Assembly: GCA_016795425.1 (NCBI GenBank)
Contig: JAEUHG010000165.1
Span: 21,024 to 85,023 of the forward strand
Direction of reading: 5' to 3'
Length of the DNA: 64,000 nt
From: Verrucomicrobiales bacterium
GTDB lineage: Bacteria > Verrucomicrobiota > Verrucomicrobiia > Limisphaerales > CAIMTB01
Positions 1-64,000 of this stretch are shown piece after piece. How positions within the stretch are numbered: the stretch's first letter is position 1; each line of letters starts with the position of its first letter. The position numbers and the translations under genes were made by a program. The notes beneath the pieces were generated by a model. That model saw nothing but the letters and a program-made list of their open reading frames with translations, searched no databases and was not told the DNA's origin.

Positions 1-607
1 CCTTATCGTTGGGCACGTAGAGGTCGTACCCGGTCGTGCCGATCCGCGGGTGATTCGCCACATAGACCTCCCCCCACTCCGCGGTGGCCTGCTTGCCAAT
101 GCCGAGAGTCGCCGCCGGAATCGATCCGCCCAAGCCGAGTTGCCGCAGCACGTCAGCGGCCCGCGGACCCTCCAAAGCCAGCAAGGCGTAGTAAGGCGCC
201 GCGTCGATGACCTGCACATCCTCGCCGATGATGAACTGCTCGAGCCGCTCCCGCACCACGGCCGCCCTGCCCGGCTCAACATCCAAAAGCAGTTCGCTCT
301 CCAAAGCGTAGACCGTGAGATCGCTGATCATCTTCGCCTTGGCATTCACCAGCACCGCGTAACAGCCCTGTCCCGTCGCGAGATCCTTGATGTTGTTCGT
401 CACCTGCCCGTTCAACAGCTTCTGGCGATCGGCCCCCAACATCACCAACCTCCCCCGGGCCGACAGATCCACGATCCCCACCGAACGCCGCAGGGCGCGA
501 TACTCGCCCGCCACGTCCCCGTAGGTCAGCACCCATTCTCCGCTCCCCGTGGCCTCGAAGCGGGCTCCGGCCTTCTCGTGCCATTCGTGCAACGCAAGCA
601 CTTCCAT
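1..607 (-). CDS. GcvT/YgfZ-family folate-binding aminomethyltransferase-like protein (N-terminal part; gene runs off the window start)
   Basis: Absent from the ORF track because it has no stop inside the window. My reverse-complement translation from the ATG at 607..605 gives MEVLALHEWHEKAGARFEATGSGEWVLTYGDVAGEYRALRRSVGIVDLSARGRLVMLGADRQKLLNGQVTNNIKDLATGQGCYAVLVNAKAKMISDL... This is the N-terminal pattern of glycine-cleavage-T-type folds. The frame stays open to position 1. Confidence 0.75.
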   Translation of the reverse strand, partial: MEVLALHEWHEKAGARFEATGSGEWVLTYGDVAGEYRALRRSVGIVDLSARGRLVMLGADRQKLLNGQVTNNIKDLATGQGCYAVLVNAKAKMISDLTVYALESELLLDVEPGRAAVVRERLEQFIIGEDVQVIDAAPYYALLALEGPRAADVLRQLGLGGSIPAATLGIGKQATAEWGEVYVANHPRIGTTGYDLYVPNDK

Positions 608-820
608 GCGCCGAAACTGGCACAGCACCGCTTCCGCGCAAAGACCCGACGCCTTCCAACCAAGCGAATTGCTTATCGGGTTTCACCTACGCGAATCCGC
701 AGTTGCGCCGTCGAGGTTGCCCTCTAATCTCGGGGCACCGGCGATTGATTTGTCTCCGAAGCCCTGTTCGTGGGGTCCCGCGGAGGTGAGGAAGGTCGCC
801 GGAAGAACCAAGACAACGTC

Positions 821-3067
821 ATGACTGCGAACGCTTCTACTCATCGCTGGCGGTTTTTCCGTGCCGGCGGCCTGGATCAAGCCCGGTTTGATTCCGCCGA
901 CGACTACCGCAACCTCGAACACCTGGATCAAAAGCTCTGGGTGGCGCTCGCCTGCCCCGTCAAAGGCCTCGAGTTCGATGAGAAGACGCTGGCTATGATC
1001 GATGGCGACAAAGACTCCCGGGTCCGTGTCCCGGAAGTCGTCGCCGCCGTTCAATGGGCCGAGGATCATCTGAAGGACCTGGGCGTTCTCAAGAATTGCA
1101 GCGACTCCCTGCCACTGGATCAGATCAATGATCAAACCCCTTCGGGAAAGGCTCTGCTCGCCTCGGCCAAACAGATTCTCAAAAACCTCGGCAAGGCCGA
1201 CGCCAAGACCATCACCTTGGCCGATGTCGCCGACACCGCGAAGATCTTCGCCCAAACCAAGTTCAACGGGGACGGTATCATTCCCGTTGAGTCCGCCGAA
1301 ACACCCGCCCTGCAGCAGGTAATCAACGAGATCATCTCCACGCAAGGAGGTGAAACGGATCGCAGCGGGAAACCGGGAATCTCCCAGGGCAAGGTCGACG
1401 CCTTCTTCGCGCAACTCACCGCCTTTGATGCCTGGGCCAAACAAGCCGAAGCCACCGCCGCCACCGTCTCGCCCCTCGGTGATGGCACCGCCGCCGCCGC
1501 CGCCGCCGTGAAAGCGGTCCGAGCCAAGGTGGACGATTATTTCGGTCGCTGCCGCCTCGCCGCCTTCGATCCGCGCGCCATTGTCGCCGTGAATCGCAAG
1601 GAAGAGGAGTATCTCATCATCGCCTCCAAGGACCTCAATATCTCGGCGCAGGAAGTCGCCGGGTTCCCGTTGTCCAAAATCGAGGCCCATCGCCCATTGC
1701 CCCTCAAAGACGGCATCAACCCCGCCTGGGCCGACGCTATCGGCGCACTTCTCGACGCCGCCGTCGCACCACTACTCGGCAAAGACAAAACCACCCTGAC
1801 CGAAGCCGATTGGGCCGCCCTCAAAGCCAAGGTCGCACCGTTCGATGCGTGGATCGCCGCCAAACCTGCCGTCACCATCGAACCCCTCGGCTTGGCCCGC
1901 ATCCGTGCGATCCTCGCCACCACCGCACAGGCCGATATCGGCAAGCTCATCGCCCAGGACAAAGCTCTCGAAGCCGAGGCCAGCGCCATCATCAACGTCG
2001 AACGCCTCATCCGCTACCACCGCGATTTGCACCGGCTCCTGTGCAATTTCGTCAACTTCTCGGACTTCTACGACCCGGCCTTCCCGGCGACGTTCCAGGT
2101 CGGAACACTCTACCTCGATGGTCGGGCATGCGAACTCTGCGTGCGCGTCGACGACGGCGGAAAGCACGCCGCTCTCGCTGGCATGGCCAAGGCCTACCTC
2201 GCGTATTGCGATTGCACCCGTCCTTCGGGTGAGAAGATGACCATCGCCGCCGCCTTCACCGATGGCGATTCCGACAACCTGTTGGTCGGCCGCAATGGCG
2301 TGTTTTACGACCGCAAGGGACGCGACTGGGACGCGACGATCACCAAGATCATCGATAACCCGATCAGCATCCGTCAGGCGTTCTGGGCGCCCTACAAAAA
2401 ATTGGTGCGCGCCATAGAGGAACAGGTCGCCAAACGCGCCGCCGCCGCGGAAGCCGCGTCCGATGCCAAGATCGCCGCCGCCGCCACCGCCACCGCCAAC
2501 GTGGACAAAGCCAAGCCGGCCGAACCCAAGAAGGTCGACGTCGGAACCGTGGCCGCCATCAGCGTGGCCATCGCCGGCATCGGTTCCTTTATCACGGCTC
2601 TGCTCGGCTATATTACGGGCCTCTTCGCCATGCCGTTCTGGGTCCTGTGCCTGGTGCTGGCGTCGCTGCTGCTCATCATCTCCGGTCCGTCCATGCTCAT
2701 CGCCTGGCTCAAACTGCGCCAACGCAACCTCGGTCCCATCCTCGACGCCAATGGCTGGGCGGTAAATGGACGCGTCAAAGTCCCGGTGTCACTGGGCCGT
2801 TCTCTTACCTCGGTCGCCAAGTTGCCCCCGGGAACCCTGCCTTCCATGGACGACAAATTCGCCGAGCCCCCGGTGTTCTGGCCGAAGCTCCTCTTGTTCG
2901 CCATCGTGGTGGGCTTCATCTACAGCCTGCTGAACAACTTCGGCCTGATCCATCGGTGGACGAACGGCACCCTCGGATCGACCCCGACCACACAAAGCAT
3001 CTCCCTCGACGCACTGTTGAAGGGGTCGCCCACCAACCAGACTGCGGAACCCGCCAAGGCGCCTTGA
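821..3067 (+). CDS. Conserved hypothetical membrane protein with an EF-hand-like Ca-binding loop and C-terminal TM helices
   Basis: ORF 770..3067. The likely start is the internal MTANASTHRWRFFRAGG (ATG 821). The composition looks like a real protein. A DGDKDSRVRVPE loop lies at nt 1001..1036. There are 3-4 hydrophobic helices near the C-terminus (VAAISVAIAGIGSFITALLGYITGLFAMPFWVLCLVLASLLLIISG; LLLFAIVVGFIYSLL). A strong terminator follows. Confidence 0.7.
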   Translation: MTANASTHRWRFFRAGGLDQARFDSADDYRNLEHLDQKLWVALACPVKGLEFDEKTLAMIDGDKDSRVRVPEVVAAVQWAEDHLKDLGVLKNCSDSLPLDQINDQTPSGKALLASAKQILKNLGKADAKTITLADVADTAKIFAQTKFNGDGIIPVESAETPALQQVINEIISTQGGETDRSGKPGISQGKVDAFFAQLTAFDAWAKQAEATAATVSPLGDGTAAAAAAVKAVRAKVDDYFGRCRLAAFDPRAIVAVNRKEEEYLIIASKDLNISAQEVAGFPLSKIEAHRPLPLKDGINPAWADAIGALLDAAVAPLLGKDKTTLTEADWAALKAKVAPFDAWIAAKPAVTIEPLGLARIRAILATTAQADIGKLIAQDKALEAEASAIINVERLIRYHRDLHRLLCNFVNFSDFYDPAFPATFQVGTLYLDGRACELCVRVDDGGKHAALAGMAKAYLAYCDCTRPSGEKMTIAAAFTDGDSDNLLVGRNGVFYDRKGRDWDATITKIIDNPISIRQAFWAPYKKLVRAIEEQVAKRAAAAEAASDAKIAAAATATANVDKAKPAEPKKVDVGTVAAISVAIAGIGSFITALLGYITGLFAMPFWVLCLVLASLLLIISGPSMLIAWLKLRQRNLGPILDANGWAVNGRVKVPVSLGRSLTSVAKLPPGTLPSMDDKFAEPPVFWPKLLLFAIVVGFIYSLLNNFGLIHRWTNGTLGSTPTTQSISLDALLKGSPTNQTAEPAKAP

Positions 3068-3103
3068 CCCGACTCGCCAGGATTCCCATTCCGCCTTGAT
3101 ACG

Positions 3104-3140
3104 AACGGCCGGTGGCATTGCCAACCGGCCGTTTCTTTTT
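3104..3140 (+). terminator. Rho-independent terminator
   Basis: AACGGCCGGT..(loop)..ACCGGCCGTT is a 10-bp GC-rich stem. It is followed immediately by TCTTTTT and lies 37 nt after the stop at 3067. Confidence 0.7.
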
Positions 3141-3167
3141 CAGTCTACCGCCCCGACCCCCATCCCT

Positions 3168-3998
3168 ATGTATCCTTTTCCGGGAATCGGTTTTCTTTCG
3201 CCTTCCAAACCCACACCCCTGACCTTCTCCACCGGCACGGACTCCGCCCGCCGCGGCACCAGTATCCCACGCGCCTTTCGGAGCCTGGCCTTTTGCCTCC
3301 TTGTCCCCGCCTGGATCGCGCTCTCGGGGTGCCGCACCTCGGCCCCTTCGGCCCCCCCAACCCACGCCGAGACCGCCAGCGTCAAACCCGGCATTAATGC
3401 GGAGTACCTCAAACCGAATCTCGACGTGTCGCAGTGGGTCGAGCGCTTCGAAAAGGAAGGTCGCGAAATCTACGATCACCGCGAGAGAATTGTCGACGCC
3501 GCCAGAATCCGTCCCGGCAGCGCGGTCGCCGACATTGGCTGTGGCACCGGACTCTTCACCCCGATGCTTGCTGCCACCACCGGGCCCAAAGGCAAAGTCT
3601 ACGCCGTCGACATCGTTCCCGACTTTCTCCGCCTCGTGGGCCAACGCGCCGCCGAGGCCGGCCAACACCACGTGCAAACGGTGCTCTGCACGGACCGTTC
3701 CGTGGAACTTCCACCCGATTCCATTGACGTCGCCTTCATCTGCGACGTCTACCACCACTTTGAATTCCCCCAACATTCGCTCGCCTCGCTCCACCGTGCG
3801 CTCCGACGCCAGGGCGAAGTCCTCCTCATCGACTTCAAACGCGAACCTGGCGTGAGTTCCGATTGGATTCTCAATCACGTCCGCGCCGGCCAGGCCCAGG
3901 TCACCGCCGAGTTCGAAGCCGCCGGGTTCCGCAAGGTCGAGGAACTCCCCATGCTCAAAGACAACTACGTCCTCCGCTTCCGCAAGGTCGCCCACTGA
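3168..3998 (+). CDS. Class I SAM-dependent methyltransferase with lipoprotein-type signal peptide
   Basis: ORF 3096..3998. I chose the start ATG 3168 (MYPFPG) because it lies after the terminator. SAM motif I is VADIGCGTGLF. A hydrophobic leader ends in the lipobox IALSGC. Confidence 0.85.
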   Translation: MYPFPGIGFLSPSKPTPLTFSTGTDSARRGTSIPRAFRSLAFCLLVPAWIALSGCRTSAPSAPPTHAETASVKPGINAEYLKPNLDVSQWVERFEKEGREIYDHRERIVDAARIRPGSAVADIGCGTGLFTPMLAATTGPKGKVYAVDIVPDFLRLVGQRAAEAGQHHVQTVLCTDRSVELPPDSIDVAFICDVYHHFEFPQHSLASLHRALRRQGEVLLIDFKREPGVSSDWILNHVRAGQAQVTAEFEAAGFRKVEELPMLKDNYVLRFRKVAH

Positions 3999-4009
3999 AA
4001 CCAAACTCC

Positions 4010-5314
4010 ATGGACCCCACCGGCGCCGCGCCACGGGTCACGACGTCTCCGCCGGCCCGCGCCCTCGGATTCTGGAGCGCCACGGCACTGGTCGTGGCCA
4101 GCATGCTCGGCACCGGGGTCTTCACTACCACCGGCTTCCTCCTCGCCGACCTGCGTTCCCCCTGGCTCATCCTCGCCGCTTGGCTGGTCGGCGGCATCAT
4201 CGCCTTGCTCGGCGCATTGAGCTACGGCGCCTTGGCGAAACACATCCCCGAGTCCGGCGGAGAATACCTCTTTCTCTCTCGAACCCTCCATCCGTCCGCC
4301 GGGTATGTCGCCGGCTGGATCTCCCTGCTCGTGGGATTCTCCGCCCCGCTCGCCGCCGCCGCCAACGCCTTCGGTGAATACACCAAGGATTGGCTCCCCT
4401 CAGTCCCACCACCGGTGACGGGCACGATCCTGCTTCTCGTCGTAACCACCCTTCACGCCTGGGACGTAAAGCGGGGTGCCTTCGCGCAGAACCTCGCGGT
4501 CCTGATCAAGGTGGCGCTCCTCTCCATCTTCATCGCCCTTGGTTCCACCCACATGGCTCTCGCACCTCCAACGTCCGCGAGTTCCGCTTCCATCCCCGAT
4601 ATCGCCATGTCCCTGGTGTGGATTTCATTCAGCTACTCAGGCTGGAACGCGGTGATCTACGTCGGCGGCGAGGTGGCGTGTCCCGAACGCAATCTTCCCA
4701 GATCTCTGCTCGCCGGGACCCTCTGCGTCACCGCACTTTACCTTGCCACCAACGCCGTCTTCCTGCTCGCCGTTCCGTCCGAGGTCCTCGCCGGACGCCT
4801 GGAAGTTGGCCGTCTCGCCGCCGCCCACCTGGGGGGTTCTCGATGGGCCGACGCCACCACCCTCCTCATCGCACTGGCGCTCCTGACCTCGGTTTCGTCG
4901 CTCATCATGGCGGGGCCGCGCGTCTATGCACGGGTCGCCGCCGACGGCTATCTCCCAGCCTGGCTGGCAACGAAGGGCGGCCCTCCGCGACCCGCCATCC
5001 TGCTCCAACTCGCCTTGGCTCTCACTCTGCTCTGGACCGCCACCTACCAAAGCCTGCTTTCCTTCATCGGTTTCACACTCGGTCTCAGCACGGCGCTGAC
5101 GGTCTTCGGCCTGATCCTTCTCCGACGTCGCCTAGGCCCCGCATTGCCGGTTCCAGGATGGCCCTGGGTCCCTGTCGCTTTCGTCCTCGCCGTGCTCGCC
5201 ATGACCGGTCTCTCCGTCGCTCGCGCTCCCCTGCCAAGTCTCGCCGGCATGGCGATTCTCGGCTTGGGATGGCTCCTTTGGCGCCTATCCAAGAACGCCG
5301 CGGCACCACGGTAG
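4010..5314 (+). CDS. APC-family amino acid permease
   Basis: ORF 3863..5314. The likely start is MDPTGAAP (ATG 4010). About 12 hydrophobic segments are present. APC-type motifs are MLGTGVFTTTG and GALSYGALAKHIPESGGEYLF. Confidence 0.85.
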   Translation: MDPTGAAPRVTTSPPARALGFWSATALVVASMLGTGVFTTTGFLLADLRSPWLILAAWLVGGIIALLGALSYGALAKHIPESGGEYLFLSRTLHPSAGYVAGWISLLVGFSAPLAAAANAFGEYTKDWLPSVPPPVTGTILLLVVTTLHAWDVKRGAFAQNLAVLIKVALLSIFIALGSTHMALAPPTSASSASIPDIAMSLVWISFSYSGWNAVIYVGGEVACPERNLPRSLLAGTLCVTALYLATNAVFLLAVPSEVLAGRLEVGRLAAAHLGGSRWADATTLLIALALLTSVSSLIMAGPRVYARVAADGYLPAWLATKGGPPRPAILLQLALALTLLWTATYQSLLSFIGFTLGLSTALTVFGLILLRRRLGPALPVPGWPWVPVAFVLAVLAMTGLSVARAPLPSLAGMAILGLGWLLWRLSKNAAAPR

Positions 5315-5388
5315 ACCTCGCGCGATCGGACCGCTGTGTTGCCATCCCGCGCCATCTCAACCAACGTTCACCCACGTTCGATTCGCCC

Positions 5389-6117
5389 ATGTCCCAACCG
5401 CATTCCACTCCACGTAGCGCCGTCGTCACCGGCGCCGGATCCGGCGTCGGCCGTGCCACCGCCCTGGCCCTGGCCCGGGAAGGCTGGCGCGTCGCCCTGG
5501 TCGGCCGCCGCCTCGAAACCCTGATCGAAACCGAGCGACACCTGCTCGCCGAGACATCCCCGTTCCTCCTCTGCCCCTGCGATCTCGCCGATGAATCCGC
5601 CGTGGCCACCATGGGGACCCAGGTCCTCGAAGCCTTTCACCAGGTCGACGTCCTCATCAACGCCGCCGGCACCAACACGCCCCGTCGCAGCCTGGAAGTA
5701 CTCTCCTCCGCCGATTACCGGCGCCTCATCGACACCAATCTCAACGGCGCCTATTGGTGCGTTCAGGCCTTCCTACCCGCCATGCGGTCGCGAGGTGCGG
5801 GCACCATCATCAACGTCATTTCCGACGCCGCGCGCCAGGCCAGCCCCAAAGCCGGCCCCGCCTACTCCGCCAGCAAATTCGGCCTGCTCGGACTCACCCA
5901 GGCCATCAACGCCGAGGAACGTGCCCGGGGTATTCGCGCCTGCGCCCTTTTGCCCGGCGACATTGACACCCCGCTGCTCGATAAACGCCCCGCGCCTCCC
6001 AACGCCGAGGCCCGCGCCAGGATGCTGCAACCCGAAGACGTCGCGGCCTGCGCGCTCTTCGCCATCCACATGCCCCCGCGCGCCGTCATCGAGGAGATCC
6101 TCGTCCGCCCCGCGTGA
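5389..6117 (+). CDS. SDR-family oxidoreductase
   Basis: This is the C-terminal part of ORF 4390..6117, starting at MSQPHSTPRSAVVTGAGSGVGRA (TGxxxGxG). It has the NAAG motif and the catalytic YSASK. The upstream part of that ORF overlaps the permease in another frame. Confidence 0.9.
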   Translation: MSQPHSTPRSAVVTGAGSGVGRATALALAREGWRVALVGRRLETLIETERHLLAETSPFLLCPCDLADESAVATMGTQVLEAFHQVDVLINAAGTNTPRRSLEVLSSADYRRLIDTNLNGAYWCVQAFLPAMRSRGAGTIINVISDAARQASPKAGPAYSASKFGLLGLTQAINAEERARGIRACALLPGDIDTPLLDKRPAPPNAEARARMLQPEDVAACALFAIHMPPRAVIEEILVRPA

Positions 6118-6464
6118 CAGCCCTTCCCTCTCTCCAAAGCCCTTCCCCACTCATGTCCGACGCGATTCAACGCTGGCAAAAGGTCGTCGCTGCGCAACCG
6201 ACCAATGACCTCGCGCGATTCAGCCTCGCCAAGGCGCTGTTTGACGCCGAGCGACTTGCCGAAGCGAAGGAACACCTCATCGCGGCCCTGGACAAGAAGC
6301 CGGATTGGATGGTCGTACAGATCCTGCTCGGCAAATGCCACCTTCAACTCGGCGATCGGACCGCCGCCCGTGAGGCGTTCGCGAAGGCGCACCAACTCGC
6401 CATCGCTCAACACCACGAAGGCCCCCAGGCCGAGATGGAACAGGCGTTGGCGGAATTGGAATAG
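6114..6464 (+). CDS. Small TPR-like repeat protein
   Basis: The GTG start overlaps the SDR stop (GTGA); ATG 6153 is an alternative start. The protein has a helical TPR-like pattern (AKALFDAERLAEAKEHLIAAL...LGKCHLQLGDRTAAREAFAKA). Confidence 0.5.
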   Translation: MTALPSLQSPSPLMSDAIQRWQKVVAAQPTNDLARFSLAKALFDAERLAEAKEHLIAALDKKPDWMVVQILLGKCHLQLGDRTAAREAFAKAHQLAIAQHHEGPQAEMEQALAELE

Positions 6465-6471
6465 ACCATCG

Positions 6472-6515
6472 CCCCTTCCCTCTTCCCCCCCACCCTTCCC
6501 CTTCCTCCCCCCTCC
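6472..6515. other. Polypyrimidine (top strand) / G-run-rich polypurine (bottom strand) tract upstream of the hox operon
   Basis: ccccttccctcttcccccccacccttccccttcctcccccctcc has 43 of 44 pyrimidines. The complement carries six or more runs of three or more G. Confidence 0.6.
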
Positions 6516-6643
6516 GCGCCAAGAAACGCCCCTAGTTCGACAATCCGGGTGGAGACTCGACCTGGCGTCGCCGGCACCTTCGGCGCCATCGATCCACCCG
6601 TTTTGTTCAGGGAGAAGCCCCGGGTAGATCGGCCGCATCCCAC

Positions 6644-7180
6644 ATGGAAACGCAGGCCGCAACCTCGCCGGAGACGGTTCCTTCAAAGACTGAAAAGCAT
6701 CCCAGCGGCGATTCCCGATTCCGCATTCTGGAGGTGTTCGCCAAGCGGCATGGATGCCGCCAGGACGCTCTCATCGAAATCCTGCACAAAGCGCAGGAAC
6801 TCTTCGGATTCCTCGACGAAGGTTTGCTCCTCTTCATCGCCCGCACCTTGAAGCTGCCACCGAGCCGGGTGTTTGGCGTCGCGACATTCTACCACCACTT
6901 CACTCTCACCCCCCAAGGTGAACACACGTGCGTGGTCTGCATGGGAACCGCCTGCTATGTGAAAGGCGCCGATCGCCTGCTCGCCACCGTTGAAAAGGCC
7001 TCCGGAATCAAAGCCGGCGAGACCACCTCGGACGCCAAACTTTCCCTGCTAACAGCCCGTTGTATCGGGGCCTGCGGAATCGCCCCCGCCGTCGTTTACG
7101 ATGGCGAAGTCACCCCCCGCCAAACCCCTCAAGCGGTCACCGAACGCATCAAGGCCTGGCTGAATCATGGATCACATTGA
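6644..7180 (+). CDS. hoxE: Bidirectional [NiFe]-hydrogenase diaphorase subunit HoxE (NuoE-like 2Fe-2S)
   Basis: NuoE-type Cys motifs are [11 protein letters not shown] and [10 protein letters not shown]. It is the first gene of the hox block and overlaps hoxF by 14 nt. Confidence 0.9.
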
Positions 7181-8834
7181 TCTTCTCGAAACCAAGAACC
7201 GGGAATTGCGCACCCGCAAACCCCTGTGTCTTCGGGTGTGCATGGCCGCCGGTTGCATGTCGTCCAATGGACAGGCGGTCAAGGACTCCCTGGAAAAGGA
7301 GATCCGCGCCGCCGGCCTCGCCGATCAGGTCGAAGTCCGCCGCGTCGGCTGCCTCCGACTCTGTTGCGAGGGCCCGCTCGTCGCCTCCGATCCCAAAGGC
7401 GAACTCTACCAAAAAGTCACGCCCGACGACGCCCACGCCGTCGTCGCCGCCCTCAAGAATGGCAACGGCGAACTGAAACGCGGCGACCTCCAACACCCGT
7501 TCTTCAGCCGGCAGATGTCCATCGTCCTGGAGAACAGTGGCGTCGTGGACCCCGAACGGATCGAATCCTACATCGCCGCCGACGGTTACCAGGCCCTCCA
7601 TCATGCCTTGATGGAAATGGAGCCCAAGGACGTCGTCGACACCGTCTTCCGCAGCGGACTGCGCGGACGCGGCGGCGCCGGCTATCCCACCGGACTCAAA
7701 TGGTCCACGGTCGCCAAGACCTCCGGGGACCGGAAATTTGTGGTCTGCAATGCCGATGAAGGGGACCCCGGCGCTTTCATGGACCGCAGTGTGCTTGAGA
7801 GCGACCCACAAAGGGTGCTCGAAGGCATGGCGATCGCCGCCTACGCCGTCGGCGCCACCCAGGGATACATCTACGTCCGAGCCGAATATCCGCTGGCCAT
7901 CGCCCGACTCAACACGGCCATCCGCCAGGCCAAGCAACTGGGATTGCTCGGTGGCGGCATCTTCGAATCAGGATTCACCTTCAATGTCGAAATCCGTATC
8001 GGCGCCGGCGCCTTCGTCTGCGGCGAGGAAACCGCTCTCCTCGCTTCGGTCGAAGGTCGACGCGGCACCCCGCGACCACGGCCCCCCTTCCCCGCCGAAA
8101 GCGGTCTCTGGGGCATGCCAACGTTGATCAACAACGTCGAAACCTTTGCCAATGTGCCGCCCATCCTGCGGCGCGGCGCCGAGTGGTTCGCCGGCATCGG
8201 GACCCAGCAAAGCAAGGGCACCAAGGTCTTCGCCCTGGCCGGCAAAATCCAGCGCACGGGCCTCATCGAAGTCCCCATGGGCATGCCTCTCCGCACCATC
8301 GTCGAGGAAATCGGCGGCGGCGCTCCCGAAGGCAACCAAATCAAAGCCGTCCAAACGGGCGGACCCTCCGGCGGCTGCATTCCCGCCAACGAACTCGATA
8401 CTCCCGTTGACTACGAATCCCTCGTCCGACTCGGTTCCATCATGGGTTCCGGGGGCATGATCGTCATGGACCAATCGACCGACATGGTCGACGTCGCGCG
8501 ATTCTTCATGGGGTTCTGCATGGATGAATCATGCGGCAAATGCATCCCGTGCCGGGCCGGCACCGTGCAAATGCACGCGCTGCTGGAAAAGATCCTCAAA
8601 GGCCAGGCCACCCTCCGCGACCTGCAACGCCTCGAGGAGTTGTGCGACATGGTGAAGAACACCAGCCTTTGCGGCCTCGGACAAACCGCCCCCAACCCCG
8701 TCCTCAGCACCCTCCGCTTCTTCCGTGAGGAATACCTCCATCGCCTGCGCTCCCTCCCGATCTCGCCCGGAATCCCCATTCTTCCCAACGGCTCGCACCA
8801 CGGTCCGCCGGTCGCCGAGGCCGCAAAAACCTGA
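7167..8834 (+). CDS. hoxF: Diaphorase subunit HoxF (NuoF-like, NAD(P)H/FMN/4Fe-4S)
   Basis: The FMN/NADH site is [16 protein letters not shown] plus [16 protein letters not shown]. The 4Fe-4S motif is [10 protein letters not shown]. There is an N-terminal thioredoxin-like 2Fe-2S Cys cluster. Confidence 0.95.
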
Positions 8835-8852
8835 ACCCTTCCCTTCGACGCC

Positions 8853-9569
8853 ATGGCAGCCAAGACGCTCACCATCGATGGACGCCTGATCAGCGCGGCG
8901 GAGGATCAGACCGTGCTGCAGGCCGCCAAGGACGCCGGCATTCAAATCCCCACCCTCTGCCATCTGGAAGGCCTCTCCGACATCGGCGCCTGCCGCCTCT
9001 GTGTCGTCGAGGTCGCCGGCTCCAACAAACTGCTCCCCGCCTGCGTCACCCGTATCGCGGAAGGCATGCAGGTGCGCACCGACACCGAACGCCTGCGCCA
9101 CTATCGCCGCATGGTGCTCGAATTGCTCTTCGCCGAACGCAACCACGTCTGCGCGGTCTGCGTCGCCAACGGTCACTGCGAACTCCAGGCCCTCGCCCTC
9201 GCGCTCGGCATGGACCATGTCCGCTTCGAATACCGCTTTCCCAAGTATTCCGTCGACATCACCCACCATTCCTTCGGCATCGATCACAACCGCTGCATCC
9301 TCTGCACACGTTGCGTGCGGGTCTGCTGGTACATCGAAGGAGCCGGCACCAAGAACGTCGCCGGACGCGGCGCTGAATGCCGCATCATCACCGATCTCAA
9401 CCAGTCGTGGGGCACGTCCGAGACGTGCACGTCCTGCGGCAAATGCGTCCAAGCCTGCCCGACCGGTGCCCTGTTCAAACGGGGATCCGCCGTCGCAGAA
9501 ATGGAACGCGACCGCACCCGACTCGAGTTCATCGTCAACGCCCGGGAGAAGAAACAATGGATCGTCTGA
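8853..9569 (+). CDS. hoxU: Diaphorase subunit HoxU (NuoG-N-terminal-like Fe-S protein)
   Basis: The 2Fe-2S motif is CRLCVVEV...C. Ferredoxin-type clusters are [11 protein letters not shown] and [16 protein letters not shown]. Confidence 0.9.
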
Positions 9570-10099
9570 AAATCGCCACGGCCTGGATGGGCGGTTGCAG
9601 CGGCTGCCACATGTCGTTCCTTGATCTCGATGAATGGCTCTTCGACCTGGCCGCCGCCGTCGATGTCGTCTACAGCCCGGTCATCGACGTCAAAGTCTAC
9701 CCTCGCGGTGTTGATGTCTGCCTCATCGAAGGCGCCGTGGCCAACGAGGATAATCTCGAACTCCTGCTACAGATCCGCGAACGCACCCGCATCCTGGTCG
9801 CCTTCGGGGACTGCGCCGTCACCGGCAACGTGACCGCCATGCGCAATCCCCTCGGCAATGCCGATCCGGTCCTGAACCGCGCTTATCTGCGTCCCGAAGA
9901 CCTCCACCCACGCCTGCCCGCGGAGCCCGGCATCCTCCCCGCGCTCCTCCCCCGAGTGCTCCCCATCCAGGAAGCGGTGCCCGTCGATTATTACATCCCT
10001 GGATGCCCGCCTCCGGCGGCCCGCATCCGCGCCATCCTCCAACAACTGGTAGCCGGTCAGGTTCCCACCCAGACCGGTGCCGATCTCACTTACGGCTGA
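9557..10099 (+). CDS. hoxY: [NiFe]-hydrogenase small subunit HoxY
   Basis: The likely start is [23 protein letters not shown] (ATG 9557, overlapping the hoxU stop). It has the proximal-cluster Cys motif GGCSGC and a C-terminal PGCPP. Confidence 0.9.
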
Positions 10100-10110
10100 C
10101 CCACACCCCT

Positions 10111-11532
10111 ATGGCCCGCTGGATCAAGATCGACCCGGTGACCCGCATCGAGGGTCACGCCAAAATCTCCCTCCTCCTCGATGACTCCGGCCAGGTGGCC
10201 GACGCGCGCTTCCATGTCACGGAGTTCCGCGGCTTCGAGAAATTCTGCGAGGGCCGGCCCTTCGCCGAAATGCCCGGCATCACGCCGCGAGTCTGTGGCA
10301 TCTGCCCGGTGAGTCACCTCCTCGCCTCCGCCAAAGCCTGCGACCAGATCCTGGCCGTCGATATTCCCGTCGCCGCCGAAAAGCTCCGGCGCATGATGAA
10401 CCTCGGGCAGATCATTCAGAGTCATGCCCTGAGCTTCTTCCACCTGAGCGCCCCGGATTTCCTCCTCGGTTGGGACACCCCCCCCGAACGCCGCAATGTC
10501 TTCGGCCTTATGGCGGCGAACCCCGATCTGGCCCGCGCCGGAATCCGGCTCCGCCAGTTCGGTCAGGAGATCATCGAACATCTCGGCGGACGCAAGATCC
10601 ACCCTGCCTGGGCCGTCCCCGGCGGCGTGCGCGCCGGCCTGCCCGAAACCGGCCGCGACGCCATTCGCGCCAAACTTCCGGAAGCCCTCGCCACCACCCG
10701 CACCGCCATCGCCCTGTTCAAACAGGTCCTCAAATCCCACGAACAGGAGACCCAGGTCTTCGGCAATTTCCCCAGCCTCTTCCTCGGCCTCATCGCCCCG
10801 GACGACACGTGGGAGCACTACGACGGCAAACTCCGATTCGTCGACGGCGGGGGAAATGTCATCGCCGACCAGATCGATCCCGCCCGCTACAAGGAATTCA
10901 TCGGCGAAGCCGTCGAACCCGCCTCCTATCTCAAGTCCCCTTACTACCGGTCCCTGGGTTATCCCGCCGGACTCTATCGCGTCGGACCGCTGGCCCGGCT
11001 CAACATCAGCAAGCGCATGGGAACTCCCCTTGCCGACGAGGAACTGCGGCACTTCAAGAGTCTGGGCTGGGGCGCGGTGACTTCTTCGTTCCTCTACCAT
11101 TACGCGCGCCTCATCGAAATTCTGGCTTCCATCGAGCGCATTGATCACATGCTCGACGACCCCGACCTGCGTTCCACCCGCCTGCGATCGGATGCCGGCA
11201 TTAATCGTCTCTCCGGGGTCGGGGTCAGCGAGGCGCCGCGGGGCACCCTGTTTCATGACTATCAGGTCGACCCCGACGGCATCATCACCGGCGTCAACCT
11301 GATCATCGCCACGGGCCACAACAACCTGGCGATGAACCGCACCATCGCCCAGATCGCGCGTCATTACATCCAGGGCAACACCATCCCCGAACCCATGCTC
11401 AATCGCGTCGAGGCAGGCATCCGCTGCTACGATCCTTGCCTCAGCTGTTCCACCCACGCCGACGGACACCTCGCCCTTCAGATCACCCTCCTCGATCACC
11501 GCGGTCAGGTCATCGACGAGGTCGTTCGATGA
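10111..11532 (+). CDS. hoxH: [NiFe]-hydrogenase large subunit HoxH
   Basis: The start is [16 protein letters not shown] (ATG 10111). The N-terminal Ni-binding motif is [10 protein letters not shown]. The C-terminal motif DPCLSCSTH is followed by a 24-aa extension, which is the substrate of the maturation protease. Confidence 0.95.
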
Positions 11533-11569
11533 ACCAACGACTCCCGGATCTGGACGGTCTCAACCCTTC

Positions 11570-12082
11570 ATGTTCGACGCCCCGACGAACAGGATTTCTC
11601 CAGCGTCCATCGCGCCGGTTGTTTCGAGCCAATTTGACCTTCTCGTCGTCGGCTACGGAAGTCTCCTCCACGGCGACGACGGGGTCGGTCCTTGGATTGC
11701 GGACCTCGTCGAACGCCTTGAATGGCCCGGCGTTCGATGCCGCGCCCTGACCCAACTCACCCCGGACCTCGCATCGGATCTGGCCCAAGCCAAGGCCGTG
11801 GTGTTCGTCGACGCCTCCATCCGCGTGTCGGCCGGACACGTCCAGGTCGGCTCCTTGGACCCTGGCGCCCCGGAAACAGTGGATAGCCACCGCTGCACTC
11901 CGAAAACCCTCCTATTCCTGGCCCGTGAACTCTTCGGCCATGCCCCCCGAGGTTGGATGATCAGCGTCGGCGCCTCGGTATTTGAACTAGGGCAACCGAT
12001 AAGTCCGGCCGTGGCCCACACACAGGATACGGTCCTTCGAGAGGTGAAGGTCCTGCTCGACTGGGCCTCCGATGAGGACTAA
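11570..12082 (+). CDS. hoxW: Hydrogenase maturation endopeptidase (HoxW/HyaD family)
   Basis: LLVVGYGSLLHGDDGVGPW and VVFVDAS...H match the metal-ligand D/D/H pattern of hydrogenase C-terminal proteases. It lies directly downstream of hoxH. Confidence 0.85.
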   Translation: MFDAPTNRISPASIAPVVSSQFDLLVVGYGSLLHGDDGVGPWIADLVERLEWPGVRCRALTQLTPDLASDLAQAKAVVFVDASIRVSAGHVQVGSLDPGAPETVDSHRCTPKTLLFLARELFGHAPRGWMISVGASVFELGQPISPAVAHTQDTVLREVKVLLDWASDED

Positions 12083-12093
12083 CTCAATCAAAA

Positions 12094-12122
12094 CGGCCGA
12101 CTCCCATCGCGGGGGTCGGCCG
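12094..12122 (-). terminator. Intrinsic terminator between convergent hoxW and pseudopilin genes
   Basis: CGGCCGACTCCC-atcgc-GGGGGTCGGCCG forms a 12-bp stem with one T/G position. On the minus strand it is followed by TTTTGATTG. The plus-strand side has no U-tract. Confidence 0.55.
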
Positions 12123-12154
12123 ATATGAGCTTCCAGGACTTCGAGCGCCTTGAA

Positions 12155-12946
12155 TCAGGGCTGGTAGGTCGCGTCTTTGAACCGCTGCAAATCCCGGTGT
12201 CCCGTTCGCGCCGGCTTGTCCAGTCCCTTCAGTTTGCCCGTGTCGGCCTCGCGCCAACGCCAAATCTCGGCATGCCCGTCCGCAAAGGAAACCAGCCCCG
12301 CATTGCCGTGCCGACTGGCCGGTGCGTTCTGCCACAGCCAAACATTCGGCAAAGCTCGAACCGCGAAGAATCCGTCGTCGATGCTGTCCTTCTCCTCGTC
12401 GATGAACACGTTCGCCTGAGCCGGGCTTGGCTTGGTAATTTCCGATGACTTGCGGAAGAACGGCACACCCGGATTGACGAATTCCGCCGCGGGATCGCCA
12501 GCCATGCGGCCGTTCATCGACACCGAGCGCACCCGAACCACCGACCGTCCCCCTACCTTGAAAGGCAGAATGTCTCCCGGACACCGAAACACTTCGAGCG
12601 ACTGCGTGTAAGGCCAAAGCCGGCCGTTCCGGATGTCATTGATATTGGTTGCTCCCGGCATCGAATTCACGTTCCCACCGATCCAGGCGTTGGTGTTGCC
12701 CAGAAGATTCGGAGCCAGCCGATCATCAAAATCATCGGCATACATCACCCACCCCAACGTGAGCTGTTTGAGGTTGTTGACGCACTTGATGCCGTGCGCC
12801 TTCAGCTTCGCTTTGCTCAGAGCCGGAAGCAGCATGCTCGCCAGAATCGCTATGATGGCGATCACCACCAGCAGCTCGATGAGCGTGAAGGCGCCCGATT
12901 TCCTAAGTTTCAGTGACCTGTTCACAACAATGGCAGTGGGTCGCAT
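12155..12946 (-). CDS. Prepilin-type N-terminal cleavage/methylation domain protein, H-X9-DG (DUF1559-like) family
   Basis: The leader is followed by [26 protein letters not shown]. The C-terminal motif is [13 protein letters not shown]. Confidence 0.9.
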
Positions 12947-13157
12947 GGTGGTCGCGGTCTCGTTGGATGCCCCAGCTTAGGAGGGCGCCTCGGCGATGCA
13001 ATGCGCTTTTGTCGCGCACACCCAATTTGCTGGGTTCCCTTCAACCCCAGGACTCTGCAAATCCGGCGGCGCAATGCGACGAAGGCCGCCGGAAAGGACC
13101 CAACTCCAATCCAGGTCGACCTTGTCGCGCAGCGACAGGACATCGCCGCCTCCCCCC

Positions 13158-14444
13158 TCACCGACTCGCCCACCAACTTTCGAAGGTTTCCGCCGACCGC
13201 ACCACCTCCACCCGTTTTCGTCCACACCACACCACCGGGGCCAGTCCGTGCGAAAACCGGGTCTCCCAACAAATCTGATATGCCCCCGCATCCCGCCAAA
13301 TCAGCACCTCCCCAGGCCGCAACGTCCTCGGAAGCCGGTGTTCGCCCAGATTATCAAAGGACATGCAGGTCGGCCCGCAAATGAGTGTCCGCACTCGTCG
13401 CCCCTTCTTTGCCTCCAGGCTCTCCACCGTGTGGCCCTCCCAAGTCGCCACCATCGCATGCAATGTCCGTCCTCCGTCACAGATCAGCGTCCGCATTCCC
13501 CGGCCCTCTTTCACATCGCAAATTCGCACGGCCAAAACGCCGCTCGGGGCTGTCAACCAACGACCGTTCTCCATCCACACCTCCCGCACGCCCTGGGCGT
13601 GGCCCAGCACCGCCGTCACCTCCCGCCGCAGCGCTGACCAGGAAAACTGGGCGTCCAACCGCGCCCGCCCCCGATCGAGCACCGACTGCGCCGGTGCCCC
13701 GCCGCCGATATCCAGGACATCGGGTTGCCAACGCTGTTCCCCGCACAACCGCAACGCCTCCTCCATGGCGTCGCGGTATTCGGCCGCCGCGCTCACCTGC
13801 GTTCGCAGGTGAAAATGAACTACCTCGACCCTCAGCCCAGCGGCCCTCAACCAGCGTGATGCCCAGTTCAACTCGGAACCCATCAAGCCAAATTGCGTCC
13901 GGACGCCCGGGAACTCCGCATGGCTCTCGGACCGAGTGTTCAACCGCACGCCGATGCGCCAGCGATGCCTCTTCGCCAGCGGCGCCAGCGCCCGGATCTC
14001 CTCCACTGAATCGAAATTCACGCGCATCCCGTCCTGCGCGCAGTTCGGCAACCAGGTATGCTTGGCCGGCCCATTCACCAGGATTCGGTCCGGCTCAAAC
14101 CCCAGCGCCCGGGCTCCCCGCCATTCGAACTCCGAAACCACCTCCACTCCTTGCCCTTGCTCCCGCCACCATTGAATCGCCGGACGCAACGGAAGGGTCT
14201 TGAACGACCACCAATGCCGCACCGGCAAACCGTCGAAGCGGCCCCTCAACCGATTCCACTGCCCCGCCAACGCGGACTCCGAGAAGACAAAGCACGGGGT
14301 GTCGACCTGGCGCAATGCCGCGCGAACCCACGCTCGCCATGGATCCGACCTCGCCCTCCTCCCTGCTCGGTTCACCGGCCTGCGTCTCTTCGTTGGCGTC
14401 GCCATGTCCGAGGACACGCTACGATTGCCGCGTCGGCCACTCAA
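13158..14444 (-). CDS. Fold-type III PLP-dependent decarboxylase (LysA/SpeA/ODC-like)
   Basis: Motifs occur in the expected order: TPCFVFSE, SFKTLP (PLP Lys), HFHLRTQ, DIGGG, CGPTCMSFD, RDAGAY. The N-terminus is Arg-rich and the start is uncertain (14444 or 14405). Confidence 0.8.
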   Translation of the reverse strand: MSGRRGNRSVSSDMATPTKRRRPVNRAGRRARSDPWRAWVRAALRQVDTPCFVFSESALAGQWNRLRGRFDGLPVRHWWSFKTLPLRPAIQWWREQGQGVEVVSEFEWRGARALGFEPDRILVNGPAKHTWLPNCAQDGMRVNFDSVEEIRALAPLAKRHRWRIGVRLNTRSESHAEFPGVRTQFGLMGSELNWASRWLRAAGLRVEVVHFHLRTQVSAAAEYRDAMEEALRLCGEQRWQPDVLDIGGGAPAQSVLDRGRARLDAQFSWSALRREVTAVLGHAQGVREVWMENGRWLTAPSGVLAVRICDVKEGRGMRTLICDGGRTLHAMVATWEGHTVESLEAKKGRRVRTLICGPTCMSFDNLGEHRLPRTLRPGEVLIWRDAGAYQICWETRFSHGLAPVVWCGRKRVEVVRSAETFESWWASR

Positions 14445-14579
14445 CCGTCACCCGCCGAGACCACGCCTTTTCAATCCCGCATTCCAACTCCACAATGAGC
14501 CCCAACAGCACCTCGCTCCAACCCTAAGCCCACCGTCGACCACGCCACGCCTGAGCCACACCTCGAACCCCTCTTTCGA

Positions 14580-16247
14580 ATGCCACGCACCGCCCGTCCA
14601 AGCCCCGCCGCCCCCGACACCGTGCTCCCAGGCCCCAACCCACCCCCACCCGCCTGGCCCGAGACTTGTAACAATTGTTACAAGTCTCGGGCCAGGCGCG
14701 CGGTGGCAGTTTGCGTCGGGCTGGCCAGTGTCGCGGGGATTGGAGGTGCCTGGGCTGGGGATCGCGGGCAGCTCGGAGAGCGTTGGACGCGCAACATGGT
14801 GTCCGCGGAACGCCCGCTGCCGTCGCAGTTTGATGCGGCCACGGGCAGCAATGTGGTCTGGTCGGCCGCCCTCGGTACCGAAACCCATTCGTCGCCCGTC
14901 ATCGGCAGCGGCCGTGTTCTCATTGGCACCAACAATGGCAACCCGCGCGATGCCAAATACGAAGGTGACCGCGGTGTGCTGATGTGCTTCGACGAACGCG
15001 ACGGCCGGTTCCTGTGGCAACTGGTCGTGCCCAAACGTGAGGAAGACATCTACTTCGACTGGCCCAAAAGCGGCATGTCCTCGACGGCGACCATCGAAGG
15101 GGACCGCGCCTACTTGGTCGACAATCGCGGGGTGGCGCTCTGCCTGGATCTCCACGGCATGTCGAACGGCAATGACGGCCCATTCCAACTCGAAGCCATC
15201 TATTACGCCAGGCAGTCCACCAACGACCTGAACCAGGGAGCCCCGGCGGCCTTCCGTCCGGACGGCACTCTGAAACCCGAGGTTCCCGCCCCGCAACGGA
15301 TCGAGCCCGGTCCGTCGGACGCGGATATTCTCTGGATGTTCGACTTGAGCAGCGGCGCAGGGATTTGGTCACACGACGCCGCGCACAGTTCGATGCTGAT
15401 CCACGGGGACCACCTTTACCTCAATAGCGGGACGGGGGTGGACAACACGCATAAGAAGATCCGGCGTCCGGACGCGCCGAGTCTCATCGTCCTGGACAAA
15501 CGCACCGGTCGATTCCTGGCGCGCGAAAACGAAAAGATCGGCCCCGACATCTTCCATTCCACCTGGGCGCCGCCTTCGCTGGCGACCGTGGGAGGCCAGG
15601 CGACGCTCTTCTTTGCCGCAGGCAACGGGATGGTTTACGGATTCGAACCACTGACACCCGGGGAACCGTCGTCGGCACCCGCGACGCTTCGGAAGCTGTG
15701 GCAGTTCGATTTCGATCCCCAGGCGCCGAAGACCGAGGTCCATCGGTACAATCTCAACAAGAGCGAGGGCCCGAGCAATTTCTACGGGGCCCCGGTGCCG
15801 AACGGGGACCGACTCTTCGTGGCGGGCGGCGGCGATTTATGGTGGGGCAAGAATCAAGCCTGGTTGAAGTGCCTGGATCTTGCGGTGACGCCTCCGACGC
15901 TGCGGTGGGAATACTCGTTGGTGCGGCACACTTTCTCGACCCCCGCCGTGCAGGACGGCCTCGTCTTCGTCTCCGATTGCAGTCAGAACCTGCATTGCGT
16001 GGAGGCCGAGTCGGGAAAGGGACTTTGGATGCACGAGTTGAAGGGAGAAACGTGGGCATCGCCGTTCGTCGCCGACGGCAAGGTTTACATCGGCACCCGG
16101 CGCGGCTGGTTCCATGTCCTGGCTGCATCGCCCCAAAAGGAGGTGCTTTTTGAAGCGAACCTCGGGGCTCCCATCAGCGCGACCACCGTTGCCGCCAACG
16201 GCCGGCTCTATGTTGCCACCATGAGTCGTCTCTTCTCCATTCGGTAG
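14580..16247 (+). CDS. PQQ-like (BamB-type) beta-propeller repeat protein, secreted
   Basis: Blades recur, e.g. SSPVIGSGRVLIGT, GDRAYLVDNRGVALCLD, STPAVQDGLVFVSD...LHCVEAESGKGLW, ASPFVADGKVYIGT and ANGRLYVAT. The N-terminus SRARRAVAVCVGLASVAGIGGAWA looks like a Tat or Sec signal. The start is uncertain because the 48-bp palindrome lies inside the 5' end of this ORF. Confidence 0.8.
   Translation: MPRTARPSPAAPDTVLPGPNPPPPAWPETCNNCYKSRARRAVAVCVGLASVAGIGGAWAGDRGQLGERWTRNMVSAERPLPSQFDAATGSNVVWSAALGTETHSSPVIGSGRVLIGTNNGNPRDAKYEGDRGVLMCFDERDGRFLWQLVVPKREEDIYFDWPKSGMSSTATIEGDRAYLVDNRGVALCLDLHGMSNGNDGPFQLEAIYYARQSTNDLNQGAPAAFRPDGTLKPEVPAPQRIEPGPSDADILWMFDLSSGAGIWSHDAAHSSMLIHGDHLYLNSGTGVDNTHKKIRRPDAPSLIVLDKRTGRFLARENEKIGPDIFHSTWAPPSLATVGGQATLFFAAGNGMVYGFEPLTPGEPSSAPATLRKLWQFDFDPQAPKTEVHRYNLNKSEGPSNFYGAPVPNGDRLFVAGGGDLWWGKNQAWLKCLDLAVTPPTLRWEYSLVRHTFSTPAVQDGLVFVSDCSQNLHCVEAESGKGLWMHELKGETWASPFVADGKVYIGTRRGWFHVLAASPQKEVLFEANLGAPISATTVAANGRLYVATMSRLFSIR
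14651..14698. repeat. Perfect 48-bp palindrome (24+24)
   Basis: CGCCTGGCCCGAGACTTGTAACAA|TTGTTACAAGTCTCGGGCCAGGCG. I checked it base by base: all 24 pairs are complementary and the next pair (14650/14699) is not. Confidence 0.97.
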
Positions 16248-16253
16248 GTTTCC

Positions 16254-17294
16254 ATGCACCTGGTGTTGAGCGATGAAATGGACGCACCGCACTTGCGTGC
16301 GGAAGTGGAACGCGCGGTCCCTGGCGCGCGTGTCGAGAATTCCGGTCCTGGCCTTCTGGCCGTCCATGGCCTGTCGACCGAATCTACCCTGCGAACGCCG
16401 CTGGTTTTTGCGCGGCAGCTGCTGCTCGACGCCACCTTTGAATCCGCGACCTCGATCCGAGCCTGGGCGGAACTCCTCTTCAACCGGGTCTCGGCCGTTG
16501 TTACGGGGACCGGCCCGTGGCGTCTGCATGTGACGCCCCGTTACGGCCAGGGTTCCGCCGGTGCGAACCGCTGCGGCCTCATCCGCCAGACACTTCTCGA
16601 GGAACTCGGACGCCGTCGCCGTTCGTTGAAGCGGAGTCTGCATGCGGAGCCCAGTCTCTTTCGACCCGACGAATCGTTCGTCCAACTGCTGCTCACCTCC
16701 CCCGAAACAGGGTTCCTTTCGATCCTCACGGCGCCACGCCCCTATGAACTCCGGCACCGGATCGCAGGTGATCCGATGGGTGAGATTCCGTTGGCATCGG
16801 ACAAATCGGCGCCATCTCGAGCGTTTGCAAAGCTGGTCGAGGCCGAGCGCCGGTTGGGAGTGCCCATCACGGCGGACGACTTCTGCGTGGATCTCGGAGC
16901 GAGCCCCGGCAGTTGGAGCTACGTCGCCCTCCAGCGGGGCGCCCGAGTCACGGCTGTTGACCGATCCCCTTTGAGGGACGACCTCATGGTGAATCCACGA
17001 CTGACCTTCGTGCGCGGCGATGCGTTTCGGTTCGAACCTGATCGACGGGCGGACTGGCTGCTTTGTGATGTTATTGCGGCGCCGGAGCGCAACATGGGTT
17101 TGGTCCTGGAGTGGCTGCGGCGGGGCCTGTGTCGGCGGTTTGTCGTGTCGATCAAATTCAAGGGTGCCGACGACTATCGCAAACTCGACCAACTCAAGGA
17201 GGAACTCCCAGGTTTGACCGAGAGCTTCCTGCTCACCCGACTTTGCGCCAACCGCAACGAGGCCTGTGCCGCCGGTACCGCGCGCGCTCCATGA
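16254..17294 (+). CDS. rlmM: RlmM-like 23S rRNA 2'-O-ribose (C2498) methyltransferase
   Basis: The FtsJ-type core is DLGASPGSWSYVALQRGARVTAVD...WLLCDVIAAPERN...WLRRGLCRRFVVSIKFK. It is collinear with E. coli RlmM (DLGAAPGGWTYQL...VCDMVEKP...NLKLP) as I recall that sequence. A THUMP-like N-terminal half is present. Confidence 0.8.
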   Translation: MHLVLSDEMDAPHLRAEVERAVPGARVENSGPGLLAVHGLSTESTLRTPLVFARQLLLDATFESATSIRAWAELLFNRVSAVVTGTGPWRLHVTPRYGQGSAGANRCGLIRQTLLEELGRRRRSLKRSLHAEPSLFRPDESFVQLLLTSPETGFLSILTAPRPYELRHRIAGDPMGEIPLASDKSAPSRAFAKLVEAERRLGVPITADDFCVDLGASPGSWSYVALQRGARVTAVDRSPLRDDLMVNPRLTFVRGDAFRFEPDRRADWLLCDVIAAPERNMGLVLEWLRRGLCRRFVVSIKFKGADDYRKLDQLKEELPGLTESFLLTRLCANRNEACAAGTARAP

Positions 17295-17377
17295 ATCATT
17301 GGACCCTGCACACTTCGTCGCAGCGCGACGAGAGCCACCCGACTGGATCCATTTCCCATCCAGGCAGGCCCGAGTTC

Positions 17378-18874
17378 ATGGTCCAATGTCGGAGGTCTCC
17401 CGTACGAACCACGAAACGCCTGTTTCAACTCCTTGTCGTCCTGTTTGGGATGTCGATGGCCGCGTCGCACGCGACGACGCTCCCCAACATCGTGGTGATA
17501 CTCGCGGACGACCTGGGTTGGGGGGATCTGGGGTGTTACAACCGTGAGAGCAAGATTCCCACGCCGCACCTGGACCGACTGGCGACCGAGGGGACCCGTT
17601 TCACCGACGCTCATTCGCCGTCGGCGGTGTGCAGCCCAACCCGGTACGGGCTCCTTACGGGTCGCTACGCCTGGCGGACGCGTCTCCAATCCGGAGTGCT
17701 TTGGGGGTACTCGCCGCCGTTGATCGAGGAGGATCGCCCCACCTTGGCGACGCTCCTGAAATCGCGCGGATACGTCACGGCCGCGGTGGGAAAATGGCAT
17801 TTGGGTCTCGGATGGCCGACGCGGGAACCCGTGGCTTTTGGCGACTCCTCGACGCCGGCAGCGGATGTCCGTCTCATCGACTGGACTCGCGCATTGGCGG
17901 CAGGTCCGTGCACCGTCGGATTTGATACCTTCTATGGAATACCGGCATCGCTCGACATGGTGCCCTACGTTTTCATCAGAAACGACCGTGTCACGGCAGC
18001 GCCCACCGCGGTGATTCATGGAAGTCGAAGTCAACGCCAAGGCGGCGCCGGCTTCTGGCGGGAAGGCCCCATCAGCCCCGACTTTCGCATCGAGGATTGT
18101 CATCCGAGACTGGTTGCCGACGCGGTCGATTTCATTCGCCGCCAGCGACCCGACACCCCGTTCTTCCTCTATTTCGCTCTGACGTCACCCCACGATCCGT
18201 GGGTTCCCACCGCCTCCTTTCGAGGGCGCAGTCCGTGCGGCCCCCGCGGCGATTTCGTGGCAGAAGTCGACGCCGCCGCCGGTCAGATTTCCCAAGCTTT
18301 GTCCGACGCTGACCTTGCCCGAAACACACTCCTGCTCTTCACCAGCGACAACGGCGCCCATTGGCTTCCTTCGGAAGTGGCCGACACCGGCCATGCCGCC
18401 AATGGCCCGTGGCGGGGAATGAAGTCCGACGCCTTTGAAGGAGGGCACCGCGTCCCACTGATCGCCCGCTGGCCCGGCTACGTCCCCGCGGACCGAGTTT
18501 GCCCCGCGCTGATCGGGCTGAACGATCTCTTCGCCACCTTGGCTGAGATCACCCGATCGCGAATTCCCCAGGGTGCGGCGGAGGACAGCATCAGTTTTGC
18601 GAAGGCTCTGCTGGGTCGTCGCGCCGCGCCACGACCACCCCTGATTTTACACTCGATCCAGGGCACCTTCGTCGTGCGCGATGGGCCATGGAAGCTCATT
18701 GCGGGGGCGGATAGCGGCGGCTGGACCCAGAGCCACTCCAACGCGCCCGCCCAACTTTACCACCTGGATTCCGACCCGACGGAATCCCACAATCTCTGGT
18801 CCGTGAATCGCCGTCGGGCCGAGAAGATGGCGCGCTTGCTGTCCCAAATCCGCGGTCGATCCACTGCTCGCTGA
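17378..18874 (+). CDS. Sulfatase (arylsulfatase A family), secreted
   Basis: The signal peptide is MVQCRRSPVRTTKRLFQLLVVLFGMSMAASHA. Motifs are ILADDLGWGDLG and the formylglycine motif CSPTR. An alternative start at 17291 (ATGA overlap with rlmM) is possible. Confidence 0.9.
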   Translation: MVQCRRSPVRTTKRLFQLLVVLFGMSMAASHATTLPNIVVILADDLGWGDLGCYNRESKIPTPHLDRLATEGTRFTDAHSPSAVCSPTRYGLLTGRYAWRTRLQSGVLWGYSPPLIEEDRPTLATLLKSRGYVTAAVGKWHLGLGWPTREPVAFGDSSTPAADVRLIDWTRALAAGPCTVGFDTFYGIPASLDMVPYVFIRNDRVTAAPTAVIHGSRSQRQGGAGFWREGPISPDFRIEDCHPRLVADAVDFIRRQRPDTPFFLYFALTSPHDPWVPTASFRGRSPCGPRGDFVAEVDAAAGQISQALSDADLARNTLLLFTSDNGAHWLPSEVADTGHAANGPWRGMKSDAFEGGHRVPLIARWPGYVPADRVCPALIGLNDLFATLAEITRSRIPQGAAEDSISFAKALLGRRAAPRPPLILHSIQGTFVVRDGPWKLIAGADSGGWTQSHSNAPAQLYHLDSDPTESHNLWSVNRRRAEKMARLLSQIRGRSTAR

Positions 18875-18878
18875 TTCC

Positions 18879-20396
18879 ATGTTGCCTGCATTGCCAATGA
18901 GGTTCTGTTCGGCGTGCCTTCTTCTCCTGCTGCTCCTGCTGCCGCCAATGGTTCACGCAACGAGAACCGCGCGGCCTCCCAACCTGATCCTGATGGTCGC
19001 CGACGACCTGGGGTACGGGGACCTTGGAAGCTATGGCCAGACCCGGATTCGCACGCCGCACCTCGACCGCGTGGCCGCCGAGGGCGTTCGCTTCACGCGG
19101 CATTACTCGGGGAACGCCGTCTGCGCGCCATCACGTTGCGTCCTGATGACGGGACGCCATCCCGGGCATGCCCAGATTCGCAACAACAAGGAGCTACAAC
19201 CCGAAGGTCAATGGCCCCTGGCCGCCGGAACCATCACGCTACCGAAGCAATTGAAGAAACTCGGCTACGCCACCGGCGCCTTTGGAAAGTGGGGCCTCGG
19301 AGGTCCGGGATCGGACGGAGATCCGCTCCGCCAGGGATTCGACCGTTTTTTCGGATTCAACTGCCAGCGCCACGCTCACAACCATTATCCCACCTACCTG
19401 TGGAGTGACACCAACCGGGTTCCGCTCGGCAACCCGGCATTCTCGCCGCACCAGCGCCTGCCTTCCGACCGTTCTTCCGACCAACCGGCGAGCTACACAG
19501 ACTACCAAGGCAAGGAATACGCGCCCGACCGCATCGCCGACGCGGCGTTGGAGTTCGTTCGACAGCATCGCGACCAGCCCTTCTTCCTCTTTCTGCCGAC
19601 CACCCTTCCGCATCTCGCACTTCAAGTCCCGGACGATTCCCTGCGCGCGTACACCAACTCCTTTCCCGAAACGCCCTATCTTGGCACGGCATCATACCTG
19701 CCCCACCGCACCCCTCGCGCCGCCTACGCCGCGATGATTTCGCGCATGGACCGCGAAGTGGGTCGATTGCTGTCGTTGGTCAAGGAACTCGGTCTCGACA
19801 CCGACACCTTATTCATATTCACGTCGGACAACGGTCCCCTCTACGATCGCCTGGGAGGTACTGACACTGACTTCTTCCAATCCGCCGCCGGATTGCGTGG
19901 ACGCAAAGGCTCGCTCCATGAAGGCGGCGTGCGGGTGCCTTGTCTGGTTCGATGGCCGGGGCACCTCCGAAGCGGCACGACCGAAACCCGCCTCACCGGT
20001 TTCGAGGATTGGCTGCCGACCTTGCTGGAGATAGCCGGCGGCCGCGATCTGATCCCTGCCGACAGCGACGGCATCAGCTTTGCCCCGACCCTGCTGGGTC
20101 GCCGCCAGGCGCCGCGACCACTGCTCTATCGGGAGTTCAGTGGTTACGGCGGCTGGCAAGCAGCCTGGATCGGTGACTGGAAGATCGTCCGCCACGGCCT
20201 TAACCCAGCGGGATCGGCACCGTCGTCGACGCCCGCCACCGTCGCGCTGTATCGACTCAGCGAGGATCCGGGTGAAACACGGGATCTCGCCCTGCGTCAC
20301 CCGCGACGCGTGTCACGATTCCTTCGGCAACTTGAGCAGGAGCACACGGACTCCGCTGATTTTCCGATGCCTGGCCTCGACCATGCGCACCCTTAA
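18879..20396 (+). CDS. Sulfatase, secreted
   Basis: It has a signal peptide, MVADDLGYGDLG and the CAPSR motif. Confidence 0.9.
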   Translation: MLPALPMRFCSACLLLLLLLLPPMVHATRTARPPNLILMVADDLGYGDLGSYGQTRIRTPHLDRVAAEGVRFTRHYSGNAVCAPSRCVLMTGRHPGHAQIRNNKELQPEGQWPLAAGTITLPKQLKKLGYATGAFGKWGLGGPGSDGDPLRQGFDRFFGFNCQRHAHNHYPTYLWSDTNRVPLGNPAFSPHQRLPSDRSSDQPASYTDYQGKEYAPDRIADAALEFVRQHRDQPFFLFLPTTLPHLALQVPDDSLRAYTNSFPETPYLGTASYLPHRTPRAAYAAMISRMDREVGRLLSLVKELGLDTDTLFIFTSDNGPLYDRLGGTDTDFFQSAAGLRGRKGSLHEGGVRVPCLVRWPGHLRSGTTETRLTGFEDWLPTLLEIAGGRDLIPADSDGISFAPTLLGRRQAPRPLLYREFSGYGGWQAAWIGDWKIVRHGLNPAGSAPSSTPATVALYRLSEDPGETRDLALRHPRRVSRFLRQLEQEHTDSADFPMPGLDHAHP

Positions 20397-21852
20397 TCCT
20401 GTCCTGCTCGGATGGATCCTGCTGGGACTCCACTGGGCCAGCCCTCCCTCCGTCGTGGCCCGGCCCGGCCCGCGCCCCAATGTCGTCTTCATCCTCACCG
20501 ACGACCTGGGGGTGCACGATCTCGGTTGCTATGGACGCGAGGATCATCGAACGCCGCGTCTGGATCGGCTGGCCTGGGAAGGCACCCGATTCACCAGCGC
20601 CTATTGCGCCCAGCCGATTTGCTCTGCGTCGCGCGCCGCCCTCATGACCGGCAAATCCCCGGCCCGACTTCACCTCACAACCTATCTGCCCGGACGTGCC
20701 GATGCCCCGTCCCAATTGGTGATCCATCCGCGAATCGAACCCCAACTGCCGCTTGCGGAAACGACGTTGGCCGAATCCCTGCGCGCCGCAGGCTATGCCA
20801 CCGCCTGCATTGGAAAATGGCACCTCGGGGGCGCCGGGTTTGGTCCCGCCGATCAAGGGTTTGACTTCGTGTACGCCGGAATCGCCAACACCACCCCAAC
20901 GGCATCGGAAGGTGGCAAAGGGGAGTGGGACCTCACGCGCGCTGCCGAACGTTTCATCGGGGAGAACCGCGACCGCCCCTTCTTCCTCTTCCTTTCTCAC
21001 AACACCCCGCACATCCCTTACACCGCGCGGCAGGATCGGATCGATGCCTTTCAAGCAGCCTTTGAACCGACCTACGCAGCGGTCATTGAATCGTTGGACG
21101 CCACCGTGGGCCACCTGCTGGAAACCCTGGACAACCTGGGACTCAGGGACCGAACCCTGGTGATCTTCACCAGCGACAACGGAGGCCTCCACGTGCCCGA
21201 ACTCCGGCACGCCCGCGTGACGCACAACGGGCCGTTCCGGGCGGGAAAAGGTTATCTGTACGAGGGCGGCTTGCGCATCCCTCTTCTGGTTCGATGGCCG
21301 GGACACGTTCCGGCGCGCCGCGTCAGCGACGCCCCATTCCTCAACACCGACTGGCTGCCAACCTTGCAGGAGCTTTGCGGTGTCCGACCGCAGCACCGAC
21401 TCGACGGTCGCAGCGCTGCGCAAAATTTGCTCGGCGATCCTCGGGCGATAAGATCCACCCTCTACTGGCACTTTCCCCATTACACCAACCAGGGAGGGCG
21501 ACCGTCGGGTGCGATCCGGGATGGGCGCTGGAAATACATTGAGTTTTACGACACCCGGCAAGTGGAACTCTATGATTTGGCGACGGATCCTGGCGAGATG
21601 CGCGATCGATCCAGCGAGGAACCACGCCGCGTCCGGCGATACCGGGACGCCTTGGCCCGTTGGCGGACCGACGCAGGGGCCCAAGCGAACCGTCCGAACG
21701 CGGCGGCGGACCTGGAAGCATTTCGGAGTCTCTACGTGGATTTTGACCCATCGCAATTTCGGCCCACCGTAGCGGCAGCCGAGGACTGGCAGCGCATGGC
21801 CGCGTGGAGGACCGCGATGGATGCCGCTGTAGCCGGACGGCGCGCGAATTGA
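20383..21852 (+). CDS. Sulfatase, secreted
   Basis: The likely start is MRTLNPVLLGWILLGL (ATG 20383, a 14-nt overlap with the previous sulfatase). Motifs are LTDDLGVHDLG and CSASR. Confidence 0.9.
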   Translation: MRTLNPVLLGWILLGLHWASPPSVVARPGPRPNVVFILTDDLGVHDLGCYGREDHRTPRLDRLAWEGTRFTSAYCAQPICSASRAALMTGKSPARLHLTTYLPGRADAPSQLVIHPRIEPQLPLAETTLAESLRAAGYATACIGKWHLGGAGFGPADQGFDFVYAGIANTTPTASEGGKGEWDLTRAAERFIGENRDRPFFLFLSHNTPHIPYTARQDRIDAFQAAFEPTYAAVIESLDATVGHLLETLDNLGLRDRTLVIFTSDNGGLHVPELRHARVTHNGPFRAGKGYLYEGGLRIPLLVRWPGHVPARRVSDAPFLNTDWLPTLQELCGVRPQHRLDGRSAAQNLLGDPRAIRSTLYWHFPHYTNQGGRPSGAIRDGRWKYIEFYDTRQVELYDLATDPGEMRDRSSEEPRRVRRYRDALARWRTDAGAQANRPNAAADLEAFRSLYVDFDPSQFRPTVAAAEDWQRMAAWRTAMDAAVAGRRAN

Positions 21853-22002
21853 ATGAACCCGCTCCTTGTGGATCGACTGGACTGCGTTCAAGAGTACGGC
21901 GTGATCAGAAACGGCGCCGCCCACACGCAACGCTGGACCGGGATTTCCCGGGATGTTGTCGCGAGGAGGGGAGTCAACCGTGGTTTTCTGGCCCACTCTT
22001 CG

Positions 22003-24570
22003 ATGCGCCTCCTGGCGACCCTGACGGTGCTCCTGGGAATTGCGGGCACGACCTTCGCCGTACCGACGGCTGAGGAAGGTCGCCGGGAATTTCTCCGCGG
22101 CGAGTATGACAAAGTCGTTCGCATGTCCGCGGAAGCGCTGGACGATCGACCGCGTGACGAAGCGTGGCACCGGCTGCGCACCGAAGCGTTGATGGCGGTG
22201 GGAAAATATCGCGAGGCCCATGCCGCGTTGACCAACGGGCTGGGGCAAATGCCGCGTAGCATTGTTCTTCGATGGCTCGGTCGGGAGGTCTACGCCTTGA
22301 ATGGGCAACCGGAGAAAGCGTCCGAAGCGGTGGCGGAAATTCCCCGTCTCGTGTCGCGCAGTCCCTGGGCCTATCGCGAGCCGCTGGATTTGATCACCGT
22401 CGGCCGGTCCCTGCTGGCGGCCGGAGTGGATCCCAAAGAGGTGCTTGATCGTCTCTACACCACCGTTCGCAAATCCGCCCCCGACCTCCGTGACATCTAT
22501 TTGGCGATCGGTGACCTGGCCCTGGAGAAGGGCGACTCGGCCCTTGCCGCCAAACATTTTGATGAAGGCCTGCGGAAATTCCCCGAGGACCCCGACCTGC
22601 ACTATGGCCGCGCCCGGGCTTTCTCGGATTCGGATCGCAAGGTGATGGGCACCGCTTTGGAGGCGGCGCTGAAGGCGAACCCCCGTCATCTCGCGAGTCT
22701 TCTGCAACTCGCCGACTACCGGATTGACGCGGAGGACTACGAGGGCGCGACCGAGACGCTGGACGAGATTCGAAAGACCAATCCGCACCTACCCGAGGCC
22801 TGGGCTTATACTGCGGTGATCGCCCACCTGCGCAATGACACGACGTCGGAAACCCGGGCTCGCACCGAAGCAACCAAGTTTTGGGATAGCAATCCGAAGG
22901 TTCCCCATCTCATTGGCCGCAAACTCTCCCAGAAGTATCGCTTCGCGGAAGGCGCCGCCCTGCAGCGGGAGGCGCTTCGCGCGCAACCGGATTTTCTTCC
23001 TGCCAAGGCGCAGCTCGCCAACGACCTCCTTCGACTCGGCGAGGACGAGGCCGGGTGGGAATTGATCCAGGAGGTTCACGAGAAGGACGGCTACGATGTC
23101 ACGGCCTACAACCTGGTGACCTTGAAGGACACCATGGCGTCGTACACCACCTTGACCAACGAGCATTTCATCGTACGGATGCACGAAAAAGAGGCGGCCA
23201 TCTACGGCCCCCGGGTCATGAACCTTCTCGAGCGCGCCCGGTCCACGCTAGCGGCCAAGTTCGACCTCACCCTGGTGGAGCCCACCACGGTCGAAATTTT
23301 CAGTGAGGCGAAAGACTTCGGGGTTCGCACCTTTGGCATGCCGGACAATCCGGGTTACCTCGGGGTCTGCTTCGGGCGCGTGATCACAGCCAACAGTCCG
23401 GCGGCGACCCGTTCCAAGACCGTCAACTGGGAAGCCGTTTTGTGGCACGAATTCTGCCATGTGGTGACCTTGCAACTCACCGCGAACAAAATGCCCCGTT
23501 GGTTGAGCGAAGGCATTTCGGTCTATGAAGAGCGCCTGGCGAACCCGGCGTGGGGCGAGGCCCTCAACCCGAAATATCGCGAGATGATCCTCGAGGGCGA
23601 ACTGACTCCCATCGGCAAGCTCAGCGCCGCGTTTCTCATCCCCAAGACCGATCTCCATCTGCAGTTCGCCTACTACCAGGCCTCGATCGTGGTCGAATTC
23701 CTGGTCGCACGATTCGGCACCGAGTCGTTGCGTAAAATTCTCGCCGACCTTCGCCAGGGCGTGTTCATCAACACGGCCATCGAGCGTCACGCCCAGCCTC
23801 TCGATGCCTTGGAAAAGGAATTCGCCGAATACGCCCGCAAGAAGGCCGAAGGACTCGCCCCGGACCTGGACTGGGAGAAGCCGGCCCGCCGCGGCCGGGG
23901 TGAAACAGGCATCGACCTCGCGTCTCGCGCCTTGTCCACCATCACGGGGCCCGCGACGAACAACTATTACCGCCTGATGGAAACGGCGGACCGCCTGCTG
24001 AGCGACGAGAAGTTCGACGAGGCTCAACCCAAACTCGAACTGCTCATCGAGCGGTACCCGAGCCAAACCGGGACCGATTCGGCCTACGCGATGCTGGCCC
24101 GACTCCACCGAGCCCGGGGCGACACCGACGCGGAAAGCCGGGTGCTGGAGCAATGGGCGTCGGTCGATGGGGAAGCCATCGCAGCCTACCTGCGCCTGAT
24201 GGAACTCTCCGAAGCCCGCAAGGACTGGAAATCCGTCGCCAGGAACGCGGATCGCTATTTGGCCGTCGACCCTCTGGTCCCTGACCCCTATCGCCATCTC
24301 GCCAGGGCCCAGGAGAATCTCGCCCTTGGCAGCGACGCCATTGCCACCTACCGCACCCTTCTCCGGCTCGACTCGCCCAACCCGTCCGAAGTTCATTTCG
24401 AACTCGCACGGTTGCTGGAGCCGATCGAACCCCAGGCAGCGCGGCGTCATTTGGTGCAATCCCTCGAGGAAGCCCCCCGCAATCGAGCCGCTCTGCGCCA
24501 GTTGCTGGGGACCAATGCCGCTCCCGAAATGCCGCCACCCCCGTCCCCGGGAGTGCAACGGAGACCTTGA
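22003..24570 (+). CDS. Secreted TPR-repeat protein with gluzincin (peptidase MA / M1-like) domain
   Basis: The likely start is MRLLATLTVLLGIAGTTFA (ATG 22003); the ORF opens at 21853. Multiple TPR-like helical repeats flank HEFCH...RWLSEG, which is an HExxH plus downstream Glu pattern. Confidence 0.8.
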   Translation: MRLLATLTVLLGIAGTTFAVPTAEEGRREFLRGEYDKVVRMSAEALDDRPRDEAWHRLRTEALMAVGKYREAHAALTNGLGQMPRSIVLRWLGREVYALNGQPEKASEAVAEIPRLVSRSPWAYREPLDLITVGRSLLAAGVDPKEVLDRLYTTVRKSAPDLRDIYLAIGDLALEKGDSALAAKHFDEGLRKFPEDPDLHYGRARAFSDSDRKVMGTALEAALKANPRHLASLLQLADYRIDAEDYEGATETLDEIRKTNPHLPEAWAYTAVIAHLRNDTTSETRARTEATKFWDSNPKVPHLIGRKLSQKYRFAEGAALQREALRAQPDFLPAKAQLANDLLRLGEDEAGWELIQEVHEKDGYDVTAYNLVTLKDTMASYTTLTNEHFIVRMHEKEAAIYGPRVMNLLERARSTLAAKFDLTLVEPTTVEIFSEAKDFGVRTFGMPDNPGYLGVCFGRVITANSPAATRSKTVNWEAVLWHEFCHVVTLQLTANKMPRWLSEGISVYEERLANPAWGEALNPKYREMILEGELTPIGKLSAAFLIPKTDLHLQFAYYQASIVVEFLVARFGTESLRKILADLRQGVFINTAIERHAQPLDALEKEFAEYARKKAEGLAPDLDWEKPARRGRGETGIDLASRALSTITGPATNNYYRLMETADRLLSDEKFDEAQPKLELLIERYPSQTGTDSAYAMLARLHRARGDTDAESRVLEQWASVDGEAIAAYLRLMELSEARKDWKSVARNADRYLAVDPLVPDPYRHLARAQENLALGSDAIATYRTLLRLDSPNPSEVHFELARLLEPIEPQAARRHLVQSLEEAPRNRAALRQLLGTNAAPEMPPPPSPGVQRRP

Positions 24571-24573
24571 GAC

Positions 24574-25431
24574 ATGAAACGCGCTGTCAGCGTCGCGATC
24601 ACCCTCGCCATGCTCGGGACGCTGGCGATGGCACAGCGACGTTTTGGCAGTCGGTGGTATCGAGAGAGCGCCATCTCCGACGAGGCGCGCACCGCGCGAG
24701 AGGTGGAATCGCACAGTACCGGCACTCCGACCTGGACCAATACCGCAGGATTCGAGAAGGACGTCTTCACCTTTGCCCGCGTTCGGTACGTCCAGGGCGG
24801 ACGCGGCGGGCGCGGAGGATGGTCCACCGACCTTCCGGATTCCGACCTCAACCTGTCCTTTCGACTTCAACAAATGACGTCGGTCCGCGTTGATCCCGAC
24901 GGACGTTTATTGCACCTCACCGATCCGGAATTATCGAACTACCCGTTCCTTTACATCGTGGAACCGGGCGGCTTGTGGCTTTCCGAGGAGGAAGTCGCGG
25001 CGTTGCGAAAGTACCTCCTGAACGGGGGATTCCTGATGCTCGACGACTTTTGGGGCGTGGACGAGTGGGAGAATGCCGAGGAGGTGATGCGGCAAGTCTT
25101 CCCGGATCTGGCGTTCCAGGAATTGCCGCTGGATCACGACCTCTACCAGCGCCCGTTCAAAATCGAAGCCAAAGGCCAGGTCCCGAATGTCGGGCGCGGC
25201 ATTCAAAGTCAGGACGATGGCATCACCTGGGAACGCCGCGACGCGCAAGTCGTGCATCACAAGGCGATCCTCGATGCCCGGGGACGCATCATGGTATTGG
25301 CGACGCACAACACCGACAATGGGGACGGGTGGGAGCGCGAGGGCGAAAACGATTATTATTTCCGGCAGTTCTCCGAGAAGATCGCGTATCCGCTCGGCAT
25401 TAATATCATCTTCCACATCATGACCCACTGA
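24574..25431 (+). CDS. DUF4159-family protein, secreted
   Basis: It has a signal peptide followed by YPFLYIVEPGGLWLSEEEVAALRKYLLNGGFLMLDDFWG, which is characteristic of DUF4159. It starts 3 nt after the preceding stop. Confidence 0.85.
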   Translation: MKRAVSVAITLAMLGTLAMAQRRFGSRWYRESAISDEARTAREVESHSTGTPTWTNTAGFEKDVFTFARVRYVQGGRGGRGGWSTDLPDSDLNLSFRLQQMTSVRVDPDGRLLHLTDPELSNYPFLYIVEPGGLWLSEEEVAALRKYLLNGGFLMLDDFWGVDEWENAEEVMRQVFPDLAFQELPLDHDLYQRPFKIEAKGQVPNVGRGIQSQDDGITWERRDAQVVHHKAILDARGRIMVLATHNTDNGDGWEREGENDYYFRQFSEKIAYPLGINIIFHIMTH

Positions 25432-25437
25432 AACCCG

Positions 25438-26523
25438 ATGAGCTTTCCATCGACCCCAGACGTCCCGCCTCCCCTGAGTCCAGCCCCCGCCGCCCCGGGC
25501 GACCTCCCGCAACCCGTTCCTCCCACACCGGAGGAAACCGATCGCCAAACCGTTGAACGCCTGGCGACATCGCGCGCGCGCATCGAAGGGGAACTCGGCA
25601 AGGTGATCGTCGGCCAGCGTGAGGTGATCGAACAAATCCTTATCGCGCTGTTGGGCGGCGGGCACTGCCTGATCACCGGCGCGCCGGGTCTCGCGAAGAC
25701 ACTGCTGGTGAAATCCATCGCCCAGATCTTCCATCTCCGGTTCCAGCGCATCCAATTCACCCCGGATTTGATGCCCGCGGACATCACCGGCACCGAGATT
25801 CTCCAGGACCACGGCAGTGAACGGCGCATGGTCTTCGTTCCTGGGCCAATCTTCGCCAACATGATCCTGGCGGATGAAATCAACCGAACGCCTCCCAAAA
25901 CCCAGGCGGCGTTGCTCGAGGCGATGCAGGAGCACCAAGTGACCGCGGCAGGGGTGCGGCACCCGCTGCACCCGCCCTTTTTCGTGCTCGCCACTCAGAA
26001 CCCCATCGAGATGGAAGGCACTTACCCCCTTCCGGAAGCGCAACTCGACCGGTTCATGTTCAACGTGGTCATGGACTACCTGCCCGAGACCGATGAAGTG
26101 GAGGTCATCCAACGGACCACTGGCAAACCTGCCGCCGCCATCGAAGCCCTCTTCCATGGCGAAGACGTCCTGCGCTTCCATGCCCTCGTCCGCCAGGTCC
26201 CGATCGCCGAGGAAATGGTGCGGTACGCCGTTCGCCTGGCCGCCGCATCGCGACCCCAGGGAGCGCAGGCTCCGGAGTTCGTGAAGCACTGGGTCACCTG
26301 GGGGGCAGGAACCCGCGCGGCTCAGTTCCTGGTGCTCGGGGCCAAAGCCCGAGCCCTGCTTCAGGGCCGGGCCCACGTGACCGTCGAGGATATCCGCGCC
26401 CTGGCCGGCCCAGTCCTCCGCCACCGCATTCTGCTGAACTACCGCGCCGAAGCCGAAAACGCGGGGGTGGAAACCATTATCCGGCGATTGCTGGAAACCG
26501 TCCCACCTCCCATTCCGTCCTGA
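25438..26523 (+). CDS. MoxR-family AAA+ ATPase
   Basis: Walker A is GHCLITGAPGLAKT and Walker B is ILADEINR. FVLATQNPIEMEGTYPLPEAQLDRF is the MoxR signature. Confidence 0.95.
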   Translation: MSFPSTPDVPPPLSPAPAAPGDLPQPVPPTPEETDRQTVERLATSRARIEGELGKVIVGQREVIEQILIALLGGGHCLITGAPGLAKTLLVKSIAQIFHLRFQRIQFTPDLMPADITGTEILQDHGSERRMVFVPGPIFANMILADEINRTPPKTQAALLEAMQEHQVTAAGVRHPLHPPFFVLATQNPIEMEGTYPLPEAQLDRFMFNVVMDYLPETDEVEVIQRTTGKPAAAIEALFHGEDVLRFHALVRQVPIAEEMVRYAVRLAAASRPQGAQAPEFVKHWVTWGAGTRAAQFLVLGAKARALLQGRAHVTVEDIRALAGPVLRHRILLNYRAEAENAGVETIIRRLLETVPPPIPS

Positions 26524-26528
26524 TCACC

Positions 26529-27485
26529 ATGTCCGGGTTTCCCAACCCGCCAACGGATCGATTCATCGATCCGACGGTGTTGATGACCATCCGCAACCTC
26601 GAGTGGCGAGCGCGCACGGTCGTCGAAGGGTTTTGGACTGGCCTTCACCGGAGTCCGTACCATGGATTCTCCGTCGAGTTTACCGAGTATCGCCAATACA
26701 CACCCGGCGACGACACCCGGTACCTGGATTGGCGGCTTCTGGGACGGAGCGACCGCTATTTCATCAAGCGGTTCGAGGACGAAACCAATCTTCGGTGCCA
26801 TCTCATCCTGGATCGCAGCCGGTCCATGGACTTCGGGTCCCTGGCCCACACGAAAGCGGAGTACGCCGCGACGCTGGCCGCCTGCCTGGCTTATTTTCTT
26901 CAGCGGCAGGGTGACGCGGCGGGTTTGCTCACCTTTGATGAAGCGGTGCGCGATTACCTTCCCGCCCGGCATCGCCCCGGCCATTTGCGACGCCTCCTGA
27001 TGACGCTGGAAAAGGAAGCTGCGGGGAAGGACACGGACCTCATCGCTCCTCTACGGCAGGCCGCGGAGATCATTCGCAAGCGCGGTCTCGTCGTGCTGGT
27101 TTCCGACCTTCTGGCGTCGGCCGACCAACTCGAATCCAGCCTGACGGTACTGGCGGCGGCCGGGCAGGAAATCTCGCTCTTCCAGATCCTCGATCCGGTG
27201 GAACTGAGCCTGGACCTGGGCGAACCGGCCTGGTTCGAAGATGTCGAGTCCGGGAGACAATTGTTTGTGGATCCGGCCGGCATTCGAAAGCGGTATCAGG
27301 AGCGGATGGAGGAGCATTCGAACAAGATCCAGGAAATATGCCAGCGACTGGGAATCGGGTTTCACCGTCTGGTCACGGATCAACCACTGGAGACCGCGTT
27401 GTTTGAATTTCTTCGCGACCGATCCAAGGCGCGACGCACGGTGCGTCGCTACACGCCGTCGGGTGGATGGCGAGCGAGTTCATGA
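26529..27485 (+). CDS. DUF58-domain protein (MoxR partner, degenerate VWA)
   Basis: FTEYRQYTPGDDTRYLDWRLLGRSDRYFIKRFEDE is the typical DUF58 N-terminal motif. Confidence 0.9.
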   Translation: MSGFPNPPTDRFIDPTVLMTIRNLEWRARTVVEGFWTGLHRSPYHGFSVEFTEYRQYTPGDDTRYLDWRLLGRSDRYFIKRFEDETNLRCHLILDRSRSMDFGSLAHTKAEYAATLAACLAYFLQRQGDAAGLLTFDEAVRDYLPARHRPGHLRRLLMTLEKEAAGKDTDLIAPLRQAAEIIRKRGLVVLVSDLLASADQLESSLTVLAAAGQEISLFQILDPVELSLDLGEPAWFEDVESGRQLFVDPAGIRKRYQERMEEHSNKIQEICQRLGIGFHRLVTDQPLETALFEFLRDRSKARRTVRRYTPSGGWRASS

Positions 27486-29584
27486 GCTTTCTCGCGCCAT
27501 TATTCCTGCTGGGTGCCGCCGCGGTGGCCTTGCCGGTGGTCTTTCACCTGATCCGACGAACCACCAAGGTTCGCACTCGGTTCAGTTCCCTGCTCTTTCT
27601 TTCTCCGACGCCTCCTCGCGTCACACGGCGCAGCCGGCTCGAGGACCTGCTCCTGCTCCTGCTCCGTTGCCTCGCTTTGGTTCTGCTGGCCTTCGGTTTC
27701 GCCCGGCCGTTCCTCAAGGACGCCACTTCCATCGACAACACGGCCGCCGCACCGAAACGCGTGCTGCACTTGGTCGATACCAGCGCCAGCATGCGGCGAC
27801 AGGGGCTTTGGGACAACGCGCTGGCCCAAGTCACGCGGTCGCTGCGCTCCGCCAATCCCACCGATGAGATGGCGGTATGGGCCTTTGATCGCCAAGCCCG
27901 ACCGGTCTTCTCGTTTGCCGAATGGAATGCCGCTTCGGCGGGCGAACGCTCCGCCCTGGCCGAATCGAGACTCCGTGCGCTCAGCCCGGGCTGGGGGGCC
28001 ACTCGGCTCGACGAAGCCCTGACGACCGCCGCGGAGGCCCTGGCGGATCGTTCCACCCAATCGTTCTCCGGGATTCAGCGCATCGTTGTCGTCAGCGACC
28101 TCCAGGAAGGCAGTCACCTGGAAGGATTGCAGGCCTTCGACTGGCCGAAGGGAATCGACGTCGCGGTGGAGCCGGTGAAACCCGCGCGCCCCGGCAACGC
28201 CGGCATCCAATTGGTGGCCGACTCCAACCAACTGCCGACCACCACCCAAACCGTGGTCCGAGTCCGGGTCGTCAACGCCCCCGATTCCACCCGCGGACGT
28301 TTCGAGGTCGGGTGGGCCAACCCCTCCGGCAATGGATTTCTCGGCACGGCCGAGGAGGTCCAACTCCCGGCCGGCATGACCAAGGTCGTGGCCCTCAACG
28401 TGCCGACCCATGCCCAGGTCAGCCAGGTGCTGTTGACGGGCGATGACGAGGACTTCGACAACCGCGCCTACCTGGTGCCGCCTCGCATGGCTGCAATCTC
28501 CGCCGTCTATTTCGGTAATGACCGCCGTGAAGAGGCGGGCAGCGCCTATTATTTCCTGGCCCGCGCCCTGCCGCCGACCGGCCGTCTGGCGGTCAAACTG
28601 GCGGCCCAGAAGCCGACCGACCCGGTGGATACCAAGACGCTGGCCGATGCCCGGATCTATTTCGTCGCCGATGCGCTGCCTGCCAGCCTGGCCACCGCAC
28701 TTCGACTTCAAGTCGCCACCGGCAAGACCGTGGTCGTTGCCCCTCGCAACACGGCGGCCCTGGCGTCGATCGCCCCCTTGCTTCAGGCCTCGACGGTGCC
28801 GGTCGAAGAGGCTGCCCCGAAGTCCTACGCCCTGCTGGGCACCCTGGATTTTCAGCACCCCATCCTCGCACCCTTCGCCGACCCGCGCTTCAGCGACTTC
28901 GCGCGCATCCATTTTTGGAAGTACCGGAGATGGGATGTCTCGGGTCAGCCTGGAGCCAATGTGGTGGCACGCTTCGACAATCAGGATCCGGCCTTGGTCG
29001 AGATTCCCATCGAGCGCGGGCGCGTCCTGGTGCTGACCAGTGGCTGGCACCCGGACGACAGTCAGTTGGCGTTGTCGACGAAGTTCGTGCCGTTGATCTG
29101 TTCCATCTGCGAGTTCACCGCCGAAGAACCTGTGGTGACCACGGCGTGGCGGGTGGGAGATCCCTTGCCGGTTCCTCCCGCGACGGGCGGTTCGGTGCGG
29201 ACCCTGAAAGTGCCCGACCAACCCGATCAGCCCTTCGCAACCGGGCAAACCCAGATCGCTGACACACCGCGACCTGGCATCTACGAAGTGACTTCGTCCG
29301 AAACCACCCTACGATACGCCGTGAATCTGGACGGATCGGAAAGCCGGACGGCGGTGTTACCCGTCGAATCGCTGGAAGCCCTCGGGACCCCACTGCGATC
29401 GCCGGGTGCCGGCCCGCAACCCGACCCGGTCCGCAAACAACAACTGGCCGCTGCCGACGCGGAAAACCGACAGAAATTGTGGCGTTGGTTAATGATCGCC
29501 ACACTGACGGTGCTCCTCGTCGAGTCGGCGGTCGCCGGTTGGAAAAGCCGCCGAATAACGGCAACGGGAGAGGCCACCGCATGA
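27482..29584 (+). CDS. BatA-N (double-TM aerotolerance-regulator N-terminal) / VWA-domain membrane protein
   Basis: MSFLAPLFLLGAAAVALPVVFHLIRR is the BatA_N motif. The VWA MIDAS-like motif is LHLVDTSASM. A C-terminal TM is LWRWLMIATLTVLLVESAV. The start makes an ATGA overlap with the DUF58 stop; 27467 is an alternative start. Confidence 0.85.
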   Translation: MSFLAPLFLLGAAAVALPVVFHLIRRTTKVRTRFSSLLFLSPTPPRVTRRSRLEDLLLLLLRCLALVLLAFGFARPFLKDATSIDNTAAAPKRVLHLVDTSASMRRQGLWDNALAQVTRSLRSANPTDEMAVWAFDRQARPVFSFAEWNAASAGERSALAESRLRALSPGWGATRLDEALTTAAEALADRSTQSFSGIQRIVVVSDLQEGSHLEGLQAFDWPKGIDVAVEPVKPARPGNAGIQLVADSNQLPTTTQTVVRVRVVNAPDSTRGRFEVGWANPSGNGFLGTAEEVQLPAGMTKVVALNVPTHAQVSQVLLTGDDEDFDNRAYLVPPRMAAISAVYFGNDRREEAGSAYYFLARALPPTGRLAVKLAAQKPTDPVDTKTLADARIYFVADALPASLATALRLQVATGKTVVVAPRNTAALASIAPLLQASTVPVEEAAPKSYALLGTLDFQHPILAPFADPRFSDFARIHFWKYRRWDVSGQPGANVVARFDNQDPALVEIPIERGRVLVLTSGWHPDDSQLALSTKFVPLICSICEFTAEEPVVTTAWRVGDPLPVPPATGGSVRTLKVPDQPDQPFATGQTQIADTPRPGIYEVTSSETTLRYAVNLDGSESRTAVLPVESLEALGTPLRSPGAGPQPDPVRKQQLAAADAENRQKLWRWLMIATLTVLLVESAVAGWKSRRITATGEATA

Positions 29585-32500
29585 CCCCTGAGACTCAACT
29601 CGGCCTACTAATGGACCCCCTGGTCCGGCGGCGTCGACGGACCCGATTGGCATGGCGTTTGGCGGCGGGTTGGGCGGTCGCAGCCGCGCTCGCCGCCGCG
29701 GTGTGGTTGGTGACTGGACTGGTGGGACGCACCCTTCCCGGGCTGGTTGCCGTGGTCGGTTTGGCCGGAGTCGCGGCGGCATGGTTTCTGGGCCGCCTTC
29801 CGAAGACGGGTGAACCGGACGCCCGAGTCATCGCGTCCGAGATTGAGGCGCGGCACCCCGAACTGCGGGGTCTGCTGCTCACCGCCGTCCAGCAGCATGA
29901 ACGTGCAGGCGATCGTCTCAACGTGCTGCAACAGCGAGTCGTCAGCGAAGCCCTCGCCCACGGGCGCACTCATGATTGGGCCAAAAGTGTGCCGACGGCA
30001 CGGCTGGGACTGGCGATGCTCACCCAATGCGCCGCGTTGGTCCTGTTCCTGGTCGTCTTGGGCCAATTGCTGCGTGCTCCCAAAGGAAATCTCGGCAGCC
30101 GACTCCTGGCCCAGGCTTTTGGAGTCACGGTCTCGCCCGGCGACATTTCCCTCGAACGCGGCGAGAGCCTGGTCGTCCTGGCGCGTTTCGGCAGCGAGGT
30201 GCCCAATGAAGTCGACCTCATCCTGGGCGACACCCCCACCACCGAACGGCGCATCCCCCTGACCCGCAGTCTGTCAGATCCGGTCTTCGGCGGCACCGTT
30301 CCGGAAGTGGGCCAGAGCCTGAGCTACCGCATCGAATACGGTGGCAAGCGTTCCCGCGATTACCAGGTCACCGTGTTCGAGCATCCCCGACTCGAACGCG
30401 CCGATGCCGGGCTCACCTTTCCGTCGTACACCGGACAGGAACCGCGGCGCATCGAAGACACCAAGCGAATCACCGCCGTGGAGGGCACCTCTCTCGACCT
30501 CGCACTGCAGCTGAACAAACCGGTCACTTCGGCGGTACTGGTTCCGCGCGACACCAATGAGCTCCGACTGACGCTCACCCTCGCCACCAACCAAGCCCGG
30601 GCGGAACTGACCAACCACCTGATGCTCGCCAAGGGGACCTACGATCTCAAACTGGTCGACGCCGACGGACGAACCAACAAAGGGATCACCACCTTTGTTT
30701 TCGACGTCGTCCCCAACCGAACGCCGGAACTCAAATTGGCGCATCCCCGAGGCGATATTCGTCCGTCACCCCTCGAGGAAATCCGCTTCGAAGGCACGGT
30801 ATGGGACGACTTCGGAGTGCTCGCGCACGGTCTCGCCTTCAGCCTTGTCGAACAGGAACCGCGCATCGTTGAGCTTGGGACCAACGTCGCCCGCGGCGAA
30901 CGCCGGTCGTTTCAAACCTCCCTGCGCCTCGAGGAATTCGGCGTGCTGCCCGACCAATTGGTCTCGTATCACTTATGGGCCGATGACATCGGGCCGGACG
31001 GGAAAGTCCGTCGCACCACCAGCGATCTGCTCTTCGCCGAAGTGCGCCCCTTCGAAGAGATCTTCCGCGAAGGTTCGGGTGGCGAAGGGGAATCCCAGGA
31101 CTCGCAGTCCGGCAACTCCCGCAATCCCACCGGCGAACTGATCAAGCTGCAAAAGCAGATCATCAGCGCCACCTTCAACCTGCGCCGCGACGCCAAGGGA
31201 GCCGATGCAAAATTCAAAGCGGACTTGGAGACGATCCAGGAATCCCAACAGCACGCTCTGGAACAGGCGGAAGGCCGGGCGGAAGCCGCGGGGGGTCCAC
31301 GCACCCAGGAGCTTTGGGATAAAGTGACCGAACAAATGAGCACCGCCATCGTCCGCCTCAAGGACGCGGCGTCCGGTCCCGCACAATTGAGTCCCGCTTT
31401 GGCGTCCGAGCAGGCGGCGCATCAAGCTTTGCTCAAACTCCAGGCCCGCGAGACCGAAGTCACACGTTCGCGCAGCCGGGGCCAGGGCGGTGAAGGTGGC
31501 GGAAACCAACGCCAGATCGACGAACTCGAATTGACCCAATCCGAGAATCGCTACGAGACCCAACGACAAGCCCAGGCGGATGTGACCCCGGAACGCCGCG
31601 AACAACTCCAGGTTCTCAACCGTCTTCAGGAACTCGCCCGCCGCCAGCAGGACATCAATCAACGCCTCAAGGAACTCCAGACCGCCCTCCAGGAAGCTGA
31701 CACCGAGCGGGAGCGCGAGGAGGTCCGGCGCCAACTCAAGCGCCTTCAGGAAGAGCAACAGCGCATGCTCGCCGACATGGACGAACTGGAACAGCGCACC
31801 CAGCGCCCGGAGAACCAGGCCCGCATGTCGGAGATGCGCCAGCGCCTCGAACAAACCCGTCAGGACATGGAACGCGCCAGCCAGGCCACCGGCGATGGCT
31901 CCGTCTCCCAGGCAGTGGCCGCCGGCACCCGGGCCCAGGAGCGCCTTCAGTCGATGCGCGATGAACTGCGGCAACAGAACTCGAGCCAGTTCGCCGAGGA
32001 CCTTCGCAACCTGCGCGCCGACGCCCGTGACATCGAGAAGCGGCAGGAGGAAATCAACCGGCAGCTCAACGCCCAGCCCCAGTCCAGGACCGCCCCATCC
32101 CAGCGACGCCTCTCCGACGACTCCAGCAATGCCGCCACTGAGAACCTCACTCAGCTCGGGCAACAACGGGAACGACTGACCAATCTGGTCGACCGCGCCA
32201 CCCGGCTCTCGCAGGCCGCCGAATCCACCGAACCGCTCGTCTCTCAACACCTCTACGATTCCCTGCGTCAATTGAGCCAACAGGAAGCCAGCACGCTCAA
32301 GCAGGCCCAGCAGGACCTGATCGATCGCGGGCAAATGACCCAAAGCCTCTACGAACGCCTCAAGGCCGCGGAACAGGGCGAAGGCAGCGCCAAGGCCCTC
32401 GAACTCGCTTCGGAACTCCTCCGCCAGGGCATGCCGGCAGAGGCCAGTCAGGCGGGCGAACGCGCCGAGGCAGGCATGGATATTCTCCGCCGAGGTGTCG

Positions 32501-33549
32501 AGCGCGCAGCAGAAAGTGTGCTCGGCGACGATACCTCGGCATTGCGAATGGCCCGCGACGAATTGCAGATCCTCTCCCAACAATTGGAGCAGGAGATCCG
32601 ACAATCTTCGGCACAGAACGGCGCTTCCGCCGGATCCTCCGATGAACCGCGCGAGAACCCGAACGCCGCCGGCCAGAACGAAGGCCGGCAACCCGGTCCA
32701 GGCCAGGCGGGCAACGAGAACCGGGACTTAGCCCAAAATGATCGAGCCAATGCCGGCGGCCAGAACGGATCCGACTCCCAGCCGCCGGGCTCGCAACCCG
32801 GTCCAAACCCGGGCCAGGAAGGCTCGGGCAGTGCTCCCGACGCCGAAGGCCAACAGCAAGCCGGCACGCAACCCGGCGGCCGGGAGGGTCAACCACAGCG
32901 ACAAGCCCAAGCCCAAGGTCAGGGTCAGGGTGAGGGTCAGGGTCAAGGTCAAGGTCAAGGTGAACCCCAAGCAGGCCAAAACGACGCCCAAGCCCAAGCC
33001 CAAGCCCAAGCCCAATCACAAAACGGGCGCGGTCGGGGCGAAGGTCAGGCTCAAAGGGCCGGCAACGACGCACGCGGCCAGCGGGGAGCGGCAAATCGAT
33101 CGGGACGCGCCGACGGCGGCGGCGGCAATGGAGGTTCCGGACGCACCGGTGGGGTGGACTTCGAGCAACTAGTCGGAGGCGACGCATCTCGGAGCGGCAC
33201 GGGAGGTTCCGGCCCCATCACGACCGAAGGATTCACCGAATGGTCGGATCGCCTACGCGAGGTCGAAGAAATGATCGACGTTCCCGATCTTCGCAATGAC
33301 GTTGCCACGGCGCGGGATCGCGCGCGACGGACGCGCCAGGAACTGCGGCGCGACCTGAAGAAGCCCGATTGGGCGGTCGTACGGCTGGAAATCCTGGGGC
33401 CGCTCATCGAGGTGGGACGGCAATTGGACGACGAATTGGCAAGGCGGACGACGAAGAACCCGATGCTTCCGATTGATCGCGACCCGGTTCCGAATCGCTA
33501 TTCGGAGTTGGTGCGTCGTTATTACGAGGAATTGGGGCGGGACCGCTGA
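29581..33549 (+). CDS. Very large membrane-anchored coiled-coil / low-complexity protein (tentatively DUF4175-like)
   Basis: The start makes an ATGA overlap with the BatA-like stop. N-terminal TM helices include LAWRLAAGWAVAAALAAAVWLV. A beta-rich region follows, then about 600 aa of Q/E/R-rich heptad-like sequence, then a G/Q/A/N low-complexity stretch. The C-terminus is conserved-looking (RYSELVRRYYEELG). Confidence 0.8.
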   Translation: MTPETQLGLLMDPLVRRRRRTRLAWRLAAGWAVAAALAAAVWLVTGLVGRTLPGLVAVVGLAGVAAAWFLGRLPKTGEPDARVIASEIEARHPELRGLLLTAVQQHERAGDRLNVLQQRVVSEALAHGRTHDWAKSVPTARLGLAMLTQCAALVLFLVVLGQLLRAPKGNLGSRLLAQAFGVTVSPGDISLERGESLVVLARFGSEVPNEVDLILGDTPTTERRIPLTRSLSDPVFGGTVPEVGQSLSYRIEYGGKRSRDYQVTVFEHPRLERADAGLTFPSYTGQEPRRIEDTKRITAVEGTSLDLALQLNKPVTSAVLVPRDTNELRLTLTLATNQARAELTNHLMLAKGTYDLKLVDADGRTNKGITTFVFDVVPNRTPELKLAHPRGDIRPSPLEEIRFEGTVWDDFGVLAHGLAFSLVEQEPRIVELGTNVARGERRSFQTSLRLEEFGVLPDQLVSYHLWADDIGPDGKVRRTTSDLLFAEVRPFEEIFREGSGGEGESQDSQSGNSRNPTGELIKLQKQIISATFNLRRDAKGADAKFKADLETIQESQQHALEQAEGRAEAAGGPRTQELWDKVTEQMSTAIVRLKDAASGPAQLSPALASEQAAHQALLKLQARETEVTRSRSRGQGGEGGGNQRQIDELELTQSENRYETQRQAQADVTPERREQLQVLNRLQELARRQQDINQRLKELQTALQEADTEREREEVRRQLKRLQEEQQRMLADMDELEQRTQRPENQARMSEMRQRLEQTRQDMERASQATGDGSVSQAVAAGTRAQERLQSMRDELRQQNSSQFAEDLRNLRADARDIEKRQEEINRQLNAQPQSRTAPSQRRLSDDSSNAATENLTQLGQQRERLTNLVDRATRLSQAAESTEPLVSQHLYDSLRQLSQQEASTLKQAQQDLIDRGQMTQSLYERLKAAEQGEGSAKALELASELLRQGMPAEASQAGERAEAGMDILRRGVERAAESVLGDDTSALRMARDELQILSQQLEQEIRQSSAQNGASAGSSDEPRENPNAAGQNEGRQPGPGQAGNENRDLAQNDRANAGGQNGSDSQPPGSQPGPNPGQEGSGSAPDAEGQQQAGTQPGGREGQPQRQAQAQGQGQGEGQGQGQGQGEPQAGQNDAQAQAQAQAQSQNGRGRGEGQAQRAGNDARGQRGAANRSGRADGGGGNGGSGRTGGVDFEQLVGGDASRSGTGGSGPITTEGFTEWSDRLREVEEMIDVPDLRNDVATARDRARRTRQELRRDLKKPDWAVVRLEILGPLIEVGRQLDDELARRTTKNPMLPIDRDPVPNRYSELVRRYYEELGRDR
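32902..33016 (+). repeat. In-frame hexanucleotide microsatellites inside the coiled-coil gene
   Basis: The run is (CAAGCC)2, then about 9 units of GGTCAG/GGTCAA/GGTGAG, then a spacer, then (CAAGCC)5. It encodes QAQAQGQGQGEGQGQGQGQGE...AQAQAQAQAQSQ. Confidence 0.9.
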
Positions 33550-33556
33550 CTTCACG

Positions 33557-35965
33557 ATGCCCGCCTTCTTTGCTTTCATGCAGTTGACGTTCGCCGGTTG
33601 GTCCTGGCTGGCACCCGCCATGGCCATTTCCCTGGTGGCGCTGGCGATACTCGCGTGGAGTTACCGCAGCCGCGGACCGGTCGGCCTGCGGCTGGCCTGT
33701 CTGGTGCTCAAACTCCTCGGCATTGCCGCCCTGGCCGTCTGCCTTCTTGAACCCTTGCGCACCGGCCAGCGGGCACGCCCGGGCGCGAATCTTTTCGCGG
33801 TGGTTGCCGACAACAGCCAGGGCCTTCAGATCAAGGACGCAGGACAGTCCGCTCACCGCGGCGACCGATTGAAGGGCTGGTTGGAGCCGGTTCCCGGTGG
33901 ATGGCAGAACGAGCTTTCGGAGAGTTTCGAGATTCGGCGGTACCTCTTCGACTCCCGCTTGCAGGGACTGACTGATTTCGCCGACCTCAATTTCGACGGC
34001 CGTTATTCCTCCATCCTGACCTCGCTCCGCACCCTGGCGGACCGGATGAAGGGCCGACCGTTGGCGGGTGTTTTGCTCTTCACCGACGGCAACGCCACGG
34101 ATCTGCCTCCGGGTGGACCCGATCTTTCCGGACTTCCACCGATCTATCCGGTTGTCGTCGGCGAAAAACTCGCGGTCCAGGACATCTCTATTGCGCAGGT
34201 GGCCGTCAGTCAGTCGGCCTTCGAGGACCAGCCAATCGCCATTCAGGGTGAAATCCAGGCCCCGGGGTTTCGCGGGCAACGCATCACCGCCCGGCTGCGC
34301 GATCCTTCGGGCCGGGTGGTCACCGAGGAGACCCAGGTCGCGCGCAATGCCGATGGCACCGTGCCGTTTCGGTTCAATCCGAAACCCGATGAACCCGGGG
34401 TCGTCTTTTACGAACTCTCCACCTCCCTTTCCGGCGATGCCTCGGCAGCGGGAGCCGGTGCGACGAATTCGTCGCAGGAGGCCACTCTGATCAACAACAC
34501 CAAAGTTCTCGCGGTGGATCGCGGCCGGGGGCCCTATCGGATTCTGTATGTCTCCGGCCGACCCAACTGGGAATTCAAGTTCCTGCGCCGCGCCATCGAC
34601 GAGGATCCTCAACTGCGGCTCTCGGCCCTGATTCGCGTCGCGCGGCGCGAGCCGAAGTTCGAGTTTCGCGGGCGCGCCGGCGAGACCAGCAATCCGCTCT
34701 TCCGCGGCTTCGGCAATCAGACCACCGAGGAGGTCGAGCGTTATGACCGCCCCGTCCTGGTTCGGCTGAACGCGCCGGGCGAAGCCGAGCGGAGCCATGA
34801 GTTTCCGAACTCCGAAGAGGAACTGTACCGCTACCAGGCGATCATCCTCGACGACATCGAAGCCGGGTTCTTCAGTCCCGACCAGGCAGCCTTGGTGCAG
34901 CGATTCGTCTCCGAACGCGGCGGTGGCCTTCTCATGCTCGGCGGCATGGAATGCTACTGCGAGGGCGGGTACCATCGCACACCGATCGGTGATCTCCTGC
35001 CCGTCTACCTGGACCGCGCAGAGACGCCGGCAACGCAACCTCCAGTTCATTTCGAACTGGCGCGCGAAGGATGGTTACAGCCCTGGGCCCGGTTGCGGGA
35101 CACCGAAGCGGACGAACGCCTCCGCATCGAGGGCATGCCGGCGTTTGCCGTAGCCAATCGGGTTCGCGGCATCAAACCCGGCGCCAGCGTCATTGCCACC
35201 GGCCGCGACGACGCCGGCCAAACGCTTCCCGCCCTTGCCATTCAACGCTTCGGACGCGGACGCACCGGCGCACTGCTCATCGGCGACCTTTGGCGCTGGG
35301 GCATGCGTGATCCGCAGTCGAGGGCGGACATGGAAAAGGCGTGGCGCCAATTGGCCCGCTGGTTCGTGGCCGAAGTCCCGACCCGCGTCGACCTCACCGT
35401 CGAACCCATCCCCGGCGACGCCCTTGGTTCCGTCCAACTTCAGGTTCGCGTGCGGGACGCCAAATTCGCGCCGCTCGATACTGCGGCGGTCACGGTGGAT
35501 GTCACTCCGGTGGTATTCGGCACCAACGCGGTGGCCGACGCCGGCACCTCCACCAATACCACCATCCGCCTTCGCGCGGAACCGTCGACGGCCGAGGCCG
35601 GGATGTACCAGGCCACCTTTCTGCCGCGTGGTGCGGGAGGTTTTTCGGCACTGGCGGTGGTGACGAACGATCTGGGTGCCGAGATTGGCCGCGACCAGGC
35701 AGGCTGGGCGAGCGATCCAGCGGCCGAGGAATTCCGTTCGTTGCAGCCCAATCTATCACTACTGCAACTCCTTGCCTCCAAGACCGGCGGCAAGGTCCTG
35801 ACGATCGACGAACTACCCGACCTGGTCCGGCGACTTCCCACCGAGCGCGCGCCCATCATGGAATCCTGGTCCTATCCGGTCTGGCACACCACTGCCGTCT
35901 TCGGTTTCGCCCTGGCTTGTTTCGTCGCCGAGTGGGGCTTGCGCCGCTGGAAAGGACTCCCGTGA
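33557..35965 (+). CDS. Large membrane protein of the MoxR/Bat-type operon (VWA-like and class-I glutamine-amidotransferase-like regions; tentative)
   Basis: The likely start is MPAFFAFMQLTFAGWSWLAPAMAISLVALAIL (ATG 33557). It has N-terminal TM helices. GVLLFTDGNATD is VWA-like and YQAIILDDIEAGFFSPDQAALVQRFVSERGGGLLMLGG is GATase1-like. A C-terminal TM is AVFGFALACFVAEWGL. Confidence 0.7.
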   Translation: MPAFFAFMQLTFAGWSWLAPAMAISLVALAILAWSYRSRGPVGLRLACLVLKLLGIAALAVCLLEPLRTGQRARPGANLFAVVADNSQGLQIKDAGQSAHRGDRLKGWLEPVPGGWQNELSESFEIRRYLFDSRLQGLTDFADLNFDGRYSSILTSLRTLADRMKGRPLAGVLLFTDGNATDLPPGGPDLSGLPPIYPVVVGEKLAVQDISIAQVAVSQSAFEDQPIAIQGEIQAPGFRGQRITARLRDPSGRVVTEETQVARNADGTVPFRFNPKPDEPGVVFYELSTSLSGDASAAGAGATNSSQEATLINNTKVLAVDRGRGPYRILYVSGRPNWEFKFLRRAIDEDPQLRLSALIRVARREPKFEFRGRAGETSNPLFRGFGNQTTEEVERYDRPVLVRLNAPGEAERSHEFPNSEEELYRYQAIILDDIEAGFFSPDQAALVQRFVSERGGGLLMLGGMECYCEGGYHRTPIGDLLPVYLDRAETPATQPPVHFELAREGWLQPWARLRDTEADERLRIEGMPAFAVANRVRGIKPGASVIATGRDDAGQTLPALAIQRFGRGRTGALLIGDLWRWGMRDPQSRADMEKAWRQLARWFVAEVPTRVDLTVEPIPGDALGSVQLQVRVRDAKFAPLDTAAVTVDVTPVVFGTNAVADAGTSTNTTIRLRAEPSTAEAGMYQATFLPRGAGGFSALAVVTNDLGAEIGRDQAGWASDPAAEEFRSLQPNLSLLQLLASKTGGKVLTIDELPDLVRRLPTERAPIMESWSYPVWHTTAVFGFALACFVAEWGLRRWKGLP

Positions 35966-37125
35966 ACCCAGCTGCCCCCGGGCGTTTCATCAGGTTGCCT
36001 CGACCTCGACCCCTTCCCTGGGAAACGCGGCTGGGGAGCGACGCGCTCCCGGAAGCCCGGCGTTCGCATCATCCCGCGTGCTGTCCGGCGCGAAGCGTCG
36101 TGGAGTGCGGCAGTCCCCTGCCGCTTTCCTCTCCAACGCAATTCCATTGGGGGCCCTGGCTGATTCTGTCGTTGCTCGTCGGCCTCCTGGCCTTCACCGC
36201 GTCCGCCGAGACCCACTCCCCCGGCGTGCGCGTCATCGCGGTCGTCGGTGCGCCGGGCGAACCGGAGTTCGGCACCAATTTCCTCGCTCAATACCAAGCC
36301 TGGCGCGACGCCTGCGCGAAAGCCGGTGTGCCGATCACCGGCATCGGCGCCGAAACCGATTCCTCGACCAACGACCTCGACCGCCTTCAGGCGCTAATCG
36401 ACGCGGAACCCAAGACCGGTTCCGATGAACTGTGGCTGGTGCTGATCGGGCATGGCACGTTCGATGGCAAGGAAGCGAAATTCAATCTGCGCGGCCCGGA
36501 CTTGTCCGCCACCAACCTCGCCATCCAGTTGCGACCGTTCACTCGGCCCATCGCCGTGATCAACACGGCCTCCAGCAGCGGTCCCTTTCTCCCGGCACTC
36601 GCCGCCTCCAACCGTATCGTCATCACCGCCACGCGCAGCGGCAACGAACAGAATTTCGCGCGCTTTGGACAATACTTCGCCGGCGCCGTGGTTGATCCGA
36701 AATCGGACATCGACAAAGACGGGCAGACCTCGTTGCTCGAGGCGTTCCTGAGTGCCTCGGCCCGCGTGGCGGAGTTTTACAAACGCGAGGGACGACTGGC
36801 ATCGGAACATTCCCTCATCGATGACAACGGGGATGGACTCGGGACGCCGGCGAATTGGTTTCGCGGGCTGCGCGCGACCAAGAAGCCGCGTGAGAATGCC
36901 GCGGTGGATGGCCTGCGCGCCCACCAATCCCATCTGCTGCGCAGTCCGGAGGAGATCCAACTCGATCCGGCACGCCGAGTCCGGCGCGATCAATTGGAGC
37001 GCGAACTGGCCAAACTTCGGGACACCAAGAAGGACACGCCGGAGGACGAGTACTTCCAGAAACTCGAGGCGCTCCTTCTGGATTTGGCGCGGGTGTATGA
37101 GCCCTCCCCCGCGCCGAGCCGTTGA
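35962..37125 (+). CDS. Secreted legumain (peptidase C13)/caspase-fold homologue with Ser at the nucleophile position
   Basis: I propose a GTG start overlapping the preceding stop (GTGA); GTG 36100 is an alternative. The signal or TM segment is WGPWLILSLLVGLLAFTASA. LVLIGHGTFDG and VINTASSSGPF...RIVITATRSGNEQNFA are collinear with legumain ..TDHGSTG.. and ..IEACESGSM..NVYATTAANPRESSYA, as I recall that sequence. Confidence 0.6.
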   Translation: MNPAAPGRFIRLPRPRPLPWETRLGSDALPEARRSHHPACCPARSVVECGSPLPLSSPTQFHWGPWLILSLLVGLLAFTASAETHSPGVRVIAVVGAPGEPEFGTNFLAQYQAWRDACAKAGVPITGIGAETDSSTNDLDRLQALIDAEPKTGSDELWLVLIGHGTFDGKEAKFNLRGPDLSATNLAIQLRPFTRPIAVINTASSSGPFLPALAASNRIVITATRSGNEQNFARFGQYFAGAVVDPKSDIDKDGQTSLLEAFLSASARVAEFYKREGRLASEHSLIDDNGDGLGTPANWFRGLRATKKPRENAAVDGLRAHQSHLLRSPEEIQLDPARRVRRDQLERELAKLRDTKKDTPEDEYFQKLEALLLDLARVYEPSPAPSR

Positions 37126-37170
37126 GTTGCGGATCCAGGTTCTTTAGGTCCCCAGGTCCGCAGGTTGCCT

Positions 37171-38319
37171 TCAATATTTCGGCACGCTGGAATCCACCTC
37201 GTCCGCCCAGGCGAGGATCCCGCCTTTGACGCTCTTCACGTACTTGAAGCCCTGTTCACGAAGGAATCTCAGCGCTTTCAAGGAGCGAACGCCGCTCTTG
37301 CAGTGGATGTAAATCTGCTGGTTGGGATCGAGTTCGGTGAAGCGCTGGGGAAGCAGGCTCAGCGGAATGAGCGGCACACCGGCGACGTGGGCGATCTGGT
37401 ATTCGTCCGGCTCGCGCACATCGATGACTTTGATGCCCGATTTCGAATCACCCAGGGCCTTCTTCATGTCCTGCACCGTCACTTCGTCGGAATTGTGATC
37501 CGGGGCCGGAGGCTCGGACGTCACGCCGCAGAACTGCTCGTAGTCGATGAGTTGATGAATGCTCGGGTGCTCGCCGCACAGCGGACATTGCGGATCGCGG
37601 CGCAACTTCAGTTCCTTGAACTTCATGTCCAAGGCGTTGAACAACAGCAGCCGTCCGATCAGTGAACTTCCCTTGCCGAGCGCGAGCTTAAGGATCTCGG
37701 TGGCCTGGATGCACCCAACGATGCCCGGCAACACGCCCAGGACCCCGCCTTCGGCACAACTCGGGACCATGCCCGGCGGGGGCGGCTCGGGATAGAGGCA
37801 ACGGTAGCAAGGACCGCCCAGGTGCGGTGCAAACACACTCGCCTGGCCGTCGAAGCGGAAGATCGATCCGTAGACGTTGGGCTTCCGCAGAAGAACGCAC
37901 GCGTCGTTGGTCAGATAGCGGGTGGGGAAATTGTCGGTGCCATCCACCACGATGTCGTACTGGCCGATGATATCGAGGGCGTTCTCGCTCGAGAGCCGAG
38001 TCGTGTGCAGGACCACTTCGACGTTGGGATTAAGGCTCTGGATGGTTTCCTTGGCGGATTCGGCCTTGGGTTTGCCGACATCCTCGGTGCCGTGCAGAAG
38101 CTGGCGTTGGAGGTTGGAAAAATCGACGGTGTCAAAATCGACGATACCCAATTTGCCGATGCCAGCGGCAGCCAAGTACATCGCGATGGGCGATCCCAAA
38201 CCGCCCGCTCCGATGCACAAAACAGTGGTCGAGCAGATCTTCTTCTGCCCGGCCATCCCCACCTCGGGCAGGATGAGATGGCGTGAATAGCGGCGAATCT
38301 CGTCGTTCGACAGTTGCAT
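37171..38319 (-). CDS. moeB: MoeB/ThiF-type adenylyltransferase fused to a C-terminal rhodanese domain (MoeZ-like)
   Basis: RYSRHLILPEVG...VLCIGAGGLGSP is the nucleotide-binding motif. The Zn motifs are CYRC and CPLC. The C-terminal rhodanese has active-site IYIHCKSGVRS. Confidence 0.9.
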   Translation of the reverse strand: MQLSNDEIRRYSRHLILPEVGMAGQKKICSTTVLCIGAGGLGSPIAMYLAAAGIGKLGIVDFDTVDFSNLQRQLLHGTEDVGKPKAESAKETIQSLNPNVEVVLHTTRLSSENALDIIGQYDIVVDGTDNFPTRYLTNDACVLLRKPNVYGSIFRFDGQASVFAPHLGGPCYRCLYPEPPPPGMVPSCAEGGVLGVLPGIVGCIQATEILKLALGKGSSLIGRLLLFNALDMKFKELKLRRDPQCPLCGEHPSIHQLIDYEQFCGVTSEPPAPDHNSDEVTVQDMKKALGDSKSGIKVIDVREPDEYQIAHVAGVPLIPLSLLPQRFTELDPNQQIYIHCKSGVRSLKALRFLREQGFKYVKSVKGGILAWADEVDSSVPKY

Positions 38320-38380
38320 AGCGCTCTAAAGGGGGGCCAGCCTACGTCCGGAACGCCTCATTGCAAGCCGCCGAAGGCCC

Positions 38381-39211
38381 ATGCCCAACCCATTGGTCCA
38401 AGAGTGCATCGCGCGAATCCGCCAACGCTGCCCCCAGGTTCCCGACCTCGGCATCGTCCTGGGCAGCGGATTCGCCGAGGTCTCCTCCCAAGTCGACGTG
38501 GCGGCCGACTGGTCCTATGGGGATTTGCCCGGGTTCGCCAAGGCATCGGTGCCGGGCCACGCTGGCCGTCTGCTGCTGGGCCGGCTGGCAGGCGTGGCGG
38601 TGGCGGTGTTCGCCGGCCGCGCCCACTACTACGAGGGTCACGGTTTTGACCTCATCACGCATCCCGTCCGAGTGTTGTCCGAACTGGGCGCCCGTAGCCT
38701 TCTGCTGACCAATGCCGCGGGTGGCATTCGGTCCGGACTGAAGCCCGGCGACCTGGTGGTCATTCAGGATCACCTGAATTGGATGGGGACCAACCCGCTG
38801 CGCGGCGGCGCGTTGCCTGAAGGGTTCGTCGACCTAACGGAAGTCTACGACGCCGGTCTTCGGCAGATGCTGCACGCGGCCGCTGCGACCCTGGGATGCG
38901 TCCTACCGGAGGGAGTCTATGCGGCGGTGAGCGGGCCGAGCTATGAGACACCCGCCGAAATCCGGGCGCTCGCTCGCCTCGGTGCGGACCTGGTGGGCAT
39001 GAGCACGGTTCCCGAAGCCATCGTGGCGCGGCAATGCGGTCTGAAAGTGGCCGCGCTCTCGTGCGTGACGAACCTGGCTGCCGGTCTGGGAGGACGCATC
39101 TCTCACACGGAGGTACTCGCTCACGGGCGGCGGCTGGGCCCGTTGGCGGCGAGCCTGCTGAACGCCTTCTGCCAACAGTATTCCCGGACGGTGTTGTCGG
39201 GTCAGCCTTGA
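38381..39211 (+). CDS. punA: Purine nucleoside phosphorylase (trimeric PNP/MTAP family)
   Basis: Supporting motifs are GIVLGSGF, VPGHAGRLLLGRLAGVAVAVFAGRAHYYEG, LLTNAAGG, SGPSYETPAE and VGMSTVPE. Confidence 0.85.
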   Translation: MPNPLVQECIARIRQRCPQVPDLGIVLGSGFAEVSSQVDVAADWSYGDLPGFAKASVPGHAGRLLLGRLAGVAVAVFAGRAHYYEGHGFDLITHPVRVLSELGARSLLLTNAAGGIRSGLKPGDLVVIQDHLNWMGTNPLRGGALPEGFVDLTEVYDAGLRQMLHAAAATLGCVLPEGVYAAVSGPSYETPAEIRALARLGADLVGMSTVPEAIVARQCGLKVAALSCVTNLAAGLGGRISHTEVLAHGRRLGPLAASLLNAFCQQYSRTVLSGQP

Positions 39212-39228
39212 TCCACTCACGCCTCCCA

Positions 39229-40083
39229 TCAGGCGTCCAGATCTTCGCGGACGATCTTCAGATCCACGGTCATCTGCTGGGACGCGCGCCCTTTGAAATT
39301 GCCGCGGATCGGCGCGGCATCGGCGTAGTCGCGACCCACCGCCATTTTGACATGGTGCTGATCCACGGGGCAGTTGTTGGTGGGATCCAGGCCCAGCCAT
39401 CCATGTCCGGGCAGGTACACCTCGACCCAAGCGTGCGAGGCGAGTTCGCCGCGAAGATTCTCACCGGGCTTCACATAAAGGTACCCGCTGACATATCGGG
39501 CCGGGATGCCGGAAATGCGGCACAACCCGATCATGATATGGGCAAAGTCCTGGCAGACCCCGCGTTTGAGGGCCAGCACCTCAAGCAGCCGGGTGTGGAC
39601 CGTGGTGGCGGCAGGATCATAAGTGAACTCGCGGTAGACATGGTGCAGCATCGCAAGCGCCAAGCCCCAGGCATCGTCGTGCCCCATTCCGACATCCTGC
39701 GCCATGCGCCAGACCTCGACGTCCTGGGCCACATACTCGCTGCGCTGCAGAAAATCGTAACACCGCTCCAACCGCAGGCATTCACCCAGCCGCGACCTGG
39801 GAAAAGACACGCCCTCCAGGCGTCGCGGGTCGCGCAGCGTGGTGACCACGGAGCGCGCCTCGATCTCGAGGGATTCGTGCGGTTCCCCGATATAGAAGTG
39901 GTCCACCAGGTTCAAGTGGAAGTCGTGATAGCGCCGCAGGGAAGCCACCGGGCTGGTCTTCAATTCGTAATGGTGGCATTCCTGGCCGTCGTCCGAAACG
40001 GGCTGAAGCCGCACTTCGTTGAAGTTCTCCGAGACCGGCGATGAGTACCGGTAGCGAGTGCGATGGACGATGTTCAGTCGCAT
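39229..40083 (-). CDS. Transglutaminase-family protein (Bact_transglu_N + transglutaminase core)
   Basis: The start is MRLNIVHRTRYRYSSPV (ATG 40083); the ORF opens at 40167. The Cys-His-Asp set is GVCQDFAH, ASHAWVEVY and LGLDPTN. Confidence 0.9.
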   Translation of the reverse strand: MRLNIVHRTRYRYSSPVSENFNEVRLQPVSDDGQECHHYELKTSPVASLRRYHDFHLNLVDHFYIGEPHESLEIEARSVVTTLRDPRRLEGVSFPRSRLGECLRLERCYDFLQRSEYVAQDVEVWRMAQDVGMGHDDAWGLALAMLHHVYREFTYDPAATTVHTRLLEVLALKRGVCQDFAHIMIGLCRISGIPARYVSGYLYVKPGENLRGELASHAWVEVYLPGHGWLGLDPTNNCPVDQHHVKMAVGRDYADAAPIRGNFKGRASQQMTVDLKIVREDLDA

Positions 40084-40181
40084 GATCCCCCCCAGGGGCA
40101 GCAAAGGTTGCCGCACTCGGCCGCTGGACCGCATCCGAAATCCGCACGAAAATTCCCGTCCACCCACCGCTCGTCAGTCGG

Positions 40182-41054
40182 TCATAGCGGGGTGACCTCG
40201 ACGGCGACATTCACGCGGTGTTTGCCGCCACCGACAATGATGCCGCTCACCGGGCTCACTTCGGAGAAATCCCGACCGTAGGCCACCGTGATATGCTCGA
40301 ACTCGGGCATCAGGTTGTTGGTCGGATCGAAGTCCACCCAGCCGTAGCCCGGACAATAGACCGAGAGCCAGGCGTGCGAGGCGTCCGCGCCCACGAGCTG
40401 TTTGGCTTCCTCGGAACGATAGGTGCGCAAATAGCCGCTGACATACCGCGCCGCGAGACCGATGGACCGCAGGCAGCCCAGGGCCAGGTGGGTAAAATCC
40501 TGGCAAACACCGCGGCGCCGCTCGAGCACTTCCTCCAGCGGCGTCGCCACCGTCGTGGCTTCGGCGTCGAAGGTGAACTCCTCGTGGATCCGCCGGTTCA
40601 AATCGAGCATCGCCTCCAATAACGGACGGCCCGCGGTAAAACTTGTGGCGGCATAGGCGGCGAGTTCCGGGGAGGGGCGCACGTGCGGCGATTCGAACAC
40701 GAATTGGTGCGCCTCGAGCGTTTCGGAACTCACCGGTTCCCGGAGCATCGTCACCACCTCGCTCCAGGGAGGACTCTGTTCCGGCGAGGGCGGCAAACCC
40801 GGCATGAGCCGCACGACGCTCTCCGCTTCGATTTCCAGACTCGCATGGAGTTCCTGGACACTGAAGAAGCAGACCCGATTGCCGAAGTAATCGGACCGCA
40901 TCTTGCGGACCGCCGGCTTGGGTGAGATCCGCAGATCCCAGCCTTCGCGATGCTGCACCGGCGTCGTCCTGGGCTTCACCCGGGCCGCATGGTGCGACAC
41001 CGTCACCGGCTCGCTGTACTCGTAGATCGTCCGATGGCGGATCCGGTAGTTCAT
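40182..41054 (-). CDS. Transglutaminase-family protein (Bact_transglu_N + transglutaminase core)
   Basis: It starts MNYRIRHRTIYEYSEPV. The catalytic set is GVCQDFTH, ASHAWLSVY and VDFDPTN. The start overlaps the upstream gene's stop by 4 nt. Confidence 0.9.
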   Translation of the reverse strand: MNYRIRHRTIYEYSEPVTVSHHAARVKPRTTPVQHREGWDLRISPKPAVRKMRSDYFGNRVCFFSVQELHASLEIEAESVVRLMPGLPPSPEQSPPWSEVVTMLREPVSSETLEAHQFVFESPHVRPSPELAAYAATSFTAGRPLLEAMLDLNRRIHEEFTFDAEATTVATPLEEVLERRRGVCQDFTHLALGCLRSIGLAARYVSGYLRTYRSEEAKQLVGADASHAWLSVYCPGYGWVDFDPTNNLMPEFEHITVAYGRDFSEVSPVSGIIVGGGKHRVNVAVEVTPL

Positions 41055-43636
41055 GCAACCCCTTCGCCGGTGCGCGACGTGGTCGAGTGCGCAAAATAAC
41101 TTACGGCAATCGCGTCGGACAGGCGCGGCAAGTCCCGCAAGGTCTGCTCAATCGCGACCCCGATCTCGCTTTCCCGCCACCGACCGCCCATGCCCGCCAA
41201 GGGCCGCGGATCCGCGAGCCGAACCCGCGTCGAGCATTCGATCAGGCATCGGTAGGCCGGACTGGGCAGCGCGGACTGCTTCTCGCGCGGCAGGCGCTCG
41301 AAGTGCTTCACCAACTGGTTCAACTGGAACAGCAGGGACCTCGGATTGGTGTCGTCCAGAACCACCAGGTCGTAGACCGCCGCGATGTTCGGCAGAAGGT
41401 TGTAGCGCGAGCGATAGGTGATGGTGCTGTCAGCGACATCCAGAACCGACTCGAGAACACTCGGATTATCCGCTTCCGCGGAACGCAGCGCGCAATCGAG
41501 AAAGGTGGAGAGGTAGATGCAACGTTCGATGCGCACCCCCATGTCCAGGAAGCGCCAGCCTTGGGCGCGGGTCATGTTCTCACGCGCCATGCCATGGAAC
41601 GACGCCAACCCGAGGATGGTCTGGTTCAACACCCCGACGGCATCCCCGGCGAGGATGACCTTTCCGGTCGCGGGAATCGTCACGCGATCGTCGATCGTGC
41701 TCAGGACCCGCCAGAGATCGTTGGAGGTCCGATCCCGCACGAGCGTCGCCAGATGCTGCAATTGCCCCGCGAGATGCCGCAGGCTGCCCCGGCGATCCGG
41801 GCTGAAGATCGCCGCCAACAACTCGGCTTCGAGTGCTTCGGGATTCGCGCGCAGGTCGGGGCGTTCAGCCAATCCCTCCAACTGCCCTTGCGCCGACAGC
41901 GCGCTCAGCAACGGATCGAGCAACGGCGCCGAACTGCCGGTGCTTTCCGGACTGAAACGAACCAGCGTCGCCCGCAACAGCCGCGCGGTGGCGTCCGCTC
42001 GTTCGCAGTAGCGTCCCAGCCAATAGTAATTGTCGGCGAGGCGGCTCGGCAGATTGTTGCCGACGCGGCGCAGTTCGACGGACTGGGCGCCGGCCTGGAG
42101 CAGGCTGACCTCCTCGATGGGGCCATCCGCCAGAACCCACGTGTCCTTGCTGGACCCACCCAACTGCATGGAGATGAATCGCGCTCCTGGCTCGGGCGTC
42201 ACCCGCGTCAATCCGCCCGGCATGACGCGATACGAGTCGCCGCTGGCCACCAGGTAGCAACGCACCGCGACGGGATGGGGCACCACCCGGCCGCCATCCC
42301 AACTGGGCGCCGTCGCCAGTTCGACACGCTCCTGGGCGATGAAGGCATGGGGCTGAAAGGCGACCAAACGCCGCACTTGGTCGCGTTGGGCCTCGGTGGG
42401 TTTGCCGGCGAATTCAGGAAGGCGCGGTCCGGAGCGCAAAGCCGGCCGAACCACGAGGCGATCCAGGTGATCCAGCACGTGCGCCAGTTCTCCCGGCTGG
42501 CCGCACCACCAGGTGGCCACGGACGGCAGCTTCAACTCCTCGCCCAGCAGGTCACGGCAAAGTCCGGGCAGGAACGCCATCAGCGCCGGGCTCTGCACCA
42601 GGCCGGTGCCCAATGAGTTCGCCACCGCCACGTTACCCGCCCGCAACGCTTCGACCAGGCCGGGAACGCCCAGCGACGAATCATTGCGCAATTCCAGCGG
42701 ATCGCACCAATCGTCGTCCACACGACGCAGAATCACATCGACTGGCTCCAGGCCGCTCAGGGTTTTCAGCCAGACCCGGTCATCGCGCACCGTGAGATCC
42801 TGGCCCTCGACCAAGGAATAGCCGAGGTACCGCGCCAGCCACGCCTGTTCGAAGTAGGTCTCATTGTAAGGACCGGGCGTCAGCAGCACCACCCGCGGAT
42901 CCTCCACACGCCGGGGTGACAAGGCCGCGAGGGTGGATCGCAATTCCCGAAAATACGGCGCCAATCGCTGGACCTGGCAGGCGCGAAAGGCCTCGGGCAG
43001 AACGCGCGAGGTCACCAGGCGGTTGGCCAGAGCATAGCCGGAGCCCGTGGGAATCTGGGTGCGATCCGAAATCACCCACCACCGGCCATCGGGGGAGCGC
43101 CCCAGGTCGGCGGCGTAGAAATGCAACAGCCGCCCGTCCGACGGCGTGATGCCGTGGCAAGGCCGGAGAAAATCCGGTTGGGCGAAGACCAGGGCCGGCG
43201 GCAACCCGGAATTCCGGATCAGCAACTGGTCGCCGTAACAATCCGCCAGAATGCGATTCAACAACTGGGCCCGCTGGATGAGGCCGGCTTCGAGCCGTCG
43301 CCATTCCTCGGCGGCGATGACAAACGGCAACGGATCCAGCCCCCACGGACGCTCCATGCCCCGGGGATCGCCGTAGACATTATACGTGATGCCCTGTTCG
43401 TGGATGATCCGTTGCGCGGTTTCCGCCCGGCGGCGCATCTCCGAGGTATCCAACTCGTTCAATTCACGGAACAACGAGCGATACGCGGCGCGTTCTTCGC
43501 CATCCGCGGTCATGGCCTCGTCAAAGACCCCTCGAAGCGGCCGGTAGCCAGCCAACCAGGTCTCCGGCGGGGCTTCGACCGTCGTCGCGGGATCGACCTT
43601 CGGGGCGGCCGGACTTTTTGCGTTGGCTTGGGTCAT
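41051..43636 (-). CDS. Fusion protein: circularly permuted type-2 ATP-grasp domain + alpha-E domain
   Basis: The N-terminal half is collinear with the stand-alone ATP-grasp at 51309..52784 (QGITYNVYGD...PFVIAAEEWRRLEAGLIQRAQLLNRIL). The C-terminal half starts with PSRLADNYYWLGRYCERADATARLL, the alpha-E signature (compare SRVANSLYWMSRYIERAENTARIV at 50295..51296). Confidence 0.9.
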   Translation of the reverse strand: MTQANAKSPAAPKVDPATTVEAPPETWLAGYRPLRGVFDEAMTADGEERAAYRSLFRELNELDTSEMRRRAETAQRIIHEQGITYNVYGDPRGMERPWGLDPLPFVIAAEEWRRLEAGLIQRAQLLNRILADCYGDQLLIRNSGLPPALVFAQPDFLRPCHGITPSDGRLLHFYAADLGRSPDGRWWVISDRTQIPTGSGYALANRLVTSRVLPEAFRACQVQRLAPYFRELRSTLAALSPRRVEDPRVVLLTPGPYNETYFEQAWLARYLGYSLVEGQDLTVRDDRVWLKTLSGLEPVDVILRRVDDDWCDPLELRNDSSLGVPGLVEALRAGNVAVANSLGTGLVQSPALMAFLPGLCRDLLGEELKLPSVATWWCGQPGELAHVLDHLDRLVVRPALRSGPRLPEFAGKPTEAQRDQVRRLVAFQPHAFIAQERVELATAPSWDGGRVVPHPVAVRCYLVASGDSYRVMPGGLTRVTPEPGARFISMQLGGSSKDTWVLADGPIEEVSLLQAGAQSVELRRVGNNLPSRLADNYYWLGRYCERADATARLLRATLVRFSPESTGSSAPLLDPLLSALSAQGQLEGLAERPDLRANPEALEAELLAAIFSPDRRGSLRHLAGQLQHLATLVRDRTSNDLWRVLSTIDDRVTIPATGKVILAGDAVGVLNQTILGLASFHGMARENMTRAQGWRFLDMGVRIERCIYLSTFLDCALRSAEADNPSVLESVLDVADSTITYRSRYNLLPNIAAVYDLVVLDDTNPRSLLFQLNQLVKHFERLPREKQSALPSPAYRCLIECSTRVRLADPRPLAGMGGRWRESEIGVAIEQTLRDLPRLSDAIAVSYFAHSTTSRTGEGVA

Positions 43637-43680
43637 CAGCGCAGACGAAGTCTAACGCCAGCCGAGGCCCGGTTGGAAGA

Positions 43681-43710
43681 GGCGTATCCAGAAACGGCGT
43701 ATCCAGAAAT
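43681..43710. repeat. Tandem direct repeat, 2 x 15 bp (GGCGTATCCAGAAA + 1 nt)
   Basis: GGCGTATCCAGAAAc GGCGTATCCAGAAAt lies 45-74 nt upstream of the ATP-grasp/alpha-E fusion start, in the 318-bp divergent intergenic region shared with the porin gene. Confidence 0.9.
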
Positions 43711-43954
43711 CCGATCGGACAGGGACCCGGGAAAACCAATCTCGGTGGATTAGGTTTTTCGTCGGCCTGCCGATACTCAAGATGACGAGGCGAGCGCTTC
43801 GATCCCCGATGAGAACCCGGTTCGACAGACCCAAACCCTACGCCGGTTGGCGTTTTCTGGGACACCCTTGTGGCGATTCCCTCGTGGGCCTACTGCCGAC
43901 CACTCAGAACCCGGATCGAACGCTCGCCATCGATCTTCTACGTCGTTGGCCATC

Positions 43955-45346
43955 ATGGGCAGTCGTTTCATAACACCCTTCTCCCACCTTTCCCGGAATC
44001 TCTGTTCATTGCTGGCCGGCTCGCTGACCGCAACCGCGGATCTTCCCAGTCCACCGCCACAAGCGCCGCTGACGATTCATCCTGGCGGCGGCAATCCTGT
44101 CGCCGAGGCCGAGGTCAATCCACACCTCCTGCCGGACTCCATCACCTTTCATTCGTCGCTGAACCAGCACGGCATCGACTACTCGGTAGGTTACGCCGTT
44201 GAGGTATTGGGAAATACCTCGGGCGGATTCGATCGCGGGGCGGTAGCCGAGGGGCTGCTCAAACTGCAACTGGATCTCGATACGGAAGGCCTGGAGCTCT
44301 GGACCGGCGGTCAGTTCCATGCCTCGGCCCTCTATTCGCACGGCGACAGTCTGAGCCAGCGCTTTACCGGCGATCTGTTCACGTTCAGCAACATCGATGC
44401 GCCCGACGCCCTGCGCCTCTTCGAATTCTGGTACGAGCATGCGGTGGTTCCCGATCGACTGTCGCTGCGGATCGGACAGTTGGCCGCCGATGAGGAATTC
44501 GCCGGCACTGAGCACGGATGCCTGTTCATCAATGGCACCTGCGGTTGGCCAGGATTGCTGGCACTCAACGTCCCCTCTCCGGCCTACCCGGTCGGAACCT
44601 TGGGCGCCCGGCTCCAACTCTCCCTCGACCAGGGCTGGATTCTTCGCGGCGCGGTCTACAACGGGGATCCCTATCCGATCGGCGACGATGGCCGTCCGGA
44701 GAACGGGCACGGAACCCACTTCAGCTGGCGCGACACTCTTTCCCTCGTCGAGGTGCAGAAGCTCTGGAATGACGGACCCGAGGCGACCGGCCTTCCGGGC
44801 GGGGCCAAAGTCGGTGGCTGGTACCATTCCGGCCTCTTCGAACACCCGCGCTATGATTCCCAAGGCTTGTCCTTGGCAGACCCGGGTTCCAGCGGTGATC
44901 CCCAATGGAATCGTGGACACTGGGGGGCCTATGTCGCCGTCGACCAGCAAGTGTGGCGCGAGAGTGCGGAAAGCCCGGATCAGGGCCTGGGACTCTTTTC
45001 GCGCCTTGGAATCGCTCCCGCCGATCGCAGCGTTCTCGAGTACTACCTGGAAGGTGGCCTCACCTACACCGGACTGATTCCCGGGCGAGACGCCGACGGC
45101 CTTGGGGTCGCGGTGGTTTATGGCCGCATGAGCCGCCACGCTCGCGCGCTCGCCGCCGATGCCAACGCCTTCGCCGGAACCGACGATCCATTGCCCGACT
45201 TCGAAATGGTGGTGGAGTCAACCTACGCGATCCAAATCAGTCCGGCGCTGACGGTTCAGCCGGTTCTCTCCTACTTGATCCACCCGGGTGGATTTCCCGG
45301 GAATGACGCGTTGGTCCTTGGTCTCCGAGCGACCATGGACTTCTGA
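43955..45346 (+). CDS. OprB-family carbohydrate-selective porin
   Basis: The likely start is MGSRFITPFSHL (ATG 43955). OprB-like blocks are LKLQLDLDTEGL..W.GG.FHASALYSHG, LRLFEFWYE and LSLRIGQLAADEEF. The C-terminal beta-signature ends in F (ATMDF). Confidence 0.8.
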   Translation: MGSRFITPFSHLSRNLCSLLAGSLTATADLPSPPPQAPLTIHPGGGNPVAEAEVNPHLLPDSITFHSSLNQHGIDYSVGYAVEVLGNTSGGFDRGAVAEGLLKLQLDLDTEGLELWTGGQFHASALYSHGDSLSQRFTGDLFTFSNIDAPDALRLFEFWYEHAVVPDRLSLRIGQLAADEEFAGTEHGCLFINGTCGWPGLLALNVPSPAYPVGTLGARLQLSLDQGWILRGAVYNGDPYPIGDDGRPENGHGTHFSWRDTLSLVEVQKLWNDGPEATGLPGGAKVGGWYHSGLFEHPRYDSQGLSLADPGSSGDPQWNRGHWGAYVAVDQQVWRESAESPDQGLGLFSRLGIAPADRSVLEYYLEGGLTYTGLIPGRDADGLGVAVVYGRMSRHARALAADANAFAGTDDPLPDFEMVVESTYAIQISPALTVQPVLSYLIHPGGFPGNDALVLGLRATMDF

Positions 45347-45360
45347 CCGGCCGCTTCCGG

Positions 45361-48300
45361 TCAGGCTCGGCGCAGGTCGAGAGTGAACGGATAGTCCGGA
45401 TCGTCCTCCAGTTTGGCCGGCTTCAGCGTTCCGATCGAATGCCCGTGGCGGAAGAACCGCGCCAAGCGGCGACTCTCGGCCTCGTAGGCATTGACTGGAA
45501 ACGTGGTATAGTTGCGTCCGCCGGGATGCATGACGTGATAAGTGCATCCGCCGATGCTGCGTCCGTTCCATTGATCCACCACATCGAACACCAACGGGGT
45601 GTGGACGCCGATGGTGGGATGGAGGCAGTTCGGCGGTTGCCAAGCCCGATACCGGACTCCCGCGACCGCCTCACCGTTGGTGCCGGTAGGATGCAACGGC
45701 AGCAGCACTCCGTTCACCGCCACCGCATGCCGCGAATCGACCATGCCGCGCACCTTGACCTGGATACGCTCGAGGGATGAGTCGACATATCGCACGGTGC
45801 CTCCTGCCGCCCCTTCCTCGCCCAGCACATGCCACGGCTCGAGAGCCTGGCGCAACTCCAGGTGCACATTCCTCACATCCAGATCACCGAATTGAGGAAA
45901 CCGGAACTCGAGGTGTGGGGCGAACCACTCCTCCTTGAACGGATACCCATTCGCGTTCAGGTCCGCGACCACGTCCTTAATATCGTCCCAAACGAAGTGC
46001 GGCAGCATCCACCGGTCGTGAATGTCGGTTCCCCACCGCACGAGGCGGTTCTCATAGGGACGCTTCCAGAACCGTGAAATCAAGGTCCGCAACAGAAGCT
46101 GTTGGGCCAGGCTCATCCGTGCATGAGGCGGCATCTCAAACGCCCGCAACTCCAACAGACCCAGCCGTCCACTCGAACCGTCGGGTGAATACAGCTTGTC
46201 GATGCAAAACTCCGCGCGGTGCGTGTTGCCACTCGAATCCACCAGAAGATTCCGGAACAAGCGGTCCACCAGCCAAGGCTGGGCGAACCCGTACTCGGGC
46301 ACCTGTCGAAAGGCGATCTCCAACTCGCGCAACGAATCATTGCGCGCCTCGTCAACCCGCGGGTTCTGGCTGGTGGGGCCGATGAAAAGACTGCTGAACA
46401 GGAAAGATAGCGACGGATGATTCTGCCAGTAGGCCAGCAGGCTGCGCAGGAGATCCGGTCGTTTGAGGAGCGGGGACTCCTGTGGTGTCGCTCCTCCCAG
46501 CACGATGTGATTGCCGCCGCCCGTGCCGGTATGCCGGCCATCGAGCATGAATTTCTCCGTCCCCAGACGCGCCAACCGTGCCTCCTCGTAGAGCACCTCC
46601 GTGTTGCGCACCATCTCGGACCAGGATCGCGCCGGGTGGATGTTCACTTCCAGCACTCCCGGATCCGGCGTCACTTTCAACACGCTCAAACGCGGATCGT
46701 GCGGTGGGGGGTATCCCTCCAGGACGATCGGACGATCAAGTTCCGCCGCGGTCGTCTCCACCGCCGCCAGACAGTCCAGGTAGTCCTCCAAGGTCGCCAC
46801 GGGGGGCATGAAGACATAGAGACGCCCGTTTCGGGGCTCCACGCACAGGGCTGTCCGGACAATCCAGGGCGCGGACTCGTGCCGGACCGGGAACCGCAGC
46901 GCTTCTCCCGGGAGGATGGGACGTGCCGGGCCCGCGCCGGGTGATCCCTGCGGTCGCCAGCCGATGTGTGCCTCCGGGCTCGCCGGGATCGCTGCCTGAC
47001 CTCGGCCCACGAGGAACGCCTGGCGTGGCGGGAGGGCGGGACGCGGTTCCAATGGGTCCTGCGGCGTTAAGTGAGGATAATCCGCCTGCCGCACCCAGGG
47101 GACGGAGTCCAGCGGCAACCGGAATCCGATGGGTGAATCCCCGGGAAGCAGATACAGCCGTTCGGGCCGGAGGAACCACGGTCCGCTGGTCCAGGAATCC
47201 CATTGCCGCTGCAACGGAAGGATGTGGCCGATGGTCTTCTCCAATCCTTGTTCGAAGATCCGCGCTAGGCGCTTGCGGTCCTCCTCGTTCTTCAACTTGG
47301 AGTCGAACGGATCCACGTTGGTCGGGAGACGGCGTTCCTTCCAGAGATAGTACCAAGTGTCCTCAAACGCGGGCATCACCCACTTGGCGCCACAGCCGAG
47401 GTGATCCGCCAGCCGATGAATGAAGCGCTCGGAGTCGCGTTCATTGAAGCCATAATCCCGCCCGACATCGGCAAAGAGTTCCGGCCGTTCCCACGTGGGC
47501 TCGCCGTCGCCTCGCCAGTAACACGCGTAGGCCCAGCGCGGCAGCGACTCCCCGGGGTACCATTTACCCTGGCCGTAATGAAGGAACGCTCCCTCGGAAA
47601 AACGCCCCTTCAACCGTCGGATCAGGTCGTCCGCCAGTTTGGGCTTCGTGGGCCCGAGGGCGGCGGTATTCCACTCCTCGCCGTCCATGTCGTCGATGGA
47701 CACGAAAGTGGGTTCACCCCCCATGGTCAGCCGGCAGTCATAGCGGCGCAGGTCATCGTCGACCTGGTGACCGAGCCGGTCGATCTCCTGCCATTGCTCC
47801 TCGGTGTAGGGAAGCGTGACGCGGGGCGACTCGTGAATCCGCTTCACCGACATCTCGAACTTGAACTCGCACTCGCATTCGTCGACGAGTCCGGTGATCG
47901 GTGCGGCGCTCTGGGGATCCGGCGTCGCCGCCAAGGGAATATGCCCCTCCCCCGCCAGCAACCCCGAGGTGGGATCCAATCCGATCCACCCGGCGCCGGG
48001 CAGGTAGACCTCGCACCAGGCATGCAAGTCCGTGAAATCCTGTTCGGGCCCGCTGGGGCCATCGAGCGACTTCACGTCGGCGGTCAATTGGATGAGGTAT
48101 CCACTGACAAATCGAGCGGCCAATCCGTAACTGCGGAGCAACTGACAAAGCAACCACGCCGAGTCGCGACAGGAACCGCTGCCCTTCTCCAGGGTCTCCT
48201 CAGGAGACTGAACGCCTGGCTCGAGGCGGATGAGATAGCGAATGTCACGCCAGAGCCTCTGATTGAGGCCGACCAGAAAATCGATCGTCCGGGGCCGGTC

Positions 48301-48849
48301 GTCCACCTTCTCTTCGACAGGCAATTGGCCGCTGGCCGGCAGTTGCCCGCCGCCATGGTGGGTGTCGATGTGACTCGCCGCCTGAATGTGCGGCACACCA
48401 TGCCCGGCAAGGATGGGCTGAAAATGGCCGCCGATCAGTTCCTTCCCGACCGCTGCCGCGTAGGCCTCGAACTTCGGAGTCCCCGGCAACGTGAGAAGAT
48501 ACGGCGCGATTTCGTGCGCCAGTTCGGGCGCGTACCGGAAGGGGAACCGTTCGGCGTCAGGTTCGAGGAAGAAATCGAAGGGATTGAAGACCGACATCTC
48601 GGCCACCACGTCGACTTCGACGAGAAACTCGCGGGTGGGTTCGGGGAAAGCGAGGCGCGCCAGGTAGTTCGATTGCGGATCCTGCTGCCAATTGATGAAG
48701 TGTTTTTCGGGCAGGATGCGCAGCGAATAACTCAGAATGCGGGTGCGCGAATGCGGCGCCGGTCGCAGTCGGACGATCTGCGGCCCGAGTTGAACCAGTC
48801 GGTCGTACTGGTAGTGGGTGCGATGATGAAGAGCGACGTGGATGGCCAT
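45361..48849 (-). CDS. Large transglutaminase-family protein (Bact_transglu_N + transglutaminase core + DUF2126-type C-terminal region)
   Basis: The start is MAIHVALHHRTHYQYDRLVQLGPQIVRLRPAPH (ATG 48849). The catalytic set is GSCRDSAW, DLHAWCEVY and IGLDPTSG. About 800 aa of conserved C-terminal region follow. Confidence 0.9.
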   Translation of the reverse strand: MAIHVALHHRTHYQYDRLVQLGPQIVRLRPAPHSRTRILSYSLRILPEKHFINWQQDPQSNYLARLAFPEPTREFLVEVDVVAEMSVFNPFDFFLEPDAERFPFRYAPELAHEIAPYLLTLPGTPKFEAYAAAVGKELIGGHFQPILAGHGVPHIQAASHIDTHHGGGQLPASGQLPVEEKVDDRPRTIDFLVGLNQRLWRDIRYLIRLEPGVQSPEETLEKGSGSCRDSAWLLCQLLRSYGLAARFVSGYLIQLTADVKSLDGPSGPEQDFTDLHAWCEVYLPGAGWIGLDPTSGLLAGEGHIPLAATPDPQSAAPITGLVDECECEFKFEMSVKRIHESPRVTLPYTEEQWQEIDRLGHQVDDDLRRYDCRLTMGGEPTFVSIDDMDGEEWNTAALGPTKPKLADDLIRRLKGRFSEGAFLHYGQGKWYPGESLPRWAYACYWRGDGEPTWERPELFADVGRDYGFNERDSERFIHRLADHLGCGAKWVMPAFEDTWYYLWKERRLPTNVDPFDSKLKNEEDRKRLARIFEQGLEKTIGHILPLQRQWDSWTSGPWFLRPERLYLLPGDSPIGFRLPLDSVPWVRQADYPHLTPQDPLEPRPALPPRQAFLVGRGQAAIPASPEAHIGWRPQGSPGAGPARPILPGEALRFPVRHESAPWIVRTALCVEPRNGRLYVFMPPVATLEDYLDCLAAVETTAAELDRPIVLEGYPPPHDPRLSVLKVTPDPGVLEVNIHPARSWSEMVRNTEVLYEEARLARLGTEKFMLDGRHTGTGGGNHIVLGGATPQESPLLKRPDLLRSLLAYWQNHPSLSFLFSSLFIGPTSQNPRVDEARNDSLRELEIAFRQVPEYGFAQPWLVDRLFRNLLVDSSGNTHRAEFCIDKLYSPDGSSGRLGLLELRAFEMPPHARMSLAQQLLLRTLISRFWKRPYENRLVRWGTDIHDRWMLPHFVWDDIKDVVADLNANGYPFKEEWFAPHLEFRFPQFGDLDVRNVHLELRQALEPWHVLGEEGAAGGTVRYVDSSLERIQVKVRGMVDSRHAVAVNGVLLPLHPTGTNGEAVAGVRYRAWQPPNCLHPTIGVHTPLVFDVVDQWNGRSIGGCTYHVMHPGGRNYTTFPVNAYEAESRRLARFFRHGHSIGTLKPAKLEDDPDYPFTLDLRRA

Positions 48850-48859
48850 GGGAAAATGC

Positions 48860-50254
48860 TTACGAACCGGGCTCTGGCAGGTAGCGGATGCGCTTGTTGA
48901 TGTCGGTGTTGATCGAGTGGTACGGCTGCGTGAGGTTGCCCGCAGCGAATAAGGTCTGCCGCAAATGCTCCATGTCATCCTCGCCGATCGCATCGGTGAA
49001 GATCGACGTCAGATAGGCGATCCCCATGCGGGAGGGTTTCATGAGACGCGCATCGTACATTTCCGGATGCATGAAGCGGGCATGGATTTTTCCCCATCGG
49101 TCACGGAACCGGTTGGCATCGAATCCTTCCACGTGGAAACCCGCCGAGGTGCTGTACTGCAGAATCGACACCGCGTTGTTTCGTCCTTCGAGCAACAATT
49201 CCACCGCCCGCGCCCCCAATTGGGCCGCATAAAAGCGGTCGAAAAGAATCGGGCGCCCACCCCGTTGGGTGTGTCCGACTTTACGAGTGAAGATGGCTTC
49301 CTTGGCCGACTCGCCCCGCCGGTAAAGCTGGAAGTACCGGTCGCCGATCATCTGGATCAGCTTGGATCGAAGCGCTTCCGCCGCCCCGGTGAGCTGCACG
49401 TTGCCCGCGGGATCGGTGGTCCGGCTTTCGGCGCCGAGATCCCGGCCCTGCTCATCCACGATGCCTTCACCGCAAACAATCACCACATTCTTCTGCAGAT
49501 CGTAGATATGCTTCACCCGCTCGACCAATCGCTCGAGATCCAACGAGCACTCGGGAACGAGAATGATGTCCGGGCGACCATAGGCGGAGCCGAGGGCGAT
49601 GTAGCCGGAGTGACGACCCATCACTTCGATGATGGCAATGCGGCGATGGCTCTCGGCGGTGGTACGGATGCGTTCGACGCCTGACGCGGAGACATACACC
49701 GCGGTGGCGTAGCCTGGCGTCACATAATTCACCATCTGGTCCAGCTGATACTCGGCCCTCGACTCGACCCTCTTGTACCGGAAGCCGCCCTTTACGGTCG
49801 AATCCGCGACGCGCACCCATTCATCAGGTTCACTCGGATAATTCAACCCGAGATCATTATCGATCGTCTTGGGGGCCAGAACGGTGGGCAGGCGCTCGGC
49901 GAGCGGCTGGAGCCCGTTCAGGGTGCCATCACCCCCGACGCAGATCAGCCCTTCGATCCCCAGGCGATGCAGCCGGTCGGCGATCTGGTTGAGGTCGCCC
50001 GTCTTGTCGGGATCCACGTAATCCCGGGAAGACCCGATCAAGGTGCCGCCCTTGGTGGGGTCGATTTCGGGAATCTCCTGGTAGAGCGGATTGAGGTGCA
50101 CATGAGGCACCCGCGGATTGAACAGGCTGTTGAAGCCCTTGATGAGGCCGATGATCTCGACCTTCAACTGATTGGCGCGCACGACGGCGCCTTGGATGGT
50201 CGCGTTTAAGGCAGGGGTATCTCCCCCGGCCGTCAGGATGCCGATGCGTTTCAT
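48860..50254 (-). CDS. 6-phosphofructokinase (long form; phosphoryl donor not assignable from sequence)
   Basis: Supporting motifs are MKRIGILTAGGDTPALNA, CVGGDGTL, PKTIDNDL, EVMGRHSGYIAL and GHTQRGG. The protein is 464 aa with an insertion after TIDND. Confidence 0.9.
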   Translation of the reverse strand: MKRIGILTAGGDTPALNATIQGAVVRANQLKVEIIGLIKGFNSLFNPRVPHVHLNPLYQEIPEIDPTKGGTLIGSSRDYVDPDKTGDLNQIADRLHRLGIEGLICVGGDGTLNGLQPLAERLPTVLAPKTIDNDLGLNYPSEPDEWVRVADSTVKGGFRYKRVESRAEYQLDQMVNYVTPGYATAVYVSASGVERIRTTAESHRRIAIIEVMGRHSGYIALGSAYGRPDIILVPECSLDLERLVERVKHIYDLQKNVVIVCGEGIVDEQGRDLGAESRTTDPAGNVQLTGAAEALRSKLIQMIGDRYFQLYRRGESAKEAIFTRKVGHTQRGGRPILFDRFYAAQLGARAVELLLEGRNNAVSILQYSTSAGFHVEGFDANRFRDRWGKIHARFMHPEMYDARLMKPSRMGIAYLTSIFTDAIGEDDMEHLRQTLFAAGNLTQPYHSINTDINKRIRYLPEPGS

Positions 50255-50294
50255 CTCGACGTCAGGTCCGACACCACCCGCGAGTGGGGGTGGG

Positions 50295-51296
50295 TTATTG
50301 CTGTTGGCGTTCGACGCCTGGATCCAGATCCAGGTACGGCAGGAAGATATAGGCCTGGAACAACGCGTCCCCGATGGCGTTCAACTTCACTTGGACCTGG
50401 TCCAGGTAGTCATGGAGCCCGGGCGCGAAGATCTCCTCGACGGTGCTGAACTGCAGCTCGGCCAGGAGGCGGCCCGACAATTTTTCAGCCTCGTTCGTGA
50501 AACGGTGCGACGGCGTTCCCGCGATGCTGCGCAGCCCGACATCGAGCTGAGCCACGCAGGCTCGCACAGATCGGGGAAAGTCATTGGACAGGACCAGCAA
50601 TTCGGCGATGCGGGAGGGTTGGATGTCGGCACCGTAGGACTGCCGGTAGGCGTCGAGGGCGCTGCAGGATCGCAGGACGGCGACCCATTCGAGGGCATCG
50701 GTCTCGTTGATCGGACCGGGCATGCCCTTGGGCGGCAGCGTCTGGTAACGGACGTCGAGGATGCGGGTGGTCTTATCGCCGCGTTCGAGAAACCGGCCGA
50801 CCTCCATGAAGTGGCAGCCTTCGTTTTCGAGCAGGGTTCCGCTCACCAATCCCTGGAGATAAAGGGATGAACGCTTGACCTCATTGCAGAACTCGTCCGG
50901 CGCCGAGGCCCAGGTCTGACGGGCCTGCGGCGATCGCATGAACAGGTACAGGCGGTTGATCTCCTCCCACATCTCCTGGGTGATCTGGTCCCGCACCATC
51001 CGGGCGTTCTCACGAGCCTGTGTGACCGCGCTGGCGATCGAGTTCGGGTTGTCGGAACGGAACACCAGAAAATCCGTGACCGTCTGCCCATTCGCCGCCT
51101 GGTAGAGTTGAAAGAAAAGCTTCTCGTCGCCGGTGCTTTGGACAATGGGAACCCAGTGCTCGGCCAGGCGGCGGTCATCCAGGTTTCGAAAGTCGAGCAG
51201 CAGCTGAAGATTGACATCGACGATGCGCGCGGTGTTTTCCGCCCGCTCGATGTAGCGGCTCATCCAGTACAGAGAATTCGCGACTCGGCTCAGCAT
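50295..51296 (-). CDS. Alpha-E domain protein
   Basis: MLSRVANSLYWMSRYIERAENTARIVDVNL is the canonical alpha-E N-terminus. It starts 12 nt downstream of the ATP-grasp gene. Confidence 0.9.
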   Translation of the reverse strand: MLSRVANSLYWMSRYIERAENTARIVDVNLQLLLDFRNLDDRRLAEHWVPIVQSTGDEKLFFQLYQAANGQTVTDFLVFRSDNPNSIASAVTQARENARMVRDQITQEMWEEINRLYLFMRSPQARQTWASAPDEFCNEVKRSSLYLQGLVSGTLLENEGCHFMEVGRFLERGDKTTRILDVRYQTLPPKGMPGPINETDALEWVAVLRSCSALDAYRQSYGADIQPSRIAELLVLSNDFPRSVRACVAQLDVGLRSIAGTPSHRFTNEAEKLSGRLLAELQFSTVEEIFAPGLHDYLDQVQVKLNAIGDALFQAYIFLPYLDLDPGVERQQQ

Positions 51297-51308
51297 GGAA
51301 GTTCCAAC

Positions 51309-52784
51309 TTACTCTTCGCCATACAGCACCCAGGTGTCTTTGCTGCCGCCGCCCTGGGAGGAGTTCACCACCAGCGACCCCTTCCGCAGCGCCACCCGCG
51401 TCAATCCACCCGGCAGCACGAAGATCTTTTCGCCATTCAGAATGAAGGGCCTCAGATCGATGTGCCGCCCCTCGAACGACTCCCCGCAAAAGGTCGGGTG
51501 CCGGGAGAGGCTAATCATCGGCTGGGCGATGTAATTCCGCGGATCGGCGATAATCCGTTCCCGAAACGCTTCAATCTCCACCTTGCTCGCCTTGGGACCC
51601 ATCAGCATCCCGTAACCGCCGGACTCGTTCGCCGCCTTCACCACCAACTCGCCGAGGTGATCCAGGATGTACTTCCGATCCTCATCCTCGCTCGCCAAAT
51701 AGGTGGGTACGTTGTCCAGAATCGGGTCTTCCCCCAGGTAAAACCGGATCATCCGGGGGACGAAGTAGTACATCACCTTGTCGTCAGCGATGCCGGTCCC
51801 CACAGAATTGGCCAGACTGACATTGCCGGCGCGATAGGCATGCACCAATCCGGGCACACCCAGCATGGAATCCTTCCGAAACACCGTGGGGTCCAGAAAA
51901 TCGTCATCGATGCGGCGGTAAATCACGTGGACCGGCTGCAGGCCGATCGTGGTCCGCATGTAGACACGCTCATTGCGCACCACCAAGTCCCGTCCCTCGA
52001 CGATTTCGATGCCCATCTGGCGAGCCAGGTAGGTGTGCTCAAAATAGGCGCTGTTGTACGGCCCCGGCGAAAGCAGAACCACGGTGGGTTCGGCCACTCC
52101 CGGCGGTGCCAGGTACAGCAGCGTCTTCAAAAGCACATCCGGGTAATTGGCCACAGGCCGGACACCCGTCGATTCGAACAGGCCCGCGAAGGTCCGCCGC
52201 ATGGCTCGGCGGTTTTCCAGGACGTACGAAACCCCTGACGGACAACGCCCATTATCCTCCAAGACCAGGTACTTTCCGTCCCGATCCCGGATCAGGTCCG
52301 TCCCACAAATGTGCATGTAGATGTCCTTGGGGACCTGGAAATTGACGAACTCCCGCCGGAAATGCCTGGCTGAGAGGACGTAAAATGGGGGGATCACTCC
52401 TTCCTTGAGGATCCGCTGCTCATGGTAGATGTCGTGGAGGAAGTGGTTGAGGGCGGTGATTCGCTGCACCAGACCAGCCTCCACCCTTTGCCATTCGCTG
52501 GCCGGGATGATGCGTGGGATCAGGTCGAACGGGAAAATGCGTTCGGCGCCCTGCTGGTCTCCGTAGACATTGAAGGTGATCCCCTGGCGCAGAAAGGCGA
52601 GGTCGACGGCCTGCCGTTTCTGGTCGAACTCGTCCCGTTTCAGGGAATTAAATCGCTCCCAGAAACGTCGGTAGTGAGGCCTGACCTCACCGCCCGCCGT
52701 CATCATCTCGTCGTAAAACTCGCCCGCCTCGTATCGATCCAAAAGCACGCCGGGCCAGAGAATGCTCGGGCCGGGAATCGACAC
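51309..52784 (-). CDS. Circularly permuted type-2 ATP-grasp protein
   Basis: YDEM...VRPHY..F...L....F..K...[17 protein letters not shown]...[36 protein letters not shown] matches the family. It is a paralogue of the N-terminal half of 41051..43636. Confidence 0.9.
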
Positions 52785-53030
52785 AAGTCCGGTATTTCAA
52801 CCGCGTCTGAATTTCGTTCATGGTCCTGATGAGCGAACCCGTGATTCCCACTGGCCGAACGCCTTGGCATGGCTCACGCTTGCAATGACCCAGCCCGTCC
52901 GGCCTCACTTTTGCCGGTTGGGAAAAGAATGCGTCGAAACAAAACGAAACCGAGGCGCGTCTTGTCCAATGACTCAACCTGCCACCGACTTGGGAGCCAA
53001 TCCGGCAGCCAATCGGGGTCGGGAGACGGA

Positions 53031-53792
53031 ATGACCATGAAATCCACGGAACGGGTACGGCACCATGCAGGCAAGGGGTTCACCTTGATCGAACTTCTCG
53101 TTGTTATCGCCATCATCGCCATTCTGGCTTCCTTGCTTCTGCCGGCCCTGGCAGGCGCCAAACGCAAGGCCAAGGCGATTCAATGCCTTAACAACGAACG
53201 GCAATTGAATCTCGCGGGTGGTCTCTATGCCGATGATCACGACGACTATTATCCTCCGCGACGGGAACCTCCTGGCGCCTGGCCGTGGAGCCTGCTGGGC
53301 TACTACAAGGATCCCACCGTGGTCACGTGTCCTTCGGACAAATTCATGATCTTTTCGGGATTCATGGATCCCACCAATCGCCTCCAAATCCGCCGAAGCT
53401 TCCTCATCAACGGATTCAATGACTACTTCCGGACGGCCCTTCCCGCCGAGGATTATCAACTCCATCGGGAGTGGAAATGGCCAGTAGGGATGCGCCGCGG
53501 CAGTATTCCCATGGCTTCGGAAACCATCATCTTCGGTGAAAAGAAGGCCGGGTCACCGCACATTCACATGGATTTCGATCAAGGCTCCCAAGGCAATGAT
53601 ATCGAACAGGTTTCCCAAAACCGGCATACCGCCAACGAATCCGGACGATCGGGCGGGTCGAACTTCGCCTTCGCCGACGGCAGCGTTCGGTTCCTCAAAT
53701 TCGGTATGTCCATGACCCCGCAGAACCTTTGGGCAGTGACCGAGGAATGGCGCAACGCAGCCGTCAAACCCGAGGATATTCCGAACAAATAA
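53031..53792 (+). CDS. Prepilin-type N-terminal cleavage/methylation domain protein (H-X9-DG-like)
   Basis: The likely start is [40 protein letters not shown]. The C-terminal motif is [14 protein letters not shown]. Confidence 0.9.
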
Positions 53793-53813
53793 CCGTTCAG
53801 CCCCCTTGACCGC

Positions 53814-56012
53814 GTGAACACCCACCTGCCCGCCGGCCCTACCCCCGCGGGCCACCCCTCCTTGACCCCTCGACGTGCGGTGGCCCGGCTCCTGGTCGGC
53901 TCCTCCCTGATTCTGCTGGCGCACCTTCCGTGGGTCGCCACAGCACAGGTCGTCATCAATGAAATCATGTACCATCCCCCGGACGACCGGGATGAGATGC
54001 AGTGGGTCGAGGTGCACAACGCCGGCTCGACACCCGTGAGTATTGGCGGTTGGTCCTTTACCAAGGGAGTGAAGTTCACCTTTGCCAAGGATCTGACCCT
54101 TCCCGCGGGCGGTTTTAGCGTCATTTGCCGCGACCGCGGCGGATTCCGCATCCAATACGGAACCAACATCCCGGTCGCCGGCGAATTCACGGGAAAGCTA
54201 AGTCACGGCGGCGAGACTTTGGAACTCTCGGATGCCAAGGGGCAGAAGGTCGACTCGGTCAAATTCGACGACAAAGAGCCCTGGCCGGTTTCTCCCGACG
54301 GCATGTCGGCGTCGCTCGAACGCATCGTGGCGTCCGCACCCAGCGATCTTCCGCAGAACTGGGCGCCTTCCGTGTTGCCACTGTCTCCTGCTCCGGCGGG
54401 TACCCCAGGCCAGCGCAACGCTGCCGCTGCCACCAACCTTCCGCCGATCCTTTCCAACGTGCAGTTCGCGCCCCCCCTTCCAGGCAAAGCAACGCCGGTT
54501 CAGGTCGATATCGCCGATCCCGACGGACTTCGTTCTGCCACGCTTCTTTTCCAGGCGATCGACACCGCGACTGCCGGCCAGCGCACGGCGGCACCCAGTA
54601 CCGCGCCGGCGTGGAAGGAGATCGCGCTGCAGCGGAAGGCGGGCGATGCCAAAAAAGGGACGTTCAGTGGTGACATTCCTGCCCTCCCGGAACGGCAGAT
54701 CCTTCGTTTCCGACTGGCCGCCGTCGATGAGACCGGGGCGACCCGTCAACTCCCGCATCCTTCCGACGCTCGGCCGACGTTCTCGGCTTACGTTGGAGGC
54801 AATACCAACAAGGCCCTGATTCCGATGGTGTCCTTGTTCGAATTCGGCCCCAAAGAAATGCCGGGTCGTTCCCTTCGCAATTCTTTCGGGGGACCACGAC
54901 CCAACCGGCGTGGCCCGCAAGTTCTCGAGCCCGTGCGCGGGGCCGCTTGTCTCGTTTATATGCCGCCCGGGGGCGGGCCCGTCCAGACTCTGGACCACAT
55001 CCGCATCACCCCGCGCCAAGGCGGCTGGAAGCTTCGACTCCAAAAGGACCAACCCCTGCAGGAGATGACGACGGTGAACGTCATGTTCGAAAACCAACCT
55101 CGGTTTGTGCTGGCCGAACACCTGGCTTACGAACTCTACCGCAAATCCGGCACCACCGCGCCGCTGAGCGGGCATTGGCGCATATTTCACAACGGACGAC
55201 CGACCGGGTATCACCTCTATGTCGAGCAACCCAACAACAGCTTCTTCCGGAGGGTCGGCCGCGACCCCGAAGGGGATGTTTACAAACTGCTTTGGTACGG
55301 CCACGACATCGTTTCGCAGCACGAGAAGAAGAACAACCCCGAGACCGGCCACGCGGAACTTGTTCAATTGATCGAGGCCCTCCAGCGATCCAATGGGGAT
55401 AAGCAGTGGCAACTCATCCAGCAGCGGTTTCACCTCGACAGCTTCATCAACTACTACGCCGTCAACATGTGCATTCAGAACTGGGACGGCTTCTTCAACA
55501 ATTACTTCCTCTACCGAGCCCCAGGGCCGACCGGAAAATGGGAGATCATCCCTTGGGACGAAGATAAGACGTGGGGCGACTACGACGGCTGCTCCCCCCG
55601 TTACGATTGGTACACCATGCCGTTAACCATGGGCATGACTGGCGATCGCCCGAAGTCGGGAATCCTGGGCGGCTTCGAAATGGGTGGCATCCACGGAGGT
55701 CCCTCCTGGTGGCGTCACCCGGGCTGGTTCTCCGGACCGCTCCTGGCGAACCCGTCGTTTCGAGCGAAGTTCCGGACCCGGCTCCGAGAGATCTGCAACA
55801 CCATCTTCACCCCTGACCAATGGGAACCGATTCTGGCCCGGATGGAACAGGAACTCGAAGCCGAGGTTCGCTACCGGTCCGGCTTATTTCATGGCGATGC
55901 CTCCGCCTCCAGCCAAACCGTCGCGGAATTCAAGCTCCACATGGACTCCTTCCGACGCCAGGTCACGCATCGCCGCCAATTCCTGCTCAAGGAACTCGAC
56001 AAGGAAGAGTAA
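53814..56012 (+). CDS. Secreted lamin-tail-domain (LTD) + CotH kinase-family protein
   Basis: After a signal peptide, the LTD is VVINEIMYHPPDD...WVEVHNAG..VSIGGWSF. The C-terminal CotH block is NYYAVNMCIQNWDGFFNNYFLYR...WEIIPWDEDKTWG. Confidence 0.85.
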   Translation: MNTHLPAGPTPAGHPSLTPRRAVARLLVGSSLILLAHLPWVATAQVVINEIMYHPPDDRDEMQWVEVHNAGSTPVSIGGWSFTKGVKFTFAKDLTLPAGGFSVICRDRGGFRIQYGTNIPVAGEFTGKLSHGGETLELSDAKGQKVDSVKFDDKEPWPVSPDGMSASLERIVASAPSDLPQNWAPSVLPLSPAPAGTPGQRNAAAATNLPPILSNVQFAPPLPGKATPVQVDIADPDGLRSATLLFQAIDTATAGQRTAAPSTAPAWKEIALQRKAGDAKKGTFSGDIPALPERQILRFRLAAVDETGATRQLPHPSDARPTFSAYVGGNTNKALIPMVSLFEFGPKEMPGRSLRNSFGGPRPNRRGPQVLEPVRGAACLVYMPPGGGPVQTLDHIRITPRQGGWKLRLQKDQPLQEMTTVNVMFENQPRFVLAEHLAYELYRKSGTTAPLSGHWRIFHNGRPTGYHLYVEQPNNSFFRRVGRDPEGDVYKLLWYGHDIVSQHEKKNNPETGHAELVQLIEALQRSNGDKQWQLIQQRFHLDSFINYYAVNMCIQNWDGFFNNYFLYRAPGPTGKWEIIPWDEDKTWGDYDGCSPRYDWYTMPLTMGMTGDRPKSGILGGFEMGGIHGGPSWWRHPGWFSGPLLANPSFRAKFRTRLREICNTIFTPDQWEPILARMEQELEAEVRYRSGLFHGDASASSQTVAEFKLHMDSFRRQVTHRRQFLLKELDKEE

Positions 56013-56084
56013 TCGCCGCACCCCTTCGAAGAGCCGCTCCACCGCGTTCTGGACCTTCCTCCACGAATCGCAAATCGTTACGCA

Positions 56085-57845
56085 ATGCCCTCGCCATTCC
56101 GGTCCGTGCCACATTGCCTTTGGTTGGCGCTCAGCTGTCTGACCGCGCCGTACGCCTCGCCCGGAGCCAACGACTACCCGCTGACGGCGGATTCCCTGCC
56201 CCAGCCCGGGGTACCCCAGGGGAAGATCGTCGACGGCACCTACACCTCGACGGGAACTCTCTTTCCCGGCACGGTGCGTCCCTACTCCGTTTACATTCCC
56301 AGCCAATACGACCCCTCAGCACCGGCTTGCGTGATGGTTTTCCAGGATGGAAAAGGCCGGGCCAACGAATGGAAGGTCCCGATCGTTTTCGACAATCTCA
56401 TCCACAAGAAGGAGATGCCCGTCACCGTCGGGATCTTTGTCAGCCCGGGTGTCGTGCCGACGCCCGACAACAACACCAACGCCCAACCCAGGTTCAATCG
56501 CAGTTTCGAATACGATGGCCTGGGGGATCGCTACGCGCGGTTTCTCATCGAGGAGTTCCTGCCCTGGGTCACTTCGCAGCATGCGCTGAATCTCACCACC
56601 AACGCGACGGGACGTGCCATCGCCGGGGCCAGCTCCGGTGCCATCGCCGCCTTCACCGCGGCATGGGAAAGGCCCGACTCCTTCAGTCGTGTCTTTTCCA
56701 CCATCGGTACCTACGTGGGACTTCGCGGCGGCAATGATTATCCCACGCTGATCCGCAAGACCGAACCCAAACCCATCCGCGTGTTCCTCCAGGATGGCAG
56801 CAACGACCTCAACATCTACGGCGGCAATTGGTGGGTAGCCAATTTGGACATGCTTTCGGCCCTGGAATTCTCCGGATACGAAGTGAGCCACGCCTGGGGA
56901 GACGGCGGTCACGACGGCAAACAAGGCGCCGCCGTGTTCCCTGACGCCATGCGCTGGCTTTGGAAGGGCTACCCCGCCCCGATCGCCAAACCCATGGGCA
57001 ACTCGCACCCCCTCAGCAAAATTCTCATACCGGGCGAGGACTGGACGGTTGTGAGCTCGGGCCACGGATTCACCGAAGGTCCGGCCGTGAATGAACGAGG
57101 CGAGGTCTTCTTCTCGGACATTCCCAAGGGTCGGATTCACCAGGTGGCGCTCGATGGCAAAGTCACGGTTTTCGTCGAAAAAAGCCCGGGCGTGAACGGA
57201 CTGGGATTCGGTTTGGACGGTCGTCTTTACGCCTGCCAGAACGGCACGCAACGGCTGGTCCGCTACGACTCACAGGGCACCGAGGAATCCATCATCGAGA
57301 ACGCCCCGGCCAACGATCTCATCGCCCTGGCCGACCGCGGCTACTACACCGATCCCGAGAACAAGAAGGTATGGCACGTCGACGCGTCCGGAGCTCGCAC
57401 CGTGGCCGACGAAGGCATTCCCTTTCCCAACGGTGTCGTCGCCTCACCCGACCAGACCCTGCTTTACGTTTCCGACACGCGCGGGTGGTTCGTGTATTCG
57501 TTCCAGATCCAAACCGATGGATCACTTCGTTACCGACAGCCGTTCTTTCACCTGCACGTTCCCGACGCGGCGACCGAAAGCGGTGCCGACGGCATGACGG
57601 TCGACACGGAAGGCCGCCTTTACGTGGCGACCTCGCTGGGCCTCCAAATCTGCGACCAACCAGGCCGGGTCAACGCCATCGTACCCAAACCCCAACGAGC
57701 CTGGCTTTCCAACGTTGTATTCGGTGGCGCGAATTTCGACGAACTCTACGTCACGTGTGGGGACAAAGTCTTTAAGCGCAAGACCCGCGCCAAAGGTGTC
57801 CTCCCTTTTCAACCTCCCTTACGGCCCCCCACTCCCCGACTGTAG
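56085..57845 (+). CDS. Secreted fusion: esterase (enterochelin-esterase-like alpha/beta hydrolase) + SMP-30/gluconolactonase/LRE-like propeller
   Basis: After a signal peptide, the esterase part has YSVYIPSQYD, MPVTVGIFV and the nucleophile elbow IAGASSGA. The C-terminal half has GFTEGPAVNERGEVFFSD, YYTD, FPNGV and ADGMTVD, which are lactonase-type blades. Confidence 0.8.
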   Translation: MPSPFRSVPHCLWLALSCLTAPYASPGANDYPLTADSLPQPGVPQGKIVDGTYTSTGTLFPGTVRPYSVYIPSQYDPSAPACVMVFQDGKGRANEWKVPIVFDNLIHKKEMPVTVGIFVSPGVVPTPDNNTNAQPRFNRSFEYDGLGDRYARFLIEEFLPWVTSQHALNLTTNATGRAIAGASSGAIAAFTAAWERPDSFSRVFSTIGTYVGLRGGNDYPTLIRKTEPKPIRVFLQDGSNDLNIYGGNWWVANLDMLSALEFSGYEVSHAWGDGGHDGKQGAAVFPDAMRWLWKGYPAPIAKPMGNSHPLSKILIPGEDWTVVSSGHGFTEGPAVNERGEVFFSDIPKGRIHQVALDGKVTVFVEKSPGVNGLGFGLDGRLYACQNGTQRLVRYDSQGTEESIIENAPANDLIALADRGYYTDPENKKVWHVDASGARTVADEGIPFPNGVVASPDQTLLYVSDTRGWFVYSFQIQTDGSLRYRQPFFHLHVPDAATESGADGMTVDTEGRLYVATSLGLQICDQPGRVNAIVPKPQRAWLSNVVFGGANFDELYVTCGDKVFKRKTRAKGVLPFQPPLRPPTPRL

Positions 57846-59501
57846 TTTTGCCACCGCCGCCGCCGCCGCCGACTCTCGCAGTGCCCCTCCCAGCCTGCGT
57901 TCCGTGGTTTCAACAGCCAAGCCGCGTCGAGTTCGATCCCATAGGAACCGCCACAGCGGGACACGTCGACCTCGATACAGTGTCTCATCCACGCGCACCA
58001 CTTCCGCCGCACCGAGCACGCCGCAGAGTTCGACTTCCGATCGCGTCCCGAACGGCGGCATTGCGGCGGCGCGCCAGTCCTTCGACCGCGCCTCCCGCGT
58101 CACCACACGAGTCGGGTACGGTGCCAGGAATGACCCTTGCCAAAGATCAATATGGCCTTCTGCCACGGTGACCTCCTCATTCGCACCAACGCCTCGCACC
58201 GCGACCGAAACCACATTGTTGAATCCAGGTACTCTTTCCCAGGTCCTGCCCTCATTGGGACTGAACCACAGCCCTCCTGAACTCAGGCCGTCCCAGCCTT
58301 GGAGCCCGATCCATATCGACCCCCCATTGCCGCAGGCGATGGCCAGGCCGTGAGACGGGCTGGTCGGGTCTCCCGACGGCGAGGTGTCCCGCCAAACAGG
58401 CGACAAATCCGGCACCTCGACAGCATGGACGGCGGATCCCGTGTCGACCGCCACCACGGAACCGACGACGGCCGGGACCGGCAAAGCGAAACCGAAATCA
58501 GCCGCGCGATCTTCATACTCCTGGCGTTCGTCGTCCGTCGGCGCCAACGGCACCACGGACACCACCCAGCCTGGACGCGGTTCGCCAATGAGCGGCGCCT
58601 GGTTCTTCGCGGATTCCCGCCAGGTGACGGCGGGTAGTGAAAATCCAGGCGCACGCGAGCGCAGCGGATGTGCCGCCAGCGGAACCGGCAGCAGGCGAGT
58701 CCGGAAGGAGTAAGGACCGTTCAATTGGAAGGGTGAATTGGTACTCAACGCGTTTTCGGCGACTCGAAGGTAGTTGCGAAATCCTTGGGGTCCCGGAGCA
58801 CGATAACGGGAGACCGCCTTGAGTGCGCCGCCGTCCACTTCGGCCGCGATGGCATAGAGGGGTGCCCCACGGCTGCGCAGATCGATCGTCTCCCAATCCT
58901 TCATGGGAATCGAGAAAACCAAGGCAAACAAAGCCAGCATCGCGAACGTCACCATCGCGGCGTGGGCCAACTGTCGGCGCCGGTGCCAATTCCTCAGCAC
59001 CCGCAGATCGACGTCCGTGACGAAGGCCAAAAGCCGGAGCAGTTCCAGTCTGGCTCGCGGCTTGAGAACGAAGAACCACCAGCCTTTTCGAAGGTCGTGC
59101 CGCCGGTACTCAAGCCCCTTCAATGCCAAAAATGGCGCCGCGTCGACATCCCCGCCCAACTCCACCAAGGCAATGTTTGGGCTGTTGGCCGCGGCAATGC
59201 CGTATTCGATCTCCCGGGCAACCCACATCGACTCCGCTGCAGCCGGAGAGTAGCAAACAATCAAGGTGCGCGAGTCCTGGATGGCGCCGGAGATCTCACC
59301 GCCCAATTCCCCACCTCGAATGTCGGTGTGATCCAGAAAGACCCGGACGCGGCGCCTTGGATTGCCGAATCGATAACTCTCCAGAAAGGCCTGAACGCGC
59401 TTCACCCGCTGACGATCCGCACTGCTATACGACAGGAAGGCGTCGTAGCCCCCGTTCGACGGGTTAACCAGGCCTGCTGGACTCATTGGCTTCGTCGTCA
59501 T
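57819..59501 (-). CDS. TIR-domain protein with one TM helix and a C-terminal Asp-box/beta-propeller-like extracytoplasmic domain
   Basis: The N-terminal TIR is GYDAFLSYSSADRQRVKRV...RVFLDHTDIRGGE...SRTLIVCYSPAAAESMWVAREIEY. The TM is HAAMVTFAMLALFALVFSIPM, preceded by RNWHRRRQ. The C-terminal ~370 aa are beta-rich and carry the Asp-box-like SPNEGRTWERV. Confidence 0.85.
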   Translation of the reverse strand: MTTKPMSPAGLVNPSNGGYDAFLSYSSADRQRVKRVQAFLESYRFGNPRRRVRVFLDHTDIRGGELGGEISGAIQDSRTLIVCYSPAAAESMWVAREIEYGIAAANSPNIALVELGGDVDAAPFLALKGLEYRRHDLRKGWWFFVLKPRARLELLRLLAFVTDVDLRVLRNWHRRRQLAHAAMVTFAMLALFALVFSIPMKDWETIDLRSRGAPLYAIAAEVDGGALKAVSRYRAPGPQGFRNYLRVAENALSTNSPFQLNGPYSFRTRLLPVPLAAHPLRSRAPGFSLPAVTWRESAKNQAPLIGEPRPGWVVSVVPLAPTDDERQEYEDRAADFGFALPVPAVVGSVVAVDTGSAVHAVEVPDLSPVWRDTSPSGDPTSPSHGLAIACGNGGSIWIGLQGWDGLSSGGLWFSPNEGRTWERVPGFNNVVSVAVRGVGANEEVTVAEGHIDLWQGSFLAPYPTRVVTREARSKDWRAAAMPPFGTRSEVELCGVLGAAEVVRVDETLYRGRRVPLWRFLWDRTRRGLAVETTERRLGGALRESAAAAAVAKLQSGSGGP

Positions 59502-59505
59502 GCCA

Positions 59506-59994
59506 CTACTGAATTCGGACCAGCGAGATCCGTTCTTTCGGGCTCTTGAGGTCGCGAAGCTTGAAGGCTCCGGGCTTCAGCGGGAACCTCAACTCCCATT
59601 CCATCTTCTCGAACAGTATCAGGACATCCTTCTCGACCCTCCACGAACGAAACTCATCGGCGTATTCGTAGGGCTCACCCACCTCCTCGTAACTCCCTTC
59701 CCTGGAATAAACCTTTCCCGCATCGGTGAGCAGGATTTGCGTGTCGACCCCCCAATTCACAATCTCCCATTGCGTTCCGGTCAGCACCTCACGCCAATCG
59801 CCACTCGGAGGTCGCTGGGGTACCGGTCGAAGTTCGTCCTGATAGGTAATATTCATGTCGGCACCCCTAGGAGGGGACTTCCGACGGGATGCCGAGCAGC
59901 CCGCTAGGGCCAGCATCAGTAGACAGACGCCTACCCTGGCCCATGAACCACGAACGGCCCAGGCTCGCCCACGCGGAATCCGCAAACGCCTCAT
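59506..59994 (-). CDS. Small lipoprotein of unknown function, translationally linked to the TIR gene
   Basis: MRRLRIPRGRAWAVRGSWARVGVCLLMLALAGC carries the lipobox LAGC; the ORF-track start 60027 is an alternative. Its stop is 4 nt before the TIR start. I recognise no family. Confidence 0.65.
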   Translation of the reverse strand: MRRLRIPRGRAWAVRGSWARVGVCLLMLALAGCSASRRKSPPRGADMNITYQDELRPVPQRPPSGDWREVLTGTQWEIVNWGVDTQILLTDAGKVYSREGSYEEVGEPYEYADEFRSWRVEKDVLILFEKMEWELRFPLKPGAFKLRDLKSPKERISLVRIQ

Positions 59995-60140
59995 GAAATT
60001 GCCCTTCACAAGCACTGAGATGGCCAATGTTGGGAAGATTCAGGACTGAGTCGAACCTGGAAAATGAAAACTAAGGCAACGGCCGCCCTATCTGCATTCC
60101 CCTTGCGTTGACGCTTCCTCGGCCAGCCTCCAACACCCCG

Positions 60141-63100
60141 TCATCGACCGGTCCCGAACGCCGCGATCGCCTTGGCGCGAATCGTCGCGTCCGGATCGGC
60201 CACGAGCGATCGATACCGTTCCGGACCCAAGCTCTGGGCCGAGATCGTCTGGCGTTGAACCTCATCCAACAATGCAAGTTTGCGGTCGGAGGTTCTCATT
60301 AGGCCATCGATGGCGAGTTGCTGATGGCGTCCCGGCAAATGGCCCAGACCACGGATCAAGGCGGCGGTCGCATCCGGACCCGGAACATCGACCAAACCGC
60401 TGACGGCACCCAGTTGCAGTTCTTCCGGTGTGCCGTGGGCAAGGTAACGACTCAATTGATCGCCGCGCTTCGACCATGGCTCACAGCCCAACATGCGCAA
60501 GGCGTCATAGCGGGTGCCCTGCGGCACCTTGCTGTCATCGGCCATGGCCGACGCGAGGTCCAACGCCCGTGACCACCGTGTGGCCAAGTCAGGATCCGTG
60601 CCGACGATCCCGGCCAGTCGCTCGCCCGGCCACGGCTGTCGTTCGCTGATGCCGTTGATCAATCCGCCGCCGATTACCACGGCCTGCCAATCGGCCAGCG
60701 GTTGGTTGGTGCGAGGCAGACTCGCCGCGAGCATCGCGGCGATCTGAGGGGCGTCGTTGCGTCGACCGCACCCAATGGCAACACGCCACAGCCAAGGGAT
60801 GCGCTCATACTCCGCAGGGGTCCCTGGCGAAAGGTCGCGGGTCATCTCCACGATCAACGCGGCGGCAAATTGAGGATTCGCCCGAACCGCGGTCTCACGC
60901 GCCTCCGTCGATTGCCGGCCATCCAGAATCAGGCGAGCTACCGAAGCCGGGTCCCTAAGAACTGCCTCAGGGTCAGAGGTCGGCATGGATCCGCCTCGCA
61001 CAAAAGCCAGAAGATCCGCCATGCCCTTCATGTCGATGCCTTGCTCCAGACCTTCCGGCATCAGGGAAAGGGAAGAGGCACGCAACTCGCGGACCTTGTT
61101 CCGGAGGACCGAGGTCTGGACCCCGCCGCCGGCGACGAGCGTCAGACCTGTGGCCGTTTCCGCCGGGATCAAACCGCTCAGGTTGCTCCCATCCTCCAGT
61201 TCCAATTCATAGGCGACAAACCGCGGTTCGACGATCGCGTTCGGATCCAGGAGGTTTTTCAACCAGTACTCGGCGTCCTTGCCGCGCAATAGGCTCAGGT
61301 CCGGTCCGACGGCGAATCCGACACCCCCCAGGGAATGGCAGTTGGCGCATTGTTTCTCGAAGATACCCCGCCCGGCGTCGGCGTTTCCATCGATCTGCAG
61401 GGCGGGACGATACCGTTCGATCACGGCATTCCGCGACCCACCTTCAGGCAACGGAAGGACTTCCTGCGCCAGGACTCGCGTCGCCGTCGGCCCCGTACTT
61501 CGAAGGCGCTGCCGATCGACCAGCGGGATCTCGATCGCAGGAATGCGATTCGCCTTCACCGCCCGCAGAAGATCCTGGGCCCAGCCGTCGCGGCTCATCA
61601 GTACATCCAACATCCCCGCGCGCGCGCCCGGAAGACTCTCCGGCCAGATGCCCACGAGGCGTGTGGCGATCCGTTCCGAGGACGATGCGCGCAACCGATC
61701 CTGCGCCAGGCGGCGCACGGTTTCCGAGGAGTCCTTCGCCGCCAGCTCCGCCAGGCGGTCCAGATCATCCGCCCCATCACCGAGACGCGCCAGGACTTCG
61801 ATTCCAGCCCGGCGGATGGTCGATCCGACCACCGGATCCATCGCCCGGTGCCGGGCCAGCGCGATGACTGAACCGAGCGTCGACCTCGTCGGGGTCGTTC
61901 CGTGGCGCGCCCGCAACGCCGACAAAGAGGCATCCGGCAGCCCTTCGAGAAAGCCAGCCAAGTCGGTTAGATCGGCCTCGGTCGCCTCCTCGCCCGCAGG
62001 AGGTAGCACGGCGGCCAGCACGCGGTCCCGCGCCGACTCAGGTCCCGCCGCGGCAAGTGTGGTCGCCAGGCGCGGGACCCACGATTGGCGTGTGGCATGC
62101 CCTCGAGGCAAGGCCAGCATCACCTCGAGAATCGCGCTTCCGTGGCGCGCCGCTGCCGTGAGAACGGCTTGTTGAATTTCTGCGTCGTAGGCGTTCTCAA
62201 CGGCCAACCGTCCCAGGATCTTGCCAACCTCCGGATTCACCAACTCTCCCAGACTGTAGGCCAGTTGACGCCGAACCAACGGAACGGGATCGGTCGCCAG
62301 GGACCGAACGGCCTGGAAAAGTCCGGCCTCGCCCCGCTCGCCAGCGTCGCGAAGCCATTCTTCGGAGAGCCGCAGGGCGTGCGCGCGCACCCACGGATCC
62401 GGGTCGTGAAGGGCCTTCCCCAAAGTGTCCCAATCCAAGGCGGAGAGACCTGCCAACACGGATAATGCCTGCACTCGAACCTGCGGCGGCGCCGAGCTCG
62501 CCATCCGCACCAGGACCGGTGCCGAGGCGGAAGTCCCGCGAAGCAACAATTCCAGGTGAACCCGGTCGCGTTCCGTGCCGTTCGGCGACACCAAGGCCTC
62601 CGCCAACGCGGTCGCGTCCATGCCCCGCAGGTTCCGGACCGGCCGGGGGACCGCGCCTGCCTTGGGAACAATGCGATAGATCCGGCCGCGGTCGGCGCCG
62701 GCGCGAACCTCGATCTTCGACAAGCGCGCCGCCGGGATCCAACGCGGGTGTTCGATCAGGAATCGGTAGATGTCCACCACGTACAGTGCGCCGTCGGGTC
62801 CGGTGCGCACCTGTGCCGGACGAAACCAATGATCGGTGGACGCAAGGAACTCCGATGCCGCTTCCGACGGAGCACGACTGCTGGTGAGACCGGCGTCGGA
62901 CTCGTTGAGCACTTCCCGATGCACCAGGTTGTGAACCGGCTCGCAGATGAAGAGATTGCCCGCGTACTCAGTGCCCAACCAGACGTCTCGATAGACCGTC
63001 AAACCGCACGCAGAAGTCACCCGGTTGGCGTTGTCCGGGTCGTTGTATCGCTCCAGCAATCGGCTGGCCGGATACACGTCGCGCCCGCCCGGGCGGCCGT

Positions 63101-63983
63101 CCAGATGCCGAATCGGATCCGGAAAGGACACATGCGGATTTCGGCGCAGGTAACGTTCGTCGACCGAATAATGCAGCAGCAGGCGGCTGTTGTCGCAACC
63201 GAACCATCGCCCCCAATCATCGCGCATCCGCCCGTACTGGGTGAGACCCGTGGTGGTTTCCAGTGCTCCCGTGCGAGGATGAAAGCGGAAGTCGCGATTG
63301 CGGATATCAACCGGAGGGGCCAGGGACTTCGTGCGAAAGAAGGAGTTGGTGACCGCAGCGATGGTGCCTCCCAAGAGGCCGTTGGCTCCATGGATCCAGT
63401 TATCGAGACCCAGCGACAGACTGTTGACTCGCGCCTGATAGTTCTCGGTGTTGAACCCGGTGAACAACCGCTCCACCCGATCCGCGCGCCCATCGCCATT
63501 CGTGTCTTCGGCGTAGAGAATGTCGGGTGCGGCGCTGATCAAGGCACCGTTTCCCCAGGCGGTGATCCCGGTCGGAAACGGAATGCCATCCAGGAAAAGC
63601 GTCGCCCGGTCGTAGACGCCGTCCCCATCGGAGTCCGACAGGATCTTAACCCGTCCACCGGGCTGCCATTGTTCATCCAATCCCGTGGGATAATCGTTCA
63701 TCTCGCAGACCCACAGTAAACCGTCCGCACCCCAATCAATGGCGACGGGATCCACCACCAACGGTTCGGTCACCACGACTTCAACTTTCAGATTCGACGG
63801 CAGTCGAAACGCCGCCTGCGCCTCGGTCGGCGGGAGCGGATCGATTCCTTCCGTACCTCGGGTTGCCGCGCCAACCGCCGACCCGCTGATCATCACCAAA
63901 AGGAAGGCAAGAACCCTGCCCACGAATCGATGGATCCTGCCCACCACCTCGCGGCGCGAGGAGGGCCACCTGACTGGACCCAA
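60141..63983 (-). CDS. PVC-type haem-binding CxxCH protein (N-terminal membrane-bound-dehydrogenase-like propeller, HEAT repeats, cytochrome c domain)
   Basis: The N-terminal block is FRLPSNLKVEVVVTEPLVVDPVAIDWGADGLLWVCEM...DGDGVYD. Central HEAT-like repeats include DPWVRAHALRL and VPLVRRQLAYSLG. The haem site is CANCHSLGGVG...GPDLS. The architecture is typical of Planctomycetes/Verrucomicrobia. Confidence 0.9.
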   Translation of the reverse strand: MGPVRWPSSRREVVGRIHRFVGRVLAFLLVMISGSAVGAATRGTEGIDPLPPTEAQAAFRLPSNLKVEVVVTEPLVVDPVAIDWGADGLLWVCEMNDYPTGLDEQWQPGGRVKILSDSDGDGVYDRATLFLDGIPFPTGITAWGNGALISAAPDILYAEDTNGDGRADRVERLFTGFNTENYQARVNSLSLGLDNWIHGANGLLGGTIAAVTNSFFRTKSLAPPVDIRNRDFRFHPRTGALETTTGLTQYGRMRDDWGRWFGCDNSRLLLHYSVDERYLRRNPHVSFPDPIRHLDGRPGGRDVYPASRLLERYNDPDNANRVTSACGLTVYRDVWLGTEYAGNLFICEPVHNLVHREVLNESDAGLTSSRAPSEAASEFLASTDHWFRPAQVRTGPDGALYVVDIYRFLIEHPRWIPAARLSKIEVRAGADRGRIYRIVPKAGAVPRPVRNLRGMDATALAEALVSPNGTERDRVHLELLLRGTSASAPVLVRMASSAPPQVRVQALSVLAGLSALDWDTLGKALHDPDPWVRAHALRLSEEWLRDAGERGEAGLFQAVRSLATDPVPLVRRQLAYSLGELVNPEVGKILGRLAVENAYDAEIQQAVLTAAARHGSAILEVMLALPRGHATRQSWVPRLATTLAAAGPESARDRVLAAVLPPAGEEATEADLTDLAGFLEGLPDASLSALRARHGTTPTRSTLGSVIALARHRAMDPVVGSTIRRAGIEVLARLGDGADDLDRLAELAAKDSSETVRRLAQDRLRASSSERIATRLVGIWPESLPGARAGMLDVLMSRDGWAQDLLRAVKANRIPAIEIPLVDRQRLRSTGPTATRVLAQEVLPLPEGGSRNAVIERYRPALQIDGNADAGRGIFEKQCANCHSLGGVGFAVGPDLSLLRGKDAEYWLKNLLDPNAIVEPRFVAYELELEDGSNLSGLIPAETATGLTLVAGGGVQTSVLRNKVRELRASSLSLMPEGLEQGIDMKGMADLLAFVRGGSMPTSDPEAVLRDPASVARLILDGRQSTEARETAVRANPQFAAALIVEMTRDLSPGTPAEYERIPWLWRVAIGCGRRNDAPQIAAMLAASLPRTNQPLADWQAVVIGGGLINGISERQPWPGERLAGIVGTDPDLATRWSRALDLASAMADDSKVPQGTRYDALRMLGCEPWSKRGDQLSRYLAHGTPEELQLGAVSGLVDVPGPDATAALIRGLGHLPGRHQQLAIDGLMRTSDRKLALLDEVQRQTISAQSLGPERYRSLVADPDATIRAKAIAAFGTGR

Positions 63984-64000
63984 TTCCGCCGCGACAGGAA

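Follow-up and report, generated by a model that had tools for sequence, protein, structure and literature searches.

A perfect 48-bp palindrome located between a PQQ/BamB-like β-propeller gene and a divergent decarboxylase gene in a verrucomicrobial genome most likely serves to control the neighboring genes as a site of protein binding, rather than being an RNA hairpin or a mobile element. With a probability of about 0.55, it would be an operator of unusual symmetry, orphaned from its PaaX-like winged-helix repressor, which would be encoded outside the window (the whole stretch of 64,000 nucleotides analyzed here) and may control the operon of the secreted propeller and perhaps the decarboxylase gene. 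This reading is favored because an identical core brackets PaaX-like genes with which it co-varies, and because the block is conserved at the nucleotide level at an orthologous locus. An operator for a dimeric regulator was among the roles proposed in a preliminary description of this DNA, and it is the one that these comparisons favor, the binding itself being predicted from sequence. The features of the locus are listed in Table 1.

Table 1. Features of the palindrome locus (positions are those of the window).
Feature	Position	Strand	Description
Divergent Orn/DAP/Arg-type PLP decarboxylase gene	13158..14405	-	Possible second target; Orn_Arg_deC_N and Orn_DAP_Arg_deC domains
P1, promoter-like TTTTCA-17 nt-CACAAT	14468..14496	+	Directed toward the propeller gene; conserved in L114; putative function
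C-rich, G-poor tract	14503..14650	+	5′ of the palindrome; GC skew −0.55
Palindrome	14651..14698	.	Perfect, 48 bp, 24-nt arms, spacer 0; entire conserved block
Left outer box GCCC	14657..14660	.	At the position of the ACCA box of regulator-linked operators; identical in L114
16-bp core TGTAACAATTGTTACA	14667..14682	.	Proposed recognition sequence of a PaaX-like winged-helix regulator; identical 16-mer at regulator-linked sites
Right outer box GGGC	14689..14692	.	Mirror image of the left box, where regulator-linked operators have TGGT; GGCT in L114
G-rich tract	14699..14795	+	3′ of the palindrome; skew +0.2 to +0.4; codes for the signal peptide and the first residues of the mature propeller
PQQ/BamB-like β-propeller gene	14703..16247	+	Likely regulated gene; PQQ_2 and Beta-prop_ACSF4 domains
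FtsJ-like methyltransferase gene	16254..17294	+	Probable operon partner; always directly 3′ of the propeller gene

Sequence and Conservation of the Palindrome

The two arms of the palindrome, CGCCTGGCCCGAGACTTGTAACAA and TTGTTACAAGTCTCGGGCCAGGCG, abut directly, and a recount returned the 24 of 24 complementary pairs that had been reported initially; beyond them the symmetry continues imperfectly to 39-nt arms (14636–14713, 85% complementary). The earlier view that such an inverted repeat is not expected by chance in 64 kb was borne out by dinucleotide-preserving shuffles of the window, none of which matched the 20-mer or 24-mer arm, and by the runner-up perfect palindrome in the window, which has 10-nt arms (loop up to 10). 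The core was likewise found to be strikingly A/T-rich, as its central 20 bp have a G+C content of 30%, compared with 63% for the window. As single-stranded DNA, the palindrome folds with an energy of −28.9 kcal/mol (z = −14). It occurs as a single copy: no further copies or weaker palindrome-like sites above chance were detected in the 64-kb window, and the 16-mer TGTAACAATTGTTACA has no second occurrence there at up to 1 mismatch. No T-run follows the palindrome on either strand, and a consensus promoter/terminator scan of positions 14000–15200 called nothing at it, in agreement with the initial statement that it lacks a U-tract and is not a canonical intrinsic terminator. A literature search for the palindrome sequence gave no relevant match. 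Likenesses to sigma-54, CRP/NtcA-type, parS, IHF and C-protein box sites were considered and set aside, as the spacing or the critical bases do not match, and an assembly artefact or synthetic linker was ruled out by the homologous, imperfect copy in the independent assembly of a diverged relative.

A syntenic orthologous locus (L114/L115, 83% protein identity), in which synteny is unbroken through the palindrome site, allows the block to be compared base by base. The alignment of the block is free of gaps and 41 of its 48 bases are identical, whereas identity is 43% over the 30 nt on its left side and 44% at four-fold degenerate sites in the adjacent gene. In that gene, most differences fall at third codon positions (identities of 0.87/0.94/0.56 for the three positions). 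None of the seven substitutions is compensatory, and two of them fall at third codon positions of the possible frame; 18 of the 24 pairs form in L114, with 5–6 pairs lost, and its hairpin energy is −9.0 kcal/mol, compared with −28.9 kcal/mol in the window. Because 41 of the 48 bases were kept, the substitutions being neither compensatory nor biased toward third positions and the hairpin being weakened, selection acts on the nucleotide sequence of the palindrome, not on its structure or on a peptide. The outermost 6 nt on each side are also conserved, without obvious reason. In the more distant propeller orthologues (≤77% identity: L116, L118, L119, L120 and L134), both the palindrome and the decarboxylase neighbor are absent, and consequently there is no outgroup with which to polarize the perfect and imperfect forms. 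The palindrome had initially been considered a possible lineage-specific accident, should its sequence occur nowhere else and be absent from orthologous loci; since the core was found elsewhere and the block is present in L114, it is not such an accident. Binding does not require perfect symmetry over as much as 48 bp; this symmetry is most simply viewed as a secondary feature, for example of a quasi-palindrome symmetrized by template switching.

Neighboring Genes and Their Start Codons

The pair formed by the propeller and FtsJ-like methyltransferase genes is conserved at the loci of relatives, and sulfatase genes come after it. The propeller protein in the database has 483 aa and starts at ATG 14796, but its homologues possess a signal peptide and a conserved AGDxxQxGxxWxRNMVS block upstream of the equivalent of this ATG, and these are matched by VAVCVGLASVAGIGGAWA–GDRGQLGERWTRNMVS, 3′ of the palindrome. 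The true start is therefore ATG 14580, GTG 14622 or GTG 14703, and the public annotation (MBL9137987.1) begins too late and lacks the signal peptide. GTG 14703, which lies 4 nt past the palindrome and has an equivalent in L114 (GTG at 5899), is the likely start. The palindrome had been placed 71 nt inside the propeller ORF, which is correct for the longest ORF (ATG 14580), but the true start may be 14622 or 14703. Similarly, the reported distance of 207 nt to the decarboxylase start applies to the longest ORF (TTG 14444), whereas ATG 14405 on the minus strand, within an ATGGCGA start that is conserved in L114, is more likely to be used and would place the palindrome 246 nt away.

Between the two genes, the promoter-like element P1 has a counterpart in L114 (TTTTCA-17-CAGAAT) amid otherwise diverged DNA; it scores 8/12, under the threshold of the consensus scan. 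If P1 is used as a promoter, the palindrome lies within the transcribed leader. The core itself holds TGT-AACAAT, an extended −10-like element (TG before the hexamer AACAAT), on both strands.

Palindromes Linked to PaaX-Like Regulator Genes

The exact 16-mer occurs twice at the reference locus L138, 67 nt before the ATG and 15 nt past the stop codon of a gene for a 260-aa protein with PaaX_M and PaaX_C domains. This protein matches TIGR02277 with E = 1e-11, at 45 bits compared with a cut-off of 265 bits for the PaaX equivalog. Among solved structures, its AlphaFold model (pLDDT 84) is best matched by E. coli PaaX (8a39; E = 1.3e-8 and probability 1.0 over 234 columns) and next by 3kfw and 3l09, and the model thus identifies the protein as a predicted PaaX-fold regulator; the fold search also gave weak Cas2 matches for its central domain. 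A total of 146 homologues matched at E ≤ 1e-10, and homologues fetched from six lineages were used to compare the regulator loci. All of the fetched genes have a palindrome at −67 to −82 and a second one at +15 to +24 (+145 in L151). In three verrucomicrobial lineages (L138, L148/L150 and L158), whose regulators are 64–100% identical to that of L138, the sequence at −67/−72 and +15 is exactly TGTAACAATTGTTACA, and the core in the window is identical to six such regulator-linked sites. More distant regulators are accompanied by their own palindrome variant, which is common to all copies within a genome (TGTAACATGTATTACA, TGAAACAATTGTTGCR and TGTAATGATCATTACA). The palindrome co-varies with the regulator lineage. 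The regulator loci are syntenic over the range of 64–100% protein identity, with only 2–3 palindrome copies in the 7–20 kb around the regulator gene, and the regulator gene adjoins its sites at every reference locus. These genes do not lie beside paa genes; their neighbors are two-component systems and giant secreted proteins, or they lie elsewhere.

The half-site consensus of the regulator-linked palindromes is atttACCA.TT..tTGTAACAA. The outer boxes, 6–9 nt outside the central 18-mer, read GCCC/GGGC in the window and ACCA/TGGT at the regulator-linked sites, the CC/GG being common to both and the A/T not. A gene of this type is lacking at the palindrome: no PaaX-like, MarR or Xre homologues were detected in the 64 kb by tblastn or by Pfam searches of candidate small genes (best E = 0.7 for tblastn of the L138 regulator against the window), and none were found in the 13 kb of L114. 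As the window holds no PaaX-like gene, the regulator would be encoded elsewhere.

Further copies place the palindrome in a wider class. Another verrucomicrobial MAG carries at least 6 copies of a 38-bp version, which are 85–100% alike and adjoin unrelated housekeeping genes, in intergenic regions that may be divergent, convergent or co-directional, the homology ending at the palindrome. Sites of the class are also found between convergent genes at L038, L057, L153 (s2) and L156 (s2); most sites lie 0–76 nt past the stop codon of the incoming gene, and some are perfect palindromes of 40–48 bp. The identical 18-mer also occupies operator-like positions at two other loci. In L034, a MarR and an SDR gene flank it and it immediately follows TTGACA-17-TAGGCT; in L146, 12 nt separate it from the downstream ribosome-binding site of a gene for an Xre-type HTH protein. 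The regulators adjoining the core thus belong, depending on the organism, to three different families, and the core alone therefore cannot name its binder. A search of the genome collection with the 18-mer gave more than 113 matches, mostly low-G+C Bacteroidota among the matches listed; the Bacteroidota matches are uninformative, being derived from composition or encoding IVTIVT. Of the 13 matches in viral contigs, one family is high-G+C and phage-like, with the site between co-directional genes and without the skew switch described below, and is probably unrelated to the palindrome class.

The palindrome lies at the center of a sharp change from a C-rich 5′ to a G-rich 3′ flank, and this skew switch has the same sign at 22 of 22 sites, namely those of the window and L114, six of the other MAG and 14 linked to regulators. 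The right-minus-left difference in skew is +0.99 in the window and +0.75 in L114, compared with a background of 0.00 ± 0.24, and it is positive at all 14 regulator-linked sites (mean +0.57). The sign is independent of gene orientation, and unrelated carriers of the identical core are without the switch. The C-rich tract differs from that of L114 by an 89-nt indel, with 54% identity where alignable and 87 gap columns. An extended hairpin between the C-rich and G-rich far flanks was considered and rejected, as their complementarity equals that of composition-matched shuffles (mean z = −0.19). A plain operator model does not explain the skew switch.

Proposed Function and Alternative Explanations

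According to the operator model, a dimeric or higher-order winged-helix protein that belongs to the PaaX superfamily and to a type widespread in Verrucomicrobia would read the 16-bp center TGTAAC-AATT-GTTACA and would probably also contact the outer boxes about 1.5 helical turns away (GCCC/GGGC here, ACCA/TGGT at the reference sites), giving a footprint of approximately 36–40 bp that would be in line with the long operators known for the PaaX family. The bound protein would block transcription by occluding the TGT-AACAAT element on either strand; alternatively, it could be a roadblock for polymerase that comes from the conserved promoter-like block P1 and transcribes the C-rich leader. A ligand would release the repressor. 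Binding by the regulator, the promoter geometry and the ligand are elements that we infer. Several observations run counter to this model: the regulator gene adjoins the sites at the reference loci, whereas the window and L114 are without one; the outer boxes match only in part (GCCC vs. ACCA); and the 48-bp conserved block is longer than the reference footprint. Class sites between convergent genes, where a simple promoter operator makes little sense, are a further counterpoint.

An RNA element is unlikely, although several features recall one. The palindrome, transcribed from the upstream promoter-like block within a long C-rich leader, would form either a very stable hairpin in which the ribosome-binding region and the GUG are masked or a Rho-dependent attenuator, which would act with a C-rich rut-like leader and be relieved by processing (e.g., by RNase III) or by an antiterminating factor. 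The folding energy of the leader RNA is −71.6 kcal/mol (z = −6.0) for the window, compared with −57.2 kcal/mol (z = −5.8) for L114, and in both folds the candidate GUG is paired with an upstream CAC; a conserved TTTTCA-17-CAsAAT block lies upstream, the 150 nt 5′ of the palindrome are C-rich and G-poor (skew −0.55), as at all 22 class sites, and most class sites closely follow the stop codon of an incoming gene. However, because the complementarity of the far flanks is merely compositional, the large folding energies derive in part from C-rich versus G-rich composition. A U-tract is absent, no Rfam family scored above threshold (at permissive thresholds the scan yielded only generic microRNA-model hairpins, with 37 bits compared with a gathering score of 77), and an RNA element gives no reason for one exact 16-mer per genome that changes with the regulator lineage. 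The hairpin in the 5′ mRNA, or cruciform, suggested in the preliminary description is physically possible but agrees poorly with L114, in which none of the substitutions restores a pair, the central 24 nt are largely unpaired and the DNA hairpin is three times weaker. A translated or inert sequence is highly improbable. The palindrome would then encode part of a proline-rich N-terminal extension of the propeller (..AWPETCNNCYKSRARR..) or would be the product of a neutral, palindrome-forming mutation. The frame is indeed open from 14499, 48 bp correspond to 16 codons, to either side of the palindrome the window and L114 differ in length by multiples of three, and initiation at ATG 14580 would give MPRTARPSPAAP.., which resembles the called N-termini of some homologues (MTPPRPGSTPQP.. 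and MTPRSSAP..). Against translation, 2 of the 16 third positions in the palindrome are changed, compared with 44% in the adjacent gene, five of the seven changes alter an amino acid, the surrounding extension is not conserved (43% identity and the 89-nt indel), and orthologues of ≤77% identity do without the block; 85% conservation would likewise be unexpected for an inert sequence where neutral sites are saturated.

The remaining alternatives retain a role in transcription. The palindrome could be a bidirectional promoter core without a dedicated repressor, in which the symmetry would represent two back-to-back promoters with one extended −10 element per strand, serving the propeller operon on the right and the decarboxylase gene on the left. 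In this genome of 63% G+C, no other A/T-rich island occurs between the two divergent genes; both strands have TGn and a hexamer whose second base is A and whose sixth is T, and the three core substitutions in L114 keep or improve these elements (TGT-TACAAT and TGT-GATAAT). If rightward transcription started near 14682, the leader would be unstructured and 21 nt long, with AGG before GTG 14703, and both outgoing sides are G-rich, consistent with divergent transcription. Nevertheless, no −35-like hexamer lies at a usable spacing, the hexamer matches at only 4/6 positions, perfect 24-nt arms with conserved G+C-rich outer parts are superfluous for a promoter, and class sites also occur between convergent genes; this reading is very unlikely in its own right, but it agrees with the operator model, which includes most of it in the form of an operator overlapping a −10 element. 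It is distinctly doubtful that the palindrome belongs to a dispersed, REP-like family with an insulator role, recognized and perhaps spread by the PaaX-like protein, whose copies would be protein-dependent bidirectional transcription barriers and whose copy in the window would not be a dedicated operator. Copies bracket the regulator gene whatever its neighbors, convergent ones included, and co-vary with its lineage, as REP elements do with RAYT genes; the multiple copies in one MAG, the skew switch regardless of gene orientation and the weak Cas2 matches of the regulator also fit. Conversely, there is one copy in the 64-kb window and there are few around the regulator genes, the regulator loci are syntenic, the copy in the window has remained at its locus under purifying selection over a time that saturated synonymous sites, and PaaX proteins are established repressors (PMC9493321), no transposase or recombinase being seen. 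For the earlier proposal of a recombinase target, mobile element or REP-like element, the single copy in 64 kb, the lack of a recombinase, telomere-resolvase or transposase near the palindrome among the window genes examined and the stable orthologous site are unfavorable as far as this genome is concerned; in view of the at least 6 copies in the other MAG, the class may nonetheless have a dispersed-element component. The palindrome could also, as seems rather unlikely, be a member of a verrucomicrobial system in which the gene for a PaaX-fold protein with a Cas2-like central domain always stands between two copies of its cognate palindrome. This protein would recognize further copies elsewhere in the genome, each in the middle of a skew switch and each serving as a bidirectional transcription barrier that insulates neighboring transcription units. 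The bound protein would then be a roadblock combined with Rho loading on C-rich incoming RNA, the copies might spread in a REP/RAYT-like manner, and the copy in the window would gate read-through from the C-rich leader into the propeller operon instead of being a simple promoter operator.

Comparison with Known Systems

Gene regulation in Verrucomicrobia is almost uncharted, and distant PaaX-fold proteins are paired here, by comparative evidence alone, with TGTAAC-N4-GTTACA and its lineage-specific variants. This pairing would make the regulon of the family predictable from sequence, including orphan sites such as that before the propeller/methyltransferase/sulfatase cluster. The bracketing of genes, the 22-site skew switch and the perfect palindromes of 40–48 bp lie outside the textbook operator and could indicate a protein-dependent transcription insulator.

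REP elements are said to be associated with RAYT genes. With that system the palindrome class shares a gene flanked on both sides by short, co-varying palindromes and extra intergenic copies in any orientation; it differs in that the flanked gene encodes a PaaX-fold regulator instead of a Y1 transposase, few copies are visible, the copy in the window is stable and selected at an orthologous site, and the perfect dyads lack the REP 5′ tetranucleotide. Bidirectional promoters reportedly arise from symmetric −10 elements; −10-like hexamers on both strands of one A/T-rich dyad and G-rich outgoing sides are common to them and the palindrome, but its hexamers overlap by 2 bp instead of the usual 5 and its symmetry extends 24 nt into G+C-rich DNA. 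A long G+C-rich stem and sister sites just past stop codons recall intrinsic terminators and the U-tract-less, “I-shaped” hairpins of high-G+C bacteria, whereas the lack of a U-tract, the location between divergent genes and a conserved, sequence-specific center common to the copies, which terminators do not need, set the palindrome apart. Natural operators are usually 14–24 bp long and imperfect. Like the MarR, Xre/cI and ideal lac operators, the palindrome combines A/T-richness with perfect dyad symmetry and occupies a promoter-proximal site between divergent genes, but it is perfect over 48 bp, and genes for such regulators are absent from the window.

The closest parallel to the proposed operator is drawn with PaaX of the phenylacetate catabolon of E. 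coli and Pseudomonas. E. coli PaaX binds TGATTC(N27)GAATCA, an inverted repeat of about 39 bp, and represses by competing with RNA polymerase (PMC9493321). Over 234 columns, the candidate binder matches PaaX in fold (8a39), and both systems have a long inverted-repeat operator of approximately 36–40 bp with widely spaced boxes, a site upstream of the regulator's own gene (putative autoregulation) and repression by competing with or blocking RNA polymerase, which is proposed here and described for PaaX (PMC9493321). The operator sequences are unrelated (TGATTC-N27-GAATCA vs. ACCA-N5-TTGTAACAATTGTTACAA-N5-TGGT): the canonical boxes TGATTC/GAATCA are absent from the palindrome, and its neighbors are a decarboxylase and a β-propeller gene rather than paa/pac genes. 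In contrast to the E. coli and Pseudomonas systems, the verrucomicrobial regulator gene is bracketed by two sites, and the site in the window stands without a regulator gene nearby.

Palindrome and Neighboring Genes

The segment at 14651–14698 consists of the arms CGCCTGGCCCGAGACTTGTAACAA and TTGTTACAAGTCTCGGGCCAGGCG, in which 24 of 24 pairs are complementary with no spacer between them, so that the perfect 48-bp palindrome of the preliminary description is confirmed; the distances to the flanking genes and the translation through the site reported there are also right, for the longest open reading frames. Weaker symmetry around the palindrome reaches arms of 39 nt. The argument that such a repeat is not expected by chance was upheld, as the runner-up perfect palindrome of the window has arms of only 10 nt and shuffled sequences gave zero matches; no second occurrence of the 20-bp center or the 24-nt arm was found in the 64 kb at up to three mismatches. 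The G+C content of the 20-bp center is 30%, compared with 63% for the window.

The left neighbor, on the minus strand, is annotated by its domains as an Orn/DAP/Arg-type PLP decarboxylase, and its start is most likely the ATG at 14405, which is kept in the orthologue. On the plus strand to the right lie genes for a PQQ/BamB-like beta-propeller protein, an FtsJ-like methyltransferase and sulfatases; DUF1559/N-methyl proteins are also encoded in the window. A Hox-type bidirectional NiFe hydrogenase cluster (6644–12082), comprising a 2Fe-2S thioredoxin-like protein, NADH-dehydrogenase-like subunits and the large subunit, closely precedes the locus, and the syntenic gene order at L114, an orthologous locus, includes it. 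In all verrucomicrobial orthologues seen (window 14580–17294; L114–L120, L134), the propeller gene is directly 5′ of the FtsJ-like methyltransferase gene with a variable upstream neighbor, and the two form a conserved gene pair.

The identical database protein of the propeller (MBL9137987.1, “Verrucomicrobiales bacterium”, 483 aa) is called from ATG 14796 and assigns the window to a metagenome-assembled genome of Verrucomicrobia; this entry and the JGI and Logan calls for the orthologue begin at “MVS” and lack the signal peptide and the AGDxxQxGxxWxRN block of longer homologues. In homologues, a conserved AGDxxQxGxxWxRNMVS block comes after the signal peptide, and the window encodes both 5′ of ATG 14796; therefore, the true start is ATG 14580, GTG 14622 or GTG 14703, and judged by these homologues public annotation begins the gene at least 31 codons too late. 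GTG 14703 is positioned 4 nt past the palindrome, and L114 has an equivalent GTG (5899). The choice among these starts places the palindrome either directly upstream of the start codon or within a poorly conserved, proline-rich N-terminal extension.

Conservation in the Orthologous Locus

A fully syntenic locus, with the gene order hydrogenase, N-methyl protein, decarboxylase, propeller, FtsJ and sulfatases and a propeller identity of 83%, was identified twice, as L114 in a JGI metagenome and as L115 in a Logan assembly. An assembly artefact was ruled out by this homologous, imperfect copy in an independent, diverged assembly. The palindrome block is identical at 41 of 48 positions without gaps, whereas identity is 43% in the 30 nt to its left, 54% over the alignable part of the DNA from the promoter-like block to the palindrome (which includes an 89-nt indel), and 44% at the four-fold degenerate sites of the propeller gene. 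Purifying selection has therefore held the palindrome block, and this comparison between loci shows that the selection acts at the sequence level. Of the seven substitutions, only two are third-position changes in the possible reading frame, and five alter the amino acid, while identity by codon position in the adjacent propeller gene is 0.87/0.94/0.56; as judged by this alignment, the pattern differs from that of a conserved peptide. It also differs, on the same alignment, from that of a conserved stem: none of the seven changes is compensatory, L114 retains 18 of 24 pairs (19 if one G·T is counted), and the predicted single-strand folding energy is −28.9 kcal/mol in the window versus −9.0 in L114.

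The palindrome was not found at propeller orthologues of 77% identity or less, whose upstream neighbors differ, and the element is therefore confined to the lineage with the decarboxylase–propeller junction. Retention at orthologous loci, which had been suggested as a check, is thus seen in L114 and not in these more distant orthologues.

Palindromes Bracketing PaaX-Like Regulator Genes

At L138 and L143, the 16-mer TGTAACAATTGTTACA occurs twice around a gene encoding a 260-aa PaaX_M + PaaX_C protein. The match of this regulator to the PaaX model TIGR02277 has E = 1e-11 and scores far under the equivalog cut-off, and the best solved structure for its AlphaFold model (pLDDT 84) is E. coli PaaX (8a39; E = 1.3e-8, probability 1.0, 234 columns), ahead of 3kfw and 3l09. 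A search with the L138 regulator identified 146 homologues at E ≤ 1e-10 in Verrucomicrobia, named PaaX or hypothetical, and loci from six lineages were fetched and compared. In all six, the regulator gene is bracketed by palindromes in a common layout.

Palindromes around PaaX-like regulator genes (position: nt 5′ of the ATG, minus; nt 3′ of the stop codon, plus)
Locus	Regulator identity to L138	Palindrome	Position
L138	100% (reference)	TGTAACAATTGTTACA	−67, +15
L148/L150	81%	TGTAACAATTGTTACA	−72, +15; third copy (2 mismatches) upstream of adjacent response-regulator operon
L158	64%	TGTAACAATTGTTACA	−72, +15
L151	66%	TGTAACATGTATTACA	−72, +145
L153/L155	61%	TGAAACAATTGTTGC(G/A)	−82, +18
L156/L157	60%	TGTAATGATCATTACA	−71, +24; third copy

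Within one genome the copies have one sequence, and this sequence shifts along with the regulator. Such co-variation is what one expects of a DNA-binding protein paired with its cognate site, and structure alone can hardly account for it. Outer boxes are likewise shared among the sites of the L138/L148/L158 type, with the half-site consensus atttACCA.TT..tTGTAACAA. The palindrome sequence was not found in the literature searched, and the association between this regulator family and TGTAAC-N4-GTTACA, the two-operator bracket and the skew switch noted below all appear to be undescribed.

At the second copies of L153 (3798) and L156 (5804), the regulator gene is bracketed though the downstream neighbor is convergent; therefore, the downstream copy cannot be the operator of a downstream promoter, and looping, roadblock or insulation is possible there. 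A conserved direct repeat, TTTTTTACAGGnnTTTTACTTAAC, with an 11-bp period was observed about 35–45 nt past the second operator at L138 (1255–1300) and also at L148, L158 and L151. It is located upstream of a gene for a secreted protein of 2166–2453 aa adjoining an OmpR-type two-component system, and resembles response-regulator boxes.

Core, Outer Boxes and Skew Switch of the Window Site

The core of the window palindrome is identical to that of the L138/L148/L158 type, while its outer boxes (GCCC/GGGC, versus ACCA/TGGT at the regulator-linked sites) match in part. In addition, the flanks show a sharp skew switch within 100 nt of the dyad center: read on either strand, the 5′ flank is rich in C over 30–90 nt and the 3′ flank is rich in G. 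Its sign is identical at 22 of 22 verrucomicrobial sites (the window, L114, six of the metagenome-assembled genome CAZHLM01 and 14 regulator-linked sites), with a mean skew of −0.43 in the bin −60 to −30 (negative at all 22) and +0.36 in the bin 0 to +30 (positive at all 22), whereas the right-minus-left difference at random positions is 0.00 ± 0.24. The window site bears the flank signature of the regulator-linked class. Its neighboring coding strands, taken over the whole window, show no net skew, and the switch is seen with divergent, convergent and co-directional neighbors; it is absent from unrelated carriers of the core (a phage-like family, L135, L146 and L147). Specific complementarity of the far flanks was not found (z = −0.19 against flank-wise shuffles), and the switch is therefore compositional and forms no extended stem. 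Neither the 64-kb window nor the 13 kb of L114 encodes a homologue of the PaaX-like, MarR or Xre regulators.

The outer symmetry of some regulator-linked sites is near chance, and the second copies of L138 and L153 pair 15–16 of 22 outer positions. The perfect 48-bp symmetry of the window exceeds what these sites need and is regarded as secondary. Template switching can correct quasi-palindromes, and the perfection may stem from such a correction.

The Core in Other Genomes

The 18-mer TTGTAACAATTGTTACAA had more than 113 occurrences among the matches listed from a genome collection, mostly in Bacteroidota of low G+C content, whose composition makes the string an expected one. In a few high-G+C genomes it occurs inside longer palindromes, and complementarity in the 15 nt beyond the core averages 9.5/15 in these carriers versus 4.6/15 in the low-G+C matches. 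In a metagenome collection the 20-mer gave 13 matches, 11 of them on contigs of at least 50% G+C. The core follows TTGACA-17-TAGGCT in the alphaproteobacterium Terripilifer ovatus, with a MarR gene on one side and an SDR gene on the other, and at L146 an Xre-type HTH gene has the core 12 nt 5′ of its ribosome-binding site; both placements look operator-like.

Other occurrences were also observed. The 38-bp dyad TTGCACGAnTTTGTAACAATTGTTACAAAnTCGTGCAA, whose conserved outer element is TGCA rather than the ACCA of regulator-linked sites, is present in at least six copies (L016, L030, L038, L045, L057 and L061 of CAZHLM01; L140), which are intergenic, in every orientation, and next to unrelated housekeeping genes (smpB, proB, gcvP, queG, a T2SS-type ATPase and an ABC-2 transporter); homology among them ends at the dyad. 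High-G+C phage-like contigs contain other long perfect palindromes with A/T-rich centers (L136 2070, 8375 and 8438; L141 9908; arms of 16, 16, 15 and 29 nt), two related ones being 63 bp apart and resembling paired repressor operators. At L144 5937 and L145 157, a perfect DnaA box (TTATCCACA) occurs 20 nt past the 20-mer core, and the gene downstream encodes an mgtE-like magnesium transporter with a PRC-barrel.

Alternative Explanations

Among the roles raised in the preliminary description, an operator is favored, given a core identical to sites bracketing PaaX-fold regulator genes and selection at the sequence level. A stable hairpin or attenuator in the leader RNA is unlikely: the strong predicted folds, the C-rich leader and the sister sites just 3′ of stop codons speak for it, but it does not fit substitutions that are all non-compensatory, a fold that loses most of its stability in L114, or copies that share one sequence. 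Somewhat less likely still is a REP-like dispersed element or insulator, a reading suggested by the copies bracketing the regulator gene, by the 38-bp copies in CAZHLM01 and by the orientation independence of the skew switch; however, few copies are visible, only one occurs in the 64 kb, and that copy has been stable at its locus in the long term.

A bare bidirectional promoter without a repressor is improbable and is largely absorbed by an operator overlapping a promoter. The substitution pattern and conservation make a translated peptide or an accident very improbable. A recombinase target, also raised previously, and a telomere-resolvase site are not supported: synteny passes unbroken through the site, and such genes were not found nearby.

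Proposed Operator and Comparison with PaaX

We consider it somewhat better than an even chance (a probability of roughly 0.55) that the window palindrome is an orphan operator for a predicted PaaX-like repressor. A dimer or dimer of dimers encoded elsewhere would occupy the palindrome and block transcription of the propeller operon, possibly also that of the decarboxylase. In one geometry, binding would occlude a promoter within the core, which has an extended −10-like TGT-AACAAT on each strand; the three core substitutions of L114 maintain or improve this element (TGT-TACAAT, TGT-GATAAT). Rightward transcription beginning near 14682 would leave an unstructured leader of 21 nt, with AGG ahead of GTG 14703. 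In the other, the protein on its site would be a roadblock, perhaps aided by Rho, to transcription from 14468–14496, which may be a promoter facing the propeller gene: its TTTTCA-17 nt-CACAAT is kept in L114 as TTTTCA-17-CAGAAT amid diverged intergenic DNA. About 150 nt of C-rich, G-poor DNA follow this block, including the position of the indel, and the palindrome would end a C-rich, G-poor leader of 150–200 nt.

The palindrome itself is probably ordinary, a predicted repressor binding site, but the class of sites to which it led in Verrucomicrobia, a phylum whose regulation is barely known, is coherent, testable and in part puzzling. PaaX is a winged-helix, GntR-type dimeric repressor that binds TGATTC(N27)GAATCA and competes with RNA polymerase to repress its own and other promoters until released by phenylacetyl-CoA (PMC9493321). 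Long dyads with widely spaced boxes are therefore a trait of the PaaX family. The proposed likeness of the window palindrome to a PaaX-type operator is one of function; it differs from the canonical operator in sequence and context, and the protein proposed to bind it belongs only distantly to the superfamily.

Follow-up and report, generated by a model that had tools for sequence, protein, structure and literature searches.

Clan CD peptidases, among them caspases and legumain, are defined by a six-stranded central sheet with five helices and a small hairpin between strand β3 and helix α3. In caspases the position at −2 from the catalytic Cys is an S1 residue, and in legumain a segment of loop L5 binds substrate together with its aromatic residue (PMC4357240). 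A clan CD domain also occurs in Raptor: in Arabidopsis RAPTOR1, Ser takes the position of the caspase Cys and a Cys next to it lies buried, and Raptor is described as a pseudopeptidase positioned for substrate recruitment (PMC10933368). MoxR-DUF58-BatA/VWA operons, to which the gene described here is linked, are found very widely. The Bat (Bacteroides aerotolerance) operons combine MoxR (AAA_3), DUF58 and BatA_N plus VWA in one operon. In Borrelia burgdorferi, VWFA-domain proteins are encoded beside a MoxR ATPase, and BB0173, which is one of these, is described as an inner-membrane protein (PMC5700661). The vWA-MoxR conflict systems, which have caspase-like effectors, are of another type (PMC7159879). 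Our literature searches found no description of the gene or of the operon form reported below.

The window, by which we mean the whole stretch of 64,000 nucleotides that was analysed, contains such an operon on the forward strand, with its upstream genes together covering 24574..35965 (+):

24574-25431, + strand: DUF4159 gene (Pfam)
25438-26523, + strand: MoxR AAA+ ATPase gene (AAA_3; Pfam E 5e-62)
26529-27485, + strand: DUF58 gene (Pfam E 4e-50)
27467-29584, + strand: gene for a membrane protein with BatA_N and VWA (Pfam E 8e-17)
ending at 33549, + strand: gene for a large membrane protein of about 1,300 aa (hydrophobic segments)
ending at 35965, + strand: gene for a GATase1-like membrane protein of about 800 aa
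36100..37125, + strand: probable coding sequence of a cysteine-less legumain-like protein, 341 aa from GTG 36100

As in Bat operons, the genes for MoxR, DUF58 and BatA_N/VWA are adjacent on one strand. Compared with these, the form found in Verrucomicrobiota and Planctomycetota adds DUF4159, the membrane protein of about 1,300 aa, the GATase1-like membrane protein and the clan CD protein. Three large neighbouring proteins carry hydrophobic segments in a hydropathy scan. The order MoxR, DUF58, BatA/VWA, large membrane protein, GATase1-like protein and then the family gene recurs, on one strand, in 81 of 84 related loci from the two phyla; the remaining three are without upstream sequence. A preliminary description of this DNA had called the gene the last of the MoxR/VWA operon, and this holds, in that it is always the last conserved one: what follows it in the window is encoded on the opposite strand, and which gene lies downstream varies between genomes. 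Among the long members of the family no domain fusion is informative, and the DUF6807 found in one of them is probably a merged downstream gene.

The open frame runs from 35962 to a TGA stop at 37123-37125 (387 codons). In the preliminary description the gene began at GTG 35962, overlapping the upstream stop. This codon does overlap the upstream TGA, but as a real start it is probably wrong for this genome, and comparison with relatives makes GTG 36100 the more likely start. The first 46 codons from GTG 35962 are poorly conserved, and an 86%-identical relative has TTG, also a start codon, at position 36100. Ahead of strand β1 the family has a median of 42 residues, which compares with 44 from GTG 36100 and 90 from GTG 35962. 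Because relatives place the real start near GTG 36100, we treat the feature as about 36100-37125. A conserved 75-nt block upstream was rejected as a repeat or known RNA, as it occurs once in the window, gives no credible Rfam match and has a fold z-score of only −2.2.

The gene product, about 340 aa long, is most likely exported and is modelled with a clan CD (caspase/legumain) core that lacks the Cys nucleophile. Its parts are as follows, with residue numbers counted from 36127:

36151..36207, + strand: N-terminal hydrophobic segment GPWLILSLLVGLLAFTASA, then ET (hydropathy scan)
36226..36822, + strand: clan CD (caspase/legumain-fold) domain, residues 34-232 (AlphaFold model, Foldseek)
36448..36456, + strand: Gly108-His109-Gly110 directly past strand β3 (102-107), His109 being the catalytic-His equivalent
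36565..36579, + strand: Thr147-Ala148-Ser149-Ser150-Ser151 past strand β4, Ser149 being TCC 36571-36573
36631..36669, + strand: conserved block T169-R-S-G-N-E-Q-N-F-A-R-F-G181, aligning with legumain T-A-A-N-P-R-E-S-S-Y-A
36706..36741, + strand: EF-hand-type 12-residue loop D194-I-D-K-D-G-Q-T-S-L-L-E205 (DxDxDGx[VTI]SxxE), leading into helix α5
36820..36855, + strand: second EF-hand-type acidic loop D232-D-N-G-D-G-L-G-T-P-A-N243, after strand β6
36967..37095, + strand: C-terminal pair of long helices, residues 281-323 (AlphaFold secondary structure)

A hydrophobic segment of this kind occurs in 241 of the 259 members whose N-terminus is complete; here it is a predicted signal peptide or membrane anchor, and the protein is therefore predicted to be exported.

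The AlphaFold model (pLDDT 93.4, pTM 0.88) has the secondary-structure order b1-a1-b2-a2-b3-hairpin-a3-b4-b5-a4-a5-b6. This is the order of caspases and legumain, including all six strands and five helices of the clan and the hairpin between β3 and α3. Strand β3 is closed by a His with a conserved Gly next to it (Gly108-His109-Gly110), like the His-Gly on loop L3 of caspases (PMC4357240), whereas the residue aligned with the catalytic Cys that closes β4 is Ser149. A Foldseek search of the PDB gave 69 matches at E ≤ 1e-3, and the best 50 of these 69 were all clan CD proteins, including caspases, metacaspase 9, MALT1, CED-3, GSU0716, plant legumain, CHAT and PIGK. Caspase-11 and caspase-9 (E about 4e-6) came first, then metacaspase 9 and MALT1, but TM-scores were only 0.4-0.6 at sequence identities of 8-14%. 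Unlike these proteins, the family has no Cys on L4 and no sign of an inter-subunit cleavage site. A first model of the protein gave a Foldseek picture that was likewise clan CD, with Raptor among its matches.

By sequence, the closest family is Peptidase C13 (legumain and the GPI transamidase PIGK; PF01650), which is also represented among the structure matches by plant legumain and PIGK. When the protein from the window was scanned directly against Pfam and NCBIfam, no relevant match emerged, and none to PF01650, and for the family no model of either collection attains its cut-off; searches of PDB sequences with the family profiles gave chance matches only. With an approximate sequence of caspase-3, hhalign produced no useful alignment and hmmsearch aligned the His block. 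Among 106 family members, Peptidase_C13 was the commonest sub-threshold Pfam match, found in 20 (best E-value 4.6e-4), where about 0.04 members would be expected by chance for any single Pfam family. These matches span profile positions of about 100-190 and include the His (120), the Cys (161) and the third block. Nine members scanned singly scored 12.7-17.8 bits, which is below the gathering cut-off of 22.8 and so short of PF01650 membership. The profile matches and the Foldseek results together bear out the clan CD homology on which the preliminary description rested.

That description had set three peptides, LVLIGHGTFDG, VINTASSSGPF and RIVITATRSGNEQNFA, against three collinear blocks of legumain. 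All are found in the translation, with His in frame at CAT 36451-36453 and Ser in frame at TCC 36571-36573, and the collinearity with human legumain was reproduced by hhalign, hmmsearch and pairwise phmmer. The reference sequence used here matches PDB 4aw9_A save one engineered substitution. With each method, GHG aligns with DH148G of legumain, placing His109-Gly110 on His148-Gly149; the first Ser of ASSSG (Ser149) aligns with Cys189 of ACESG; and ATRSGNEQNFA aligns with TTAANPRESSYA. Each alignment is weak alone (hhalign E about 0.1). The likeness to C13 further comprises a collinear β1 (VVGAPG against VAGSNG), His-Gly, [CS]-x-S-G and T-x-x-x-x-E-x-x-[FY]-A. As S-x-S-[AG] of the family parallels C-x-S-G of legumain, Ser151 is the counterpart of the Ser in CxSG and position 147 that of the S1-pocket residue at −2. 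Weak alignments, motif logic and strand position thus point to Ser149, the residue originally singled out, as the probable equivalent of Cys189. Position 147, which is Cys in 53% of 50%-identity representatives, was rejected as the true nucleophile site: every alignment method puts Cys189 on 149, the C-x-S-G / S-x-S-[AG] motif fits only the 149 register, and Ala, Gly and Leu also occur at 147.

We take the legumain triad to be Cys189-His148-Asn42 and the S1 pocket to be formed by Arg44, His45 and Glu187. Of these residues the family keeps the His alone. In contrast to C13, it has Ser (or Ala, Pro or Glu) for Cys, lacks the S1 residues Arg44/His45 and Glu187, and is bacterial, predicted to be exported and linked to an operon. 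The equivalents of Asn42 and of the S1 residues are not conserved: in low-confidence extensions of the alignment, position 43 (for Asn42) is Pro in 129, Ala in 68 and Gly in 34 sequences, and position 147 (for Glu187) is T, C, A or G.

Clustered at 50% identity, the family forms at least 3,162 groups, and it occurs in at least 599 species genomes, nearly all labelled as Verrucomicrobiota or Planctomycetota; every source that names the protein calls it "hypothetical". About 3,000 of the 50%-identity clusters match at E ≤ 1e-3. We quantified conservation in 271 sequences, namely the query and the 270 relatives nearest to it or its profile; Cys might occur at the nucleophile position in more distant clusters. 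Identity across the two phyla is 40-60%, and by these comparisons the family is under strong purifying selection. His109 and Gly108 are present in 271/271 and Gly110 in 269/271. Position 149 is Ser in 246, Ala in 21, Pro in three and Glu in one, and Cys was found there in none of the 271 proteins or 81 genomic loci. The only Cys residues nearby are at −2 (33%) or +1 (11%), with position 147 being T in 120, C in 89, A in 29 and G in 18, and S occurring among the rest. The preliminary description had asked whether Ser is fixed among orthologues or alternates with Cys; no such alternation is seen at 149. Cys is common at 147.

One further reading is that the likeness to legumain arose by chance, or that the gene encodes a true cysteine protease whose Ser reflects an error in sequencing or a mutation that inactivated it recently. 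It could draw on the missing Pfam, NCBIfam and PDB sequence matches, on the hhalign E-value of a single comparison and on the one transversion that separates TCC from TGC. The codons at position 149 speak against it: across the 81 loci they are TCG (41), TCC (24), TCT (8), TCA (5), AGC (2) and GCG (1), so that all four TCN codons occur and Cys never does, and position 151 is always encoded by AGY. As the Ser149 codons vary synonymously, the Ser is not a base-call error, and a pseudogene was rejected on the same evidence. Nor is the legumain-like signal chance, given the recurrence of Peptidase_C13 over three blocks in 20/106 members and structure matches that are clan CD in all of the best 50 of 69. 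Together with the purifying selection across two phyla, this refutes the reading, which we regard as exceedingly improbable.

The same conservation bears on whether the site is active. The family could be a Ser-His hydrolase or transpeptidase on a clan CD scaffold that processes a partner in the MoxR/VWA complex; its nucleophile might be Ser151, or Ser149 where present, with activation by Ca2+ as in metacaspases. Such an enzyme would fit the selected retention of His109, Gly110, Ser149 and Ser151 (269/271), the synonymous codon changes and the two EF-hand-type loops. It would also fit the strongly conserved block aligned with L5 (T169 269/271, E174 257, N176 227, F/Y177 248, R179 251, F180 255, G181 260), which may, by analogy with legumain, have retained peptide binding. 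However, 25 of the 271 sequences (9%; 14% of 50%-identity representatives) carry Ala, Pro or Glu instead of Ser149, and variants such as NSAAAS and NTAPAS retain His109. Ser151 corresponds to the non-nucleophilic Ser of legumain CxSG, and homology alone therefore accounts for its conservation; neither a third residue at the Asn42 position nor an S1 residue is conserved. Cysteine proteases mutated from Cys to Ser are normally inactive. We thus consider an active Ser-His enzyme unlikely, and its specific form, a Ca2+-switched enzyme using Ser151 or Ser149 for the processing or ligation of a partner in the MoxR/VWA machine, decidedly so. An active site, if borne out, would give the clan CD fold a new catalytic type; the Ca2+-switched form would be the first natural serine-nucleophile lineage there and would give a first biochemical handle on MoxR/VWA operons.

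Both acidic loops are candidate Ca2+-binding loops, a putative role read from their residues. In the first, D194 (271/271), D196 (267), D198 (270), S202 (271) and E205 (269) are conserved; the EF-hand loop motif D-x-[DN]-x-D-G-x-[ILV]-x-x-x-E is reported as fully matched at 194-205, and the exiting helix covers 203-220. The second, modelled confidently only with a deeper alignment, is preceded by the invariant Glu227 (270/271) and then His228. It includes D233 (270), N234 (251), D236 (269) and G239 (263), and position 243 is D or E in 212/271. Sub-threshold Pfam matches to EF-hand_5 were found in 16/106 members and to Dockerin_1 in two. The protein may accordingly be chiefly a periplasmic Ca2+-binding or Ca2+-sensing protein, for which the protease-like fold is no more than a frame, while metal, not peptide, is what the invariant His and acidic residues would bind. 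Acidic or polar residues in the two DxDxDG-type loops (D194, S202, D233, E227) indeed make up most of the invariant set, and MoxR/VWA systems are, according to two papers, frequently associated with metal insertion (PMC9976466, PMC13036017). But this leaves the conservation of the L5 substrate-edge block and of GHG unexplained. We hold it to be rather improbable as the chief role; it overlaps with the explanation that we prefer and does not exclude it.

Our preferred explanation, with a probability of roughly 0.6, is a non-cutting periplasmic subunit of the operon's MoxR/VWA membrane complex. The Cys nucleophile would have been lost, the protein would not cut peptides, and a remnant substrate groove and Ca2+-ordered loops would hold a partner protein or peptide. 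Of the two options in the preliminary description, a pseudo-protease or scaffold and a Ser-nucleophile variant, the evidence leans to the former, because the nucleophile is lost and is dispensable while His109 is kept, and because the counterparts of Asn42 and of the S1 residues lack conservation. What the family retains is the His-Gly after β3, the CxSG-type Ser and the loop that binds the substrate backbone in legumain. The invariance of His109 and Gly108, and the near-invariance of Gly110 and Ser151, across at least 599 species appears to exceed the need of a pure scaffold and could reflect chemistry or tight ligand binding at the site. The mechanism may be likened to that of the His-Ser pseudo-caspase domain of Raptor, a docking and substrate-positioning module. 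The Raptor RNC domain likewise has a clan CD fold, Ser for Cys and a docking role in a larger complex (PMC10933368), but Raptor is a eukaryotic, cytosolic, 150-kDa multidomain protein without EF-hand loops and with no detectable specific sequence relationship. The likeness is one of working mode, not of family membership. Under the preferred explanation, a large bacterial lineage would join the few clan CD pseudo-peptidases, Raptor among them, in which His is retained and Ser stands in for Cys, and one operon subunit would gain a concrete hypothesis, a peptide- or partner-binding module.

In a species genome, the gene of one variant without Ser149 (NTSAAS) is immediately preceded, in the same orientation, by a GATase1-like gene; the contig is too short to reach the other operon genes. 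Where legumain has a prodomain, the family has the two EF-hand-type loops and a short helical hairpin. The hairpin helices (H281-299 and H306-323) were modelled with a pLDDT of about 95-98 and have conserved residues at R287, E291, Y309 and E314.

The cysteine-less legumain-like gene lies at about 36100-37125 (+) in the window; residues are numbered here from window position 36127. Pfam and NCBIfam scans of the encoded protein returned nothing relevant, and profiles of the family matched no PDB sequence. Structural models were more informative. An AlphaFold model built on 30 sequences had a pLDDT of 81, while a second one, built on 137 diverse sequences, reached a pLDDT of 93.4 and a pTM of 0.88. 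The modelled elements run b1 (35-40), a1, b2 (70-73), a2, b3 (102-107), a small hairpin, a3, b4 (142-146), b5 (163-167), a4, a5 and b6 (230-232), which matches the caspase-type order given for clan CD (PMC4357240). Foldseek searches of the PDB yielded 69 matches at E ≤ 1e-3, and the best 50 of these 69 were all clan CD proteins. These 50 included caspase-11, -9, -7, -3 and -4, CED-3, metacaspase 9, MALT1, GSU0716, jack bean legumain, SAVED-CHAT and PIGK; results with the first model agreed and added prolegumain and Raptor.

When 106 family members were scanned singly, Peptidase_C13 was the most frequent family (20/106, best E-value 4.6e-4), followed by EF-hand_5 (16/106). The Peptidase_C13 matches covered profile positions ~100-190 at 12.7-17.8 bits, below the 22.8-bit cut-off. 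Human legumain aligns to this profile with no net gaps, so that its His falls on position 120 and its Cys on 161, and the matched region includes the two. The clan CD homology proposed in a preliminary description of the sequence is thus borne out by the structure comparison, together with these recurrent sub-threshold matches, and the protein as modelled has a clan CD fold. The same two lines of evidence exclude a chance resemblance to legumain.

We then asked which residue occupies the nucleophile position, using a human legumain sequence verified against PDB 4aw9_A. Alignment of the family profile to legumain with hhalign was weak (E-value ~0.1 over 78 columns) and paired His109 with His148, Ser149 with Cys189, Ser151 with Ser191 and Gly152 with Gly192. 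The register was the same in hmmsearch with the family profile, where the beta1 block VVGAxG also aligned with VAGSNG, and again in several independent pairwise phmmer alignments. Ser149 sits at the end of a seven-residue stretch of hydrophobic or small residues (IAVINTA), as do the catalytic Cys of legumain (MVFYIEA) and that of caspase-3 (KLFIIQA). The motif S-x-S-[AG] mirrors C-x-S-G. These alignments support well the earlier proposal that Ser149 is the equivalent of catalytic Cys189. Both codons named in that proposal are in frame, CAT at 36451-36453 encoding His109 and TCC at 36571-36573 encoding Ser149, and the peptides quoted there occur in the translated frame.

The family is large. 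A word-indexed search gave more than 7,500 matches, among which no Pfam domains were found; the source names shown were all "hypothetical protein", and most matches were unnamed. At E ≤ 1e-3, at least 3,162 clusters at 50% identity matched, and relatives are encoded in at least 599 species-representative genomes, the best 80 of which are nearly all labelled Verrucomicrobiota or Planctomycetota. Conservation around the two catalytic positions was quantified in 271 aligned sequences and in 150 representatives at 50% identity.

Residues at and around the catalytic positions in 271 aligned sequences
Gly108 and His109: invariant
Gly110: 269/271
Position 147: Thr 120, Cys 89, Ala 29, Gly 18
Position 149: Ser 246, Ala 21, Pro 3, Glu 1, Cys never
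Position 150: Ala 141, Ser 95, Cys 30
Ser151: 269/271

The His is kept and the Cys is absent, with Ser in its place. Whether this Ser is fixed or alternates with Cys had been left to an alignment of orthologues: Cys never occurs at position 149, and the remainder are Ala, Pro or Glu. Among the 150 representatives, Ser makes up 86% at this position. Codon usage at 81 genomic loci is varied for Ser149 (TCG 41, TCC 24, TCT 8, TCA 5, AGC 2, and GCG for Ala at one locus) and is AGY throughout for Ser151. This variation indicates long-standing purifying selection rather than a base-call error, and a sequencing error at Ser149 is excluded.

Ser149 is dispensable. Where it is missing, the motif reads, for example, NSAAAS, NTAPAS or NTAACS, and GHG is retained in every sequence. 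One such sequence comes from a species genome (L044), where the GATase1-like gene is the immediate upstream neighbour in the same orientation; the contig, of 6.4 kb, ends before the rest of the operon. The main alternative to a pseudo-protease is a Ser-His enzyme, for which the strong conservation of GHG and Ser151 speaks; with Ser149 replaceable, we consider this unlikely. The best functional parallel is Raptor, whose domain has Ser for the caspase Cys and a buried Cys close by, and serves to position substrates without cutting them (PMC10933368). Position 147 (window 36565-36567), two residues before Ser149, is Thr here; 53% of the 50%-identity representatives have Cys at this site, more than any other residue, and in both phyla Cys alternates there with Thr, Ala, Gly and Ser. 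This Cys recalls the buried one beside Ser in Arabidopsis Raptor.

Full or nearly full conservation is also seen at N120, D125, T169, E174, R179-F180-G181, D194, S202, E227 and D233. The T169-G181 block aligns with the substrate-binding PRESSYA segment of legumain, and the equivalent of legumain Asn42 is Pro, Ala or Gly. D194-E205 fits a canonical 12-residue EF-hand loop, and D232-N243 forms a second loop of EF-hand type.

The genomic neighbourhood was compared across 84 related loci. In the window, the operon reads as follows, all on the + strand.

DUF4159 protein
MoxR (AAA_3)
DUF58 protein
BatA_N + VWA protein
29479-33549 (+), ~1,300-aa protein: three N-terminal hydrophobic segments, no confident domain, only a faint DUF4175 match
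33473-35965 (+), ~800-aa GATase1-like protein: two hydrophobic segments, GATase1_like domain
~36100-37125 (+), legumain-like protein

In 81 of the 84 loci, from both phyla, the gene immediately before the legumain-like one is the GATase1-like gene, in the same orientation; the other three loci have no upstream sequence. Where 10 kb upstream was available, the order MoxR, DUF58, BatA/VWA, large protein, GATase1-like and legumain-like gene was nearly always kept. Operon linkage is strict. The next gene in the window, for a ThiF/rhodanese protein, is on the opposite strand, and the downstream gene differs among genomes, in agreement with the suggestion that the legumain-like gene is the last of a MoxR/VWA operon. 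The ~1,300-aa and GATase1-like partners are uncharacterised, and their synteny is equally strict. Some operon-bearing records (L008, L015, L020, L041, L057, L067 and L073) are titled Klebsiella, Bifidobacterium, Bifidobacteriaceae, Candidatus Acidoferrum or Binatia MAGs; labelling or binning errors probably account for these titles, not a true presence of the operon beyond Verrucomicrobiota/Planctomycetota.

The three large neighbouring proteins have two or three hydrophobic segments apiece. The legumain-like protein has a single N-terminal one, ending in ASA and followed by ET, which is consistent with export and is probably an export signal. We suggest that the protein is a pseudo-protease that would act as a periplasmic binding subunit of this MoxR/VWA membrane complex, with binding that is probably Ca2+-dependent.

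Reading from 35962, the frame stays open for 387 codons, up to the TGA at 37123-37125. The GTG at 35962 does overlap the upstream TGA, as previously noted, but it is probably not the true start, because the 34 codons that follow are only ~38% identical in L001 (the closest relative on a long contig, with an 86% identical protein), because a second GTG at 36100 lies inside a conserved 75-nt block (TTG at the same site in L001), and because the family has a median of 42 aa before strand beta1, compared with 44 aa from GTG 36100 and 90 aa from GTG 35962. Start-stop overlap is a habit of the family, as in the genome L002, where the protein has the usual length (329 aa), and does not seem to apply to the window gene. 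A mechanical ORF list also contains a 594-aa frame (35341-37125), in register with the gene, whose first codon falls within the upstream gene; in this GC-rich genome, open frames extend well past real genes.

The 75-nt block (36060-36135), which follows the upstream stop and precedes the codons of the putative signal peptide, matches L001 at 73/75 bases, and its flanks are only ~65-80% identical. It includes the likely start GTG 36100 and a hairpin, GCGGCAG-TCCC-CTGCCGC, followed by TTTCC. The block occurs once in the window and, among the 84 loci, in L001 alone; its RNA fold z-score is -2.2, and an Rfam search gave no credible match. The block may act in translation or as an attenuator.

Clan CD pseudo-peptidases are already known, as are MoxR/VWA operons. 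The family itself, its Ser-for-Cys state, EF-hand-type loops and fixed operon place were absent from the family libraries searched, and a literature search found no description of the family or of its place in an operon common to two phyla. The annotation is solid and testable, and in principle no surprise.

Further upstream, 21853-25431 encodes a 905-aa TPR protein with a metallopeptidase-like Peptidase_MA_2 domain and the DUF4159 protein, directly upstream on the same strand. Both could be part of the operon; the comparison of related loci covered 10 kb of flank. Downstream, 39229-43636 (-) encodes two transglutaminase-like proteins (Bact_transglu_N + Transglut_core) and a circularly permuted ATP-grasp / Alpha-E protein, a cluster also found in L001 (13435-17750).

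Follow-up and report, generated by a model that had tools for sequence, protein, structure and literature searches.

Why does a gene for 6-phosphofructokinase (PFK) lie inside a cluster of amide-ligase and transglutaminase-like genes, and does its position carry any functional meaning? A preliminary description of this DNA had reported, at 45361-52784, an operon encoding a cpATP-grasp protein, an alpha-E protein, a PFK and a 1163-aa transglutaminase-fold protein, separated by 12, 40 and 10 nt. Reading the sequence of the window (the whole stretch of 64,000 nucleotides analysed) directly, we found these four genes co-directional on the minus strand with exactly those spacers, and Pfam searches returned the same four identities; the length of the large protein is corrected to 1162 aa. 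As an account of the operon the description covered only part of the cluster, which reaches down to 39229, and it missed both the second half of the cluster and a PPi-dependent PEPCK that partners PFK in relatives. The cluster as a whole (39229-52784) reads G-E-[P]-D, OprB, then F-T-T, with the letters assigned as follows:

51309..52784, minus strand: cpATP-grasp ligase (G), 491 aa, GTG start; Pfam CP_ATPgrasp_2, 555 bits, 1e-166; leads module 1
50295..51296, minus strand: alpha-E protein (E), 333 aa; Pfam Alpha-E, 333 bits, 2.7e-99; 12 nt past G
50255..50294, minus strand: alpha-E/PFK spacer, 40 nt; weak 6-bp hairpin, no U-run
48860..50254, minus strand: long-type 6-phosphofructokinase (P), 464 aa; Pfam PFK, 204 bits
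45361..48849, minus strand: transglutaminase/DUF2126 protein of the Rv2566 type (D), 1162 aa; ATG 10 nt past the PFK stop
43847..45346, plus strand: OprB-family carbohydrate-selective porin; Pfam OprB, 257 bits; convergent with D
41051..43636, minus strand: fused cpATP-grasp and alpha-E protein (F), Rv2567 type; Pfam CP_ATPgrasp_2, 518 bits, and Alpha-E, 223 bits
40182..41054, minus strand: small transglutaminase-like protein (T); Pfam Bact_transglu_N and Transglut_core; ATG overlaps the F stop
39229..40167, minus strand: second small transglutaminase-like protein (T); Pfam Bact_transglu_N and Transglut_core; open reading frame coordinates, the true start may lie downstream

We examined the proteins of the first module individually. 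G aligns with PDB 3n6x at 604 bits in a PDB sequence search, a structural-genomics entry titled 'putative glutathionylspermidine synthase'; its GTG start is uncertain because homologue alignments begin only at about residue 13. A PDB search returned no solved structural relative for alpha-E. D joins a transglutaminase-like domain at its N-terminus to a carboxylate-amine-ligase-like domain (PF09899) at its C-terminus, with Pfam matches to Bact_transglu_N, Transglut_core and DUF2126 (1355 bits, DUF2126 over residues 323-1160). The Cys-His-Asp set, which the preliminary description had called intact, corresponds to Cys227, His276 and Asp292 in the motifs GSCRDS (residue 225), HAWCEVY (276) and GLDPT (290), and is conserved in Verrucomicrobial and proteobacterial homologues. 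A 1210-aa reading frame for D in the mechanical list was rejected; it starts too early and overlaps the 3' end of the PFK gene.

Upon comparing the cluster with known systems, we observe features of two of them. The Anbu-type operon of Proteobacteria and cyanobacteria comprises cpATP-grasp, alpha-E, transglutaminase-like and Anbu genes, as cited from Iyer et al. 2009 in PMC6376114 and PMC5666114; Anbu is a frequent fourth gene of the family, not a universal one. In the window G is followed directly by E across a 12-nt gap (PF14403/PF04174 and PF04168), the same families in the same order, and transglutaminase-like proteins with a Cys-His-Asp set are clustered with them. Unlike that operon, the window has its small transglutaminases at the far end past module 2 and a PFK after alpha-E, and Anbu, a proteasome beta-subunit homologue, is absent from the genes at 39229-52784, all of which are accounted for. 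The second comparison is with the Rv2566/Rv2567-type module of Mycobacterium tuberculosis and Proteobacteria, made up of DUF2126, a fused cpATP-grasp/alpha-E protein and a transglutaminase. The window shares its domain architecture and its order of D, then F, then a small T, and its D is 55-61% identical to DUF2126 proteins of Ralstonia, Caballeronia, Shinella and Azospirillum. In contrast to the four proteobacterial loci of this type, the window carries an opposite-strand OprB gene between D and F, and a PFK before D. The module runs without interruption in L001 and in L165-L168, the order D-F-T-T recurs in L001, and OprB is missing at the corresponding position in L001 and all other related loci examined, where D directly adjoins F.

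Judged by gene content and order, the region first described makes up the first half of a supercluster of two amide-ligase/transglutaminase modules, which OprB in the window divides into G-E-P-D and F-T-T. A 306-aa other-frame open reading frame at 40174-41094 had no Pfam match and was discarded, the real gene there being 40182..41054. No cluster protein matched a defence system in PADLOC, and neither tRNAs nor Rfam families were found in the window.

Next, we investigated the PFK itself. Relative to bacterial ATP-dependent PfkA of B. stearothermophilus and E. coli (3u39, 6pfk, 1pfk) it is ~32-35% identical and shares the fold together with GGDG, TIDND, MGR, E222, H249 and R252. Beyond these it has two inserts, one of them about 43 aa long near residues 136-178, and at the C-terminus a conserved extension of about 100 aa (approximately residues 365-464) that has no PDB match; its far C-terminal tail is variable. 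Its Pfam score (203.9 bits against a gathering cut-off of 30.9) is far above threshold, whereas it falls under every NCBIfam cut-off for ATP-PfkA, PFK_mixed and PPi-PFK (216.7 against 253 for PRK03202, 208.4 against 430.55 for TIGR02483), and it can therefore be assigned to a distinct subfamily. As far as sampled, this long subfamily is confined to sequences from Verrucomicrobia and Planctomycetes, and a generic PFK motif scan of genome contigs yielded at least five members among the matches listed. An AlphaFold2 model built on a 10-sequence alignment (A1) had a mean pLDDT of 36.8 and was unusable.

The catalytic features are complete in alignment. GGDGT, PKTIDND, EVMGR, GEG and GHTQRGGRP align to the B. 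stearothermophilus enzyme, with F6P-binding and catalytic equivalents in GGDG, TIDND with Asp127, Arg162, Glu222, His249 and Arg252, and these motifs are invariant in 72 orthologues, Planctomycetes included. By these residues the window PFK is catalytically intact. The alignment places Gln and Val at the Arg21/Arg25 positions, so that the PfkA-type allosteric effector site is absent. At position 104 of PFKs a glycine goes with ATP as phosphoryl donor and an aspartate with PPi. The window PFK has GGDGT, with the ATP-like glycine, but in PKTIDND the residue at 124 is Lys, which PPi-type and mixed PFKs share, and its frequent partner in relatives is a PPi enzyme. Given the Gly that GGDG places at the residue-104 equivalent, it is probably ATP-dependent.

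To place the arrangement in a wider context, we surveyed related loci from two sides. Among 80 metagenome loci selected solely through the C-terminal extension of PFK, which are not phylogenetically independent, cluster genes lay beside PFK in 42. The orders in these were E-P-D (25), E-P-K-D (6), P-G-E(-T) (5), divergent F-D-E-G and P-K (3) and F-T-T-P (1), with two distant cases, K being the PPi-dependent PEPCK. In Verrucomicrobia, PFK, PPi-PEPCK or both occur within the supercluster or immediately next to it, in at least five gene orders and alongside two divergent G-E module lineages; PFK follows alpha-E proteins of two identity classes (roughly 60-82% and roughly 41-45%), with overlaps or gaps of 4-6 nt at three different positions. 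PFK was unlinked in 11 loci flanked on each side by 3 kb or more of sequence, throughout one entire PFK clade and in the Planctomycete orthologues. The linked and unlinked orthologues are ~80-88% identical to the window PFK, and no residue tells them apart.

The second survey comprised nine loci chosen only by DUF2126, three of which had PFK embedded or adjacent and five of which had none. Among the latter is the closest relative, L173; it has its upstream flank in common with the window and is a clean G-E-D cluster with no PFK remnant in its E-D spacer. PFK was also absent from all four proteobacterial loci, which, together with the published four-gene Anbu operon, bears out the initial view that PFK stands outside the usual trio. 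On these neighbourhoods the link between PFK and cluster is facultative. Unrelated genes also occur at module junctions, namely OprB in the window and Peptidase_Mx in L166 (Caballeronia), and the plasmid matches H10, H16 and H17 proved to be lone transglutaminase genes. Other-frame minus-strand reading frames in the L096 and L100 inserts and at 6759-7985 of L166 gave no Pfam match; the correct frames were found afterwards.

PPi-PEPCK emerged from the first survey as a recurrent partner. A 1134-aa gene after PFK in relatives, two copies of which had no match by Pfam or NCBIfam, scores about 1300 bits against PDB 6k31 (Actinomyces, labelled AiPEPCK) and 8e1u (labelled PPi-dependent PEPCK). It adjoins PFK in 17/80 PFK-chosen loci, is the commonest partner of PFK outside the cluster, and in L178 occupies the slot between E and D alone. 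The window contains no PPi-PEPCK gene.

We then examined the junctions. The preliminary description had named two observations that would speak against a link, namely a promoter and terminator belonging to PFK, or an insertion confined to this genome. A minus-strand consensus scan of the PFK gene ends turned up neither a sigma-70-like promoter nor a terminator-like site, a negative that is weak evidence because promoters of Verrucomicrobia are poorly modelled. The hairpin predicted in the 40-nt spacer does not stand out from shuffled controls (z = 0.48). In most relatives a 4-nt ATGA overlap of alpha-E stop and PFK start takes the place of that spacer, seen in 18/27 related full-length loci with alpha-E directly before PFK. 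Within the reach of these scans, PFK fills the alpha-E/DUF2126 junction with no detectable signals of its own, and the 42/80 and 3/9 loci above place the insertion well beyond a single genome.

What is known of the family gives a frame for interpretation. The system was predicted by comparative genomics to carry out peptide tagging or peptide synthesis. ATP hydrolysis by a Yersinia enzyme is the only activity reported, and stable complexes among the Yersinia operon proteins were not seen. In a 2026 Mtb preprint, Rv2411c and Rv2567 were assayed for GABA-trehalose synthesis alone, and the result was negative; a literature search under the name DUF2126 returned no papers. This agrees with the earlier statement that no substrate or role of the trio has been shown experimentally. 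In P. putida, nitrate in place of ammonium induces the cpATP-grasp/Anbu genes 16-22-fold, and a sigma-54 site precedes a CP_ATPgrasp_1 gene of Bradyrhizobium; in Proteobacteria the ligase/transglutaminase system would belong to the nitrogen-limitation response. Upstream of the window operon we found no sigma-54 site, and across the whole window such sites were fewer than expected by chance.

The reading we prefer, held with about equal measures of belief and doubt, is that selection favours expressing central-carbon flux enzymes together with the ligase system. Selection for co-expression would have kept PFK and PEPCK linked to the cluster, coupling two flux-controlling steps, F6P -> FBP and PEP <-> oxaloacetate, to an ATP-consuming system that makes and cleaves amide bonds. 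The coupling could plausibly serve to provide Asp/Glu skeletons made from oxaloacetate, or to keep carbon and nitrogen in balance. PFK would perform ordinary PFK chemistry, rather than that of a dedicated tailoring kinase, and would be dispensable for the ligase system itself. Against this reading count the facultative nature of the linkage, the missing sigma-54 site upstream of the window operon, the phylogenetic non-independence of the metagenome loci, and the presence of OprB and Peptidase_Mx at junctions, which fits neutral insertion. PVC bacteria, moreover, often carry multiple PFK paralogues, so that the long PFK may not be the main glycolytic enzyme. Neutral hitchhiking, in which a chance PFK neighbour, with or without PEPCK, in an early Verrucomicrobium was reshuffled at permissive inter-module junctions with no functional meaning, is a serious though rather unlikely account. 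Those same junction genes speak for it, as do the ~80-85% identical PFK orthologues found on their own in many loci as well as in Planctomycetes, the clean G-E-D of L173 and the proteobacterial loci that lack any PFK. However, the adjacency persists in at least five orders, even though PFK has in places shifted to the opposite end of the cluster and onto the other strand, it recurs at 4-6 nt at three different positions, PFK accompanies two alpha-E lineages about 41-45% identical to each other's class, and PEPCK alone can fill the same slot; so deep a synteny, reaching alpha-E proteins of only 41% identity, would rarely last without selection.

Two further explanations give the linkage a biochemical content. 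PFK and PPi-PEPCK may be protein targets or partners of the system, with the ATP-grasp and GS-like ligases adding a peptide or amino acid and the transglutaminase-like thiol enzymes removing it, or with alpha-E binding PFK, so that carbon flux would be controlled post-translationally; the modified site could be, for example, the subfamily-specific insert or the C-terminal extension of PFK. The predicted peptide tagging, the translational coupling of alpha-E and PFK in most loci, the unique and highly conserved extension and the recruitment of two different flux-control enzymes to one cluster are all consistent with this, yet the extreme tail of PFK varies, unlinked PFKs retain insert and extension, the system occurs without PFK in most other phyla, and the Yersinia operon proteins showed no stable complexes. 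We consider it improbable. The preliminary description had offered co-regulation with sugar-phosphate metabolism or a non-glycolytic use of the kinase, and the former is favoured because linked and unlinked PFKs have no separating residue at their ~80-88% identity to the window's. In the latter, which we judge very improbable, the PFK-fold enzyme would act on another sugar phosphate (e.g. sedoheptulose-7-P) or on an intermediate of an amide-ligase pathway. Its sub-threshold NCBIfam scores and its large insert and extension speak for this, as do the several PFK paralogues of PVC genomes, for which sedoheptulose-7-P activity has been proposed. Against this stand the retention and invariance of all F6P-binding and catalytic motifs, orthologues that are indistinguishable whether linked or not, and a commonest outside partner, PPi-PEPCK, that is itself a central-carbon enzyme. 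The analogy with LysX/LysW/LysZ, where an ATP-grasp ligase is paired with a kinase acting on the ligated product, was rejected because PFK keeps all F6P-site residues and is of the same type as its unlinked orthologues.

Clusters of cpATP-grasp, alpha-E, transglutaminase and DUF2126 genes are spread over many phyla, with Pseudomonas, Ralstonia, rhizobia and Mycobacterium tuberculosis among their carriers, and have been a subject of prediction for more than 15 years. A recurrent link to two flux enzymes of glycolysis and gluconeogenesis that survives rearrangement is a first concrete metabolic handle on the system, indicating where to look, namely hexose-phosphate, PEP and oxaloacetate metabolism and carbon/nitrogen balance, and offering two candidate protein partners. 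Additionally, the survey delimits a long PFK subfamily of PVC bacteria, conserved and as yet uncharacterised, together with the gene pair pfk–PPi-PEPCK. If PFK and PPi-PEPCK were indeed dedicated protein targets or partners in Verrucomicrobia, the class of substrates long sought for a system present in many bacterial phyla would come to light.

We found that the four co-directional genes of the preliminary description, with spacers of 12, 40 and 10 nt (G-E, E-P and P-D) in the window sequence, are borne out by ORF coordinates and by unambiguous Pfam assignments. The cluster, described there as G-E-P-D only, is however larger, continuing with F-T-T beyond an OprB gene, and D, correctly recognised as a giant transglutaminase-fold protein, has 1162 aa and not the 1163 aa claimed.

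Ligase/transglutaminase cluster in the window (G, E, P and D assigned by Pfam)
52784..51309, minus strand: G, circularly permuted ATP-grasp (cpATP-grasp), 491 aa
51296..50295, minus strand: E, alpha-E protein, 333 aa
50254..48860, minus strand: P, PFK-family protein, 464 aa
48849..45361, minus strand: D, Bact_transglu_N/Transglut_core/DUF2126 protein, 1162 aa
43847..45346, plus strand: OprB-family carbohydrate-selective porin, opposite strand, between D and F
43636..41051, minus strand: F, fused cpATP-grasp/alpha-E gene, downstream of OprB
41054..40182, minus strand: T, small transglutaminase-like gene, first copy
40167..39229, minus strand: T, second copy

Because relatives (L001 and many surveyed loci) run G-E-P-D-F-T-T unbroken, the window's gene order reads as a two-module supercluster split by an OprB insertion; no other related locus examined has an OprB porin at the D/F junction. 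The Cys-His-Asp set previously noted in the transglutaminase domain of D is indeed intact (Cys227/His276/Asp292) and is conserved from Verrucomicrobia to Proteobacteria. A 1210-aa ORF for D was rejected as starting too early, since homologues begin at MAIHV, 10 nt past the PFK stop. As to whether PFK has its own promoter and terminator, a coding-strand scan, weak in Verrucomicrobia, found no sigma-70-like promoter or terminator-like site at the ends of the gene, and no significant hairpin was found in the 40-nt alpha-E/PFK spacer. Divergent from the operon, the plus strand (52869-56012) encodes a prepilin-type N_methyl/DUF1559 protein and then a 732-aa Lamin-tail-domain and CotH kinase protein. 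A possible defence gene some 5 kb away (57819-59501, minus strand) encodes a 560-aa protein whose N terminus is a TIR domain, and PADLOC matches it weakly to a SAVED-TIR model (1.3e-06); defence-system models gave zero matches to any cluster protein.

Next, we surveyed PFK neighbourhoods with a metagenome scan seeded solely with the subfamily-specific PFK C-terminal extension, and used the window's proteins as tblastn and blastp queries to annotate the resulting 80 loci. Cluster genes lie on the PFK contig in 42 of the 80, and the embedding is thus not unique to the window genome.

Arrangements in the linked loci (K, PPi-dependent PEPCK)
25 loci: E-P-D, or G-E-P-D-F-T-T fragments
6 loci: E-P-K-D, K being a 1134-aa gene
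3 loci: divergent F-D-E-G and P-K, sharing a 360-400-nt intergenic region
5 loci: P directly upstream of G-E(-T), gaps 4-81 nt in four and ~2 kb in the fifth
1 locus: F-T-T-P
2 loci: cluster genes 5-7 kb from PFK

Among the remaining 38, 11 have 3 kb or more of flank on each side and 13 have partial flanks, all without a cluster gene, and 14 were too short for judging linkage. Where alpha-E directly precedes PFK, its stop and the PFK start overlap as ATGA in 18 of 27 full-length loci, and this alpha-E falls into two classes (~60-82% versus ~41-45% identity to the window's). In a neighbour-joining tree one PFK clade is wholly unlinked, and elsewhere linked and unlinked sequences are intermixed. 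One contig labelled 'uncultured Bifidobacterium sp.' (L005, CAYSDO010000028.1) holds the G-E-P-D-F-T locus typical of Verrucomicrobia; its PFK shares 83% identity with that of the window, and the contig is probably mis-binned.

Upon choosing nine loci solely by DUF2126 similarity (67-74% identity) and length of contig sequence, we observed G-E-P-D in three (L175, L176, L177), PPi-PEPCK by itself between E and D in one (L178), and no PFK in five (L172, a Nibricoccus with D-F-T order; L174, labelled Ca. Acidoferrum; L179; L180; L173). The locus to which the window is most closely related, L173 (identity 84% for G, 80% for E and 74% for D), shares the N_methyl and CotH/LTD genes upstream; its G-E-D is clean, and no PFK remnant was found between E and D (8757-9000). 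PFK is thus frequent in the cluster yet dispensable, since five of nine loci, including the closest relative, are without it. The L173 alpha-E has a poly-Gln-rich tail, followed by a ~120-nt spacer to DUF2126. In L178 the PEPCK at the alpha-E/DUF2126 junction (5574-8998) is called as two genes (432 and 691 aa), by frameshift or a real split, and the second module has cpATP-grasp and alpha-E as separate genes. Additionally, a second G-E lineage (L085, L086, L091, L101, L103, L113, L133, L174, L176-L180), found in Verrucomicrobial loci and the MAG labelled Ca. Acidoferrum, is divergent from the window's (cpATP-grasp ~60%, alpha-E ~41-45% identity) but carries nearly the same DUF2126 (~70%), which suggests module replacement or inter-phylum transfer.

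Ralstonia, Caballeronia, Shinella and Azospirillum keep D-F-T, with D 55-61% identical to the window's, but have no PFK, in agreement with the view that PFK lies outside the usual trio. In Caballeronia the order is G-E, an opposite-strand Peptidase_Mx gene, then D-F-T; in Caballeronia zhejiangensis this zinc-ribbon metallopeptidase gene (L166 6765-7835, minus strand) occupies the alpha-E/DUF2126 junction, where Verrucomicrobia have PFK. Comparative genomics has predicted a role in making peptides or in peptide tagging. The sole activity shown so far is that the Yersinia ATP-grasp hydrolyses ATP; Anbu, the proteasome beta-subunit homologue of the Proteobacterial/cyanobacterial operon, displayed no peptidase activity, the Yersinia operon proteins showed no stable complexes, and GABA-trehalose is not a product of Rv2411c or Rv2567. 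In P. putida, growth on nitrate in place of ammonium induces the genes 16-22-fold, and a sigma-54 site is known at a Bradyrhizobium homologue; none was found upstream of the window operon by a scan that is weak in Verrucomicrobia. Structural-genomics entry 3n6x, matching G, is the only solved relative.

The window PFK scores above the Pfam gathering threshold and below every curated NCBIfam PFK cut-off. Alignment with the B. stearothermophilus enzyme shows that it retains GGDG, TIDND, MGR, the Glu222 equivalent and GHxQRGG, has Gln and Val at the positions of effector-site Arg 21 and 25, and adds an insert of ~43 residues following TIDND, another insert and a ~100-residue C-terminal extension, for which a PDB search found no relatives; an AlphaFold model from a shallow alignment (pLDDT 36.8) was not usable. 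Homologues of the same length and extension share 82-88% identity over many Verrucomicrobial clusters, and those of Planctomycetota 59-68% among the matches listed. Of the 464 positions, 145 do not vary in a set of 72 full-length orthologues, and every catalytic motif is among them. By the established rule that Gly at residue 104 of a PFK points to ATP as phosphoryl donor, the Gly in GGDG suggests ATP. Lys in the residue-124 position, and a partner that is itself a PPi enzyme, make this a tentative assignment.

That partner, K, was missed by Pfam and NCBIfam searches and recognised as PPi-dependent PEPCK by PDB sequence search alone (~1300 bits versus 6k31 and 8e1u); two copies compared share 77% identity. 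It adjoins PFK in 17 of 80 loci (L096, 10378-13782; also L100, L109, L112, L115, L116, L123, L128, L149, L155, L156, L160, L163, L093, L111, L139 and L120), and no PEPCK was found in the window itself. The pair is common on Verrucomicrobial contigs, both within the cluster and at otherwise unlinked PFKs, whose sole widely conserved neighbour is K.

The earlier observation of an embedded PFK, and the inference of either co-regulation with sugar-phosphate metabolism or a non-glycolytic use, hold and are strengthened by the survey, which favours co-regulation of the two. The most economical reading, to which we give an even chance, is that selection in Verrucomicrobia favours expressing PFK and/or PPi-PEPCK together with the supercluster, because the adjacency survives at least five gene orders and two G-E lineages with tight coupling. 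Neutral hitchhiking of PFK beside the cluster, although rather unlikely, stays a serious rival, since the linkage is facultative and unrelated genes, too, are tolerated at the junctions. That PFK is a non-glycolytic, pathway-specific kinase seems highly improbable, as the enzyme is the same in linked and unlinked contexts across the 72 orthologues, which argues against it. PFK and PEPCK as protein targets or partners of the ligase system would be the most interesting outcome, and we regard it as an improbable one.

Under selection for co-expression, supercluster expression would be co-regulated with PFK and/or PPi-PEPCK, both central-carbon enzymes. Overall, the embedding is real and conserved, a variation on a system that is known yet uncharacterised, and it provides a testable metabolic lead on the ligase/transglutaminase system, with any mechanism so far putative.
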